Below are positions 1 through 47,909 of a stretch of DNA of 47,909 nucleotides, piece after piece. The stretch spans positions 1 to 47,909 of the forward strand of contig CAVVYR010000011.1 in the NCBI GenBank assembly GCA_963752475.1, given 5' to 3'. This DNA is from an uncultured Chloroflexia bacterium (GTDB lineage: Bacteria; Chloroflexota; Limnocylindria; Limnocylindrales; CSP1-4). Every line of letters begins with the position of its first letter. Position 1 is the stretch's first letter. Both the position numbers and the translations under genes were made by a program. The notes beneath the pieces are model-generated. The model did no database searches and had not been told where the DNA came from. It was given only the letters and a program-made list of their open reading frames with translations.

Positions 1-1
1 C

Positions 2-475
2 CAGACGAAGTGGGCCGAACTGCAGGCCGACGTGTCCGCCGCGGCTGCTCATCTGAGGATGCGCCGACACGTCGAGTCCCTCTTCTCGATCGGCTTCTGC
101 TTCGGCGGGCGCGTGTCATTCCTGCTGGGATCGCTACCGCAGCTGCGGATGGCCGGTGTCATCGGGTTCTACGGCTGGCCCGTGGGCCCGTTCCTCAACG
201 ACACACCGGCACCAGCCGCGCTCGCGAGTCACCTGGAGGCACCGGTGCTCGGCGTCTTCGGTGGGGCCGACCAGAAGATCGCCGCGACCGATGTCGAATC
301 ATTCAGACGGGCGCTCGCAGCGGCGTCGGTCGAGCACGACATCCGCACGTATGAGGACGCACCGCATTCGTTCTTCGACCGTGCCCAGGCCGAGTACGCC
401 GAGGCAGCGACGGATGCATGGGCGGCCGTCCGCGGCTTCATCGCCTCCCACGCGGGACCGCGCATCGGTCCCTGA
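2..475 (+). CDS. Dienelactone hydrolase family protein (5'-partial)
   Basis: GFCFGG nucleophile elbow, GxxD, and YEDAPHSFF catalytic His; frame is open from position 2. Confidence 0.9.
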   Translation, partial: QTKWAELQADVSAAAAHLRMRRHVESLFSIGFCFGGRVSFLLGSLPQLRMAGVIGFYGWPVGPFLNDTPAPAALASHLEAPVLGVFGGADQKIAATDVESFRRALAAASVEHDIRTYEDAPHSFFDRAQAEYAEAATDAWAAVRGFIASHAGPRIGP

Positions 476-579
476 GACCCCGGCTTGGCGCTACCGTCCC
501 CATCGACGCCCCTACGAACCCACGCCCCAGCGAGTGCCTGGCCATGGCGGACGAGCTGGGCCGCCGATAGGATTGGACA

Positions 580-1863
580 GTGAGCCGCACATCGAAACGA
601 CGTCACGAACAACGACGACGACGCCGCCACTCCAGTCGGCGCCGCGAGCGACCCGAAGCGGCGCCCTCGCTCGATGACGTCTGTGCGGCCGCGTTCGCCA
701 CCGCTCGCGGAGTCGCCGATGAGCCTGAGCCTGCGGCTGCCGAAGCGCTCGCCAGTGCCTTGTTCGCACAGTGGATGGGCGCCGAACTGGAGGATGCCGA
801 CCCGGTGTCGGTCTTCGGCTCCGCCATGGTCGACCATCTCGCGCGAGATGCGAGCGCCGACGCGCTGGCCCTGCTCGCCGCACTCTCGGCGGTGGACCCC
901 ATGGTCATCGAGCTCGAGTGCGCCCGCGCCATGCGGCAGCTCGTGGACGCCGGCGTGCGCAAGCCCGTCTGGTACGACCTGATCGGCAAGGCGCAATTCG
1001 AGCGGGCCTGGGTGGCGACGGACGAGTTCGACGACCAGGACTTCCTCGTCGGCCGTTTCAGCTATGGCGGTGGCGCCGCGCACGACCTGTGCGTGCTGGT
1101 CGACCACAACATCCTGCATATCGCCAAGGACGCCGGCCTGGCACCCGCATCGGCCGACATGCGGTCGCAGTGGGAAGCGCTCGACGGGATGCGCATCGTG
1201 GACCTGGACGCACAGGCGTACTCCGATCGGCTCAGCGATTCATTCGCCAGCCTGGAGGACGTGTGGGAGCCACCGGTGACCGACGAGCTGCGCTCGCTGG
1301 TGCCGCTCGTCGGCAGGCGGCTGATGGACCTGCCGCGCCCGCGTCCGATCAGGCGCAAGCCGATGAGCCAGACCGCGCGGGACAAGCTGTACACCAGGTT
1401 CCGGCGCTCCGAGCCGGGCCGTGAGCTGGGGCGCGACACGATCCTGGTACGAGACCTCATCGACTACGGCGCGGACCAGTTCGACGATGCCTTGCACTGG
1501 AGCCCGATCGTGGTGGAACTCTGTCTGACCGATTGGTTCCCGCGCAAGTACACGCTTGACGATGCTGACATCGACCGGCTCCCGGTCGTGCTCAGGGCCT
1601 GGCTGCGCTTCACCGCGGCCGAGCGCAGCCTTGCGGACTCCAGTCTCGCCGAGATGCTCGCGGCGGTCGACGAGTTCGAGCCCGTGTTCGGGGAGGCCAT
1701 GCACGATCCGGCAACGGCCGGCCCGGCCAAGTCCATCGCGACCCTGATGCTATCGGAAGGGGTCGATGTGACGGACCCGGAGGCGGTCCAGAGCTGGATC
1801 GATGCCTTCAATGAGCGACCTGAAGACGAACGGAGACGCCTCACTCAGCGGCCTAATTCGTAG
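580..1863 (+). CDS. Conserved-type hypothetical protein with Arg-rich N-terminus
   Basis: 427-aa ORF with coding-like composition; TAGGAT -10 box lies 6 nt before the GTG. Confidence 0.8.
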   Translation: MSRTSKRRHEQRRRRRHSSRRRERPEAAPSLDDVCAAAFATARGVADEPEPAAAEALASALFAQWMGAELEDADPVSVFGSAMVDHLARDASADALALLAALSAVDPMVIELECARAMRQLVDAGVRKPVWYDLIGKAQFERAWVATDEFDDQDFLVGRFSYGGGAAHDLCVLVDHNILHIAKDAGLAPASADMRSQWEALDGMRIVDLDAQAYSDRLSDSFASLEDVWEPPVTDELRSLVPLVGRRLMDLPRPRPIRRKPMSQTARDKLYTRFRRSEPGRELGRDTILVRDLIDYGADQFDDALHWSPIVVELCLTDWFPRKYTLDDADIDRLPVVLRAWLRFTAAERSLADSSLAEMLAAVDEFEPVFGEAMHDPATAGPAKSIATLMLSEGVDVTDPEAVQSWIDAFNERPEDERRRLTQRPNS

Positions 1864-1894
1864 GCCTGTCGCTGCGGCGCGATCGATCGGATCC

Positions 1895-1910
1895 GTTCGG
1901 GTACCCGAAC
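1895..1910. terminator. Perfect 16-bp palindrome between convergent genes (terminator or binding site)
   Basis: GTTCGGGTACCCGAAC is its own reverse complement. Confidence 0.4.
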
Positions 1911-1963
1911 ACCCGGCTCGCATCTGCTTGTGGGCGCGGGCGGCGGGATAGGGTGGCGCGGGG

Positions 1964-3403
1964 TCAGTCGCCCGCGTAGAGATCGTCAGTATCGAACAAC
2001 AGGATGCCCTCGGCCTCTGCGGTGTCGCGCAGGCGGTCATCGAACCCACGGCGGGAGAAGAGGGCGAGACGCGTGTCGTCACTCGTGCCAGGGATCTTGG
2101 CGACCACGCGGCGAAGCTGCCTGAGTGCGTGGTTGTCCAGATCGTCGCTCCACTTCACCTCGCCCACGAGGCCGACCCGCTTGGCCGATCCTGCGACGAC
2201 GTCGGCCTCGAAGCGCATCGGCTGGCGCTCGCCATCCACCACACGCGTCTCGACCGTCCACCAGGCCCCGACCGCCCCGCTACTCGGAAGCCCGTCCATC
2301 CGGCCGATCCGCTCGCGCACGAACTCGCGGCACGCGCGCTCGAAGGCCGGCTTCGAGACGAACGCATCGAGGCGCGGCTTGACGATGGTCTTCCAGATCT
2401 CATCCACACGACCAGCCTCGAGCTCGACGGCGTTCGGCCGGATGAAGGCATGCCAGAACCCCAGGTAGGCATCGCTGATCGTCCACAGCCCCTTCTTCGA
2501 CTTCTCCGGCTTCACGCCGAACGGGACGTCCCGGCCGACGAGGTGCAGGAGTCCGAGACGCTGGAGGTAGGACGGCAGGCTCGGTTGCTCGAGCCCGGCC
2601 CTCGAGGCGATCTCTCCGCTCGTCGTCGCGCCGCCGGCGATGGCCGCCAGGATCGAGTGGTACGTGGCCGGCTCCGACAGCTCGTCGCGGAGCATCAACT
2701 CGGCCTCGTTGTAGAGCACCTGGTTTCGCCGAAGCATCCGCTCCCGGATGTTCCAGGCGAGCGACCTGTTCGGGTCGAACTGTTCGAGGTAGTAGGGCAT
2801 CCCGCCGAGGATGGCCCACGCTCGCAGGCGATCGGTCGGGTCCCAGTCGGGGAAGAACGCACCGGCGTCGCGATAGCCGAGCGGCGGCAGCAACGAACCG
2901 AACGTGCGGCGCCCGAAGAGCCCGCCGACCTCGACCTGCTTCTCGAAGAACGAGATCGAGCTGCCGCTGACGATGAGATAGAGCGGCAGATCCTCGTGCT
3001 TCACGATCTCGTAGAAGTCGGAGAGCCGGCTGATGACCGTGGCGTCGGTCGCCGCCAGGTGCTGGAACTCGTCGAGGACCAACAGCATCGGCTCGCCGTT
3101 GCGCTTGCGCTCCCGGCCCAGACCCTCGAGGTACGCGAACACCTGGTCCCAGCTCGCGAACGGCATCGTGGCCAGGAGCGGTTCCCGGCGCCACGCGAGC
3201 ATCCGGCGCGTCAGCAGCCTGAGCTGGTCGACCACGGTGCCGGTGACGGCCTGGTAGACGATGGCATCCTTGCCCTCGGCAAAGCGCCGGATCAATGCCG
3301 ACTTGCCGACGCGGCGGCGACCCCAGAGCAGCTGGAACTGCGGTGTCAGCCCCCAGCGCCGTTCCATCTCGGCCAGGTCGGCGTCACGATCGACGAAGGG
3401 CAC
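1964..3403 (-). CDS. Archaeal-type ATPase (ATPase_2/DUF234-like) with wHTH and C-terminal PD-(D/E)xK domain
   Basis: FVDR N-terminus, Walker A GRRRVGKS, Walker B LVLDEFQ, GGMPYYL, C-terminal EADVV...GEVKW. Confidence 0.9.
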   Translation of the reverse strand: MPFVDRDADLAEMERRWGLTPQFQLLWGRRRVGKSALIRRFAEGKDAIVYQAVTGTVVDQLRLLTRRMLAWRREPLLATMPFASWDQVFAYLEGLGRERKRNGEPMLLVLDEFQHLAATDATVISRLSDFYEIVKHEDLPLYLIVSGSSISFFEKQVEVGGLFGRRTFGSLLPPLGYRDAGAFFPDWDPTDRLRAWAILGGMPYYLEQFDPNRSLAWNIRERMLRRNQVLYNEAELMLRDELSEPATYHSILAAIAGGATTSGEIASRAGLEQPSLPSYLQRLGLLHLVGRDVPFGVKPEKSKKGLWTISDAYLGFWHAFIRPNAVELEAGRVDEIWKTIVKPRLDAFVSKPAFERACREFVRERIGRMDGLPSSGAVGAWWTVETRVVDGERQPMRFEADVVAGSAKRVGLVGEVKWSDDLDNHALRQLRRVVAKIPGTSDDTRLALFSRRGFDDRLRDTAEAEGILLFDTDDLYAGD

Positions 3404-3436
3404 AGCGAACTCACTCCACTAAATATTGCGTGAGAT

Positions 3437-3464
3437 ATAATAATCTCCGACATAATCATGTCAA
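3437..3464 (-). promoter_or_regulatory. Near-consensus sigma70 promoter for the ATPase gene
   Basis: Minus strand TTGACA (3464-3459), 16-nt spacer, TATTAT (3442-3437); AT-rich patch; GAGAT-N6-ATCTC inverted repeat around the -10. Confidence 0.7.
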
Positions 3465-3482
3465 CCCGGACCCGAAGTCCCG

Positions 3483-4328
3483 CTACTCCCAGCGAGCCAG
3501 GGCCTGGGCGAGTTCGCGCACATAGACCGCCCGCCACTGCCGAACGGGGAAGGGCAGAGCCAGAAGCTCCACTTCCACCTCGGCCACCTCCATGGCGGCA
3601 CGGACCTCGTCGTCGATGGTGGCTTTGGTGGCCACGATGTGCATCGGTCGGACATCCGCGATGGTTCGAGCCAGCGTGGCGACGCCGCTGCTGACGAGCG
3701 CCTGGCGTTCATCGGCTTCGAGCCGGCTCACCGGTCTGTCGACGAGGTCCACGAGCCAGCAACCGCGATCCTGGAACTCACGCAGGAAGCGGGGGCCGTC
3801 GGACACGGCATCCGGTCCGAACGCCTCCGTGAAAGCCTCGTGGGTCGCACGGAAGAGGTTCGAGTTCGCGCGGTAGAAGTGCGTGTCGCCCGGCGGTGAG
3901 GACTCGCCCACGAACAGCGTTCTCACCGGAGCGGGCTTGAACCGATCTCGCAATCGGTGGGCCCCCGACTCCTCGTCGGAACCATAGGCTGTCGCACCCT
4001 CGCCGACCGCCGTCTTCGGTCGTACCAGCGAGCCGACCCTGTCGAGCACGTCGGTGTCCAGGTCGTAGACGATGCCCTCTTCGTGGATGCGATCGAGCAT
4101 CTCGTAGAGGGAGATTCGGGCGATCTCCGCCGCGCGCCACGCAGTCACACTGCCGGAGCGGTATTCCTCGAGCGCGCGACGCATCCTTCGGTCGGCCAGC
4201 CCGTGTCCGAGCAGCCGACGTGCCATCTCGCTTCGATCGATCGCCTCTGCATCGGCCAGCCGGTCGATCTCATCGACGAGGTCGTCGTCGAGCCTGATGT
4301 TCACTTGATGTCGCTTGTTCATCGTCAA
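3483..4328 (-). CDS. RHH/UPF0175 antitoxin fused to a uracil-DNA-glycosylase-like domain
   Basis: N-term VNIRLDDDLVDEIDRLA...DRSEMARRLL (RHH); YRSGSVTAWRAAEIARISLYEM (UPF0175); C-term TLFVGESSPP...FY...LVDL (UDG-superfamily-like). Confidence 0.75.
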   Translation of the reverse strand: MTMNKRHQVNIRLDDDLVDEIDRLADAEAIDRSEMARRLLGHGLADRRMRRALEEYRSGSVTAWRAAEIARISLYEMLDRIHEEGIVYDLDTDVLDRVGSLVRPKTAVGEGATAYGSDEESGAHRLRDRFKPAPVRTLFVGESSPPGDTHFYRANSNLFRATHEAFTEAFGPDAVSDGPRFLREFQDRGCWLVDLVDRPVSRLEADERQALVSSGVATLARTIADVRPMHIVATKATIDDEVRAAMEVAEVEVELLALPFPVRQWRAVYVRELAQALARWE

Positions 4329-4338
4329 CTCCTGCCGG

Positions 4339-4875
4339 TCAGATGACCCGGCGTGATCCGAGGCGGGCCAGTAGCTGGGCCACGTGGTCGAAGCGCATGT
4401 TCACCAGCCGCGCGAACCGGATGACTCGGTCCTCCCTGGGTTCGTCGTCCGGCGTCCCCGCTACGAGCATCTCGACGACATCGACCAGTTCTGCACCGAG
4501 CGTCCTCGCCACGCGTCGCGCCTGTCGTTCGAAGATGACCGCCGCCATCGACCGTGACACCGCCAGCGACAGTGCCTCGGCCTCGCCGTGGTGAAGCCCC
4601 GGCACCTGCTTGGCGAAGTCCTCCGCGAGTGACCGCTCGTCGGCCTCGAGCTCCCAAACGTGGACGAGCCCGTTCGCGACGGCCTGCTCGATCTCGACCG
4701 AATCGGGATGCCGGTACGCCAGCTGTGGTCGGGTCACCTCCTCCAGGACCGTCGGGGTCACCACGGCCGTGTCGGTCACGACTGACAGCACGTCGAGCGC
4801 GGTGAGCTTCGCCAGGTAGATCAACGGACTCGCGTCGAGCACCAGTCTCGATGTGAGATACCGATTGTCACCCAT
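4339..4875 (-). CDS. PIN-domain toxin, DUF3368-like
   Basis: LVLDASPLIYLAK, TPTVLEEV, LHHGEAEALSLA, ERQARRVA; TATCAT 6 nt before the ATG at 4875. Confidence 0.85.
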   Translation of the reverse strand: MGDNRYLTSRLVLDASPLIYLAKLTALDVLSVVTDTAVVTPTVLEEVTRPQLAYRHPDSVEIEQAVANGLVHVWELEADERSLAEDFAKQVPGLHHGEAEALSLAVSRSMAAVIFERQARRVARTLGAELVDVVEMLVAGTPDDEPREDRVIRFARLVNMRFDHVAQLLARLGSRRVI

Positions 4876-4910
4876 CACTAGATGATATCACACAGCACAC
4901 CCACGTGCGC

Positions 4911-7900
4911 TCAGTCAGTGGTCGCCCGCCACAGCGATGACGGGCCATCTATCTCGCTGGCCAGGATCACCGCGAAGTCGTCACCGACCGCCATGGGGCC
5001 GACCCAACCGGGCGCTCCCAGGAGGTCGATCAGCGACTGTTCACTCCACGCCTGTCCGTCCTCCGAGTAGGCGACGAGCGTGTCCGGACCACGGCCGGCT
5101 GGCCCTTGGGCAAGCTCGAACGCGTCCTGCATCTCACGGTAGGTGATGGTCATCAGCGCGTCTCCGCTATCCGGGTCTGACACCGTGAAGACACCGCGCT
5201 CGTGGTCGGCCGTGATGACCGATGGCAGGGCCAGGCTCTCCGGCCCGTCGCCCGCGCCGAAGACCCCGGCGGTGAGCAACGTCTCGCCATCGGCCCCGGT
5301 CAGCACCAGTCCGTCCTGTCCCTGCTCGATCGAAAGGGTCAGGCCGTCCTGCTCGACGACGGTCGTCCACTGAGAGCGATCCCACCACTCGGAGGGGTGC
5401 TCACCCGTTGCGACCAGCCCGAACCCTCCCGTCCGGACATCCCAGGTATCGGCCGGTAGGGCGGCCCGTGCCGTCCACGTGTCGCCGTCGTCATCCGATC
5501 CCCAGACGACGATCTTCCCGTCCTGCCAGCCGGCCATCAGCAGCCGTTCGCCGTCGGCCCCGAACCAGTGAACCATCTTGGCACCGGCCGGCAGTTCGGT
5601 CTCCTCCCAGGCGAGCCCGTCGGCCGAGGTGTACAGGGTGCTGTCGCCCCACCCCGAAGTCGCCGCCAGGTACCCGTCCCCGGTGGCGATGATGGTCATC
5701 GGCGGCTCGCCGCCGCCAGCCCACTCGTCGACCTGCTGCCAACTGGTGTAGTCGTCGGTCACGAAGAAGAGCGAGTCCTCCATTCCCCCGCTGACTGCTC
5801 GCCCATACGCGGCGAACAGGTCCTGGTCGACGTCGAGGTCCGACACGGACGCTGAGAGCACCTCGAAGGGCCCGACCGACACACCGATCCGCGACGGGTC
5901 GATCATCACGCCCATGCCGGTCGCGTAGTCACGCAAGCCAGCCGGCAGCGCGGCTGCCACGCTCGGCTCGAGCAGGCTGAAGTCGAGGCCCGTCCTGGGC
6001 GTAGCGGCGACCACTGCCCCTTCCGGACCGGTGGCCATCGCTCGGATCCCCAGCTCGGACAACTCGAAGGGTTGCTCCGGCTCGGGCATCGTGCGCCCGA
6101 GGGACGACATCGTCCACTTCTGCCCGTCGGCCGACGTCCAGGCCACCGCCTCTTGGCCGTCACCGGAGGGCGCGGATCCGACCGCCAGCAACCCGGGACC
6201 GCCTTCGGCCACTCCGCTCACGACCGCCCCTTCACCGAACAGGCCATCGGTGTCGAGCCGTGTCCAGGTGGCGCCGTCGGCCGAGTGCCACAGCGTGCTC
6301 GGCCGTCCGTCGTCCTCCCCGATCGCCCACAGCCCGAGGTCTGTAGCCAGCATCGTGGCGAGCCGGTGATCCTCCAGATCGAGCACCCGTTCCCATGCCA
6401 GGGCCGGACCATCCATGACGGCTTCGGGCAGTGCTGCCGACTCGTTCCCGGTGGGCGCCGCCGTCGTGGGCATCGCTGTGCCGGACACGGGGAGGCCCAC
6501 CCAGATCGACTGGTCGCGGGACGGATCGGGATAGCCACGACCCACGGCCGCCACCACCCGGTCGGTGCCGACGACGGAGGCCCCCAACATCCTGTCCGGA
6601 CCGAACGCCTCGTCCAGCGTGGACACCGTCCAGCGCTCGGCGTCAGGTGAGAACAGCAGCAACTCGCCGCCGTAGTCGACCATCGAGGCTCCGAATTGGT
6701 CCAGATCGGCGAACGTCAGCGTGACGAGCGTCTCGCCGGTCGATTGGTCCGACACCGAGGCGGTCTCGTCGTCGAAGTCGAAGGCCAGATCGTCGGGGGC
6801 GGTGTATTCCCACCCCCACATCGGGTCGTCCATCTGCAGGGCGCTCGAGAACACCTCGGCGCCGTTCGGGTCGGCCACGGCGAAGTCCTGATGGGCTCCG
6901 TCGAACGTCACGGTGTATCCGTCCCGCTCGACGACGCCCGGTTCCGGGGTGGCCCCCCAGCCGACCTCGCCCTCGGTGCCGGTGGCCAGGATGCCGGCCG
7001 GCCCGGCAGCGGCGATCCACGAGCCGCTCACGTCGGGTCCCCCTACGTCTTCCCAGGTGCGCCCGGCATCGTCGGAGACGAGCGTCACCCGCTGTGGTCC
7101 CTGCCACCCCTCGGTGAGGAGCCGATCGCCCATCGTGAACAGCCCACTCATCCCGTCCATATTCCAGCCGGTCGACTCCCATGTCTGCCCGTCGGCTGAC
7201 ACGAGGACATCGGACGTCCCGGACCGATCGAACGCGGCGGCCACGTATCCGCCGTCGGTCGGCACGATGGCCATGACGTACTCGGCGTCCAGCGGGCTGC
7301 CGTTGGTCGCGCTCCACGCCTCGAGGTCGTCGGTGTGGAAGGTCATCCGCCGCTCGGGGCCGGCGGCGGACGGCGAGTTGGTGAGCCGCTGCGCCTCAGC
7401 TATCTCGCCCAGGCCCAGCGACTCGAGAGACTCGCTGTAGACGACGAACGGCCCGACGGTGACCTGTGCCGACGAGTGGGTGACCCCGACCCGGTCCGGA
7501 TCGACCGCGGCCAACTCGGCGGGGAGAAGCGACGCTGCAGCCGACTGAGCGGCCGTCCAGTCGAAGCCGGGGAACGCGATGGCGCTCGCCACTGCCCCGC
7601 TGGATCCCAGGGCGGCCGCAGAGAAGTCCAGCATGTTGGTGGTGAAGGGCTGGCTTGCGGGCTCGACCACATATCCGAGGTCCCTCGCATCCCAGGCGGC
7701 CCCGTCCAGGGCTGACCAGGCGGTGGCCGAGTAGCCCTCCGGGCTAGGTCGGAAACCGAACGCCAGCAGTCCATGCTCAGAGCCGGCCAACCGACGCACG
7801 GACGCGCCGTCGGAGAGAAGCCCAGCGACGTCGAGTTCGACCCAGTCCGTCCCTTGCTCTGACATCAGGAGCATCGAGGGCGAGTAGTAGCCGGCGGCGT

Positions 7901-8729
7901 GATCGTTGGCCAGGGCGTAGAAGCGGTCGTGGGCCTCCACGATCGACTCGACCACGAACGGTGCGGGCACGTCGAACGCCTTCGACCAGGCCAGTCCCAG
8001 GGTCCCGGTCTCGGCCGCCGGTGGAGCGATGGTCGTGACCGCCGCAGCGTCGACCGGCTCGCCCTCGGCGTCGGGCTCGATGACGTAGATGCCACCGGCC
8101 TCGCCCGGATCATGGCCTTCGGCGACCCAGGCCCGGCCGTCTGGTGTGACGGCCAGGCTGTTGAGGAAGCGGTTCGCCAGGAAGCGCTCGGCGGTCTCGC
8201 CGTCGGAGCGGATGACGCCGCTGCCGTCGTAGCCCCGATCCAGCGACCAGGTCCTGCCGTCGGGTGCGAGCTGGGTCGCCGATCCGCCCCACGCGCCGGT
8301 TTCTTCCGACGGTCGTGGTGCGCCCTCATCGGGATCGAGCACGCCGTCCTCGCCGAGGATCCAGAGCTGGGCGTCACCGCCGAGCTCGTTGTCGATGCCG
8401 TGGGTCGTCGACCACACGAGCACCCGGCCTTGCTCATCGACCGCCAGCTCGTCCATGTCGCGGGCCTCGCGGATGTAGGTCGCCGACGGGAAGTGGCCGG
8501 CGCCGTCAGTCACCAATCGCCGGATTCCGGGCTCGACATCCTCGAAGATGAACCCGTCTGCATCGGGGACGAGCGAGGGGTCGATGCTTGGCGGCGGCGC
8601 ATACTCGACCGCGGCCGCTGGAGTCGCCTCCTCGACCGCTGCATCGGATTGCGCAAGCGCGAGTCCGCCCGACCAGGCGCACAACGTGAGGGCCACCGTC
8701 CCCGCCAGGAGCTGCCTGAACCTGCCCAT
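4911..8729 (-). CDS. Large secreted protein with duplicated Asp-box/BNR beta-propeller-like modules
   Basis: Signal peptide ending ALA-Q; repeated SxDGxTW motifs; two homologous ~500-aa halves; AAGGGG SD-like sequence. Confidence 0.8.
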   Translation of the reverse strand: MGRFRQLLAGTVALTLCAWSGGLALAQSDAAVEEATPAAAVEYAPPPSIDPSLVPDADGFIFEDVEPGIRRLVTDGAGHFPSATYIREARDMDELAVDEQGRVLVWSTTHGIDNELGGDAQLWILGEDGVLDPDEGAPRPSEETGAWGGSATQLAPDGRTWSLDRGYDGSGVIRSDGETAERFLANRFLNSLAVTPDGRAWVAEGHDPGEAGGIYVIEPDAEGEPVDAAAVTTIAPPAAETGTLGLAWSKAFDVPAPFVVESIVEAHDRFYALANDHAAGYYSPSMLLMSEQGTDWVELDVAGLLSDGASVRRLAGSEHGLLAFGFRPSPEGYSATAWSALDGAAWDARDLGYVVEPASQPFTTNMLDFSAAALGSSGAVASAIAFPGFDWTAAQSAAASLLPAELAAVDPDRVGVTHSSAQVTVGPFVVYSESLESLGLGEIAEAQRLTNSPSAAGPERRMTFHTDDLEAWSATNGSPLDAEYVMAIVPTDGGYVAAAFDRSGTSDVLVSADGQTWESTGWNMDGMSGLFTMGDRLLTEGWQGPQRVTLVSDDAGRTWEDVGGPDVSGSWIAAAGPAGILATGTEGEVGWGATPEPGVVERDGYTVTFDGAHQDFAVADPNGAEVFSSALQMDDPMWGWEYTAPDDLAFDFDDETASVSDQSTGETLVTLTFADLDQFGASMVDYGGELLLFSPDAERWTVSTLDEAFGPDRMLGASVVGTDRVVAAVGRGYPDPSRDQSIWVGLPVSGTAMPTTAAPTGNESAALPEAVMDGPALAWERVLDLEDHRLATMLATDLGLWAIGEDDGRPSTLWHSADGATWTRLDTDGLFGEGAVVSGVAEGGPGLLAVGSAPSGDGQEAVAWTSADGQKWTMSSLGRTMPEPEQPFELSELGIRAMATGPEGAVVAATPRTGLDFSLLEPSVAAALPAGLRDYATGMGVMIDPSRIGVSVGPFEVLSASVSDLDVDQDLFAAYGRAVSGGMEDSLFFVTDDYTSWQQVDEWAGGGEPPMTIIATGDGYLAATSGWGDSTLYTSADGLAWEETELPAGAKMVHWFGADGERLLMAGWQDGKIVVWGSDDDGDTWTARAALPADTWDVRTGGFGLVATGEHPSEWWDRSQWTTVVEQDGLTLSIEQGQDGLVLTGADGETLLTAGVFGAGDGPESLALPSVITADHERGVFTVSDPDSGDALMTITYREMQDAFELAQGPAGRGPDTLVAYSEDGQAWSEQSLIDLLGAPGWVGPMAVGDDFAVILASEIDGPSSLWRATTD

Positions 8730-8981
8730 GAGATCCCCCTTCCGGAGCGGGCCGGGTTCGCCAGTGGCTCAGCGCGGTCCAGGCGGCCACGGTTTGCGGG
8801 CCGTGCCTCGGAGCCTCCCGCTACCTGCGATTCTCCCGCGCGTGTCCAACGAACCGTCGCACTCGGATGTCAGTGGTGAGGGTCGGTCGACAAGACGCTG
8901 GTGCGAGAACCAGGGAGAGGCGGTCGTGCAGCGCACGTCAGGGGCCGCTTCCAAGCGGTTCCTGCCGACCTGGTGTGTCGA

Positions 8982-9419
8982 TCACGCCCGCCCGGCCATC
9001 TCCACGATCTCGCTGGGCCGGCGGCCGAGACCGGCCTTGAGCAAGGCCTTGTCCAGCGTCGCGAGCTCGGCGGCCCTCGAGCGGGCGACCGCGGCGTACG
9101 TCGCGTCGTAGAGCGTCAGGCGATGCGTCTCTGCGAGCCGCGCGGCCTCGTGGATGTCGTCGATCGTCGGGTGGATGACGGGACAGATCCCAGCGAGTTC
9201 ATCCAGTACACGTGACAACCGTTTCGCTGAGACCTTCGCCCGGCCATAGAGGAAGGCGTTGCCGATCTCGTATCGTGTCAGATCGAGGACCCACAGGGCC
9301 GCCGTTCCCATCGCGGCGGCGCGAACCAGGGTCCGCGAAGCCTCGACCTCGACCGGGTCCTCGCCTTCAGCGTGGAACCACTGGTAGGCAACGCTGGCGT
9401 CGCTACAGACGCCGATCAC
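8982..9419 (-). CDS. vapC: VapC PIN toxin
   Basis: DASVAYQWF, YEIGNA, LTLYDATYAAVA, LATLD. Confidence 0.88.
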   Translation of the reverse strand: MIGVCSDASVAYQWFHAEGEDPVEVEASRTLVRAAAMGTAALWVLDLTRYEIGNAFLYGRAKVSAKRLSRVLDELAGICPVIHPTIDDIHEAARLAETHRLTLYDATYAAVARSRAAELATLDKALLKAGLGRRPSEIVEMAGRA

Positions 9420-9657
9420 GTTCTGTGCGCTCTCGTCGGGTCCGCGCGATCTCCTCGGCCGCGTCGGCAGGACCCGCGCCCGCCAGCGCGGCCTGACCTC
9501 GAGCTAGCGCAGCCATGACCCGGGCCGGGTTGCGCCATCGGAGTTGGTACTGCGCCGCCTCGCGCAGGAATGCACTTCGGCTCAAGCCACGCGCATCCGC
9601 CTCCTGATCGATGTCAGCGAGCAGGTCAGCGGGAAGCGAGATCAGCACTTTCTCCAT
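9403..9657 (-). CDS. vapB: RHH (CopG-type) antitoxin
   Basis: MEKVLISLPADLLADID...GLSRSAFLREA; TATACT-N6-ATG; overlaps vapC. Confidence 0.85.
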   Translation of the reverse strand: MEKVLISLPADLLADIDQEADARGLSRSAFLREAAQYQLRWRNPARVMAALARGQAALAGAGPADAAEEIARTRRERTERDRRL

Positions 9658-9842
9658 GCCCGGAGTATATCTAGGGGATATCCCGCGAACAACCATGCCG
9701 ACACGGTAGCGAGCCGTGCTTCGCTCGCTCTTGTCCGGCGCTTCACGTGACCTTCTGGCCTGACGTTCACAACGTGCTTCGTCGCTCTGCCCATACGGCC
9801 ATGGCGATACCCTTGGTCGGCCGATCAGCGAGGGAGAGGACT

Positions 9843-10574
9843 GTGGACCAGCCACGCGAGGAGATCTTGGCCGAGCTGCGCAAGATCGATACGCCCACCA
9901 TCACCAACGCCGTGGCCACGTATCCGGATGCGAAGACGTGCCTGGCCCTCTATGACCCGTGGGTCGAGGACTGGTACACGGACTCGTCGATCCGCTGCAT
10001 CTACCCGGAGCTCGGGCCCACGGTCGGACACGCGGTGACCGCCGTGTACGGTCTACCGGATACGGGTTCCCCGAGCGGGCTCACGTTCATGGACGTGATC
10101 GATGCGCTCGACGCGATGCCCAAGCCGACGATCCTCGTGATCCAGCAGGCCTTCCCGCCGGAGATCCGATCCAAGGTCGGCCTGGCCGGCGAGATCATGG
10201 TCACGTCGATGAAGGCCATCGGGTGCGTGGGCCTGCTCTCCGACGGCCCGTCGCGCGACGTCGACGCCATCCGCAAGCTCGACTTCCAGATGCTGCTCGG
10301 CGGCGTGACGGCCGGCCACGGCGACATGGCCGTGCAGGCAGTCAACGTCCCGGTCTCGGTCGCGGGGATGGATGTCACGCCCGGTGAGCTGGTCCACATG
10401 GACGAGAACGGGGCCGTGAAGTTCCCGGCCGACCGCGCAGCAGCCGTGCTCGACAACGCGCAGGCGGTCCTGGCCGACGAGGCTGAGCTCTTCCGCGCGC
10501 TCAAGAGGGCCAAGACCGCGGCCGAGGTCCGAGCCGCGACCGCGGCGCGTCCCTACGCCCAGCCCAAGCGGTAG
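9843..10574 (+). CDS. RraA / HMG-aldolase family protein
   Basis: DTPTITNA, GEIM, DGPSRDVD, PGELVHMDENG; SD GGAGAGG before the GTG at 9843. Confidence 0.88.
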   Translation: MDQPREEILAELRKIDTPTITNAVATYPDAKTCLALYDPWVEDWYTDSSIRCIYPELGPTVGHAVTAVYGLPDTGSPSGLTFMDVIDALDAMPKPTILVIQQAFPPEIRSKVGLAGEIMVTSMKAIGCVGLLSDGPSRDVDAIRKLDFQMLLGGVTAGHGDMAVQAVNVPVSVAGMDVTPGELVHMDENGAVKFPADRAAAVLDNAQAVLADEAELFRALKRAKTAAEVRAATAARPYAQPKR

Positions 10575-10661
10575 CCGTACACGCCGCGATCCAGGCGGAG
10601 GCCAAGGTGGCATCCCGGAGGCCAGGGTGGCATCGAGCGGTGGCCGGCGGCGCACTGGCGC

Positions 10662-10889
10662 ATGGCTATCCGTGGTTCCGGGGTCGTCGAGACACCGGCA
10701 CCGCACGTGCCTACCCCCGAGGAGACTGAACTCGACGACTTGGCGCGCCGACTGTCGCGTCTCATGCGTGACGAGGCTCAGACCGTCAGTCCCACCCCCG
10801 GGGAGGCTGGGATCGTGTACTCGAGCCGCGAGCGGGTCGACTCGAGCCCCGAGGAGGGTGATCGGAACGCGGGCTTCCGCCAGCACTGA
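10662..10889 (+). CDS. Small hypothetical protein
   Basis: 75-aa ORF filling the gap and followed by a hairpin; no family recognised. Confidence 0.4.
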   Translation: MAIRGSGVVETPAPHVPTPEETELDDLARRLSRLMRDEAQTVSPTPGEAGIVYSSRERVDSSPEEGDRNAGFRQH

Positions 10890-10892
10890 CGT

Positions 10893-10919
10893 CCCACTGA
10901 CCCCGGAAACTCCAGTGGG
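10893..10919. terminator. Stem-loop between convergent genes
   Basis: CCCACTG-N13-CAGTGGG. Confidence 0.5.
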
Positions 10920-10930
10920 GGCTCAGGCGG

Positions 10931-11902
10931 TCACTCCAATTCGTCGGTCGCCGCGGTCGGCAGCGGCAGTGGCTGGGGTGCCTCGTCAGAGCCACTGGTC
11001 TCGGTGATGGCACCCAGGTCGAAGATCAGCCCCTGGTCGGACGGCACGAGCATCAGCTGCACGTTGTCCGCTAGCTCCTGGATGTAGGTCCACTGCAGGA
11101 GCTGGTCGGTCAGCGACTGACTGATGAGGTCGTTCGCCTGCGCCTCACCTGCGGCCCGCGTGACGCGAGCATCTCGACTGCCCTCGGCCAGGCGCACGTC
11201 GCGGTCGGCCTCGAAGTTGGCTCGGGCCAGGTCCTGCTCGGCGATCTGCTTGGCCTCCACCGACTGCAGGAACTGATCGTTGAGGCGGATGTTCTCGACC
11301 GACACGCGCTCGACGATGATGTTGAATTCCTCCATCCGCTCGCGCAGGTTCGCCAGCGTCCGCTGGCCGATCTCGTCTCGGTTGCTGATGACGTTGAAGG
11401 CGTCGTACTCGGGCGTGATCTCCTTGAGTGCCGTGTTCGAGGGCCGCAGGAAGACCTTCTGAGCGTAGTCACCGGGCTGGCCGACCTCCTGGAGGATGCG
11501 GTCCGCTTTGGCGCTGTCGATGCGGAAGTTGATGAGACCGGAGAGCTGCACCGACTGAAGATCGCGAGTGACGCTGTCGATGTCCTCGAAGTTGTAGGCC
11601 TGGACTCTGCCGTCGAAGACCGTGATGCCATCGATCGCGGGGATGATCCAGTGCAGGCCGGGAAGGAGCGTGCCCTCCTGGACGGCACCGAAGCGTGTCT
11701 TCACGCCGACCTGGCCCGCGCCGATCTCACGCCAGCCGAAGCCGACGACGATGAGCGCCAGTCCGCCGAGCATGAGCGCGCCGGTGGCGACGCCCTTGGC
11801 GATCGAGAAGTCACTGCCGTAATCCGAGAACGACTGAGCGATGATGACGCCGCCGGCCACGATGAGCGCGACGCCGATGGCGATGAAGACGATAAGCAGC
11901 AC
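10931..11902 (-). CDS. SPFH/Band 7 (prohibitin-like) membrane protein
   Basis: Two N-terminal TM helices, GQVGVKTRFG, PGLHWIIP, TRDLQ, EAKQIAEQ coiled coil; SD AAGGGA before the GTG at 11902. Confidence 0.9.
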   Translation of the reverse strand: MLLIVFIAIGVALIVAGGVIIAQSFSDYGSDFSIAKGVATGALMLGGLALIVVGFGWREIGAGQVGVKTRFGAVQEGTLLPGLHWIIPAIDGITVFDGRVQAYNFEDIDSVTRDLQSVQLSGLINFRIDSAKADRILQEVGQPGDYAQKVFLRPSNTALKEITPEYDAFNVISNRDEIGQRTLANLRERMEEFNIIVERVSVENIRLNDQFLQSVEAKQIAEQDLARANFEADRDVRLAEGSRDARVTRAAGEAQANDLISQSLTDQLLQWTYIQELADNVQLMLVPSDQGLIFDLGAITETSGSDEAPQPLPLPTAATDELE

Positions 11903-12083
11903 GGATGTGTCCCTTTCGACGCACCACTCGGGACGGGTGCGTACCTCTCCATGCTGCACTGAAACCGCAGAATCGGCTCTGGCCGGCACCTTGGGAAGGC
12001 CCCGATATCGCCTTTGCCATCGAACCGTCTACCATTCGCACATCAGCCCGCGGTGTCCAAGCATGAGCGAATGGGAGTAGACG

Positions 12084-12479
12084 ATGAACCTTTCCGGCTA
12101 CTCCAAGATGCTCGGTGAGGGGCCCGACGCGAGCCCTGCCGCCAAGCTCATCGAGCGCACACGGACCTACCTCGAGGAGGCACAGCTCAAGGACAAGTCC
12201 GCCTACTTCGATGAGGAGAACATGGTGGTGTACGCCACGACCGTGTTCGGCGTGTTCGTCGTCTCGATCGACGAGACCCAACGGTATGGGGGCCAGCTGA
12301 CGCCGTGGCAGGACATCTCGGGGTGTTCCTTGCGGATCACGACCACGCCCGCGAGCGCCCGCATCGCGACGGTGACGATCGAAAGCCTGAATGCCACGTT
12401 GGCGGAGCCAGTGGGCGAAGCTGCCGCTCCGCTGCTGGGCTTCTTCCGTGAGTGCGTCAAGCGCTCGAGACCCTGGTGA
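12084..12479 (+). CDS. Hypothetical protein, possibly PH-like fold
   Basis: SD GGGAG; beta-rich pattern with PWQDI and a terminal helix; the fold is a guess. Confidence 0.65.
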   Translation: MNLSGYSKMLGEGPDASPAAKLIERTRTYLEEAQLKDKSAYFDEENMVVYATTVFGVFVVSIDETQRYGGQLTPWQDISGCSLRITTTPASARIATVTIESLNATLAEPVGEAAAPLLGFFRECVKRSRPW

Positions 12480-12518
12480 GCCCCGAGGCACACCAGTAAG
12501 ACCGTAGTCTGAGTATGG

Positions 12519-12534
12519 TAGTATGGCCATACTA
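12519..12534. promoter_or_regulatory. Putative TA operator palindrome
   Basis: Perfect 16-bp palindrome TAGTATGGCCATACTA, containing a -10-like TAGTAT and touching the antitoxin ATG. Confidence 0.7.
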
Positions 12535-12815
12535 TGGCGACCGTCAAGATGACCTTCACTTTGGACGAGCCCACAGCCGTCCGGCTGAATGAGGCTTCGG
12601 CCTTGCTCAGCAAGCCCAAGAGTGAGGTGGTGCGGGAGGCCATCCGCGACTACGCCGAGCGCATGGGCCGCCTTTCAGAGGCCGAGCGTATCCGCATGCT
12701 CGGTGTCTTCGACGACGTCGTCACTGCCATCCCCGAAAGACCCCAAGCGGAGGTCGAGGAGGAGCTGGCGGCGGTCCGGGTCGCGCGGCGGGAGGGCAGC
12801 GGTCGGCGGCCGTGA
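12534..12815 (+). CDS. vapB: RHH antitoxin
   Basis: KMTFTLDE...KPKSEVVREAIRDY; GTGA overlap with the PIN gene. Confidence 0.85.
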   Translation: MATVKMTFTLDEPTAVRLNEASALLSKPKSEVVREAIRDYAERMGRLSEAERIRMLGVFDDVVTAIPERPQAEVEEELAAVRVARREGSGRRP

Positions 12816-13192
12816 TCGTCGTCGACACGTCCGCACTCATAGACAGTCTGGCCGGACCACGCTGGTCAGCGTCGCGCATGCGTGCCTTCATCGAGGCCGG
12901 CGAGCGCTTGGCCCTCCCGACGCTCGTGCTCTACGAGTGGTGGCGAGGCCCTCGCCGTCCGGAGGAGCTGGCAGCCCAGCAAGCGCTGTTCCCGGAGGCG
13001 GCGGCCCTGCCGTTCGCCATCGAGCAGGCCGAGATCGCCGCCCGTCTCTTTCGGCAAGTCCCTCGAGCTCGCGCCCGCAGCGTCGATCTGGCCATCGCCG
13101 CCCACGCTCTCAGTCGCGACGCAGACCTCTGGACTCTCAACCCGAAGGACTTCGCGGACATCCCCGACCTGCGGCTCGTCGACCCGACCTGA
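12812..13192 (+). CDS. vapC: VapC PIN toxin
   Basis: IVVDTSALID, VLYEW, DLAIAAHA, LWTLNPKDF. Confidence 0.9.
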   Translation: MIVVDTSALIDSLAGPRWSASRMRAFIEAGERLALPTLVLYEWWRGPRRPEELAAQQALFPEAAALPFAIEQAEIAARLFRQVPRARARSVDLAIAAHALSRDADLWTLNPKDFADIPDLRLVDPT

Positions 13193-13206
13193 GACGGCCG
13201 TCCTCG

Positions 13207-13554
13207 CTACAGCGAGAGGTGCAGACGGAGCGCCTCGTCGAGTTGCGCCATCAGGGGACCGGGCACGATCCCGAGCTTCGAGCCCACGCGCCGAACGGAG
13301 ACGGACCGAACCTGCTCCGCCTGCGCCTTCGAGTCGCGGTCAAGCCCTGTCAGCGCCGCTGGCAGCCGCACCTGGAACGGATACACCCGCTCCGCTTGCG
13401 AGGTGATCGGCACCACCGCCACGACCCCTCGCCCCAGCCGTGCGGCGGTCAGGTTGGCCCCGTCATTGCTCACGATGACGGCCGGTCGACGCTTGCTCGC
13501 CTCCGACCCGATGGCCGGCTCGAGGTCGACGAGGTAGATGTCACCCCGTTGCAT
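13207..13554 (-). CDS. mazF: MazF/PemK endoribonuclease toxin
   Basis: RGDIYLVDLEP.IGSE..KRRPAVIVSND, VVPITS, SKAQAEQVRSV. Confidence 0.93.
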   Translation of the reverse strand: MQRGDIYLVDLEPAIGSEASKRRPAVIVSNDGANLTAARLGRGVVAVVPITSQAERVYPFQVRLPAALTGLDRDSKAQAEQVRSVSVRRVGSKLGIVPGPLMAQLDEALRLHLSL

Positions 13555-13557
13555 CGG

Positions 13558-13776
13558 TCAGCGAAGCCCATCGCCGGAGACGCGTTCCCACGCCTCAGCC
13601 TCGTCGGACTCGGCCCACTCCTCCCAGGCGCTCTCGTACTCCGCCCCGAGCTCGCTCGCCCGTAGGAGGCGCACCGCCCTTTGCAACGCCGCGGAGCGCG
13701 AGCCCAGACGCCGTTGGCGCGCGTAGGTGTCCAGGTACTCCACGTCCTTGTCCGAGAGGCTCACGCTGACCTTCAT
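13558..13776 (-). CDS. mazE: RHH antitoxin, MazE9-like
   Basis: MKVSVSLS..DVEYLD...SRSAALQRAV...Y..AWEEW; directly upstream of mazF; TAGTAT-N6-ATG. Confidence 0.88.
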   Translation of the reverse strand: MKVSVSLSDKDVEYLDTYARQRRLGSRSAALQRAVRLLRASELGAEYESAWEEWAESDEAEAWERVSGDGLR

Positions 13777-13782
13777 GTGGTG

Positions 13783-13809
13783 ATACTACTCTGGGTACTA
13801 CTCGAGTAG
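13783..13809. promoter_or_regulatory. mazEF promoter/operator
   Basis: Palindrome CTACTCGAGTAG (13798-13809) and direct repeat TACTACTC overlapping the -10 box. Confidence 0.6.
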
Positions 13810-13873
13810 CAACAGATAGGCGACCGGTGCGGCGGGCGTGGCACGAAGGTAGCGACGGTGGCTTCGCTCGCAC

Positions 13874-15598
13874 TTACCTCGCGCTTCGCAGTCGTTCGGC
13901 CAGGCCCTCCGGTGCCACCGCCACGACATGCGTCGTCGCTCGCGTCAGGCCCACGTAGAGCAGCTCGTCGAGGCGCCCCGCGTCCTCGGGCAGCTCGCAC
14001 AGCACGATGACCTCGCGCTCGAGCCCCTTGAAGCGGCGGACCGTCTCGAAGAGCACGACATCGGCCGGCTCGTCGGGCACGTGCTCGGGCGGCAGCCCTT
14101 TCGAGCGCCCCTCGTCATCGAAGGCCTCGTTCCAGAGCACAGCGTTCCCGAACCGTCGAGCCTGCCAGACCCCGCTCCTCGTCGGCGACGCGCCCGACAG
14201 CACCGCGATCCGGAACTCGGGAACCTGCTCCTCGACGATCAGCCGATGCAGCGTCTTCCGGACCGCCTCGACCGTCTCCGCTCCGGGTGCCGCGGTCACG
14301 ACCTCGGCCGGCAGGCCCTCCTCGCGGAAGACCTCGATCCGGGCGTCGTCATCCCGGAAGCGCGAGGCCAGCCGTGCCACCCCCGGTGGGTTGCGATGAT
14401 CCTCGAACAGCTCCAGCCGCTCGAGGTTCAGCTGCCCCACGACATCGGGCCGGAACAGCGCCTGTGCCGGATCGTGGAAGACCCAGAACACGCCGTCATC
14501 CTGGTCGCGCAACAGCAGCTGCAACGACTCCAGCCAGCCCAGCGCGAAGTCCTGCCCCTCGTCGACGATGACCGCGTGGAAGCGCTCCTCGTCGTCGGTC
14601 GAGATGGCCGCGTCGAGCGCATCGGGCAGGGCCTGGTCCCACCACTCCCGTGGGATCGGCTCGGGCCGCGCGGGCAGCGTCTCCGTCGCCTCGCCCAGCA
14701 GCTCGCACAGCCGATGGAAGGTCGTCACCACCAGCCCAGCCGGCGCCCTGGCATCCGCGAGGTCCCGTTGCATCGTCGTGGCCAGCCGCTGGTTGAAGCA
14801 GACCAGCAGCGTCCGATAGCCCTCCGCCGCCAGCCGCCGCGCACGCTCCGCCGCGAGCATCGACTTGCCCGAGCCCGCCGGCCCCACGACTTCCACCTGT
14901 CGCAGCGACCGCCATCGATCGAGGATCCGCGACTGCGTCTTCGAGGCTTCGACCAGTGCCGCCCGGTCGTCCTCGATCCGTCCGCGCACCAGCCGATGCA
15001 GGGACACGGTCGGTCGCAGCAGCTCATCGACGAGGTCCGCGCCCTCCTCGCCCAGCGGCCGATAGCGACCGCTACCGTCGCCCTGCCAGTACTCGAAGGC
15101 GTGGTCGAGCCAGCGCTGGATGCCGTCGGTCGTCTCGAGCGTGTGGGCATCGAGCACCAGGTCGGTCGGCGCATCGGCCCCCAGCCCGAACAGCGAGTGC
15201 CCCCGTGGCAGCGACTCAAGATCGACATCGGGCAAGGCCACCGCGTGCCCAGCGAGCGGGTCGACATGCGCCGGCCAATCGGGCAGGTCCACGAGCTTGG
15301 CGCGCAGGAAGTGCTTCGTCGTCTTGGCCTGTTCGAAGGGCGACTCCTTCAGCTCGATCGGCCCCAGGTGCCAGTGGCCGTCGTGGTCGATGCGCGGCTC
15401 GCCCGACTTGACCTCCAGCACCAGCAGCCCGTGTTCGGGATGGGTGATGACCGCGTCTGCCTCACCGTCGCGCGCCGGCCCGTAGTCGCGCACCGGGCCG
15501 GTCCAGTTGACGTTGACGTAGAGCCGGTACTCCGGACTCGGCAGCGCCGCCCGCAGCCGCTCCTCGACCAGTCGCTCGGCGTCCTCGCCTCGGCTCAT
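13874..15598 (-). CDS. NERD nuclease fused to an SF1 (UvrD-like) helicase/ATPase
   Basis: GEADAVI...LEVKSG (NERD); GPAGSGKS; VDEGQD; RFKGLE; LYVGLTRA; TATCAT-N7-ATG at 15598. Confidence 0.9.
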   Translation of the reverse strand: MSRGEDAERLVEERLRAALPSPEYRLYVNVNWTGPVRDYGPARDGEADAVITHPEHGLLVLEVKSGEPRIDHDGHWHLGPIELKESPFEQAKTTKHFLRAKLVDLPDWPAHVDPLAGHAVALPDVDLESLPRGHSLFGLGADAPTDLVLDAHTLETTDGIQRWLDHAFEYWQGDGSGRYRPLGEEGADLVDELLRPTVSLHRLVRGRIEDDRAALVEASKTQSRILDRWRSLRQVEVVGPAGSGKSMLAAERARRLAAEGYRTLLVCFNQRLATTMQRDLADARAPAGLVVTTFHRLCELLGEATETLPARPEPIPREWWDQALPDALDAAISTDDEERFHAVIVDEGQDFALGWLESLQLLLRDQDDGVFWVFHDPAQALFRPDVVGQLNLERLELFEDHRNPPGVARLASRFRDDDARIEVFREEGLPAEVVTAAPGAETVEAVRKTLHRLIVEEQVPEFRIAVLSGASPTRSGVWQARRFGNAVLWNEAFDDEGRSKGLPPEHVPDEPADVVLFETVRRFKGLEREVIVLCELPEDAGRLDELLYVGLTRATTHVVAVAPEGLAERLRSAR

Positions 15599-15619
15599 GC
15601 CTTTGATGATAGGTCCGAG

Positions 15620-15655
15620 ATGCTCCGCTCTCTCGACGCCATCCATGTCGCCACC
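15620..15655 (+). pseudogene. Possible vapC remnant
   Basis: Intergenic DNA reads MLRSLDAIHVAT, matching the VapC LRSLDAIHxAxA motif. Confidence 0.4.
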
Positions 15656-15712
15656 GGCAACCGAGACCGCCAACCAGTTCGCGGGCTGACATCCAGCCCC
15701 GACCGCTCCGTA

Positions 15713-16312
15713 CTACCAGCCGTTGCGGTGGAGTTGTTCCTCCAGGGGTCGGCGGCGGCTCTTGCTGAACGAGCTGGGCGGCTGCTCCCCATCGGATCGA
15801 TAGCCAAGCGCCACGACACCGACCTGCCTCCGATCGGCCGGCACGCCGAACCGCTCCCGCACCGCGTCCTCGCCGAACGAGAGCCCGAAGAACCAGGTGT
15901 CGATCCCGGCGTTCACCGCCGCCAGCTGCAGCTGCATCGCGGCCATGCCTGCATCGATGTCCCAGAACTTGACCGGCCATGCCGTCTCATCGTCGAGGCC
16001 GAACTCGATCTTGTCCCCGGCCGAGTAGCGCTCGATGTATCGCCGTGGGTCGGACCACACGAGCACCATCACCGGCGGTCGTGCCGCCTTCTCGTCATCG
16101 CCTTCGGGATACTGCGGATCGTCGATCAACGCGTGGAACTCCTCGAGCGCATCGGGCTCGTCGAGCACGAGGAAGTCGACCCCCTGGCTGAACCCCGCGG
16201 TCGGCGCCCGCCGCGCCTGGTCGATGACCCGGTCGATCACCGCCCGGTCGGGCCGCTGTTCTCTGAACCGCCGCACGCTGCGGCGCCGCTTGATGACGTC
16301 GTCGAAGTCCAT
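15713..16312 (-). CDS. Nitroreductase family protein
   Basis: RRRSVRRF, APTAGFSQ, DAGMAAM, VALGY; TAGGGT-N6-ATG. Confidence 0.92.
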   Translation of the reverse strand: MDFDDVIKRRRSVRRFREQRPDRAVIDRVIDQARRAPTAGFSQGVDFLVLDEPDALEEFHALIDDPQYPEGDDEKAARPPVMVLVWSDPRRYIERYSAGDKIEFGLDDETAWPVKFWDIDAGMAAMQLQLAAVNAGIDTWFFGLSFGEDAVRERFGVPADRRQVGVVALGYRSDGEQPPSSFSKSRRRPLEEQLHRNGW

Positions 16313-16370
16313 CGGCCGACCCTAGCAGGGCATTGCCCTCCGCCGCCGGGTGGTGCATCCTGTCAACGCC

Positions 16371-16625
16371 ATGGACCGGCCCGTGCAGATCGAACTCGCT
16401 CAGGACCAGCGGCGACGCGCCAGACGACGAGCCGCCGAACAGGGCCTCACGCTCTCCGACTACATCGCCGGCCTCATCGACGCCGACCTCGAGACATGGA
16501 TCCCGACGCCGAACGCGCCCGCGATCATCCCCATCGAGGTCGACCTGCCCACCGACCACGAGGGCACCTACATCGGGGAGGCCGTCGCGGCCCGCATGAA
16601 CAAGCCGCCCGCCTCCGATACGTAG
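16371..16625 (+). CDS. Small RHH-like DNA-binding protein (orphan antitoxin-like)
   Basis: VQIEL...ARRRAAEQGLTLSDYIAGLIDADL. Confidence 0.65.
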   Translation: MDRPVQIELAQDQRRRARRRAAEQGLTLSDYIAGLIDADLETWIPTPNAPAIIPIEVDLPTDHEGTYIGEAVAARMNKPPASDT

Positions 16626-16665
16626 GGCCCGCGGCTCGTATCCCACCGACCCGCAGACACGACAA

Positions 16666-16690
16666 GGCCCGGGCGTTCGTGGCCCGGGCC
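16666..16690. terminator. Intrinsic terminator-like hairpin between convergent genes
   Basis: GGCCCGGGC-N7-GCCCGGGCC. Confidence 0.65.
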
Positions 16691-16725
16691 GTGCTCGTGA
16701 AGGTTCGAGACGAGAGCGGGATCGG

Positions 16726-17511
<786 letters not shown>

Positions 17512-17738
17512 CCCGCTCTCCTCGCGCTAACAGGCAGACGACCGGCGCCGGTGCCGGACCGTCGAAATGAGTACACCGCTGCTCCGCCTTGCCCGCCACG
17601 CACCCGAAGGTCCGCCCCCCGGTGGGCCGTGTGGGGCTTCCGTGCACCATGCCGTCCCGCCACGCGTGTCAAACTTGTACCCCCCAAGAGCCACCGCATG
17701 CGCACCTGCCCCTGCCCGCGCTCCCGAAAGGAGCATCG

Positions 17739-18506
17739 ATGACCGCCAAGTCCACCGCCAAGACGACCAAGCCGAAGGCATCGGCGAAGACCAAGTCCGC
17801 GGCGAAGCCGAAGGCTGCCCCTGCCGCGAAGGCGAAGCCCGCTGCCAAGTCTGTGGCCCCGAAGGCGAAGTCCGCGGCCGAGTCGGCCCCCAAGCCGAAG
17901 GCGGCAACGAAGAAGGCGGCAACGAAGAAGACGTCGAAGTCGGCAGGCGCGGCTGATGCGATGACCGCGGTCAAGCCGCTCATCCGTGTGCGCCAGGCGC
18001 GCGAGTTCACCGGCAGGAAGGTGACCAAGGCGGAGCTCGAGGCGATCACCGAGGTCGCGCGCTGGTCTGGCAGCAGCCGCAACGAGCAGTCCTGTCGGTT
18101 CATCGCGATCCGTGATCGGGAGCTGATCGGGCGCATCGCTGACATGGCCCTGCCGCAGACGCGCGGCCTGCGATCCGCGACCGCGGCCGTGGCCGTCGTA
18201 GAGCCGGATGAGCCCGAGCGCGCCAACTCGCGCTCCTTCGACGACGGCCGTGCTGCGGAGCGCATGCTCATCGCCGCGCACATGCTGGGCCTTGGCGGCG
18301 GCATCTCGCGTGTGCGGCCGGACGTGCGCGCCGGCATCAACTCGGCCCTGCGACTGCCGTCGAACCGCTCGGTGCGGACGATCGTGGCGTTCGGGCACCC
18401 GACCGATGACGCGCTCAAACCGCAGGCGGCTCCGGGCAGGGCTCGCCTGCCGCGCGAAGAGGTCATCTACGAGGAGTGCTGGCCCGACCCGCCGCTCAAG
18501 GACTGA
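17739..18506 (+). CDS. Nitroreductase with histone-H1-like Lys/Ala/Pro N-terminal extension
   Basis: SD AAGGAG; ~70-aa AKPKA repeats; VRQAREF, SGSSRNEQ, FDDGRAAERM, AFGHP. Confidence 0.85.
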   Translation: MTAKSTAKTTKPKASAKTKSAAKPKAAPAAKAKPAAKSVAPKAKSAAESAPKPKAATKKAATKKTSKSAGAADAMTAVKPLIRVRQAREFTGRKVTKAELEAITEVARWSGSSRNEQSCRFIAIRDRELIGRIADMALPQTRGLRSATAAVAVVEPDEPERANSRSFDDGRAAERMLIAAHMLGLGGGISRVRPDVRAGINSALRLPSNRSVRTIVAFGHPTDDALKPQAAPGRARLPREEVIYEECWPDPPLKD

Positions 18507-18508
18507 GC

Positions 18509-18805
18509 GTGCCCCGATCCGAGCAGGGCGGCGAGACCGCGACCCTCGTCATCAACTCCGACTCGTCGTTCTGCAGTGCCTGCGGTGGTGGCGCTAACCT
18601 GGATGAGGACGCCCACCTCACCATCCTCGCGCGTGAGGTCGCCGGCGGGTACATCGAAGTGCCCGAGGGGCAGCGCGCCGGCTGTGGCGCCACCTTCGTC
18701 GCGAGTGCCACCGAGTCGTTCATGCCCGCTATCGCCGAGCTCATCCGCCAAGCGCGCCCCGACCTACCGTTCATGGGCGTCTACGGCGTCGAGGGCCGCG
18801 CCTGA
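18509..18805 (+). CDS. Small hypothetical protein, possible metal-binding (CxxC...H...C)
   Basis: GTG lies 2 nt after the preceding stop; CSAC and GCGA motifs. Confidence 0.6.
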   Translation: MPRSEQGGETATLVINSDSSFCSACGGGANLDEDAHLTILAREVAGGYIEVPEGQRAGCGATFVASATESFMPAIAELIRQARPDLPFMGVYGVEGRA

Positions 18806-19200
18806 CTCCAGCAGCGAGTGGCCCTGCAGCAGCCCGTGGCTCCGGCAGCGCTTTGCTCCGCGGCCGTTGCCGCCACTCGTTGCCGCCTCGCCAGGCTCTA
18901 CCTTCCAGTTCTCTTGGTCTCAACGAGGATCGTCAAGCCGGAGGTGGTCGCGGGGTCGACGGGGATGGCCACGGGCAGCGGTCGACGGGAATGGCCGGGT
19001 TCTTGTCCCGATGTCACCTGGGGCGGCCTTGGGCCCACTACTCGGACAAGGCCGCTCTCCGAACGCGCCGCGGACGGACTCTCCTATGCCCAGCACCTGA
19101 CCAGCTCAGTCGTCGGTGGGAATAGCGCTGGTCGGGCGAGGGGCGTTGGGCCGGCGTGGTCGCTCCGGGTTTCGGGCCTAAGGCCGTCGGGCGTGACATT

Positions 19201-19285
19201 CGTCCAGAAACGCGGCGCGCCAGATTTGCGGCGCGTCTAGGCACGCGGTGCGTCCAGAAACGCGGCGCGCCAGATTTGCGGCGCG
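19201..19285. repeat. Tandem array of 16-17-bp units (35-bp exact direct repeat x2)
   Basis: CCAGA(AAC/TTT)GCGGCGCG at 19204, 19220, 19254 and 19270, plus a degenerate copy at 19237. Confidence 0.9.
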
Positions 19286-19377
19286 CCGTTGACGTGGTGC
19301 GGCCGCGCCACCACCGTCCCCAGCCACGTCACGCCGCCGCTCACGCCGCCGCGCGAGTGCCGGCCGGTGCTACGGCG

Positions 19378-20169
19378 TCAGTGCCGGGGTTCGATGGCGG
19401 CCGCAACGGCGCGGGTGATGGCACCGCGGACCTCGTCGAACGCCGGTAGCCGCGCGCCACTGGCCTCGTCGAGGTAGAGGCCGCGCCGGATCTCGATCAT
19501 CACCGAGCGCACACGATCGTCCTGGCCGTAGTAGCCGCTGGGCACGAACGTCCCCGCGTAGGGCACGTTCCGCTCCACGCTGAAACCCTCCGCCCGGAAC
19601 GCGCCGACCAGCACATCGGCCAGCACGGGCGGCGTGTGCCGCTCATCGGTGCCGATGCAGATGTCCGGACGGTCGGGGGTCTGGTCGATCTCGCTCGGCA
19701 GCGGCACCGACGGGAAGGAGTGGCAATCGAGCACCAGGCACTCGTCTGCGCCCTCGAGTCGTTCGGCCACCAGGGCGTCGAGCGCGGCATGGTACGGCCG
19801 GTAGCGTTCCTCCACGTGACGGCTCCGCAGACGCGAATAGGCCTCGCGGATCAACTGCCCCCGCGAGCCCTGCCAATAGACGACGCCCTGTCCACGCGGC
19901 GCCATCGGCTCGGCCGAGTCGTCGAGGAAGCGCTCAGGATCGAACACCAGCCGCGAGAGGTCGTTGACGAACAACGTCAGGCCCAGCTCGGACAGGCCAC
20001 CGAAGAGCTCATCGGTGAAGTGATCGGTCAGGCGCAGCAGCTCATCGGCCAGCTCGTCGTCGGAGATGAGCAGCTCAGCGCGCACGTCGACGGGGATGAC
20101 GGTCGAGGCATGCGGCACATGCGCGATGACCGGCACTTCGTCCCCTTCGGGCCGGATGACAGCAGGCAC
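19378..20169 (-). CDS. N-formylglutamate amidohydrolase family
   Basis: HVPHAS, TDHFTD, SRLVFDPERF, YRPYH, DCHSFPS, PDICIGTD, MIEIRRGLY; TAGTG overlap with the upstream stop. Confidence 0.9.
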   Translation of the reverse strand: MPAVIRPEGDEVPVIAHVPHASTVIPVDVRAELLISDDELADELLRLTDHFTDELFGGLSELGLTLFVNDLSRLVFDPERFLDDSAEPMAPRGQGVVYWQGSRGQLIREAYSRLRSRHVEERYRPYHAALDALVAERLEGADECLVLDCHSFPSVPLPSEIDQTPDRPDICIGTDERHTPPVLADVLVGAFRAEGFSVERNVPYAGTFVPSGYYGQDDRVRSVMIEIRRGLYLDEASGARLPAFDEVRGAITRAVAAAIEPRH

Positions 20170-21053
20170 TACCGTGGCTTGACCGGGTACTTCTTGCGCA
20201 GGGCCAGGATGGCCTTCTCCACGAGGGTGGTGGCATTGGCGAGATCGCGCGTGAGGGCGCGCATGTCGTCCACGCTGCCCACGAGCGTCTTCACCGGATG
20301 CATGACCTCGTTGCGCAGCTCGCCCAGGGGTCTGGTCATGGAGTTCCACTTGTTCGTCTCGTACTTGCCCAGCTCCATGCGCAGCGCGCGGTCCTTCGCG
20401 AAGACGCGCAGCAGGTGCTTGAAGTCGAGGTACGAGACGATGTCGTCATGGCCCGAGCCGACCCCGCTGCGCTGCATGCGCTGGTTGAGGTCCTCGACGT
20501 CGCGGCTGCCGAGGTGGGCGATGAGGTTCGACTGGTTCGCGCCGTACTTCCAGCGGATGAGGTCGGCAAGGGCGATCTCCAGCCCGGCCAGCACCAGGTA
20601 GTAGTAGGCGCGCGCGGGCTGCTTGTTGAAGTCCCAGATGCTGATGATGCCGGTGATCTCGCGACCCTCGAGCACGAAGAGGATGCGCTGGTCCGCGATC
20701 CACTCCATGATCTCCGAGATGGGCGTGTCGCCGCTGACGATGGCGCCGCCGGCGAGCGAGTTGGTCACGTTGCGGATGGGCTGCTCGGGGTCGGCCCTCT
20801 GCAGCTTGGAGCGCCGCACGTACCCGACGACCCGGCCCTTCGAAGTGACGGGTACGTTCTCCCAGCGGTTCGCCGTCATCGTCCTGAGCACGTTGCCGGC
20901 CTTGCTGTAGAGGTCGAACGTCGGCGCGCGCTCGATGTCGATCTCGATGTGGCGCGCTCGCACGCCTTGTCCGAGGTCGATGTGGGGAACGCTGTTCTCC
21001 CAGCTGCGCGAACGCGTCGGCAGCGGGCGTGGGGTCCGGTGTTCAGCCGTCAT
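20169..21053 (-). CDS. CBS-pair protein with C-terminal Swt1-like HEPN domain
   Basis: VPVTSKGRVVGYV and FVLEGREITGIISIWD (CBS pair); LEIALADLI, YLDFKHL, LRNEVMHP (Rx4H). Confidence 0.8.
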   Translation of the reverse strand: MTAEHRTPRPLPTRSRSWENSVPHIDLGQGVRARHIEIDIERAPTFDLYSKAGNVLRTMTANRWENVPVTSKGRVVGYVRRSKLQRADPEQPIRNVTNSLAGGAIVSGDTPISEIMEWIADQRILFVLEGREITGIISIWDFNKQPARAYYYLVLAGLEIALADLIRWKYGANQSNLIAHLGSRDVEDLNQRMQRSGVGSGHDDIVSYLDFKHLLRVFAKDRALRMELGKYETNKWNSMTRPLGELRNEVMHPVKTLVGSVDDMRALTRDLANATTLVEKAILALRKKYPVKPR

Positions 21054-21181
21054 GCGGTCTCGGGGTGGCGGGTCATGAGGAAGACGGCCTCCTGCTCGTG
21101 GCCGTCGGATCGGGTGGGGTGCTCGATGTGCCGGTCCGTCGCGGATCGGTCGGTGAGCCGTGGATCCAGGCTGCTGGGCAT
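21050..21181 (-). CDS. 43-aa small ORF translationally coupled to CBS-HEPN
   Basis: GGAGG SD 9 nt before the ATG at 21181; its TGA overlaps the CBS-HEPN ATG (ATGA). Confidence 0.45.
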   Translation of the reverse strand: MPSSLDPRLTDRSATDRHIEHPTRSDGHEQEAVFLMTRHPETA

Positions 21182-21234
21182 GGTGTCTTCCCTCCGTGAG
21201 CGCGAACTGTGCCACAGTCCCGCTCGGAGGTGTG

Positions 21235-21837
21235 ATGCGAACTCGGTCCTTGCTCTCGCTGCTGGTGGCGCTTGCGCTGGTGCTCGTACCCGGTGCCGCG
21301 CCCGCGCTCGATGCACCCAGCCCGCCCGACGACGGCGAGGTCGTGCGAGTCATCGAGGTCATCGACGGCGACACCATCCGCGTCGAGTGGCCCGACGGCT
21401 GGTGGGAGCGCGTGCGCTACATCGGCATCGATACGCCCGAGATCGGCCACGATCCCGACGAGGCCGATGAGCCCTGGGGTCGCGAGGCCACCGCGGTCAA
21501 CGCCGACCTTGTCGATGGGCGGGACGTCCTGCTCGAGTCCGACGTCAGCGACACCGACCGGTACGACCGGCTGCTGCGCTACGTGTGGGTGGAGACCGAC
21601 GCCGACTGGGTCATGGTCAACGGCGAGCTCGTCGCGCGCGGCCTCGCCGACGTCCGCGCCTACGAGCCCGACACGAAGCACCACACCTGGTTCCAGCAGC
21701 TGCAGGACGGTGCCCGTGCTGCCGGATCGGGCATGTACGGCGACGGGGACGAAGACGACGATGGGAACGGCTCCTCCGAGCTCGAGGAGAAGGGCTTGCT
21801 CGAGCAGCTGCTCGACCTCATCGGGTGGGAGGACTAG
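21235..21837 (+). CDS. Thermonuclease (SNase-like) family secreted nuclease
   Basis: Signal peptide; VIDGDTI, VRYIGIDTPE, DRYDRLLRYV, VNGELVARGLA; SD GGAGG. Confidence 0.93.
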   Translation: MRTRSLLSLLVALALVLVPGAAPALDAPSPPDDGEVVRVIEVIDGDTIRVEWPDGWWERVRYIGIDTPEIGHDPDEADEPWGREATAVNADLVDGRDVLLESDVSDTDRYDRLLRYVWVETDADWVMVNGELVARGLADVRAYEPDTKHHTWFQQLQDGARAAGSGMYGDGDEDDDGNGSSELEEKGLLEQLLDLIGWED

Positions 21838-21995
21838 GCCCCGGGAGTCGACCTGCAGCGCCGCCTGCCCACACCGACGGCCGACGCCGGGGGCGGAGAC
21901 AGGGAGCTGGCCCCATGGCCGATGCGGACAGCGAAGTAGCACCCGGCCGCTGACGTGTCATGAGAGCTGGCACGAGTCTGGAGCACACTGGCGCC

Positions 21996-22181
21996 ATGGA
22001 TGACCAGGAGATCTGCTCGCGCTGCGGGTCGCCGCTGGATAGCGATCCCGATGACGACCCTGCCGGAGGCGTCGATGGGCTGCCACTCTGCGGCGAGTGC
22101 GTACGCAACCGCGACGCAGCGGCCGACTTCGAGGCCGTGGACATGATGGACGGCGAGCTGGACGGGATGATCGATCTCTGA
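21996..22181 (+). CDS. Small acidic zinc-ribbon protein
   Basis: CSRCG...LCGEC; CACACT-N6-ATG. Confidence 0.65.
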   Translation: MDDQEICSRCGSPLDSDPDDDPAGGVDGLPLCGECVRNRDAAADFEAVDMMDGELDGMIDL

Positions 22182-22341
22182 ATCAGGCATCGAAGCGGCG
22201 GGATCGAGGCCCCGTCGCATCGCCAGCTGACGCGTCAGGGCGCACGGATCACCGCGCCCGAGCCGCCGGTGCTACCGTGAACGTGAAATCGATTACACCG
22301 CTGGTCCCCCCTGGCGATACGACGAACGACGGAGCGTTCTG

Positions 22342-22752
22342 ATGCGGTGGACCGCGCATGGTCTGGTGGCCCTCGTGGCCGGAGTCCTCTTGGGTAGTTC
22401 GCTCGTCTCGGGTGCGCTGGCGCAGGTCAGCGACCCGGAGTCGGCGGTCATCTTCGATCTCTCGCGGGTGCCGAACGACGAGGCGGCTCAGCGCGAGCTC
22501 TTCAGTGCCACCGACGTATCGGACGCCGAGACCCTGGCGATCCATGGGTTCCGCGACGAGCTGGTGCAGGCCCTGCGCGATGCGAAGGCCGAGTTGGCGA
22601 GGTATCGGGCATACCGCGACGAGCCCCGCTGGGCCACCATCTACGACGGTTGGGGCTACGTCGACATCGAGCGATTGGCCGACTACGTCCCCATCGCCCA
22701 GCACGTCGAGGACCATCCCGACGCCCTCGGTTCTAGGGAGACCGTCCCATGA
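22342..22752 (+). CDS. Secreted protein, short paralog 1 of a four-gene family
   Basis: Signal peptide ALA-Q; W...VDIERLADYVPIA..HP motif shared with the downstream genes; ATGA overlap. Confidence 0.7.
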   Translation: MRWTAHGLVALVAGVLLGSSLVSGALAQVSDPESAVIFDLSRVPNDEAAQRELFSATDVSDAETLAIHGFRDELVQALRDAKAELARYRAYRDEPRWATIYDGWGYVDIERLADYVPIAQHVEDHPDALGSRETVP

Positions 22753-24641
22753 CTCGAATCCTGTCCAGCTTGACCGCCGTCCTCATGGCCCTGGTGCTGG
22801 CCATGGGCGCCCTGGCTCAGCCGGCCGACGACGAGTGGGTCGACTCGCTGGTCATGGCCCGTGATCGGCTCGACAGTGACATCGCCCTGCTCGACGGGGA
22901 GCTGACCTCGATCGCCGAGCGGATCGCGAGCGACGACTGGCGTATCGACACGGATGCGACGGGGAAGCTCGTCGAGCTCGATCTGCGCACGCTCGACCGG
23001 TACGTGCCGCTCGCGGTGGTGTTTTCCCAGCATCCCGGCATACTCCGGCTGGAACTGAGCGAGGTGCTCTGGCAGGCCGATCCTGCGGCGTGGGGTGCCG
23101 TGATGGCGATCGGCAAGACCGGTGACCTCGAAGGCAAGACCGTGGACGAGGTCATCGCCATGGTCCGTCGCGCCAATCAGCAGAGCGCGGACGACAAGCG
23201 CGCGGTGTACACCGACTGGAAGCAGAAGGTGCAGGCCGAACGCGATGGGCTGGCGGAGTTGCGCGATGAGATCCAGCGCGAGCTCGATGCCATCGCGAAT
23301 GCCGCCGGCGCCTCGGCATCGCCGGAGGCCTCCCTCGAACCGAGCCCGCTGCCATCACTGGCTCCGTCCCCCGACGTCACCCCCGAACCGAGCCTCGAAC
23401 CGAGCCCCGAGCCCTCGGTCTTGCCGTCGTCTGCGCCATCACCTTGTCCCGAGAGCGATATGTGGTGCCAGGACGAGGACCAGGAAGCCGCACCCGCACC
23501 CTCGCCGCTCCCGTCGCCCGCACCCTCGCCCACGCCGGCCGAGGCCACACCGGGGATCGAGGTCGACGGCGTCCAGTACGACGCACTCGAGGGCCTCACC
23601 GCCTGTGCCGAGGATGATCCCGCGTGCAGCACGATGGGAGCCCTCATGACCTGCTGGGGCAACGAGCTCGGCTGCTATTCGCCCGCGATCGCACCGGACG
23701 CGGCCACCGAGCTCTGGAGCACCGGGGTCTTCGACGGAGACTTCGAAGGCTGGGGCATCACCGCGCACCTCGAGCAGGTGAGCTCGGCCGTCAGCGGCAC
23801 GATCGAGGACCGCAAGGGACCGCTGGAGATCGTGGCCGAAGAGGTCAGCCGAAACCGCGTCGAAGGCCACTACTTCGGTGACGTCTGGTGGCAGGTCGGT
23901 CGCGACGACGGCAGCATGGGGCCTGCGGATGTGCCGTTCCAGGGCTGCTCGGAGCCTCGCGATGGCACGACCTTGTGGGGGGAGGTCACCATCACGCCCA
24001 GCGACGGCTGGGGGCATGATCGAGAGCCACAGACGCACCTGACCATCGACGCCCGTCCGTGCGACGAGGCCTGGCGCGAGGCCAACCCTGCGTATGACAA
24101 CGCGAACCAGTGGCTCGTCGACGGGCCTCGGACGCCGCCACCAGGTTCCGCTTGGGCCCAGGCGCCCGTCGATGCCGCGCGACCCTGGGCTGGCGAGTGG
24201 TTCGTCGATCTTGGCTCGATGCGCATCGACCAGCAAGGCGACCAGCTCACGGGACTGATCCTCTCGCCGGATGGCGCGGTGACATTCCAGGCTGAGCCGA
24301 TGGACCCAGCCCTCGCCGGCGACCTCTATGACCCCACCGTCACCCGGGTCGGCCGATGGCAAGGCGACGCCTTCGCCTCCTGGCTGGCCGGCTTCGGCAG
24401 CATCCCCGCTGACTGGGGTTGCGCCGCACCGCGCGATGGAGCCGACCAGTGGGGCGATATCCTGCTGCGCATCGGCGGCACCGACGGTGATGCGATGAAC
24501 CGCATCGATGCCGCGTGGTTGCCGTGCGACGAGGCCTGGCGGGATGCCATCGGCTATAACGACGACTACGACTGGTGGTATGACCGCGAGGACAAGTTCA
24601 GCGGATGGCGGCTGCGCCTTGCGGCCGCATCGGAGGAGTGA
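22749..24641 (+). CDS. Secreted protein, paralog 2 (coiled-coil N-module, PS linker, two Trp/Cys beta modules)
   Basis: Signal peptide; DDW...ELDLRTLDRYVPLA; EPSP linker; two G.W/F...Q....G...C...WG...C modules. Confidence 0.85.
   Translation: MTRILSSLTAVLMALVLAMGALAQPADDEWVDSLVMARDRLDSDIALLDGELTSIAERIASDDWRIDTDATGKLVELDLRTLDRYVPLAVVFSQHPGILRLELSEVLWQADPAAWGAVMAIGKTGDLEGKTVDEVIAMVRRANQQSADDKRAVYTDWKQKVQAERDGLAELRDEIQRELDAIANAAGASASPEASLEPSPLPSLAPSPDVTPEPSLEPSPEPSVLPSSAPSPCPESDMWCQDEDQEAAPAPSPLPSPAPSPTPAEATPGIEVDGVQYDALEGLTACAEDDPACSTMGALMTCWGNELGCYSPAIAPDAATELWSTGVFDGDFEGWGITAHLEQVSSAVSGTIEDRKGPLEIVAEEVSRNRVEGHYFGDVWWQVGRDDGSMGPADVPFQGCSEPRDGTTLWGEVTITPSDGWGHDREPQTHLTIDARPCDEAWREANPAYDNANQWLVDGPRTPPPGSAWAQAPVDAARPWAGEWFVDLGSMRIDQQGDQLTGLILSPDGAVTFQAEPMDPALAGDLYDPTVTRVGRWQGDAFASWLAGFGSIPADWGCAAPRDGADQWGDILLRIGGTDGDAMNRIDAAWLPCDEAWRDAIGYNDDYDWWYDREDKFSGWRLRLAAASEE
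22761..23415 (+). repeat. 655-bp direct repeat, copy 1
   Basis: Matches 25801-26455 (offset 3040) with about 6 substitutions by eye. Confidence 0.95.
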
Positions 24642-24649
24642 GGATCCCG

Positions 24650-25792
24650 ATGAAGAAGACACTCTCGATGCTCCTGAGCGGCGCGCTGACCCTGGTCCTC
24701 GCCCTTCCCGTGGTGGCCCAGGCAGAGGAGGTCCGGACCGAGCTGCTCGGCGACATCGGACGCACCATGACCCAGGTACAGGCGGAGCTGGCCGCTATCG
24801 ACGAGCGCGAGGCCAGCGACGACTGGATGGTCTTCGAGTCGCAGGACCGCGGCCTGATCGAGGTCGATCTGACGAGGATCGACGAGTGGATCCCCGCGGC
24901 GAAGGTGCTTCGTGATGGCTCGTCCTCAGAGCAGGCCATGAGCGACGCGGTCGCGTCAAGGGTGCCCGACTTGTGGGAGGCCTCGGTCCTGCTCGCTGAT
25001 GCGCCCGAGTGGGTGTTCGACGCCGGTTCGGACGCCGTCATCGCCTGGCTCCGCGATCGCTTCGGCCACCTCCAGACCCCGGAGCGCAAGGCCGCTCTCT
25101 ATGATGCGGAGCGCGCGCGTCTGCTCGAGGACCTCGAGGCACTGCGTCGCACCCAGGAGTTCTTCGAGTCCGAGGTGCTCCTGACAGAGACGCCGCAGAC
25201 CGAGACGGCACAGACCGAATCAGCGCAGGTCGAGAGCTTCTGCCGTGAGATCGCCAAGGGTGAGACGCTCATGGCCGAAGACGGCTCGACCACCTACCTG
25301 GGCGAGCCGATCCCACCCATCGAAGACTTGCCCGACTGGTGCCGAGACGCGCTGCTCGTGTGGCTCACCGGCAGCGATGAGCCACTCCCCACGCCACCTG
25401 TGGAGGACGGCGTGGCAGCGCAGATCCGCCAGAGCCAGGACCCACTCGAGTGGGAGACCGACAAGGCCATCGACCACGGCCGCTGGAACGGCCTCTGGGA
25501 GTACTGGGGCTATCCCGGGCTCACGCTCGTGCAGGTCGGCGACCACGTCTTCGGGACATACCAGGACGGCGACGGCTGGATGAAGCTGGCGGTCCAGGAC
25601 GAGCACACGCTCATCGGCCACTGGTATGAGAACGAACACGCGAGCATCACCTGCGAGAGTGAACGGGACGGCACGCAGCACTGGGGTTCGCTACAGCTGC
25701 ACTTCGACGATGACTTCAGCGCCTACGAGGGCACCTTCGGTGACTGCGGGGACCTGACCGGCTCGTGGATCGACGGGAACCGCGCCCAGTGA
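24650..25792 (+). CDS. Secreted protein, paralog 3
   Basis: Signal peptide; DDW...EVDLTRIDEWIPAA; C-term WNGLW...QVGDHVFG...C...HWG...C. Confidence 0.85.
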   Translation: MKKTLSMLLSGALTLVLALPVVAQAEEVRTELLGDIGRTMTQVQAELAAIDEREASDDWMVFESQDRGLIEVDLTRIDEWIPAAKVLRDGSSSEQAMSDAVASRVPDLWEASVLLADAPEWVFDAGSDAVIAWLRDRFGHLQTPERKAALYDAERARLLEDLEALRRTQEFFESEVLLTETPQTETAQTESAQVESFCREIAKGETLMAEDGSTTYLGEPIPPIEDLPDWCRDALLVWLTGSDEPLPTPPVEDGVAAQIRQSQDPLEWETDKAIDHGRWNGLWEYWGYPGLTLVQVGDHVFGTYQDGDGWMKLAVQDEHTLIGHWYENEHASITCESERDGTQHWGSLQLHFDDDFSAYEGTFGDCGDLTGSWIDGNRAQ

Positions 25793-27045
25793 TGCGGCTG
25801 CTGTCCAGCTTGACCGCCGTCCTCATGGTCCTCGTGCTGGCCGCGGGCGCCCTGGCTCAGCCGGCCGACGACGAGTGGGTCGACTCGCTGGTCATGGCCC
25901 GTGATCGGCTCGACAGTGACATCGCCCTGCTCGACGGGGAGCTGACCTCGATCGCCGAGCGGATCGCGAGCGACGACTGGCGTATCGACACGGATACGAC
26001 GGGGAAGCTCGTCGAGCTCGATCTGCGCACGCTCGACCGGTACGTGCCGCTCGCGGTGGTGTTTTCCCAGCATCCCGGCATACTCCGGCTGGAACTGAGC
26101 GAGGTGCTCTGGCAGGCCGATCCTGCGGCGTGGGGTGCCGTGATGGCGATCGGCAAGACCGGTGACCTCGAAGGCAAGACCGTGGACGAGGTCATCGCCA
26201 TGGTCCGTCGCGCCAATCAGCAGAGCGCGGACGACAAGCGCGCGGTGTACACCGACTGGAAGCAGAAGGTGCAGGCCGAACGCGATGGGCTGGCGGAGTT
26301 GCGCGATGAGATCCAGCGCGAGCTCGATGCCATCGCGAATGCCGCCGGCGCCTCGGCATCGCCGGAGGCCTCCCTCGAACCGAGCCCGCTGCCATCACTG
26401 GCCCCGTCCCCCGACGTCACCCCCGAACCGAGCCTCGAACCGAGCCCCGAGCCCTGTGCAACCAGCGGCGAGAACGCCATCGACGTGCTCTCCTGTGACT
26501 GGGATGCCACGCCCGAACCGACGCTGATGCCCGAGCCGCTCGGCGACCCGGGCATCGACTGCGCCGGCGAGTTCGCGGATGCGCTCGAGGCGCCGTACAC
26601 GTCGTTGTCCGTCGCTCAGATCGGTGCCTGCTTCGATGACTGCCAGGACTGGATCTCGTGGCACGGCAGCTTCGGCGATACCCTGCCCGGCTGGTGCTCG
26701 GAACCGGAGGACTCACCGCTCGCGATGTGGGAAGGGCAGTGGCCCACCAACCGTGGCGTGCTGACCCTGACGGCCGAGGCGGGTCGGCTGATCGGCGAGT
26801 TCGAGTCGGGTGCCGACAGCTCGCTGGCTGGTGCACAGGTCGTGCTCGAGCCAGGTGAGGAGAACAGGTACTCTGCCGTCGGTCGCTGGAGCAACACCGA
26901 AGGACGATACGAGTGCGCCGACGAGTTCGGGGCCGAACCGGGCCACTGGGGTGAGATCTGGCTCGACCTGGGCGCGAACGACCTGCTCTTCGGTGGCTTC
27001 AACCACTGCAATGAACGGGGCGGCGGCTGGATCGACATGGACTAG
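25792..27045 (+). CDS. Secreted protein, paralog 4 (N-half duplicated from paralog 2)
   Basis: TGATG coupling; near-identical N-module; C-term WEGQW...C...HWG...C. Confidence 0.85.
   Translation: MRLLSSLTAVLMVLVLAAGALAQPADDEWVDSLVMARDRLDSDIALLDGELTSIAERIASDDWRIDTDTTGKLVELDLRTLDRYVPLAVVFSQHPGILRLELSEVLWQADPAAWGAVMAIGKTGDLEGKTVDEVIAMVRRANQQSADDKRAVYTDWKQKVQAERDGLAELRDEIQRELDAIANAAGASASPEASLEPSPLPSLAPSPDVTPEPSLEPSPEPCATSGENAIDVLSCDWDATPEPTLMPEPLGDPGIDCAGEFADALEAPYTSLSVAQIGACFDDCQDWISWHGSFGDTLPGWCSEPEDSPLAMWEGQWPTNRGVLTLTAEAGRLIGEFESGADSSLAGAQVVLEPGEENRYSAVGRWSNTEGRYECADEFGAEPGHWGEIWLDLGANDLLFGGFNHCNERGGGWIDMD
25801..26455 (+). repeat. 655-bp direct repeat, copy 2
   Basis: See copy 1 at 22761-23415. 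Confidence 0.95.
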
Positions 27046-27077
27046 CGGCCGCCCCTGAGAATCGGTAGCCTCTGCAC

Positions 27078-28322
27078 ATGACGTTCGGGACCGTCACGAG
27101 CCGCCTGTTGAGCGCCGGCATCAGCGCATCCGTGGCTGTGGCGATGCTCACATCCTCGGCCTTCGCGGCCGCCACGGACCCCGAGCTCATCGCCACCGTC
27201 GAGCTGCCCGAGGGCGACATCCAATACGAGATGGAGCTGGGCACGCTGCATTTCTTCGACGGTGAGGATCAGCCCTTCGCCATCCAGGCCATCGACGGCT
27301 GCAGCATCAACGGGCACGTCTGGCTCTTCGGCGCCGGCCTCTCCGGCATCCCCATCCCGGTGGCGGTGACCGATCGCCAGACGAACCGTTCTGAACGGCT
27401 GCTGCTGCCGGCCTTCGAGCCGGACAAGCCTATCGGTACCCAGTTCCTGCCCGAGGCGCTCGAGATCTGTCTCGAGGAAAGCCAGGTCGGCGGTCTGCCC
27501 CCGCTCGACGCGACGGCCACGTTCACCTCGGCCAACAACAAGGGCCAGGACGCGACCGACCTCATCACCCTGCTCGCGGACGGTCGTGACGACGCCTACC
27601 AGCGCATCTATCGCGGCGGCGAGACGTGGTCGGTCATCACTAGGGGCTCGCCCATCGCGGCCATCGACCTGGACGGCGTCGGCGATCAGTTGCTGCTCTT
27701 CAGCGAGAGCCGCACCCCGCGTCAGCTCGAGGGCATCATGTTCTCCGGCAAGGACGGCATGCTGCCCGCCACGGACAGGCTCGAGAAGACCATCAACGGC
27801 CTCACCAACGCCCGCGTCCGCCGTGCCTACGAGACCGCCAAGGCCGGCCGTGTGCCGCGGGGCATCATCGAGGACCTCCGCCTCAAGGGCGTCGAGCGCG
27901 TCCATCACGTCTCACTCGACTTCGACACGCTCGGCGCCGACGCCTATCTCGCCGCCGCACGCTGGATCAAGGAGGGCGGCGCGCCCATCGAGCCACCCGA
28001 CCCGGTCGCGCAGCGATTCACCGTCGAGCTCGTCACTGCCGCCGGCGACCGCACCGAGATCCCGCTGGTGGGGCCGCTCATCGGCAGCGATGCGGAGGGC
28101 AAGCGCTGGGAGCATGCCAACGGGGAGGCGCTGGTCGAGATCATCGATACCTGCTCCCTGACCGGCACCTTCTGGACCTGGGCCGGCGTGGCCACCGACG
28201 AGCCGGTCGAACTGGTCATCACCGACAGCAAGGACGGGACCTCGGTCTCCCACCTCGTGTGGACCGACCGACGAGACGTCTCACGCCACGCTGACACCGG
28301 CGCGCTCGACAGTTGCCCCTAG
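27078..28322 (+). CDS. Secreted hypothetical protein with two Cys-containing repeat domains
   Basis: Signal peptide; IDGCSINGHVWLFGAG...VTD and IDTCSLTGTFWTWAG...ITD; TAGCCT-N6-ATG. Confidence 0.8.
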   Translation: MTFGTVTSRLLSAGISASVAVAMLTSSAFAAATDPELIATVELPEGDIQYEMELGTLHFFDGEDQPFAIQAIDGCSINGHVWLFGAGLSGIPIPVAVTDRQTNRSERLLLPAFEPDKPIGTQFLPEALEICLEESQVGGLPPLDATATFTSANNKGQDATDLITLLADGRDDAYQRIYRGGETWSVITRGSPIAAIDLDGVGDQLLLFSESRTPRQLEGIMFSGKDGMLPATDRLEKTINGLTNARVRRAYETAKAGRVPRGIIEDLRLKGVERVHHVSLDFDTLGADAYLAAARWIKEGGAPIEPPDPVAQRFTVELVTAAGDRTEIPLVGPLIGSDAEGKRWEHANGEALVEIIDTCSLTGTFWTWAGVATDEPVELVITDSKDGTSVSHLVWTDRRDVSRHADTGALDSCP

Positions 28323-28358
28323 CCACATCGGTGCCTGTCGCGCTACCCGTTCGGTGTG

Positions 28359-28386
28359 TTGAGCCGCGATACGGCGTGGGTATGCT
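28359..28386 (+). promoter_or_regulatory. Leaderless sigma70-type promoter
   Basis: TTGAGC-N16-TATGCT, 6 nt before the ATG at 28393. Confidence 0.55.
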
Positions 28387-28392
28387 GTAGCC

Positions 28393-29226
28393 ATGGGTAA
28401 GGCCAAGTGGTGGGTCTGTGAGAGCTGCACGAGCCTGAACGATCTGCCTGCCAACAAGTGCTACAACTGCCGGGTCGCCAAGCCGGGGAACGCGAAGCTC
28501 ATCGATGACCAGTACAGCCAAGTCGGTGGTGGCGAACAACGCGTCGGCATCACCGTCGACCTGTCGAAGGTCGGGGACCTGACCCGACCTGACCCCAAGG
28601 AAACCGCCGAGGGTGGCAGCTTCGTGCAGGCCTTCGAGCAAGGCGACGACGCCGAAGAGGGCGTGGCCACCGATATGCCTCAGACACCGCGGTACGACCC
28701 GTACGCCGGTGCCTTCGAGTCGACTCCATCGTCGCCCGCCGAGCCTCGGCCGATCCGCGAGCCGACGAGACGCGGCATCGACGCCATCGGTGGACGGCAT
28801 TGGACCGAGCCGGAGCCCACGCCGGCCGCTGAGGGGGAGCCCACGCCGGCCGCTGAGGGGGAGCCCGCGCCGGCCGCGGTCCCACCCCCACCGGGGTCGT
28901 CACCGCCGTGGCCGCCGCCCGGGGCTGCTCCACCGCCGCACGGCACCCAGCTACCTCCAGCGCCACCGCCCGGCGCTGCCCCTCCGCCGCCCCGCACCCA
29001 GCCACCTCCGGGCGTTCCACCTCGGCCGATGGTTCCTCCGCCGCCCCGCACCCAGCCTCCAGGCGCTCCGCCTCGGCCGATGGCTCCACCGCCACCCGGC
29101 CCACCTCGCCCGCCCGGCGCGCCGCTACCGCCACCGGGTTCGCAAGGTCGCCCGCCCATGCCTCCGCCCCCACCCGGAACCGCGCCACTTCCGCGACCAC
29201 CGCGGGAGGCGCCCAAGGACGAGTAG
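28393..29226 (+). CDS. RanBP2-type zinc finger protein with proline-rich tail
   Basis: WVCESCTSLNDLPANKCYNC fits W-x-C-x2-C-x3-N-x6-C-x2-C; polyproline C-terminus. Confidence 0.8.
   Translation: MGKAKWWVCESCTSLNDLPANKCYNCRVAKPGNAKLIDDQYSQVGGGEQRVGITVDLSKVGDLTRPDPKETAEGGSFVQAFEQGDDAEEGVATDMPQTPRYDPYAGAFESTPSSPAEPRPIREPTRRGIDAIGGRHWTEPEPTPAAEGEPTPAAEGEPAPAAVPPPPGSSPPWPPPGAAPPPHGTQLPPAPPPGAAPPPPRTQPPPGVPPRPMVPPPPRTQPPGAPPRPMAPPPPGPPRPPGAPLPPPGSQGRPPMPPPPPGTAPLPRPPREAPKDE
28813..28877 (+). repeat. 24-bp coding tandem repeat x2.7 (EPTPAAEG)
   Basis: GAGCCCACGCCGGCCGCTGAGGGG repeated. Confidence 0.9.
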
Positions 29227-29230
29227 GCCG

Positions 29231-29597
29231 ACACGAAGGGGCCCGGCCGGGTCGGCCGGGCGCTGCCGACCCCGTCGCTCGTGGACAGATGTCGCCGGAG
29301 CCGACCGCAGTCACACCCGTATTCACCGCCGGCGACTCTCAGCGGCTGCCGTCCACGGATCTCAAGCGTGCTGGGGCATAGCAGGTGTCGGGGTCGACCC
29401 GAAAGGGGCTCCGACATCGGCGGTGCGTCGGACTACCGTCGACTCCAGCGACGGATGTCTACCGGGTCCGCCCGCAACCATCACTTGCGTCGCCGGAGCC
29501 GACGCCGACTACGGATGCGCCGATCGCAGCGTCGACTGACCGTCCCCGCCCACCCGACAGAGCGATATCCCGGCACACGAAGGGGCCCGGCCGGGTC
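29231..29597. repeat. 23-bp direct repeats bracketing a structured intergenic region
   Basis: ACACGAAGGGGCCCGGCCGGGTC at 29231-29253 and 29575-29597; GTCGCCGGAGCCGAC at 29291 and 29489. Confidence 0.85.
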
Positions 29598-29728
29598 CGC
29601 CAGGGAAAGCCGACCGACCCAGCCCCGCTGTAGTCGTGCGTACGAACTCACACCCGAGAACTGGCACTTCGGGTCCCGATTCCGGTACCCTGCACTCCCT
29701 GAGTGAGGGGGAAGGAGAGGTCGCGGCC

Positions 29729-32700
29729 ATCGTCACATGCTCTAGTTGCTCTGCGGAGAACGCTACTGGCCGCCGCTTCTGTGATCAGTGTGGCGCCAGC
29801 CTCGCTGCTTCCTGCCCGGACTGCGGCGGCGAGAACCGTCCTGAAGCTCGCTTCTGCGGGGATTGCGGCCAGCCCCTGACGCCCGGTGCCACCGCGGCAT
29901 CCGCGACCACGCCCGCACCCGCGGCAGCAGCGTCGAGTCCGGCCACCGGTTCCGCCGCCGAACGCCGCCTCGTCTCCGTCCTCTTCGCCGATCTCGTCGC
30001 CTTCACCAGCTACTCCGAAGGCCGTGACCACGAAGCCGTGCGCGAGACGCTCACGCGCTATTTCGAGGCCACGCGCGAGGTCATCGAGCGCCACGGTGGT
30101 GTGGTCGAGAAGTTCATCGGCGATGCCGTGATGGCCGAATGGGGTGCTCCACGCACCAACGAGGACGACGCCGAACGAGCGGTGCGGGCAGCCCTGGAAG
30201 TGGTCGAGGCCGTACGTAATCTGGGTGAGGACCTGCACGCGCGCGTGGCCGTGCTGACCGGACAGGCGGCCGTCACCATCGGCGCTACCGACCAGGGCAT
30301 GGTCGCGGGCGATCTGGTCAACACCGCCGCCCGCCTGCAGGCCGCCGCTCCGCCGGATGCCGTCCTCGTCGGGCAGGCCACGATGCAGGCCGCGTCGAGC
30401 GCCATCGCCTTCGAGGAAGCGGGCGATCAGATACTCAAGGGCAAGACCGTGCCGGTCCCCGCCTGGCGTGCCCTGCGCGTGGTCGGTGACACCCGCGGCA
30501 AGGGTCGGACCGAGGGCCTGGAGCCACCGTTCGTCGGCCGTGAGCTGGAGCTGCGCCTGCTGAAGGACCTGCTCCACGCCACGGGCAAGGAGCGCCGACC
30601 ACGCCTCGTCTCGATCACCGGCCCCGGCGGAATCGGCAAGAGCCGCCTCGCGTGGGAGTTCGAGAAGTACGTCGACGGCCTCGTCGAGGGCATCTACTGG
30701 CACCGCGGTCGCTCGCCCAGCTATGGCGATGGCATCGCATTCTGGGCCCTGGGCGAGATGGTCCGTCGTCGCGCCAACCTCATCGAGAGCGACGATGAAG
30801 CCACCACCCGCGATGGTGTGCACCGCGTCGTCGAGGAGTTCATCGAGGCGGACGATCAGGCTTGGGTCGAAGGCGCACTGCTGACGCTGCTGGGCCTGGA
30901 GCCGCCGCCGCCCGGCGGCCGTGACGCGTTGTTCGCCGCCTGGCGCACGTTCTTCGAGCGCATGGCCAGCGATTCCACGACCGTGCTCATCTTCGAGGAT
31001 CTGCAGTGGGCCGATCCAGGCCAGCTCGACTTCATCGACCACCTCATGGAGTGGGCCAAGGGCGTGCCCTTGCTGGTGGTGACGCTGGCTCGACCGGATC
31101 TCCTCGAACGGCGGCCCGGCTGGGGTACCAGCGCGCGTTCCTTCAACGCCATCGGCCTGGAGCCGCTCACCGCCGAGCAGATGGGCGCGCTGTTGACTGG
31201 CCTCGTGCCCACGATGCCAGCGGACGCGGTCGAAGAGGTTCTCTCGCGCGCGGACGGCATCCCACTCTATGCCGTCGAGACCGTGCGCATGCTCGTCACC
31301 GACGGCCGCCTCGTGCCCGATGGCGAGACCACCTTCCGTCCATCCGGCGACCTCGGCGAGCTGACCATCCCTGATTCGCTGCGAGCGTTGGTCGCCTCGC
31401 GTCTCGACGGCCTCGATCCCGACGATCGAGCCCTGCTCCAGGATGCCACGGTGCTGGGCCAGACCTTCGACCATCGGTCGCTCGCGCACATCGCCGGACA
31501 GGACGAGGACGCGGTCGAGGGCCGGCTCAACGCGCTGATCAAGGGCGAGCTCCTGGAGATCTCGGTCGACCCGCGCTCGCCGGAACGCGGCCACTACGGC
31601 TTCGTGCAGTCGGTCATCCGGGAAGTCGCCTACGAAACGCTCTCGCGCCGTGATCGACGCTCGCGGCACCTGGCTGCTGCCCGCTACTACGAGGCCGAGG
31701 GTGACGAGGAGCTGGCAGCTGTCCTGGCCACCCACTACCTCGCGGCGCTCGAGACCTCCGACCCCGGGCCGGAGGCCGACGCCTTGCGGGTGCAGGCACG
31801 CCTGTCGCTTCGAGCAGCGGCCGACCGGGCCCTCGACCTGGGTTCGCCCGACCAGGCCACGACGCATCTCGAAGCCGCCTTGGGCGTGACCACCGAGCCT
31901 GCCGAACGGGCACCGCTGCTGCTGCGCGCGTCCGACGCGGCCACCGCCGCCGGTGCCGTGCCCAAGGCCGTCGAGTTCGCGCGCGAGTCGATGGCGGCGT
32001 ACCGCGCGGTGGGCGATACGGTCGCGGCACTCAGCGCTGCTGGCAATCTGTCCAGCCACCTGCTTGACATCGGTCAGCTGGACCAGGCGACCGAGCTGCT
32101 CGAAGCCGCGGTCGTCGAGGCTGAGCCATACCCGGAGGTCCAGGCCGACCTGCTGGCGCGCTCGGCTCGGGCCTATATGCGCCTGACTCGTGACGAGGAG
32201 GCGGTCGCCGCCGCCGACCGCGCCATCGTCCTCGCTGAGCCACTGATGCTCGACCGCATCGTGGCCGAGGCCATGGCCAACAAGGGCTCTGCTCTGATGA
32301 AGCTGGGGCGGCTGCGCGAACCACAGCTGCTGCTCACCGCCGCTGCCGACGTGGCCCATGCGGTGGGGGACCACGATCTCGAGCTGCGCGCTCGAGGCAA
32401 TCTCAGCGTGGCCCTCTTCATGCATGATCTGCCCGCGGCCGAGGAGCTGCGGCGACAGGGCGTCGAGCTGGCCACGCGGCTCGGCTCCTACAAGTGGAGG
32501 GACCTGTTCGCTGCGGCCAGCGTGAGCAGTGCTGACATCGCCGGCGTCGACTGGGACGGCGGCCTCGAGGCGCTCGAAGGGCTCCTCGCCGAGGACATCG
32601 AGGTCATCGCCCACGCCGAGCTGTTGGAGACCAAGGCAAGGCTTCTGATGGCACGTGGGGAGGATTCCAGCGAGACGCTGGCCCAGCTGCGAGCCATCGG

Positions 32701-33259
32701 CGATGGGATCGGTGATGGTGAGCTGCAGGCGTTATGCGCAGTGGTCGAGGCCGAGCAGCACTTCTATGAAGGTCGACTCCACGAGGCGCAGGCGATGCTG
32801 CGCGAGGTCACGCCGCAGCTGGGACAGAACGTCGCCCTCGGATGGATCGACCAGGTCGTCGTGGGTGCGGTCCTGCGGGACCTCGAGGCGGTGCGATCGG
32901 CCGAGGTGTCCCTGCGAGTGGACCCGCAATACAACAACGCCATGGCTGCCAGCAAGCAGTTGGCTGCCGCCTGTCTCGCCGCACTCGAGGGTCGCGAGGT
33001 CGATGCTGTGGCGGAGTACCGTGGCAGCGTCGAGCACTTCGAAGCGGCGGGCTGGCACTACTGGGTCGCGATCGCACGGGTGCTGGCGCTGACGCTGATG
33101 CCCCGGGAGCCGGCCTTCGACGGCTGGGAGGAGGTGGCTCGCGCCCGCCTCGAGACGCTCGGCGCCAAGCCAGCCCTGCGCCTGCTCGACGAGGCCGTGG
33201 CCCAGGCCTCTCTCGCACCCAGCCCGATCCCTGCCACCGAGGCGAGCCCATCCCGATGA
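29729..33259 (+). CDS. Double zinc ribbon-class III adenylate/guanylate cyclase-STAND AAA ATPase-TPR protein, copy 1 (start uncertain; alternative GTG at 29636)
   Basis: 4x CxxC; FADLVAFT, EKFIGDAVM, GDLVNTAARLQ; GPGGIGKS; FEDLQWAD; helical C-terminus. Confidence 0.92.
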   Translation: MVTCSSCSAENATGRRFCDQCGASLAASCPDCGGENRPEARFCGDCGQPLTPGATAASATTPAPAAAASSPATGSAAERRLVSVLFADLVAFTSYSEGRDHEAVRETLTRYFEATREVIERHGGVVEKFIGDAVMAEWGAPRTNEDDAERAVRAALEVVEAVRNLGEDLHARVAVLTGQAAVTIGATDQGMVAGDLVNTAARLQAAAPPDAVLVGQATMQAASSAIAFEEAGDQILKGKTVPVPAWRALRVVGDTRGKGRTEGLEPPFVGRELELRLLKDLLHATGKERRPRLVSITGPGGIGKSRLAWEFEKYVDGLVEGIYWHRGRSPSYGDGIAFWALGEMVRRRANLIESDDEATTRDGVHRVVEEFIEADDQAWVEGALLTLLGLEPPPPGGRDALFAAWRTFFERMASDSTTVLIFEDLQWADPGQLDFIDHLMEWAKGVPLLVVTLARPDLLERRPGWGTSARSFNAIGLEPLTAEQMGALLTGLVPTMPADAVEEVLSRADGIPLYAVETVRMLVTDGRLVPDGETTFRPSGDLGELTIPDSLRALVASRLDGLDPDDRALLQDATVLGQTFDHRSLAHIAGQDEDAVEGRLNALIKGELLEISVDPRSPERGHYGFVQSVIREVAYETLSRRDRRSRHLAAARYYEAEGDEELAAVLATHYLAALETSDPGPEADALRVQARLSLRAAADRALDLGSPDQATTHLEAALGVTTEPAERAPLLLRASDAATAAGAVPKAVEFARESMAAYRAVGDTVAALSAAGNLSSHLLDIGQLDQATELLEAAVVEAEPYPEVQADLLARSARAYMRLTRDEEAVAAADRAIVLAEPLMLDRIVAEAMANKGSALMKLGRLREPQLLLTAAADVAHAVGDHDLELRARGNLSVALFMHDLPAAEELRRQGVELATRLGSYKWRDLFAAASVSSADIAGVDWDGGLEALEGLLAEDIEVIAHAELLETKARLLMARGEDSSETLAQLRAIGDGIGDGELQALCAVVEAEQHFYEGRLHEAQAMLREVTPQLGQNVALGWIDQVVVGAVLRDLEAVRSAEVSLRVDPQYNNAMAASKQLAAACLAALEGREVDAVAEYRGSVEHFEAAGWHYWVAIARVLALTLMPREPAFDGWEEVARARLETLGAKPALRLLDEAVAQASLAPSPIPATEASPSR

Positions 33260-36200
33260 GCGTGCAGTGCGCCCGATGCGGCCGCGAGAATGCGGCCGAC
33301 GCTGCCTTCTGCGACAACTGCGGTGGGGCCCTCGAGTCGGGCTGCCCGAACTGCGGCTCCGAGAATCGACCAGGAGCCAAGTTCTGTCGCAGCTGCGGCA
33401 CCCGTCTGGGTGAAGCCGAAGCAGTCGCGGTGGCCGAGGCCTCGTCTGCAGCGAATACATCGGCCGACGCCAGGACCGCGGAACGACGGCTGGTGACGGT
33501 GCTCTTCGCCGACCTGGTGGCATTCACCGACTACAGCGAGGGTCGTGACCACGAGCTCGTGCGCGAAACGCTGACGCGCTACCACGAGGCCACGCGCCAT
33601 ACGATCGAGCACCACGGCGGGCTGGTGGAGAAGTTCATCGGCGACGCGGTCATGGCCGTCTGGGGCGCCCAGAAGGCCAACGAGGACGATCCCGAGCGTG
33701 CCGTTCGGGCTGCCCTCGAGGTCACCGAAGCCGTGCGCAACCTGGGCGAGGGTCTCGAGGCCCGCGTCGGTGTGCTCACCGGACAGGCTGCCGTGACCAT
33801 CGGTGCTACCGATGAGGGCATGGTCGCGGGCGACATGGTCAACACCGCCGCCCGCCTGCAGGGCGTCGCTCTTCCGTCGTCGGTGCTGGTAGGGGAGGCC
33901 ACGATGCATGCGGCCGCCGACGCTATCGCCTTCGAGACAGCCGGCGAGCACCAGCTCAAGGGCAAGTCCACGCCAGTGCCGGCATGGCGCGCGCTGCGCG
34001 TCGTGGGCGATCGCGGTGGCCGCAGCCGCAGCGAGAGCCTGGAGCCGCCGTTCGTCGGCCGCGAGGTCGAGCTGCGCCTGCTCAAGGACCTCTTGCACCA
34101 GATCGGCGAGGAGCAGCGACCGCGCCTGGTGTCGATCACCGGCCCCGCCGGCATCGGCAAGAGCCGGCTGGCGTGGGAGTTCGAGAAGTACCTCGACGGC
34201 CTTGTCGAGGACGTCTACTGGCACCGTGGGCGTGCCCCGAGCTACGGCGAAGGGGTGACCTTCTGGGCACTCGGAGAGATGGTTCGCAAGCGCGCCGGCC
34301 TGCTCGAGTCCGACGACGAGGACACCACCCGGCGCCGGATCCACGACACCGTCGAGCGATGGGTGCCGGACCAGAAGGACCGCGAGTGGGTGGAGCCGGC
34401 GCTGCTGACGCTGCTGGGCCTGGAGCCCGCGCCGGCCGGCGGACGAGACGTGCTCTTCGCCGCCTGGCGCATCTTCTTCGAGCGCATCGCCCGTCACGGC
34501 ACGACCGTGCTCCTCTTCGAGGATCTCCAATGGGCCGACGGCGGGCAGCTCGACTTCATCGACCACGTCATGGAATGGGCCAAGGGCGTGCCGCTGCTGG
34601 TGGTCACGTTGGCGCGGCCGGACCTGCTCGAGCGACGGCCGGGTTGGGGCACGGCCGCGCGTTCGTTCAACACCATCGGGCTGGAGCCCCTGACCGACGG
34701 CCACATGCGCGAGCTGCTCACGGGCCTCGTTCCCACGATGCCCGCCGAGGCCATCGAGCAGGTTCTTGCGCGCGCAGACGGCATCCCGCTCTACGCGGTC
34801 GAGACCGTGCGTATGTTGGTCTCCGACGGCCGGTTGACGGCCACCGACGAAGGCACCTTCAGTCCCGCCGGCGAGCTCGGCGAGTTGGCCATGCCCGACT
34901 CCCTGCGTTCGCTCATCGCCTCGCGCCTCGATGCTCTCGACGAGGCCGATCGCTCGCTGCTGCAGGACGCAGCCGTGCTGGGCAAGACCTTCTCAGCCGA
35001 CGCGCTGGCAGCCATCTACGGCCAGGAGTCATCCGAGATCGAGCCCCGCCTGCGGGCTCTGACCAAGCGTGAGCTGCTGGAGATCTCCGTCGATCCGGCC
35101 TCGCCCGAGCGCGGCCAGTACGGCTTCGTCCAGTCGGTCATCCGCGAGGTGGCGTACGACACGCTCTCCCGCCGCGACCGCCGCGCACGGCACCTGGCGG
35201 CCGCGCGCTACTTCGAGGCCCTCGATGAAGACGAGCTCGCAGGCGTGCTCGCGACCCACTACCTCGCGGCGCTGGAGGCCACTGATCACGGGCCCGACGC
35301 CGACGCGCTCCGTATCCAGGCTCGCCTCGCGCTCAGTGGTGCGGCCGAACGGGCCTCGTCCCTGGGGGCGTGGGACCAGGCCCTCGAGCAGCTGCGGCAG
35401 GCTCTTGACATCACCGAGGACGCGGCCGAACGCGCCAACCTGCTCGAACGCGCGGCCGATGCAGCCGACCTCGCGGCCCGCTACGTGGAAGCCGAGGTCC
35501 TGGGCTTCGACGCCATCGAGGCCTATCGCTCGGTGCCAGACCCGAGTGGCGTGGCCAGGGTCTCCGCCCTGATGGGCGGCATCCTCGTCGACAGCGGCAA
35601 GCTGACCGAGGTGGTGTCGTTCCTGGAGGCCGCCATCGCCGCCGCCGATCGCCCCGAGGACGATGAGCACCGAGCGGACATGCTGGCGCGGCTGTCGCGT
35701 GCGCACATGCGGCTGACCGAGGAGACCGCGGCCATCGAGCGAGCGAACCAGGCCCTCGACATCGCCGAGCCGCGCCGGCTCAAGCGCATCATCGCCGAGT
35801 CCTTCGTCAACAAGAGCGCCTCGCTCAACGCCCTCGGACGCTTGCGAGAGTCGGTGGTCCTGATGCAGGCGGCCGTCGAGCTGGCCCACGAGATCGGGGA
35901 TCTCGCCCTCGAGCTACGCGCACGCAACAACCTGGCCATGGTCCAGGCTTCTGAAGACTGGGATCGGGCCCTGGCCGGTGCCCGCGAGTCGTATGACCTG
36001 GCCAACCGGCTGGGCGTCCAACAGATGTCGACATGGCTTTCGGGCGCCATCGGCATCGGCGCCATCGGAGAGGGCCTCGACTGGGACGGATCCCTGCAGC
36101 GGATCGACGACCAGCTGGAGGTTTCGCCATCGGACGTCGATCGGGCCAGGCTGATCGGTGTGCGCGAGGACATCATGGCCTGGCGCGGCGAGAGCGATCC

Positions 36201-36831
36201 CGAGTTGACGGCCGAGCGTTTGCGTCTGGGGGCCTCGATGAGCGATCCGGACATGGACGCCTGGAACTTCCACATCCCCGCGAACCTGGCTCTCGCCTGC
36301 GGCCGGTTCGACGAGGCCATCAGCACCTTCCGCAAGTTGGCCACGATCAACTACCAAGCCGTCACCGAGGCACGCCAGGGGTTGACTCTGGCTGCGCAGT
36401 TGGCCGGTCATGCAGCGGCCGCGCGCGAGGCGCGAGATGCGATGGCGAGGGATAGCTCCGCGGGTCACTACGCTGACGCCGTGCGCGCGCTGACCGCTGC
36501 CGGCGTGGCCTCGTTCGACGGTGATGACGACCAGGCGCTGCATCACTACCGCACCGCCATCGAGGAGTTCGTGGCCTGCGCTGCGAGGTTCAACGCCGCG
36601 CTCGCCAAGCTCGCCGCGCTCGCCCGGCTACCTGACGAGCCCGCCATCGACGGCTGGGCCGACGAGGCCCGCGAGCGCTTCGAGATCGTGAAGTCGCCGG
36701 CGTTGCTTGAGCGGCTCGAGGAGGTCGTCTACGCTCGCGACCATGGGGGAGCCAATGGCATGGCTGGCAGCGAGCGAGGAGCCGTGGACGCGGTATCGGA
36801 CGCTGTTGGACCTGGAGGCGCGAGCGCCTGA
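33256..36831 (+). CDS. Double zinc ribbon-cyclase-STAND ATPase-TPR protein, copy 2
   Basis: ATGA overlap with copy 1; same motifs (GDMVNTAARLQ, GPAGIGKS, FEDLQWAD). Confidence 0.92.
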   Translation: MSVQCARCGRENAADAAFCDNCGGALESGCPNCGSENRPGAKFCRSCGTRLGEAEAVAVAEASSAANTSADARTAERRLVTVLFADLVAFTDYSEGRDHELVRETLTRYHEATRHTIEHHGGLVEKFIGDAVMAVWGAQKANEDDPERAVRAALEVTEAVRNLGEGLEARVGVLTGQAAVTIGATDEGMVAGDMVNTAARLQGVALPSSVLVGEATMHAAADAIAFETAGEHQLKGKSTPVPAWRALRVVGDRGGRSRSESLEPPFVGREVELRLLKDLLHQIGEEQRPRLVSITGPAGIGKSRLAWEFEKYLDGLVEDVYWHRGRAPSYGEGVTFWALGEMVRKRAGLLESDDEDTTRRRIHDTVERWVPDQKDREWVEPALLTLLGLEPAPAGGRDVLFAAWRIFFERIARHGTTVLLFEDLQWADGGQLDFIDHVMEWAKGVPLLVVTLARPDLLERRPGWGTAARSFNTIGLEPLTDGHMRELLTGLVPTMPAEAIEQVLARADGIPLYAVETVRMLVSDGRLTATDEGTFSPAGELGELAMPDSLRSLIASRLDALDEADRSLLQDAAVLGKTFSADALAAIYGQESSEIEPRLRALTKRELLEISVDPASPERGQYGFVQSVIREVAYDTLSRRDRRARHLAAARYFEALDEDELAGVLATHYLAALEATDHGPDADALRIQARLALSGAAERASSLGAWDQALEQLRQALDITEDAAERANLLERAADAADLAARYVEAEVLGFDAIEAYRSVPDPSGVARVSALMGGILVDSGKLTEVVSFLEAAIAAADRPEDDEHRADMLARLSRAHMRLTEETAAIERANQALDIAEPRRLKRIIAESFVNKSASLNALGRLRESVVLMQAAVELAHEIGDLALELRARNNLAMVQASEDWDRALAGARESYDLANRLGVQQMSTWLSGAIGIGAIGEGLDWDGSLQRIDDQLEVSPSDVDRARLIGVREDIMAWRGESDPELTAERLRLGASMSDPDMDAWNFHIPANLALACGRFDEAISTFRKLATINYQAVTEARQGLTLAAQLAGHAAAAREARDAMARDSSAGHYADAVRALTAAGVASFDGDDDQALHHYRTAIEEFVACAARFNAALAKLAALARLPDEPAIDGWADEARERFEIVKSPALLERLEEVVYARDHGGANGMAGSERGAVDAVSDAVGPGGASA

Positions 36832-37717
36832 CGACGCCGAGGTCCGTGCGGCACGGGCCGAGATGGTCGCGGCTGAGCCGGTCCGAGCACTCGCCGATCG
36901 TGCTGCGACGTGGCCGGGCCATCCGCTCAGGCGGCACAACGACGCGGCGCACCCGCTCTACGCCATCTCGACGCTGGCCGACTTCGGGCTGACGCGTGAG
37001 GACCCCGGGATCGCCGGCGTCGCCGAGGCGGTGCTGGCCCACTTCGACGGCGAAGGCTTCGAGTCGCTTCTGTGGCTGCCACGCTTCCTGACCAAGGAGG
37101 CCGACGACGGCGAGCGCTGGACCTGGATGCTGTGTGACGCACCCACGTTGCTCTATGCGCTGCTGTCGTTCGGCTACGCCGATGACGAGCGGGTCGAGGC
37201 CGCCGTGAGCTCGCTGGTGAAGCGGGTCGAGGGCAATGGCTGGCGCTGTGGAGCGGCCTCGTCGGTCCCCAGTTTCGGTGGGCCCGGCCGGATCGGCGAT
37301 ACCTGCCCCATGGCCACGGTCTACGCGCTCAAGGCCCTGTCCGTGACCGCGCTCGCGGCCGACGAGGACGTGGTCGGCCCCGGCGTCGAGGCGCTGCTCG
37401 ACCACTGGCAGCACCAGCGCGACTACAAGCTGCGCATGTTCGGCATCGGCACCGACTTCCGCAAGCTGCGCTACCCCTTCGTCTGGTACGACGTCCTCCA
37501 CGTGGCCGAAGTTCTCAGCCGCTTCCGGGCGGCCACCGCCGACCAGCGCTTTGCGGAGATCGTCGAGGCCATCGCCAGCCAGGCTGACGCAGACGGGCGG
37601 TTCAACGCCGGTGCGATGTTCCGCGCCTGGAAGGACTGGTCCTTCGCTGACAAGAAGCGGCCCTCACCGTGGCTCACCTTCCTCGTCCGCCGGATCGAGG
37701 CGCGCGCCGCGGCCTGA
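36743..37717 (+). CDS. Hypothetical protein, alpha/alpha-toroid (prenyltransferase-repeat-like)
   Basis: WL...EPW.RY..L.DL, GWRC, CP.AT...LKAL, F.KLRYPFVWYDVLHV, Q..DGRF, PSPWLT. Confidence 0.75.
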   Translation: MGEPMAWLAASEEPWTRYRTLLDLEARAPDDAEVRAARAEMVAAEPVRALADRAATWPGHPLRRHNDAAHPLYAISTLADFGLTREDPGIAGVAEAVLAHFDGEGFESLLWLPRFLTKEADDGERWTWMLCDAPTLLYALLSFGYADDERVEAAVSSLVKRVEGNGWRCGAASSVPSFGGPGRIGDTCPMATVYALKALSVTALAADEDVVGPGVEALLDHWQHQRDYKLRMFGIGTDFRKLRYPFVWYDVLHVAEVLSRFRAATADQRFAEIVEAIASQADADGRFNAGAMFRAWKDWSFADKKRPSPWLTFLVRRIEARAAA

Positions 37718-37760
37718 CGCCTGCGTGAATCCGCGCGCGCCGGTACGCTCTCCGGGCTAC

Positions 37761-39635
37761 ATGACACCCCGCCGTGTCGTCGCGCTCGCCCAGGCGTTGA
37801 CGATGTCCATGCTGCTTCTGCCTGGGCCCCTCTCTACCGGCCCGGCCGTGGTTCAGGCTGCCCTGCAACCGGCTGATCCCGCGCCGGGCACCGTCTACGA
37901 TGCCGCCGGCAAGGGCATCGGTTGTCAGCCCAGCAGCGGCAAGTACAAGGGTCCCGGCCTGCCCAAGGATCCGCCCTGGCCGCCGGGTGCCGAGCCGACA
38001 CCGAGCCCAACGCCCGAGCCGACGCCCATCGTCGATGACCCCGCCCTCGATGCCGGTGCCGCCGAGGCCCTGGAGGAACCGGTCGCGTCCGAGGAGCCCG
38101 TGGCCGAGGCTGCCACCTACGGCTTCGTGCAGGGTGTGATCCAGCCGACGTCCGAGCTCATCACCGGCCTCGACGTGAGCCACCACAACGGCGACATCGA
38201 CTACTCGGCGGTGAAGGAGGCGGGCCACCGCTTCGTCTTCATCAAGGCCACCCAGGACAACGACTTCATCGACCCCATGTTCCCGACCAACATGGCCCGG
38301 GCACAGGCGGCGGGCCTGGCCGCCGGCGCGTACCACTTCTTCGACTACACGCTCGATGGCCGCGAGCAGGCCGACCACTTCCTCGATCGTGTCGAGGCGG
38401 CCGACGGCATCGATGACGCCCTCCCGCCGGTCGTCGACGTCGAGTGCTGGGCACCCATCGGCTCCTCCATCCATGCGGTCAGTGCGGCCCGACTTCGTGA
38501 CTTCGTCGAGCGCGTCTACGAGCGCACCGGCCGATGGCCGCTGATCTACACCTCGGTCTTCATGTGGCGCGAGGTCGCGGGCAACGCCGAGGGCTTCGAG
38601 GATCTGCCCATGTGGGCGGCCTGCTGGGGCTGCGATCAGCCCATCTCCATCGCGCCTGGCTGGGACGACTGGGTCTTCTGGCAGGAGGGACTCACCCGCA
38701 TCCCCGGCGTCGGCCGTCTCGACGGGAACTACTTCGTGGGCAGCAAGAAGGAGCTCAGGGCGCTGAAGTTGCGACCCTTCGCCCTCGCCGGCGGAGACGT
38801 CGCCACCGGAGGTGGACGGGTCGAGCTCGATCTCGGCGGCCGCACCGGCACCCATATCCGGACCTCATCGGACGGGGAGGACTGGTCGAAGTGGAGCCGG
38901 CTCCGGGCCCAGGCGCCTACCGCCACCATCCCCACCGAGGAGGGCACGTACGAAGTCTTCGCCCAGCTCAAGGCCGCGCCCGGCCTGAAGTCGCCGGTGG
39001 TGAGTGACAGCATCGTCGTCGACACCACGCCGCCGGAGGTCTCGACGCCGTCGGTCGTGATGCGAGCGGGTCCGCTGGGCGCGGGTGAAGCGATCGTGCC
39101 GCTGACCGTCCGCTGGGACGCGCGCGACGAGGTCGCCGGCCTGGCCGATGCCGTGGTCGCGACCGCCTGCGGCGAGGACGCCACCGTGCGCACCGACGCG
39201 CCCGGTCAGGCCGACCCCGGAGAGTCGGTCACGTGGGAGGCCGAGGCCTTCGCCTTCCCGGCCGCCGAGTGCACCGTCACCGCCGTCGGCCGGGACGGTG
39301 CACGCAACCGCACCCGTGCCACCGGTGCGCCATTCGGGGTCGCCTTCGAGCCGGCAGTGGGCACCAGCCCCAGTGCCACCGTCAGCGCCTCGCAGGTCGG
39401 CGTCGTCGCCCGTCGAGGGCCGGAGGCCGGGCGCGTCGCCATCCTGCGCGACGGCGAGACCGTGGCGTCCCTCGACCTCTACGCGCCCGACGAGGAAGCC
39501 GCCGCGGTCGTGTGGGTCGGCGGCCTGCCCTCCGGCGAGCACACCGTCAGCGTCGAGCCCATCGACGATCTGGAGCGCACTGACGATCTCGAGTCGGCCG
39601 TCGAAGGCTTCGTGACCCTGACGCAGCCGAGCTGA
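37761..39635 (+). CDS. Secreted GH25 muramidase with C-terminal beta-sandwich domains
   Basis: GLDVSHHNG, FIKATQ, GAYHF, VDVE (DxE), LIYTS, DGN. Confidence 0.9.
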   Translation: MTPRRVVALAQALTMSMLLLPGPLSTGPAVVQAALQPADPAPGTVYDAAGKGIGCQPSSGKYKGPGLPKDPPWPPGAEPTPSPTPEPTPIVDDPALDAGAAEALEEPVASEEPVAEAATYGFVQGVIQPTSELITGLDVSHHNGDIDYSAVKEAGHRFVFIKATQDNDFIDPMFPTNMARAQAAGLAAGAYHFFDYTLDGREQADHFLDRVEAADGIDDALPPVVDVECWAPIGSSIHAVSAARLRDFVERVYERTGRWPLIYTSVFMWREVAGNAEGFEDLPMWAACWGCDQPISIAPGWDDWVFWQEGLTRIPGVGRLDGNYFVGSKKELRALKLRPFALAGGDVATGGGRVELDLGGRTGTHIRTSSDGEDWSKWSRLRAQAPTATIPTEEGTYEVFAQLKAAPGLKSPVVSDSIVVDTTPPEVSTPSVVMRAGPLGAGEAIVPLTVRWDARDEVAGLADAVVATACGEDATVRTDAPGQADPGESVTWEAEAFAFPAAECTVTAVGRDGARNRTRATGAPFGVAFEPAVGTSPSATVSASQVGVVARRGPEAGRVAILRDGETVASLDLYAPDEEAAAVVWVGGLPSGEHTVSVEPIDDLERTDDLESAVEGFVTLTQPS

Positions 39636-39698
39636 CGACCGTCCCACCCAGGGGCGCCTGCGCCAGCAACGGCACCGCGCCCGACGGGGAGACCTGGG

Positions 39699-40172
39699 CT
39701 ACAGCGAGTAGCGCATGAGGGGTACGGCACGACCAGGCACCCGCGGTACCGGTGACATGGCCACGCGCACCGCGCCCACGTGCAGGTAGAACGGCTCCGC
39801 GAAGGGGTCGGCCTCGAGCTCCATGACGCCCTTGCCCCACTCGCGGCCGATCGCACAGGCGCGCTCGAACCCGATGCGCCCGTAGCCTCGCCCGATGGCC
39901 TCCGGGTCGATCCAGAGATCCTCCAGGTACGCCAGCTCGGTCCGTCGTCGCATGCGCAAAGCCCCGATCAGCCGTCCGTCGTCGCCCTCAAACACCTCCA
40001 CACGGGTGCGCTCATCCTCGAGGTCGGCTTCCTGGAACGTGAGCTCCTGGATGAGCGCGGCCATGAACTCGTCCGAGTAGCCCCAGTGGCGCTTGGAGCG
40101 GATGGCGAGAGCGGTGATGGCTTCGAGCTCGTCGGGGCGTGCAGGCCGGAAGCGGGGCAGGGCAGCGGTCAT
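39699..40172 (-). CDS. GNAT acetyltransferase
   Basis: RSKRHWGY, LWIDPEAIGRGYGR, ADPFAEPFY. Confidence 0.9.
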   Translation of the reverse strand: MTAALPRFRPARPDELEAITALAIRSKRHWGYSDEFMAALIQELTFQEADLEDERTRVEVFEGDDGRLIGALRMRRRTELAYLEDLWIDPEAIGRGYGRIGFERACAIGREWGKGVMELEADPFAEPFYLHVGAVRVAMSPVPRVPGRAVPLMRYSL

Positions 40173-40192
40173 GCCGTCGGTGATCGCGTGCC

Positions 40193-43129
40193 CTACTGAT
40201 CGTCCTTCGTCTTGCCGCGGCCGAGGAGTCCGCGCTTGGTCTTCTTCTCCTCTTCCTTGACCCAGTGCGGCTTCGTCGAGCGTGCCCAGGCGGGACCCGC
40301 CTGCCGTCGCAGCATGATCCAGAGTCCGGCCACACCGATGACCGCGACACCGAAGAAGATGATGCCGGCCAGACGCAGCGAGCCGGTGCCGCCGCCGTTG
40401 TTGACGGTGGAGATGACATCGCCTGAACGGCCGAGCGCGAGGCCCAGATCGCCGTCGATCGCAGCCTGCTTGGCCTCTTCGACCATCTTGTCGACGTCCA
40501 CGCCCCAGAGGCCGAACGAGGTCAGCATGCCGCGCGGTGCGTCAGCGGTCCTGATGGCCAGGCTCACCTGGTCGGCGGTCTGGGCCCGGTCGGCTGCGAG
40601 CTCGGCACCCTCCTGGAGATCCTGCAGGCTGGTGGCGTTCTCGAAGTCCCCCTTGCTACGATCGAGCGCGTCGATGTCGGGCAGTGAATCGTCGGCCCTG
40701 ATGGCGCTCTCGACCCAGGCCTGCGCGGTCTGTGCCGCTGGAACGGCAGCGCCGAAGTCGCCCTCGGCAACGGGCTCGGTGATGATCGGGGGCAGCTGCC
40801 AGTCGGGCACCTGGGTGTTGAGTGCGGCCATGGCGTTGCCGACGGCGATCGCGTCGCCCATGCGGGCCTCGATCTCCTCGCGCAGCGCAGCCATCTCGGC
40901 GCCGGTGGTGACGCCTTCGAAGCGCGGCCGCACCTCTTCGCGCAACCCGGTCTCGATGAGGTCGAGATCGGCGGCGCTGGCGAGTGCCAGGTCTGCCGCC
41001 CGCGCGGCCTCCACGACCGCTCCGGCGTCCTCGACGATGGCTAGACCGGTCTCCAGCTGACCCTGCTCGAGTGGACGGGTGACGGCATCGGGGATGATCC
41101 AGTCCCCGATCTTGTTCTCCAGCTCCCCGAGCGCGTAGCTGGCCCGCTCCGCGTCCCGCCGGTCGGACGTGGCGTCAGCTGCCAGCTCCTCGAGCTTTGC
41201 GGCGGTGGTGGTGTTCTCGAATCGTATCTGGTACTTCTGGAGCAGGCCGGCCTGGGGCAGGAACCCATTCGCCTGGGCGACCTCCTGCGCCGCTGTGATG
41301 GCCGGGGTGATGGCCGGCATGATGTCGTCGAAGCGCTGCTCCGCGAGGGCGGCGTTCACCGCGACCGGGAACGTCCAACCGGGCGGCAGCGCGTCAGAGA
41401 GATCGCCCAACGGGCCCACTACCTGGCGGGCGCCTTCGAGCAGCGATTCGGTCCACTCGGTGACCTCGTCGAGCTCCTCCTCATTCTCGGCGGCCTCGAA
41501 CTGTGGCTGCACGATGGGCCCGAGGTCCGCCTCCGGCAGCAGCCGGTTGGCCTCCTCGAGGGCTTCGTAGACACGCGTCGACTGCTCGATACGCTCGATC
41601 GCGCGTACGAAGTTCCAGTCGTCCATGTCCTTGCGCACCGCATGGGGCGCACCCATCGGCGCAGCCAGCTCGAGGAACTCGTGGTAGCTGGCACGCGCTT
41701 CGGAGCGGAGCTCGAGCTCGGGCACGCTACTGGGGATGCCGAACACGTCGAGCAGGTCCTGGGCGAAGTCGAGGTTCTCGAGGTTGGCCGCGTATGCCGG
41801 GTCGGCCTTGCCCGCCGGGACGAGGCCGCGCTCGTCGACCGCGTCGAGCCACTCCCGGTAGTCGACGACGGTCTGGGTGCCGACTTCCGGACCGGCCGAG
41901 CCGACGTACTTCGTCTCGCCGCGCAGCATCGAGCCGAGGACCTCGTCCTTGAAGGTGTCCTCGGGCATGCGCTCGGCCAAGGCCGTGACGATGCCGCAGG
42001 CGGCCGCTTCCTGGGCCTCGATGATGGCCTCGTAATCCTCCGGTGCGTTGGGCTGGACCACGACCCAGTCGGAGAGCGCGAGCTCCATGGGGTTGGTGGC
42101 GGCCGGGTCACAGGTTTCGTCGGTCACGCCGGCTGCGATCCAGTCGGCCAGGCCCTCGCGCAGCCAGATCTCGCTGACGTTGTCCTTGCCGAACCAGGCA
42201 TGGGCCATCTGGTGCTCGATATCACGGGTACCGCCGGTCTCGTCGAGCTGGACCACGCCGGGAGAGTCGTGCTGGCTGGCGTAGCCGCCGGCCTCGCGCA
42301 CGGGCGCCTCGCGGATGATGACCGGACCCTCGCCGGGGATGTCGTGGCCGAGGAACGCGTGGATATCGTTGAGCGCCGGGTCGACACGCCTGGCCGCCGA
42401 CACCAGCCACTGCGGGTCACTGGCCCAGGCCTGTAGCTCGATCTCACGGTCGGCCGGCCCGATGATGGTGTCCTTGGCCAGGCGACCCTCGCGGACACCC
42501 TCGATGCAGGTGAACTCTGTGCCTGGGTTCGAGGACTCGAGCGAGAGCTCCGAGGTGGTCGTCTGCATCGGTGTACCGGACTGGGAGAAGTCCCAGTTGC
42601 TGCCGCTGACCTTCACGGTCACGTCGCTGCTGTCGACGTCCTGGCCGGGTACGCAGAGGTAGAAGTAGCTGGGGTCGACGCGCACCGGGTCGGCTTCGTC
42701 GGTGGCGCCGATGGCGGCGTCGAGGTTGTAGGAGACGCGGAAGAACGAGTTGTTGCGGCCTCCGTCGATCTTCTGCGTGCGGACCCAGATGTGCTCCCAG
42801 GGCGCGTTGAGGCCGGGTACGTCCACGGCGCGGTTCGTCTTGGAGGCGGCGCCGCCGATCGAGGGCGTGGCCGCGCTCTCCACGACCACTGGTCCCCACC
42901 GTTGCGCTGGATAATCCGCCTGGCCCGTGCTCAGGGTGAAGACCATGCGGACCTTGACCCTGCCGCTGGACGGCACGACCTCATAGGTGACGACAGCGCC
43001 TTCACTCAGGTCAGGCGATCGGGCGGCGATGGGCAGGGTCATCACGATCGTGGCGACGAGCGTAAGGACTACTGCGACGAGGGCGCGGCAGGCCCCAGAC
43101 GACATGGGACGTTCCTCGTTGGCGGACAT
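40193..43129 (-). CDS. Membrane-anchored gluzincin/M1-peptidase-like protein (HQxxH) with helical repeats
   Basis: Signal peptide, HQMAHAWFG...WLREGLA, ~95-aa repeats, C-terminal TM and basic tail; start uncertain (43129 or 43105). Confidence 0.8.
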   Translation of the reverse strand: MSANEERPMSSGACRALVAVVLTLVATIVMTLPIAARSPDLSEGAVVTYEVVPSSGRVKVRMVFTLSTGQADYPAQRWGPVVVESAATPSIGGAASKTNRAVDVPGLNAPWEHIWVRTQKIDGGRNNSFFRVSYNLDAAIGATDEADPVRVDPSYFYLCVPGQDVDSSDVTVKVSGSNWDFSQSGTPMQTTTSELSLESSNPGTEFTCIEGVREGRLAKDTIIGPADREIELQAWASDPQWLVSAARRVDPALNDIHAFLGHDIPGEGPVIIREAPVREAGGYASQHDSPGVVQLDETGGTRDIEHQMAHAWFGKDNVSEIWLREGLADWIAAGVTDETCDPAATNPMELALSDWVVVQPNAPEDYEAIIEAQEAAACGIVTALAERMPEDTFKDEVLGSMLRGETKYVGSAGPEVGTQTVVDYREWLDAVDERGLVPAGKADPAYAANLENLDFAQDLLDVFGIPSSVPELELRSEARASYHEFLELAAPMGAPHAVRKDMDDWNFVRAIERIEQSTRVYEALEEANRLLPEADLGPIVQPQFEAAENEEELDEVTEWTESLLEGARQVVGPLGDLSDALPPGWTFPVAVNAALAEQRFDDIMPAITPAITAAQEVAQANGFLPQAGLLQKYQIRFENTTTAAKLEELAADATSDRRDAERASYALGELENKIGDWIIPDAVTRPLEQGQLETGLAIVEDAGAVVEAARAADLALASAADLDLIETGLREEVRPRFEGVTTGAEMAALREEIEARMGDAIAVGNAMAALNTQVPDWQLPPIITEPVAEGDFGAAVPAAQTAQAWVESAIRADDSLPDIDALDRSKGDFENATSLQDLQEGAELAADRAQTADQVSLAIRTADAPRGMLTSFGLWGVDVDKMVEEAKQAAIDGDLGLALGRSGDVISTVNNGGGTGSLRLAGIIFFGVAVIGVAGLWIMLRRQAGPAWARSTKPHWVKEEEKKTKRGLLGRGKTKDDQ

Positions 43130-43233
43130 GGATGTGCGGTTTGGTGTGGTCGTGAAGGTACCGTGAACGCTGAACCTCAGCAAGGCGGACCATCGGCAGC
43201 GCTTGGGCAGGACCGCTCACCCATACTCGTTGC

Positions 43234-44448
43234 GTGAGACACGGACGCATCAGCCTGATCCAGGCCGGATACGGCGTTGCCCTCGGGCTGCTCATGCCGT
43301 TCACGCTGCCCCTGCTGGCCGAGCGTGGCCTCGCGGCCGCGCAGATCGGCCTGATCATGGGCGTCACCGGCCTGGCCGCGCTGGTAGCCTACCCGGCTTG
43401 GGGCGCCGTTGCCGACGGCTGGCTGGGCCGGCCGCGCACGATCGTGCTCTCCTCACTGGCCGCAGCGCTCGGTGGCGCCTGGATCCTGCTCGCCGGCGAC
43501 GAGCCGGCGGCGCTGACCGCCGCCTTGTCGGTGGCGGTCGTCGGCGCCATGGCCTGGGGCCCGCTCATCGACGCGCTCACCCTCGAGTTGCTCGGCGAAG
43601 GCTCGGCCGACTACGGCCGCATCCGGGTCTGGACGTCGGCTGGCTGGGCCGCGTCCACCTTCGCGGCCGGCCTCATCTGGGCCGCTTTGGGGCCGGCGCC
43701 GGTGTACATCGCGTTCGTGGCGGGGTCCCTGGCGCTGGCGGGGCTCGTGCTGCTGCCCCTGCCGCCGCCGGACGGCCACGTTGCCGGCGATGGTCACGAC
43801 GAACGACCACGACCGGCGCTTCGCACCTGGCTGCCGCTGCTGACCACGCCCTTGATGCTCGGCTTCCTCGCGGGCCTCCTGCTGACCGCCATCGGGGAAC
43901 ACGCTTCGGCGCGCTACGTCAGCCTGCGCATCCTCGACCAGGGTGGCGGCATCGTGCTCGTGGGTGTGGCCGCGGCCCTGCCGGCGCTGGTGGAGACGCC
44001 GGTCTTCTTCTCGTCGCGCCAGCTGGCCGCACGCTTCGGGCTGCGCCTGCTCTTCGTGGGTGGCGCCATCGTGGCCGCGGTGCTGATGGGCCTGGTGGCG
44101 GTCGCGCCGGAGCCGTGGATGGCGGCCGGCTTGCGCACGCTCGAGGGCACCTCCTACGCGCTGCGCTACATGGCCATGGTGCTCATCATCGGCGCGCTCA
44201 TGCCACGTCAGCTCTACGCGCTGGGCCAGTCGGTGGCCTGGTTCGTCTACGCCGGCATCGCGCCCATCGCCGCCGACGTGGCCGGCGGCCTGATCTACGA
44301 GGCCCTCGGGGCCGAGGCGCTCTTCGTCCTCATCATGGGCGCCTTCTTCGGTGGCGGCGGCGTGGTCTGGCTCGTGCTGCGTGGACCGCGCTTCGGGCCG
44401 CAACGGGTACCGGCTACCGACATGCCACCGCCGGCGACCCCGGTCTAG
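43234..44448 (+). CDS. MFS transporter
   Basis: About 12 hydrophobic segments; WGAVAD; DYGRIRVW; CATACT-N6-GTG. Confidence 0.9.
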   Translation: MRHGRISLIQAGYGVALGLLMPFTLPLLAERGLAAAQIGLIMGVTGLAALVAYPAWGAVADGWLGRPRTIVLSSLAAALGGAWILLAGDEPAALTAALSVAVVGAMAWGPLIDALTLELLGEGSADYGRIRVWTSAGWAASTFAAGLIWAALGPAPVYIAFVAGSLALAGLVLLPLPPPDGHVAGDGHDERPRPALRTWLPLLTTPLMLGFLAGLLLTAIGEHASARYVSLRILDQGGGIVLVGVAAALPALVETPVFFSSRQLAARFGLRLLFVGGAIVAAVLMGLVAVAPEPWMAAGLRTLEGTSYALRYMAMVLIIGALMPRQLYALGQSVAWFVYAGIAPIAADVAGGLIYEALGAEALFVLIMGAFFGGGGVVWLVLRGPRFGPQRVPATDMPPPATPV

Positions 44449-44467
44449 TCCTGGATCCGACCCGGAC

Positions 44468-45586
44468 CTAGGCGATCCACTCCCCCGCGCGCATCACGCG
44501 CCGCACCGCGAACGAGTCTGCGTCCAGCTCGACGAGATCGGCACGCAGTCCGGGTGCCAGGCGCCCGCGGTCGTCGAGGCCCAGCAGCGCGGCGGGGTTG
44601 GCGGCGGCCGCGCGAACGGCCTCGACCAGGGGGATCCCAGCTCGCACGACGTTGCGCAACGCGAGGTCCAGGGCCGAGACCGAGCCTGCGAGGTTGCCGC
44701 CGTCGACGAGCGTGACCATGTCGCCGTCGACGCGCACCTCGAGCTCACCGAGCATGCCGCGGCTGACGCCCGAGCCGGCGAGGGCGATGGCATCCGACAC
44801 CAACAGGACGCGCTCGGCCGGCTTGAGGCTCCAGATGAGCGGCCACAGGTCGGGGTCGACGTGCAGCGTGTCGGCGATGAGCTCGACCCAGACGGCGTCG
44901 TCGAGCAGCGCCGCCAGGGCCAGGCCCGGCTCGCGATGGACGACGCCGACCATGGCGTTGAAGAGGTGGGTCGTGGTCACCGCGCCGGCGTCGTAGCCTG
45001 CGCGCGACTCGGGCACCGTGGCCGCGGAGTGGCCCAGCGAGACCTTCACGCCCCGCGCGGCCAGCCGCCGGATGAGGTCCGGCGCGCCACGCAACTCGGG
45101 CGCGATGGTGATGATCCGCAGACCCTCGACGAAGGTTGCGAGGCGCTCGTCATCGAGGTCCTCGGGGTGGCGCAGCAGGTCCGCCGGATGGGCGCCCTTC
45201 TTCTTCTCCGCGAGGAACGGGCCTTCCATGTTGAAGCCCAGCGGTTCGGCGCCATCGCCCGGCGCGCCCGGTATCCACTCGCGCACCGAATCGGCGAAGA
45301 TCGTCAGCTTCTCGAAGGAGGCGGTGACGGATGTGGGCAGGAACGAGGTCACACCACGAGCCGCGAGTGCCCGGGCCATGCCCGAGAGTGCTTCGCTGCC
45401 GCCCATGGCGTCATGACCGCCCCAGCCGTGGATGTGGACATCGATGAAGCCCGGCACCACCAGCACATCCGAGAGCGCGCTGCCATCAGGCTCGATCGCG
45501 GCGATGCGGCCGTCGTCGTCGACATGCAGGTGACCCACCGCCTCCCCATCGTCGAGGACGAGGCGTCCGCTGATCGTCTCAGTCAT
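44468..45586 (-). CDS. nagA: N-acetylglucosamine-6-phosphate deacetylase
   Basis: PGFIDVHIHG, EGPFL...KGAH, TIAPE, GHS, HLFNAM, LVSDA, LAGS. Confidence 0.95.
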   Translation of the reverse strand: MTETISGRLVLDDGEAVGHLHVDDDGRIAAIEPDGSALSDVLVVPGFIDVHIHGWGGHDAMGGSEALSGMARALAARGVTSFLPTSVTASFEKLTIFADSVREWIPGAPGDGAEPLGFNMEGPFLAEKKKGAHPADLLRHPEDLDDERLATFVEGLRIITIAPELRGAPDLIRRLAARGVKVSLGHSAATVPESRAGYDAGAVTTTHLFNAMVGVVHREPGLALAALLDDAVWVELIADTLHVDPDLWPLIWSLKPAERVLLVSDAIALAGSGVSRGMLGELEVRVDGDMVTLVDGGNLAGSVSALDLALRNVVRAGIPLVEAVRAAAANPAALLGLDDRGRLAPGLRADLVELDADSFAVRRVMRAGEWIA

Positions 45587-46727
45587 AGTTCCCGGCCTCC
45601 TCTACCGCGTCCCAGAAGGCGAGGATGTTCTCGACCGGGACCTGTGCCTGCATGTTGTGGATGCTGGCGATGACGAAGCCGCCGCCAGGCTTGAGATCGC
45701 CGATGCGGCGGACGGTCTCCTCGTGTACCTCCTCGGGGGTGCCACGCGCAAGGGTCTTCTGCGGATCGACGGTGCCGCCCCAGAAGGTGATGTCGCTTCC
45801 GAACTCGGCCTTGAGTTCCGCGGTCTCCATGCCCTCGGCGCTGACCTGGACCGGGTTGAGCGCGTCCACGCCGATGTCGATGAGGTCGGGGATGAGCTCC
45901 TTGATGGCGCCGCAGGAGTGGAGGAAGAACCTGGCCTTGGAGCGGCTCTTGATGAGGTCGATGATCTCGCGGTGCAGCGGCTTGACGATGTCGCGATAGG
46001 CGCCCGGGCTGAAGAGCGGGGCGTGCTGGGCACCGAGATCGTCCGCTTCGGCAGCGATGTCGATGTCCGGGCCGATCTCGTCGAGCACCTTCTCCCAGTA
46101 GGCCAGCTTGAGATCGGTGACCTTGCGCATGAGCTTCCTGGCGAGATCGGGGTTCAGGGCCATATCCATGTACCCGTCCTCGTAGCCGCGCATGCGGAAG
46201 TGCATCTCGGTCACACCGGCGCAGAGGGAGCCGACGACCGATGCTCGGCCCTCGACCTCGTGGATCTCTCGCGCCCGCTCCTTCATGCCCTCGAAGCGGC
46301 CGGGGTCGACCGGATCGGGCCAGGGGTAGGCCTCGATGTCGTCCTCGCTGATGGAGCCTGAGAGCGGCGACGTGGTGGACTCGTAGTAGAGCCCGCCGTG
46401 TGGCCGGGCGCGCAGCACCCCGAACTCGTCGAGGAAGCGCTCGTACTCGCCGTCGTCGGTGATCTCCTTGGTGAAGCCGTGCGGCGAGCCGCCGGTGATG
46501 AGAGCGACGTCCGTGCCCAGCCGCCGCTTGATGTCCTCGTGCGTGCCGGCGAGACCCTGCGTCGTGTCGACGATACGGATCTCCTCGTCCGGCAGCTCCA
46601 GCGCCGGCCGCAGCCGTTTGTAGGCCTCCGCGTGGATGCTGCTGTAGCGCGTGCCGGCGAAGTCGCGCGGCACGCGGTCGGCTTCCCTGTGGTCGAGCGC
46701 CGCGAGGACGCGTTCGCGTGATTCCAT
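45579..46727 (-). CDS. Uroporphyrinogen decarboxylase / MtaA-CmuA methyltransferase family protein
   Basis: SRERVLAALDH.E.DRVP, ADDLG, LHSCG, LNPVQ, FWGG, HNMQ. Confidence 0.9.
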   Translation of the reverse strand: MESRERVLAALDHREADRVPRDFAGTRYSSIHAEAYKRLRPALELPDEEIRIVDTTQGLAGTHEDIKRRLGTDVALITGGSPHGFTKEITDDGEYERFLDEFGVLRARPHGGLYYESTTSPLSGSISEDDIEAYPWPDPVDPGRFEGMKERAREIHEVEGRASVVGSLCAGVTEMHFRMRGYEDGYMDMALNPDLARKLMRKVTDLKLAYWEKVLDEIGPDIDIAAEADDLGAQHAPLFSPGAYRDIVKPLHREIIDLIKSRSKARFFLHSCGAIKELIPDLIDIGVDALNPVQVSAEGMETAELKAEFGSDITFWGGTVDPQKTLARGTPEEVHEETVRRIGDLKPGGGFVIASIHNMQAQVPVENILAFWDAVEEAGNYD

Positions 46728-46777
46728 GCTGCTGTGCCTACTCCCTGGACTTGCTGTCGGCCAGAATGACGATGGGA

Positions 46778-47524
46778 TCAGACATCGGGTGAGACGGTGA
46801 TGCCGCCGCTGTCCTCCACGGAGAACCCGACGTCGAGGCCATAGCGGTCGGCCGCGTAGCGCGATTCGGTGCGCTCGATGGGTTTCCCCCGCTGGTCGAA
46901 GATGAGGCGACGCTCCACGAGCATCGGCGAGCCCGGGCGTACGCCGAGCAGGACCGCATCATCGCTGCTGGCAGCCTCGGCGCCGATGGTGGCCTGGCCG
47001 CGTGTGGGCACCGTGCCGCTGCTGATGAGCGCTTCGTGCAGGGAGCCGGTCTCGAGGTCGGCGGCCATCACGACCTCGGCGCAGTGGTAGGCGAGCACGG
47101 CGGTCTCCAGGCACACCGGCTCATGATCGGCGAGGCGGACCCGGCGCAGCTCCACGATCTCGCTGTCGCGATCGGCACGCAGCTCGACTCGTTCGCGGTC
47201 GGTCGGCCGGCGGGTGCGGCGCTCGACGATGCGCGAGCTGGGCACCCGGCCCTGGCGGCGCATCTCGTGGCTGAAGGTCATGAGGAAGTTGGCTCGACGA
47301 TGCGTCGGCGGCTCGGCCACGAACGTGCCTCGGCCCGGATCACGCCGCACCAGACCCTCGTCGGCCAGCTGGGCCATGGCGTGGCGGGCGGTCATGCGGC
47401 TGACCCCGAACTCCTGGCACAGGTCGGCGTCGCTCGGGAGCCGTTGGCCCGGACGCAGGCGGCTGATACGTGCGCGCAGGGCGGCTTCGATCTCGCGGTA
47501 GCGGGGCGCGTAGTGCATGCTCAC
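46778..47524 (-). CDS. GntR/HutC (UTRA) transcriptional regulator, NagR/DasR-like
   Basis: LPSDADLCQEFGVSRMTAR, GRGTFV, UTRA domain; in an operon with nagA. Confidence 0.92.
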   Translation of the reverse strand: MSMHYAPRYREIEAALRARISRLRPGQRLPSDADLCQEFGVSRMTARHAMAQLADEGLVRRDPGRGTFVAEPPTHRRANFLMTFSHEMRRQGRVPSSRIVERRTRRPTDRERVELRADRDSEIVELRRVRLADHEPVCLETAVLAYHCAEVVMAADLETGSLHEALISSGTVPTRGQATIGAEAASSDDAVLLGVRPGSPMLVERRLIFDQRGKPIERTESRYAADRYGLDVGFSVEDSGGITVSPDV

Positions 47525-47907
47525 GACGCCAGCTCGATCTGGCCCCGGCGGGCGGCCTGCTCGGCACCGTGGACGGCGGCGCCGATGGCCCCGGCCCAGG
47601 TGCCCAGCTCGGCGATCACGACGTCCACGCGATCACCCGAGTCGATGAGCACGCGCTTGTCCATCTCCACCTTGATGGCTTCGGTGATGAGGTCACCGGC
47701 GCTGGACCAGCCGCCACCGAGGATGACGCGTTCGGGTGTGAGCACGGTGATGGCGTTGCTGATGCCGATGCCGAGGTAGCGGCCGATGCGAGCCAGGCCG
47801 TCGATACAGCGCTGGTCGCCGGCACGGGCCTTCTCGATGGCCTCACGCGGATCCGCGGTGCCGCACTCCGCCGCGACCTGGTCGGCCCGACAGAACGACT
47901 CCATGCA
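47521..47907 (-). CDS. ROK family sugar kinase/regulator (5'-partial)
   Basis: CMESF, YLGIGISN...PERVILGGG, AGAIGAA. Confidence 0.9.
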   Translation of the reverse strand, partial: CMESFCRADQVAAECGTADPREAIEKARAGDQRCIDGLARIGRYLGIGISNAITVLTPERVILGGGWSSAGDLITEAIKVEMDKRVLIDSGDRVDVVIAELGTWAGAIGAAVHGAEQAARRGQIELAS

Positions 47908-47909
47908 AC

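Follow-up and report, generated by a model that had tools for sequence, protein, structure and literature searches.

A lineage-restricted tandem array of putative exported modular binding proteins in an uncultured Chloroflexota bacterium

Many components of cellulosomes are exported proteins that share a small dockerin handle and have Pro/Thr-rich linkers and differing functional modules. The PE/PPE proteins of mycobacteria, in which a conserved helical N-terminal domain is combined with variable C-terminal parts, are not known to have Sec signal peptides and exit via type VII secretion. By analogy only, both can be set beside a locus in the window analysed here, a stretch of 47,909 nucleotides from an uncultured Chloroflexota bacterium whose source genome, a MAG, is incomplete and has 5.8% contamination. 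Four ORFs, designated genes A, B, C, and D, occupy positions 22342-27045 (+), which confirms the place of four adjacent genes given in a preliminary description of the sequence; all are on one strand. The reading that we favor, and to which we give about an even chance of being right, is that they form a lineage-restricted tandem array encoding Sec-exported, non-enzymatic, modular extracellular binding proteins.

Gene A (22342-22752, +; 136 aa) encodes a signal peptide and a truncated N-module of the A type. Gene B (22749-24641, +; 630 aa) encodes a signal peptide, an N-module, a PST/Cys linker, and two barrels. Gene C (24650-25792, +; 380 aa) has a signal peptide, an N-module, a linker that is rich in Thr/Glu/Gln and contains two Cys, and one barrel; an alternative start at an upstream ATG (24605) gives 395 aa. 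Gene D (25792-27045, +; 417 aa, or 426 aa from an alternative GTG at 25765) has a signal peptide, an N-module, a PST linker, a Cys-rich insert, and one barrel. The overlap is 4 nt between A and B and 1 nt between C and D, and a gap of 8 nt separates B from C. GGAG is located 8 nt 5' of the ATG of gene A, and GGAGGAG 5' of that of gene C. The GC3 of the four genes (0.84-0.87) matches that of other genes on the contig. A further gene (27078-28322, +), whose 414-aa exported product belongs to no known family and gave no match in Pfam or NCBIfam, is a frequent downstream neighbor: it adjoins the array in the window and in L019, G190 (L016), and G603 (L054). The same gene is present in four genomes (G113, G119, G152, G155) in which no array-family member was found, and its membership of the array system is uncertain. 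RNA-library contigs from two studies map to all four array genes and to the 414-aa gene with 91-100% identity; being assembled contigs from libraries that may contain DNA, they give a weak hint of transcription of the array.

The signal peptide described for each gene was borne out by the Sec-type N-termini of A to D, in which a hydrophobic core (best 12-residue Kyte-Doolittle window of 2.5-2.9) is followed by ALAQ or VAQA, and no TM-like window follows the signal peptide in any of them. We infer from these sequences that A to D are exported via Sec. A lipobox Cys is absent from the cleavage site of all four proteins, so that their assignment as bacterial lipoproteins was rejected, and no Cys occurs within the first 190 residues of any. 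The Cys counts of the mature parts are even (10 in B, 4 in C, 8 in D) with exactly two per barrel, and the two conserved barrel Cys probably form a disulfide.

An N-module shared by the four paralogs had been proposed from motifs and proved significant in profile searches: in tests against the 40,336 ORFs of the genome, a module of ~150 residues was common to A-D (E 1e-9 to 2e-15). Among these ORFs, the only matches to an HMM of C orthologs without the signal peptide were C itself, D at 8e-10, and B at 1e-9. The A-type HMM, which consists of A-type modules from other genomes and one unlinked paralog, detected A at 2e-15 and also D, B, and C at 2e-7 to 7e-7, and hhalign of the C-type and A-type profiles gave a probability of 98.8% over 139 columns. 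Since A had no significant match to B, C, or D in plain blastp (E of at least 0.1), the membership of A rests on these profiles and on a 58%-identical relative described below. B, C, and D match the N-module HMM over positions 9-149 or more. Their modules are located at 22845-23291 (+) in B (N2 HMM envelope 37-185 of ORF C11_22737_24638, E 9e-45), at 24731-25186 (+) in C (residues 28-179, from HMM searches and the AF2 model), and at 25885-26331 (+) in D (N2 HMM envelope 48-196 of ORF C11_25744_27042). Of the 46 proteins with the module, 43 have its start at residues 20-44, directly after a signal peptide; in the remaining three it starts at residue 1 (two cut proteins) or at residue 117 (P0054).

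Among 49 genomes of one genus, 8 were found to have the N-module, and six of these 8 carry at least two adjacent family genes; 400 further genomes from the phylum gave no case of it. For C, 12 homolog clusters of 43-75% identity were found. No relative of the N-module was detected in Pfam, NCBIfam, PHROGs, PADLOC, PDB sequences, Foldseek, or the ESM Atlas. It thus represents a new, confidently folding domain that is confined, within the searches made, to one genus of uncultured Chloroflexota. The preliminary description had recognized no family in these proteins, which stands for the N-module with its lack of a database match but does not stand for the barrels, which have a known fold type and belong to a large, widespread family, albeit an unnamed one.

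Gene A does not encode a complete short paralog. The A-type HMM revealed that A covers only positions 1-66 of the 149-position module, corresponding to the first helix, the beta-hairpin, and the start of the head (22537-22725, +; residues 103-165 of ORF C11_22231_22749). Over 69 aa, A is 58% identical to a full-length relative of 411 aa with two modules, and A-type relatives have two tandem N-modules without barrels. A is a truncated A-type gene, a remnant. A-type proteins also have a conserved C-terminal NPFAD tail.

Gene B is a chimera. The blastn search detected a repeat of 655 nt shared by B (22761-23415, +) and D (25801-26455, +) with 99.08% identity, six mismatches, and no gaps. The copy in B comprises codons 5-222, which encode the signal peptide, the N-module, and the start of the linker, and the edges of the repeat are sharp, at codon 5 and within the linker. 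The C-terminal 331 aa of B are 66% identical to P0022, which belongs to a different ortholog group from D, whereas its N-terminal 212 aa are 37% identical to P0022 and 52% identical to the D-type P0016 (the orthologs of D are P0015 and P0016). B therefore joins a signal peptide, N-domain, and linker that came from a D-type gene to the barrels of the other ortholog group, which agrees with the earlier description of the C-terminal domains as interchangeable. C-terminal variation was also observed in relatives, where N-modules occur with 0, 1, or 2 barrels and with differing Cys-rich inserts. The B/D tract is a clean natural example of gene conversion at the domain level, and the array changes through duplication, linker recombination, and gene conversion.

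In the AF2 model, the N-domain of C (residues 27-180) was predicted with a pLDDT of 92.8 and a pTM of 0.81. A beta-hairpin and a five-helix head cap an antiparallel coiled-coil hairpin of two long helices. The coiled coil that had been described as a separate part after the N-module is actually the last helix of the module, paired with its first helix. Structure matches of the stalk reach Z values of at most 10.3 with only ~68 of 154 residues aligned, and these values, like the Z of 7-10 of the barrels, indicate a common arrangement only.

It is possible, if unlikely, that the N-modules bind each other to form a hetero-oligomeric or polymeric surface assembly, in which the tandem-module A-type proteins are scaffolds and the barrels are variable tips. 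This would fit a module common to all paralogs that are encoded in tight, partly overlapping arrays, as well as A-type relatives that consist of tandem modules without barrels. Helical hairpins often pair, and prefoldin subunits, which are built as helix, beta-hairpin, and helix, are among the matches; in the N-domain, too, a beta-hairpin sits at the tip of a pair of long antiparallel helices. However, the prefoldin matches (6vy1_A, Z 9.6, 76 aligned, rmsd 1.8; 1fxk_C, Z 9.5, 107 aligned, rmsd 5.0; 2zdi_C, Z 9.1, 99 aligned, rmsd 10.7) score within the range that is non-specific for helical hairpins, and a PDB sequence search gave prefoldin subunit 4 without significance (E 0.83). Moreover, ~85 head residues of the N-domain, including five short helices, have no counterpart in prefoldin, and prefoldin is cytosolic whereas the N-domain protein is exported via a signal peptide. 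Each long helix has a single conserved hydrophobic seam, and because this seam is already used inside the hairpin, the sequence does not positively point to another coiled-coil interface. In the source genome, the would-be scaffold A retains only 66 of 149 module positions, and the N-modules of B and D are near-identical, so that any specificity between B and D would be lost.

The numbers of beta modules given earlier for A, B, C, and D (0, 2, 1, and 1) hold both in a pairwise network, which connects modules B1, B2, C, and D, and with an outside HMM. B1 and B2 matched each other at 1.2e-8 in blastp. The outside HMM, built from 139 modules of unrelated proteins, detected C at 2.6e-17, B at 1.1e-7, and D at 1.6e-4; nothing else among the 40,336 genome ORFs reached an E of 1 or below. 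The family beta HMM located B1 at 23727-24131 (+; HMM match at 331-465, Cys400 and Cys438), B2 at 24183-24602 (+; match at 483-622, Cys558 and Cys593), and the module of D at 26722-27033 (+; match at 327-430, Cys375 and Cys406); the module of C, delimited by the AF2 model and the outside HMM, is at 25478-25789 (+; residues 277-380, Cys335 and Cys366). The two Cys are ~30-38 residues apart across these modules, and the module of D is 70% identical to module 2 of P0016. The shared motif G.W...G...C...WG...C was confirmed, with G281, W283, G287, C335, W345, G346, and C366 invariant (alignment A4).

In the model of C, eight strands span residues 281-378, and the block means of pLDDT for residues 260-380 are 76-92. 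The beta module is predicted to be an 8-stranded antiparallel up-and-down calycin-like barrel of ~105 residues. Comparison with 8-stranded barrels gave VIA Z values of 7.1-9.6 with 86-96 residues aligned and rmsd of 2.6-3.0, as seen for the designed barrel 6czj_B (Z 9.6, 89 aligned, rmsd 2.6), Cap15 (7n34; Z 9.0, 88 aligned, rmsd 2.7), streptavidin (4jnj_D; Z 8.3, 91 aligned, rmsd 2.7), bradavidin (4ggr; Z 8.0, 86 aligned, rmsd 2.6), and the lipocalin HP1028 (4inn_B; Z 7.8, 91 aligned, rmsd 2.6). The predicted fold is thus like that of calycin-type barrels, which include avidin/streptavidin, bacterial lipocalins, the designed mFAP, and Cap15. The G.W motif in the first strand is presumably a calycin signature. 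We know of no conserved Cys pair or WG motif as a feature of avidin/lipocalin-type barrels, and A-D gave no lipocalin, avidin, or other match in Pfam (E of 0.1 or below) or NCBIfam (E of 0.01 or below).

The barrels of B, C, and D belong to a large and widespread bacterial family of 812 clusters at 50% identity, which has no Pfam or NCBIfam model and is annotated in the sources only as 'hypothetical protein'. Another Pfam domain was present in 24 of 144 scanned representative matches: the caspase domain Peptidase_C14 (4), OmpA (4), SH3_3 (3), and, once each, VWA, Sel1, PKD, cadherin-like, VWD, PAN, LCCL, Laminin_B, Lcl_C, and CHRD. The family was also found in anti-sigma proteins. These domain partners suggest an extracytoplasmic setting for the barrel family.

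On the strength of the fold, the proteins might be soluble extracellular scavengers of small molecules, like avidins or lipocalins, which would hold a vitamin, lipid, siderophore, or antibiotic inside each barrel and use the N-domain only for stability or retention; we consider this improbable. The barrel matches at Z 7.1-8.3 include streptavidin, avidin, bradavidin, wilavidin, and a bacterial lipocalin, the G.W motif lies in the first strand, the nearest Pfam-bearing Atlas cluster (score 0.87) has Avidin in 16% of its members, and zebavidin came out as the best PDB sequence match, although without significance (E 0.098). On the other hand, the sequence searches gave no significant match to an avidin or lipocalin family, and the barrel family is elsewhere fused mostly to adhesion or protein-binding domains, which equally fits macromolecular ligands.

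In the favored reading of the array as a set of exported binding proteins, each protein would, once the signal peptide is cleaved, have up to three parts: the new N-domain of ~150 residues, a coiled-coil stalk with a head at the tip; a flexible linker rich in Pro/Ser/Thr/Glu that may carry small Cys pairs; and zero to two 8-stranded calycin-like barrels. The barrels would be the binding units, with a specificity of their own in each paralog. The N-domain could be a common handle that brings the paralogs to one extracellular place or partner, either because it docks to an envelope component or because it self-associates. No catalytic family was detected in A-D in Pfam, NCBIfam, PHROGs, or PADLOC, and binding rather than catalysis appears to be their role; an unrecognized enzyme is conceivable because several barrel matches are enzyme domains (PvdP, D-aminopeptidase). 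It is doubtful that the N-domain, as a new fold, is specifically the docking handle of a genus-specific surface display, with tandem-handle A-type proteins, and possibly their NPFAD tail, as scaffold or anchor, exchangeable barrel heads, and linker recombination that shifts specificity.

It is very unlikely that the array is decaying or non-functional, a set of lineage-specific junk paralogs kept by recency alone. The remnant A, the copies in L018 and L019 that are split by frame changes, and the patchy distribution among the genus genomes would be explained in this way. However, these frame changes are possibly assembly errors, B, C, and D are intact with a coding-type GC3, the homologs of C retain invariant Cys, Trp, and Gly columns, both domains have confident predicted folds, and RNA-library contigs map to all array genes. 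We give hardly any credence to a toxin in which stalk and beta-hairpin head act as in ClyA-family alpha-pore-forming toxins and the barrels bind receptors, since the matches to YaxB (6ek8_A, Z 8.8, 95 aligned, rmsd 4.5), to AhlB and SmhB (Foldseek E 0.79-0.89), and to Tc toxin helices are weak, with scores at the noise level of helical proteins, the hairpin is polar or charged rather than hydrophobic apart from a few alternating core positions, the N-domain is less than half the size of ClyA-family toxins, and the partner components of such toxins were not found. As for polymorphic toxin systems, which have a variable C-terminal toxin domain and an adjacent immunity gene, Pfam, PADLOC, and PHROGs gave no toxin or immunity family, and what varies among the array proteins is a set of barrels from a single family.

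For now, the practical value of the array is that of a lead. Naming the barrel family, a gap in domain libraries, and solving one ligand-bound structure would annotate many proteins. Among the analogies, the PE/PPE proteins resemble the array in their clustered paralogs, reshaped by recombination and gene conversion, although the array proteins show no sequence or specific fold relation to them. Like the dockerin-bearing cellulosome components, the array family would have proteins of handle, linker, and module beside proteins with repeated handles, but A-D contain no cohesin, dockerin, or enzyme domain. The unnamed barrel family itself has the G.W start, the WG motif, and the two Cys in common with the barrels of B, C, and D; the difference is that here the barrel follows a lineage-specific N-domain and occurs in tandem paralogs.

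The array comprises four neighbouring + strand ORFs, gene A (22342-22752, 136 aa), gene B (22749-24641, 630 aa), gene C (24650-25792, 380 aa) and gene D (25792-27045, 417 aa), on contig C11, the entirety of which is the window, of a 4.25-Mb metagenome-assembled genome (38 contigs, completeness 88.8%, contamination 5.8%). A and B overlap by ATGA and C and D by one base (TGATG), and the gap from B to C is 8 nt, with GGAGGAG preceding the ATG of C. GC content is 67-71% throughout the window, and the GC3 (0.84-0.87) and GC2 (0.45-0.52) of the four genes are like those of the adjoining genes. All four N-termini show a basic residue and a hydrophobic core (best 12-residue hydropathy 2.5-2.9) followed by ALAQ or VAQA. 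Cys was present in none of these signal-like N-termini (0/4), and a hydropathy scan found no membrane-like segment beyond the N-terminus in any of the proteins (0/4). From the sequences, we infer that A-D are exported. Mature B, C, and D contain 10, 4, and 8 Cys residues, respectively, with two in each barrel (the Trp/Cys-rich C-terminal module), and their Trp content is 3.6-4.3%. No promoter-like sites were detected at the locus, and three terminator-like sites were found against 1.5 ± 1.1 expected; the scan is uninformative because two of the three fall within a duplicated coding tract.

RNA-library contigs from two studies align at 91-100% identity to A, B, C, D, and the downstream gene for a 414-aa protein, and one of them (24600-24750) spans the B/C junction. 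Bins without cover carry no meaning (run X10, 11/30; X16, 21/30; X18, 18/30). Such libraries may contain DNA, and these contigs provide a weak hint of transcription of the array. One X18 contig has a 15-nt insertion at 25210, in the Thr/Glu/Gln-rich repeat of the C linker, which would be a linker length variant in a related strain.

The preliminary description presented the four genes as paralogs sharing an N-terminal module. By blastp, C was 33% identical to B and D over 96 residues (E 4e-8); comparisons of A with B, C, and D were not significant (E ≥ 0.1), and profile tests were used instead. A profile of the N-modules (N-terminal domains of ~150 residues) of C orthologs, with the signal peptide removed, matched solely C, D (8e-10), and B (1e-9) among the 40,336 ORFs of the genome. 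A broader N-module profile added one unlinked paralog on contig C7 (229572-231278, + strand), which encodes a signal peptide, an extra domain of ~170 residues, and two tandem N-modules without a barrel. This extra domain recurs at the head of an A-type gene (tandem N-modules, no barrel) in the related public record L018. In genome G190, a 411-aa protein with two tandem N-modules and no barrel shares 58% identity with A across 69 residues. A profile of seven A-type modules, which left out A itself and included one from the C7 paralog of the same genome, matched A at 2e-15 and D, B, and C at 2e-7 to 7e-7, and hhalign aligned the A-type and C-type profiles with 98.8% probability over 139 columns. 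The N-module is thus common to all four genes, with profile E-values of 2e-15 to 1e-9 among the 40,336 ORFs. A covers only positions 1-66 of the 149 N-module positions and stops just past the hairpin and the beginning of the head, a few codons ahead of the B start. Since the match ends there, just before B, A is, judged by its sequence, a truncated remnant of an A-type gene; B, C, and D stand as paralogs, and A does not stand as a complete one.

An ESM Atlas query with the N-module gave no usable match, and PHROGs and PADLOC returned nothing except one 23-residue PHROG match (E 0.0011). The sole NCBIfam match, of the B linker to PspA, was rejected as low-complexity (18.8 bits; cutoff 850). None of the listings and abstract openings from a broad full-text literature search dealt with either domain, which is not proof of being undescribed. 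The N-domain appears to be new. The earlier statement that no family is recognisable holds for the N-module and needs amending for the barrel, which is a member of a large unnamed family.

The barrel copy numbers of 0, 2, 1, and 1 in A, B, C, and D, as originally counted, were borne out by a pairwise network and a family profile. When 1.84 billion representatives were searched with profile A4 (12 rows, full-length relatives), 812 proteins matched at E ≤ 0.001. Among 160 proteins, 141 had the barrel, 46 the N-module, and 28 both. A non-circular profile was built from 139 barrels of proteins without an N-module, after removal of 8 modules at least 40% identical to the family's own; in this genome it matched C (2.6e-17), B (1.1e-7), and D (1.6e-4), and nothing more at E ≤ 1. 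As this outside-only profile matches all three, the sequence evidence places the barrels of B, C, and D in the large family. Pfam and NCBIfam hold no model for it, and the barrel itself had no above-cut-off match in any of the 144 representative hits scanned (144/144). The source labels of ten sampled members were 'hypothetical protein' or the name of another domain (sigma factor for a fused one). An ESM Atlas query with the barrel gave unnamed clusters only, the nearest at a score of 0.90 that shuffled proteins can also reach, and neither a canonical barrel protein nor profile A4 had a significant sequence match among solved structures. Other domains were present in 24 of the 144 representatives, including Peptidase_C14 (4), OmpA (4), SH3_3 (3), VWA, Sel1, PKD, cadherin-like, VWD, PAN, LCCL, Laminin_B, Lcl_C, CHRD, and a sigma factor with an anti-sigma-like part. 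These fusion partners point to an extracytoplasmic binding role for the barrel family.

B 22761-23415 and D 25801-26455 are 99.08% identical over 655 nt, with 6 mismatches and 0 gaps. The tract begins at codon 5 and stops within the Pro/Ser/Thr linker, and its flanks are unrelated. The last 331 residues of B are 66% identical to those of its same-type ortholog P0022 and the first 212 only 37%; the N-part of B is 52% identical to that of P0016, a relative with D-type barrels. In a tree of 42 N-modules, midpoint-rooted for drawing only, B and D formed a pair whose sister group was P0015 and P0016 (support 100/99), and the same-type B orthologs P0020 and P0022 fell outside the B/D group. The simplest reading is that B was converted by a D-type gene, the direction being suggested by the tree grouping. 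The proposed interchangeability of the C-terminal modules is directly supported by B, which joins a D-type N-part to barrels 66% identical to P0022, and other combinations occur in relatives, with one or two barrels and differing Cys-rich inserts. Orthologs differ at 35-55% of amino acids and are too diverged for a dN/dS estimate, because synonymous rates would be saturated.

A search with protein C matched 2 of 200 other genomes in the order, one of them weakly, and the N-module profile found none in a phylum-wide sample of 400 other genomes (9 first-look candidates scored per genome). Seven of the 48 other genomes in the genus gave a match to the N-module family. Of the 8 positive genomes, 6 have two or more family genes side by side, typically in the order A-type, C-type, and then more barrel genes; the window differs in that B sits between the A remnant and C. 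In related records, the gene immediately ahead of the C-type gene encodes a protein whose Pro/Thr tail is followed by a terminal (N/D)PFAD and one more residue (L015 1440-1471; L019 7960-7987; L054 ~5500-5535; L018 7960-7988), and the DNA CC(C/G)TTCGCCGAC is conserved there, 12-25 nt ahead of the next start codon. Either a peptide motif or a translation signal would account for this. The ending does not occur in the window, where the gene before C is B. Orthologs of C and of a two-barrel gene are split across two frames in L018 (8001-9153) and L019 (7839-9148, 9359-10712), through either assembly error or real decay.

The 414-aa protein (27078-28322, + strand) has a signal-peptide-like start and no Pfam, NCBIfam, PHROG, or PADLOC match; its 80 homolog clusters are all unnamed. 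A search recovered its gene from 5 of 10 genomes sampled in the genus and from 0 of 190 elsewhere in the order. In four genomes the array immediately precedes this gene, which also occurs in four genus genomes without a match to the family profile. The spacing from the N-formylglutamate amidohydrolase gene to the 414-aa gene is ~250 bp in G113 and 6.7 kb in the window. In the window, this variable stretch (20350-27077) carries genes for a CBS protein and an SNase-type nuclease, a small zinc-ribbon ORF (21960-22181), and the array; its G119 counterpart shares the zinc-ribbon ORF and otherwise has a nuclease, a UvrD-like helicase, and a deaminase-like gene. Downstream, at 28393-29226, lies a gene whose product combines a zinc-ribbon-like CxxC pair at the N-terminus with a long Pro-rich tail; its place right after the 414-aa gene is conserved in L019, L031, L032, L033, and L054. 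The adjacent, mutually similar giant proteins at 29636-33259 and 32842-36831 each contain a double zinc ribbon, an adenylate/guanylate cyclase domain, AAA_16, and TPR repeats; as listed, their ORFs overlap by ~400 nt, so the second probably starts later. A 1272-aa ORF at 4911-8729 (- strand) has coding-type GC3 and no Pfam match at E ≤ 1e-4.

The full C model (13 orthologs) had a mean pLDDT of 70.5, with both domains scoring well and the linker poorly. The N-module modelled alone (37 rows; pLDDT 92.8, pTM 0.81) consists of a helix (2-29), a hairpin (33-47), five short helices (48-115), and a helix (118-153), the first and last helices forming an antiparallel stalk. Neither model had a Foldseek match at E ≤ 0.001, and the N-module had none below E 0.09. 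A full alignment search with the N-module reached Z ≤ 10.3, a non-specific range in which the top rows align ~68 residues, the two long helices. The barrel (C residues 277-380) resembled designed 8-stranded barrels (Z 9.3-9.6), the Cap15 barrel (9.0), the PvdP N-domain (8.7), streptavidin and other avidins (7.1-8.3), and the lipocalin HP1028 (7.8), with 86-100 residues aligned at an rmsd of 2.6-3.1 in all cases. The predicted model thus shows a calycin-like barrel, a match that speaks to fold type and not to function.

We see about an even chance that the array encodes exported, non-enzymatic binding proteins, in which the barrels would bind ligands and the N-domain common to the paralogs would serve as a shared handle. 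Small-molecule scavenging as in avidins would be a sub-variant of this reading, not distinguishable from adhesion on these data. The hetero-oligomer originally proposed, in which N-modules assemble with one another, is less likely; the conserved hydrophobic positions of each long N-module helix form a single seam only. The barrel has a familiar fold type and belongs to a large unnamed family, and the proposed architecture, a conserved handle combined with variable binding modules, is of a known kind.
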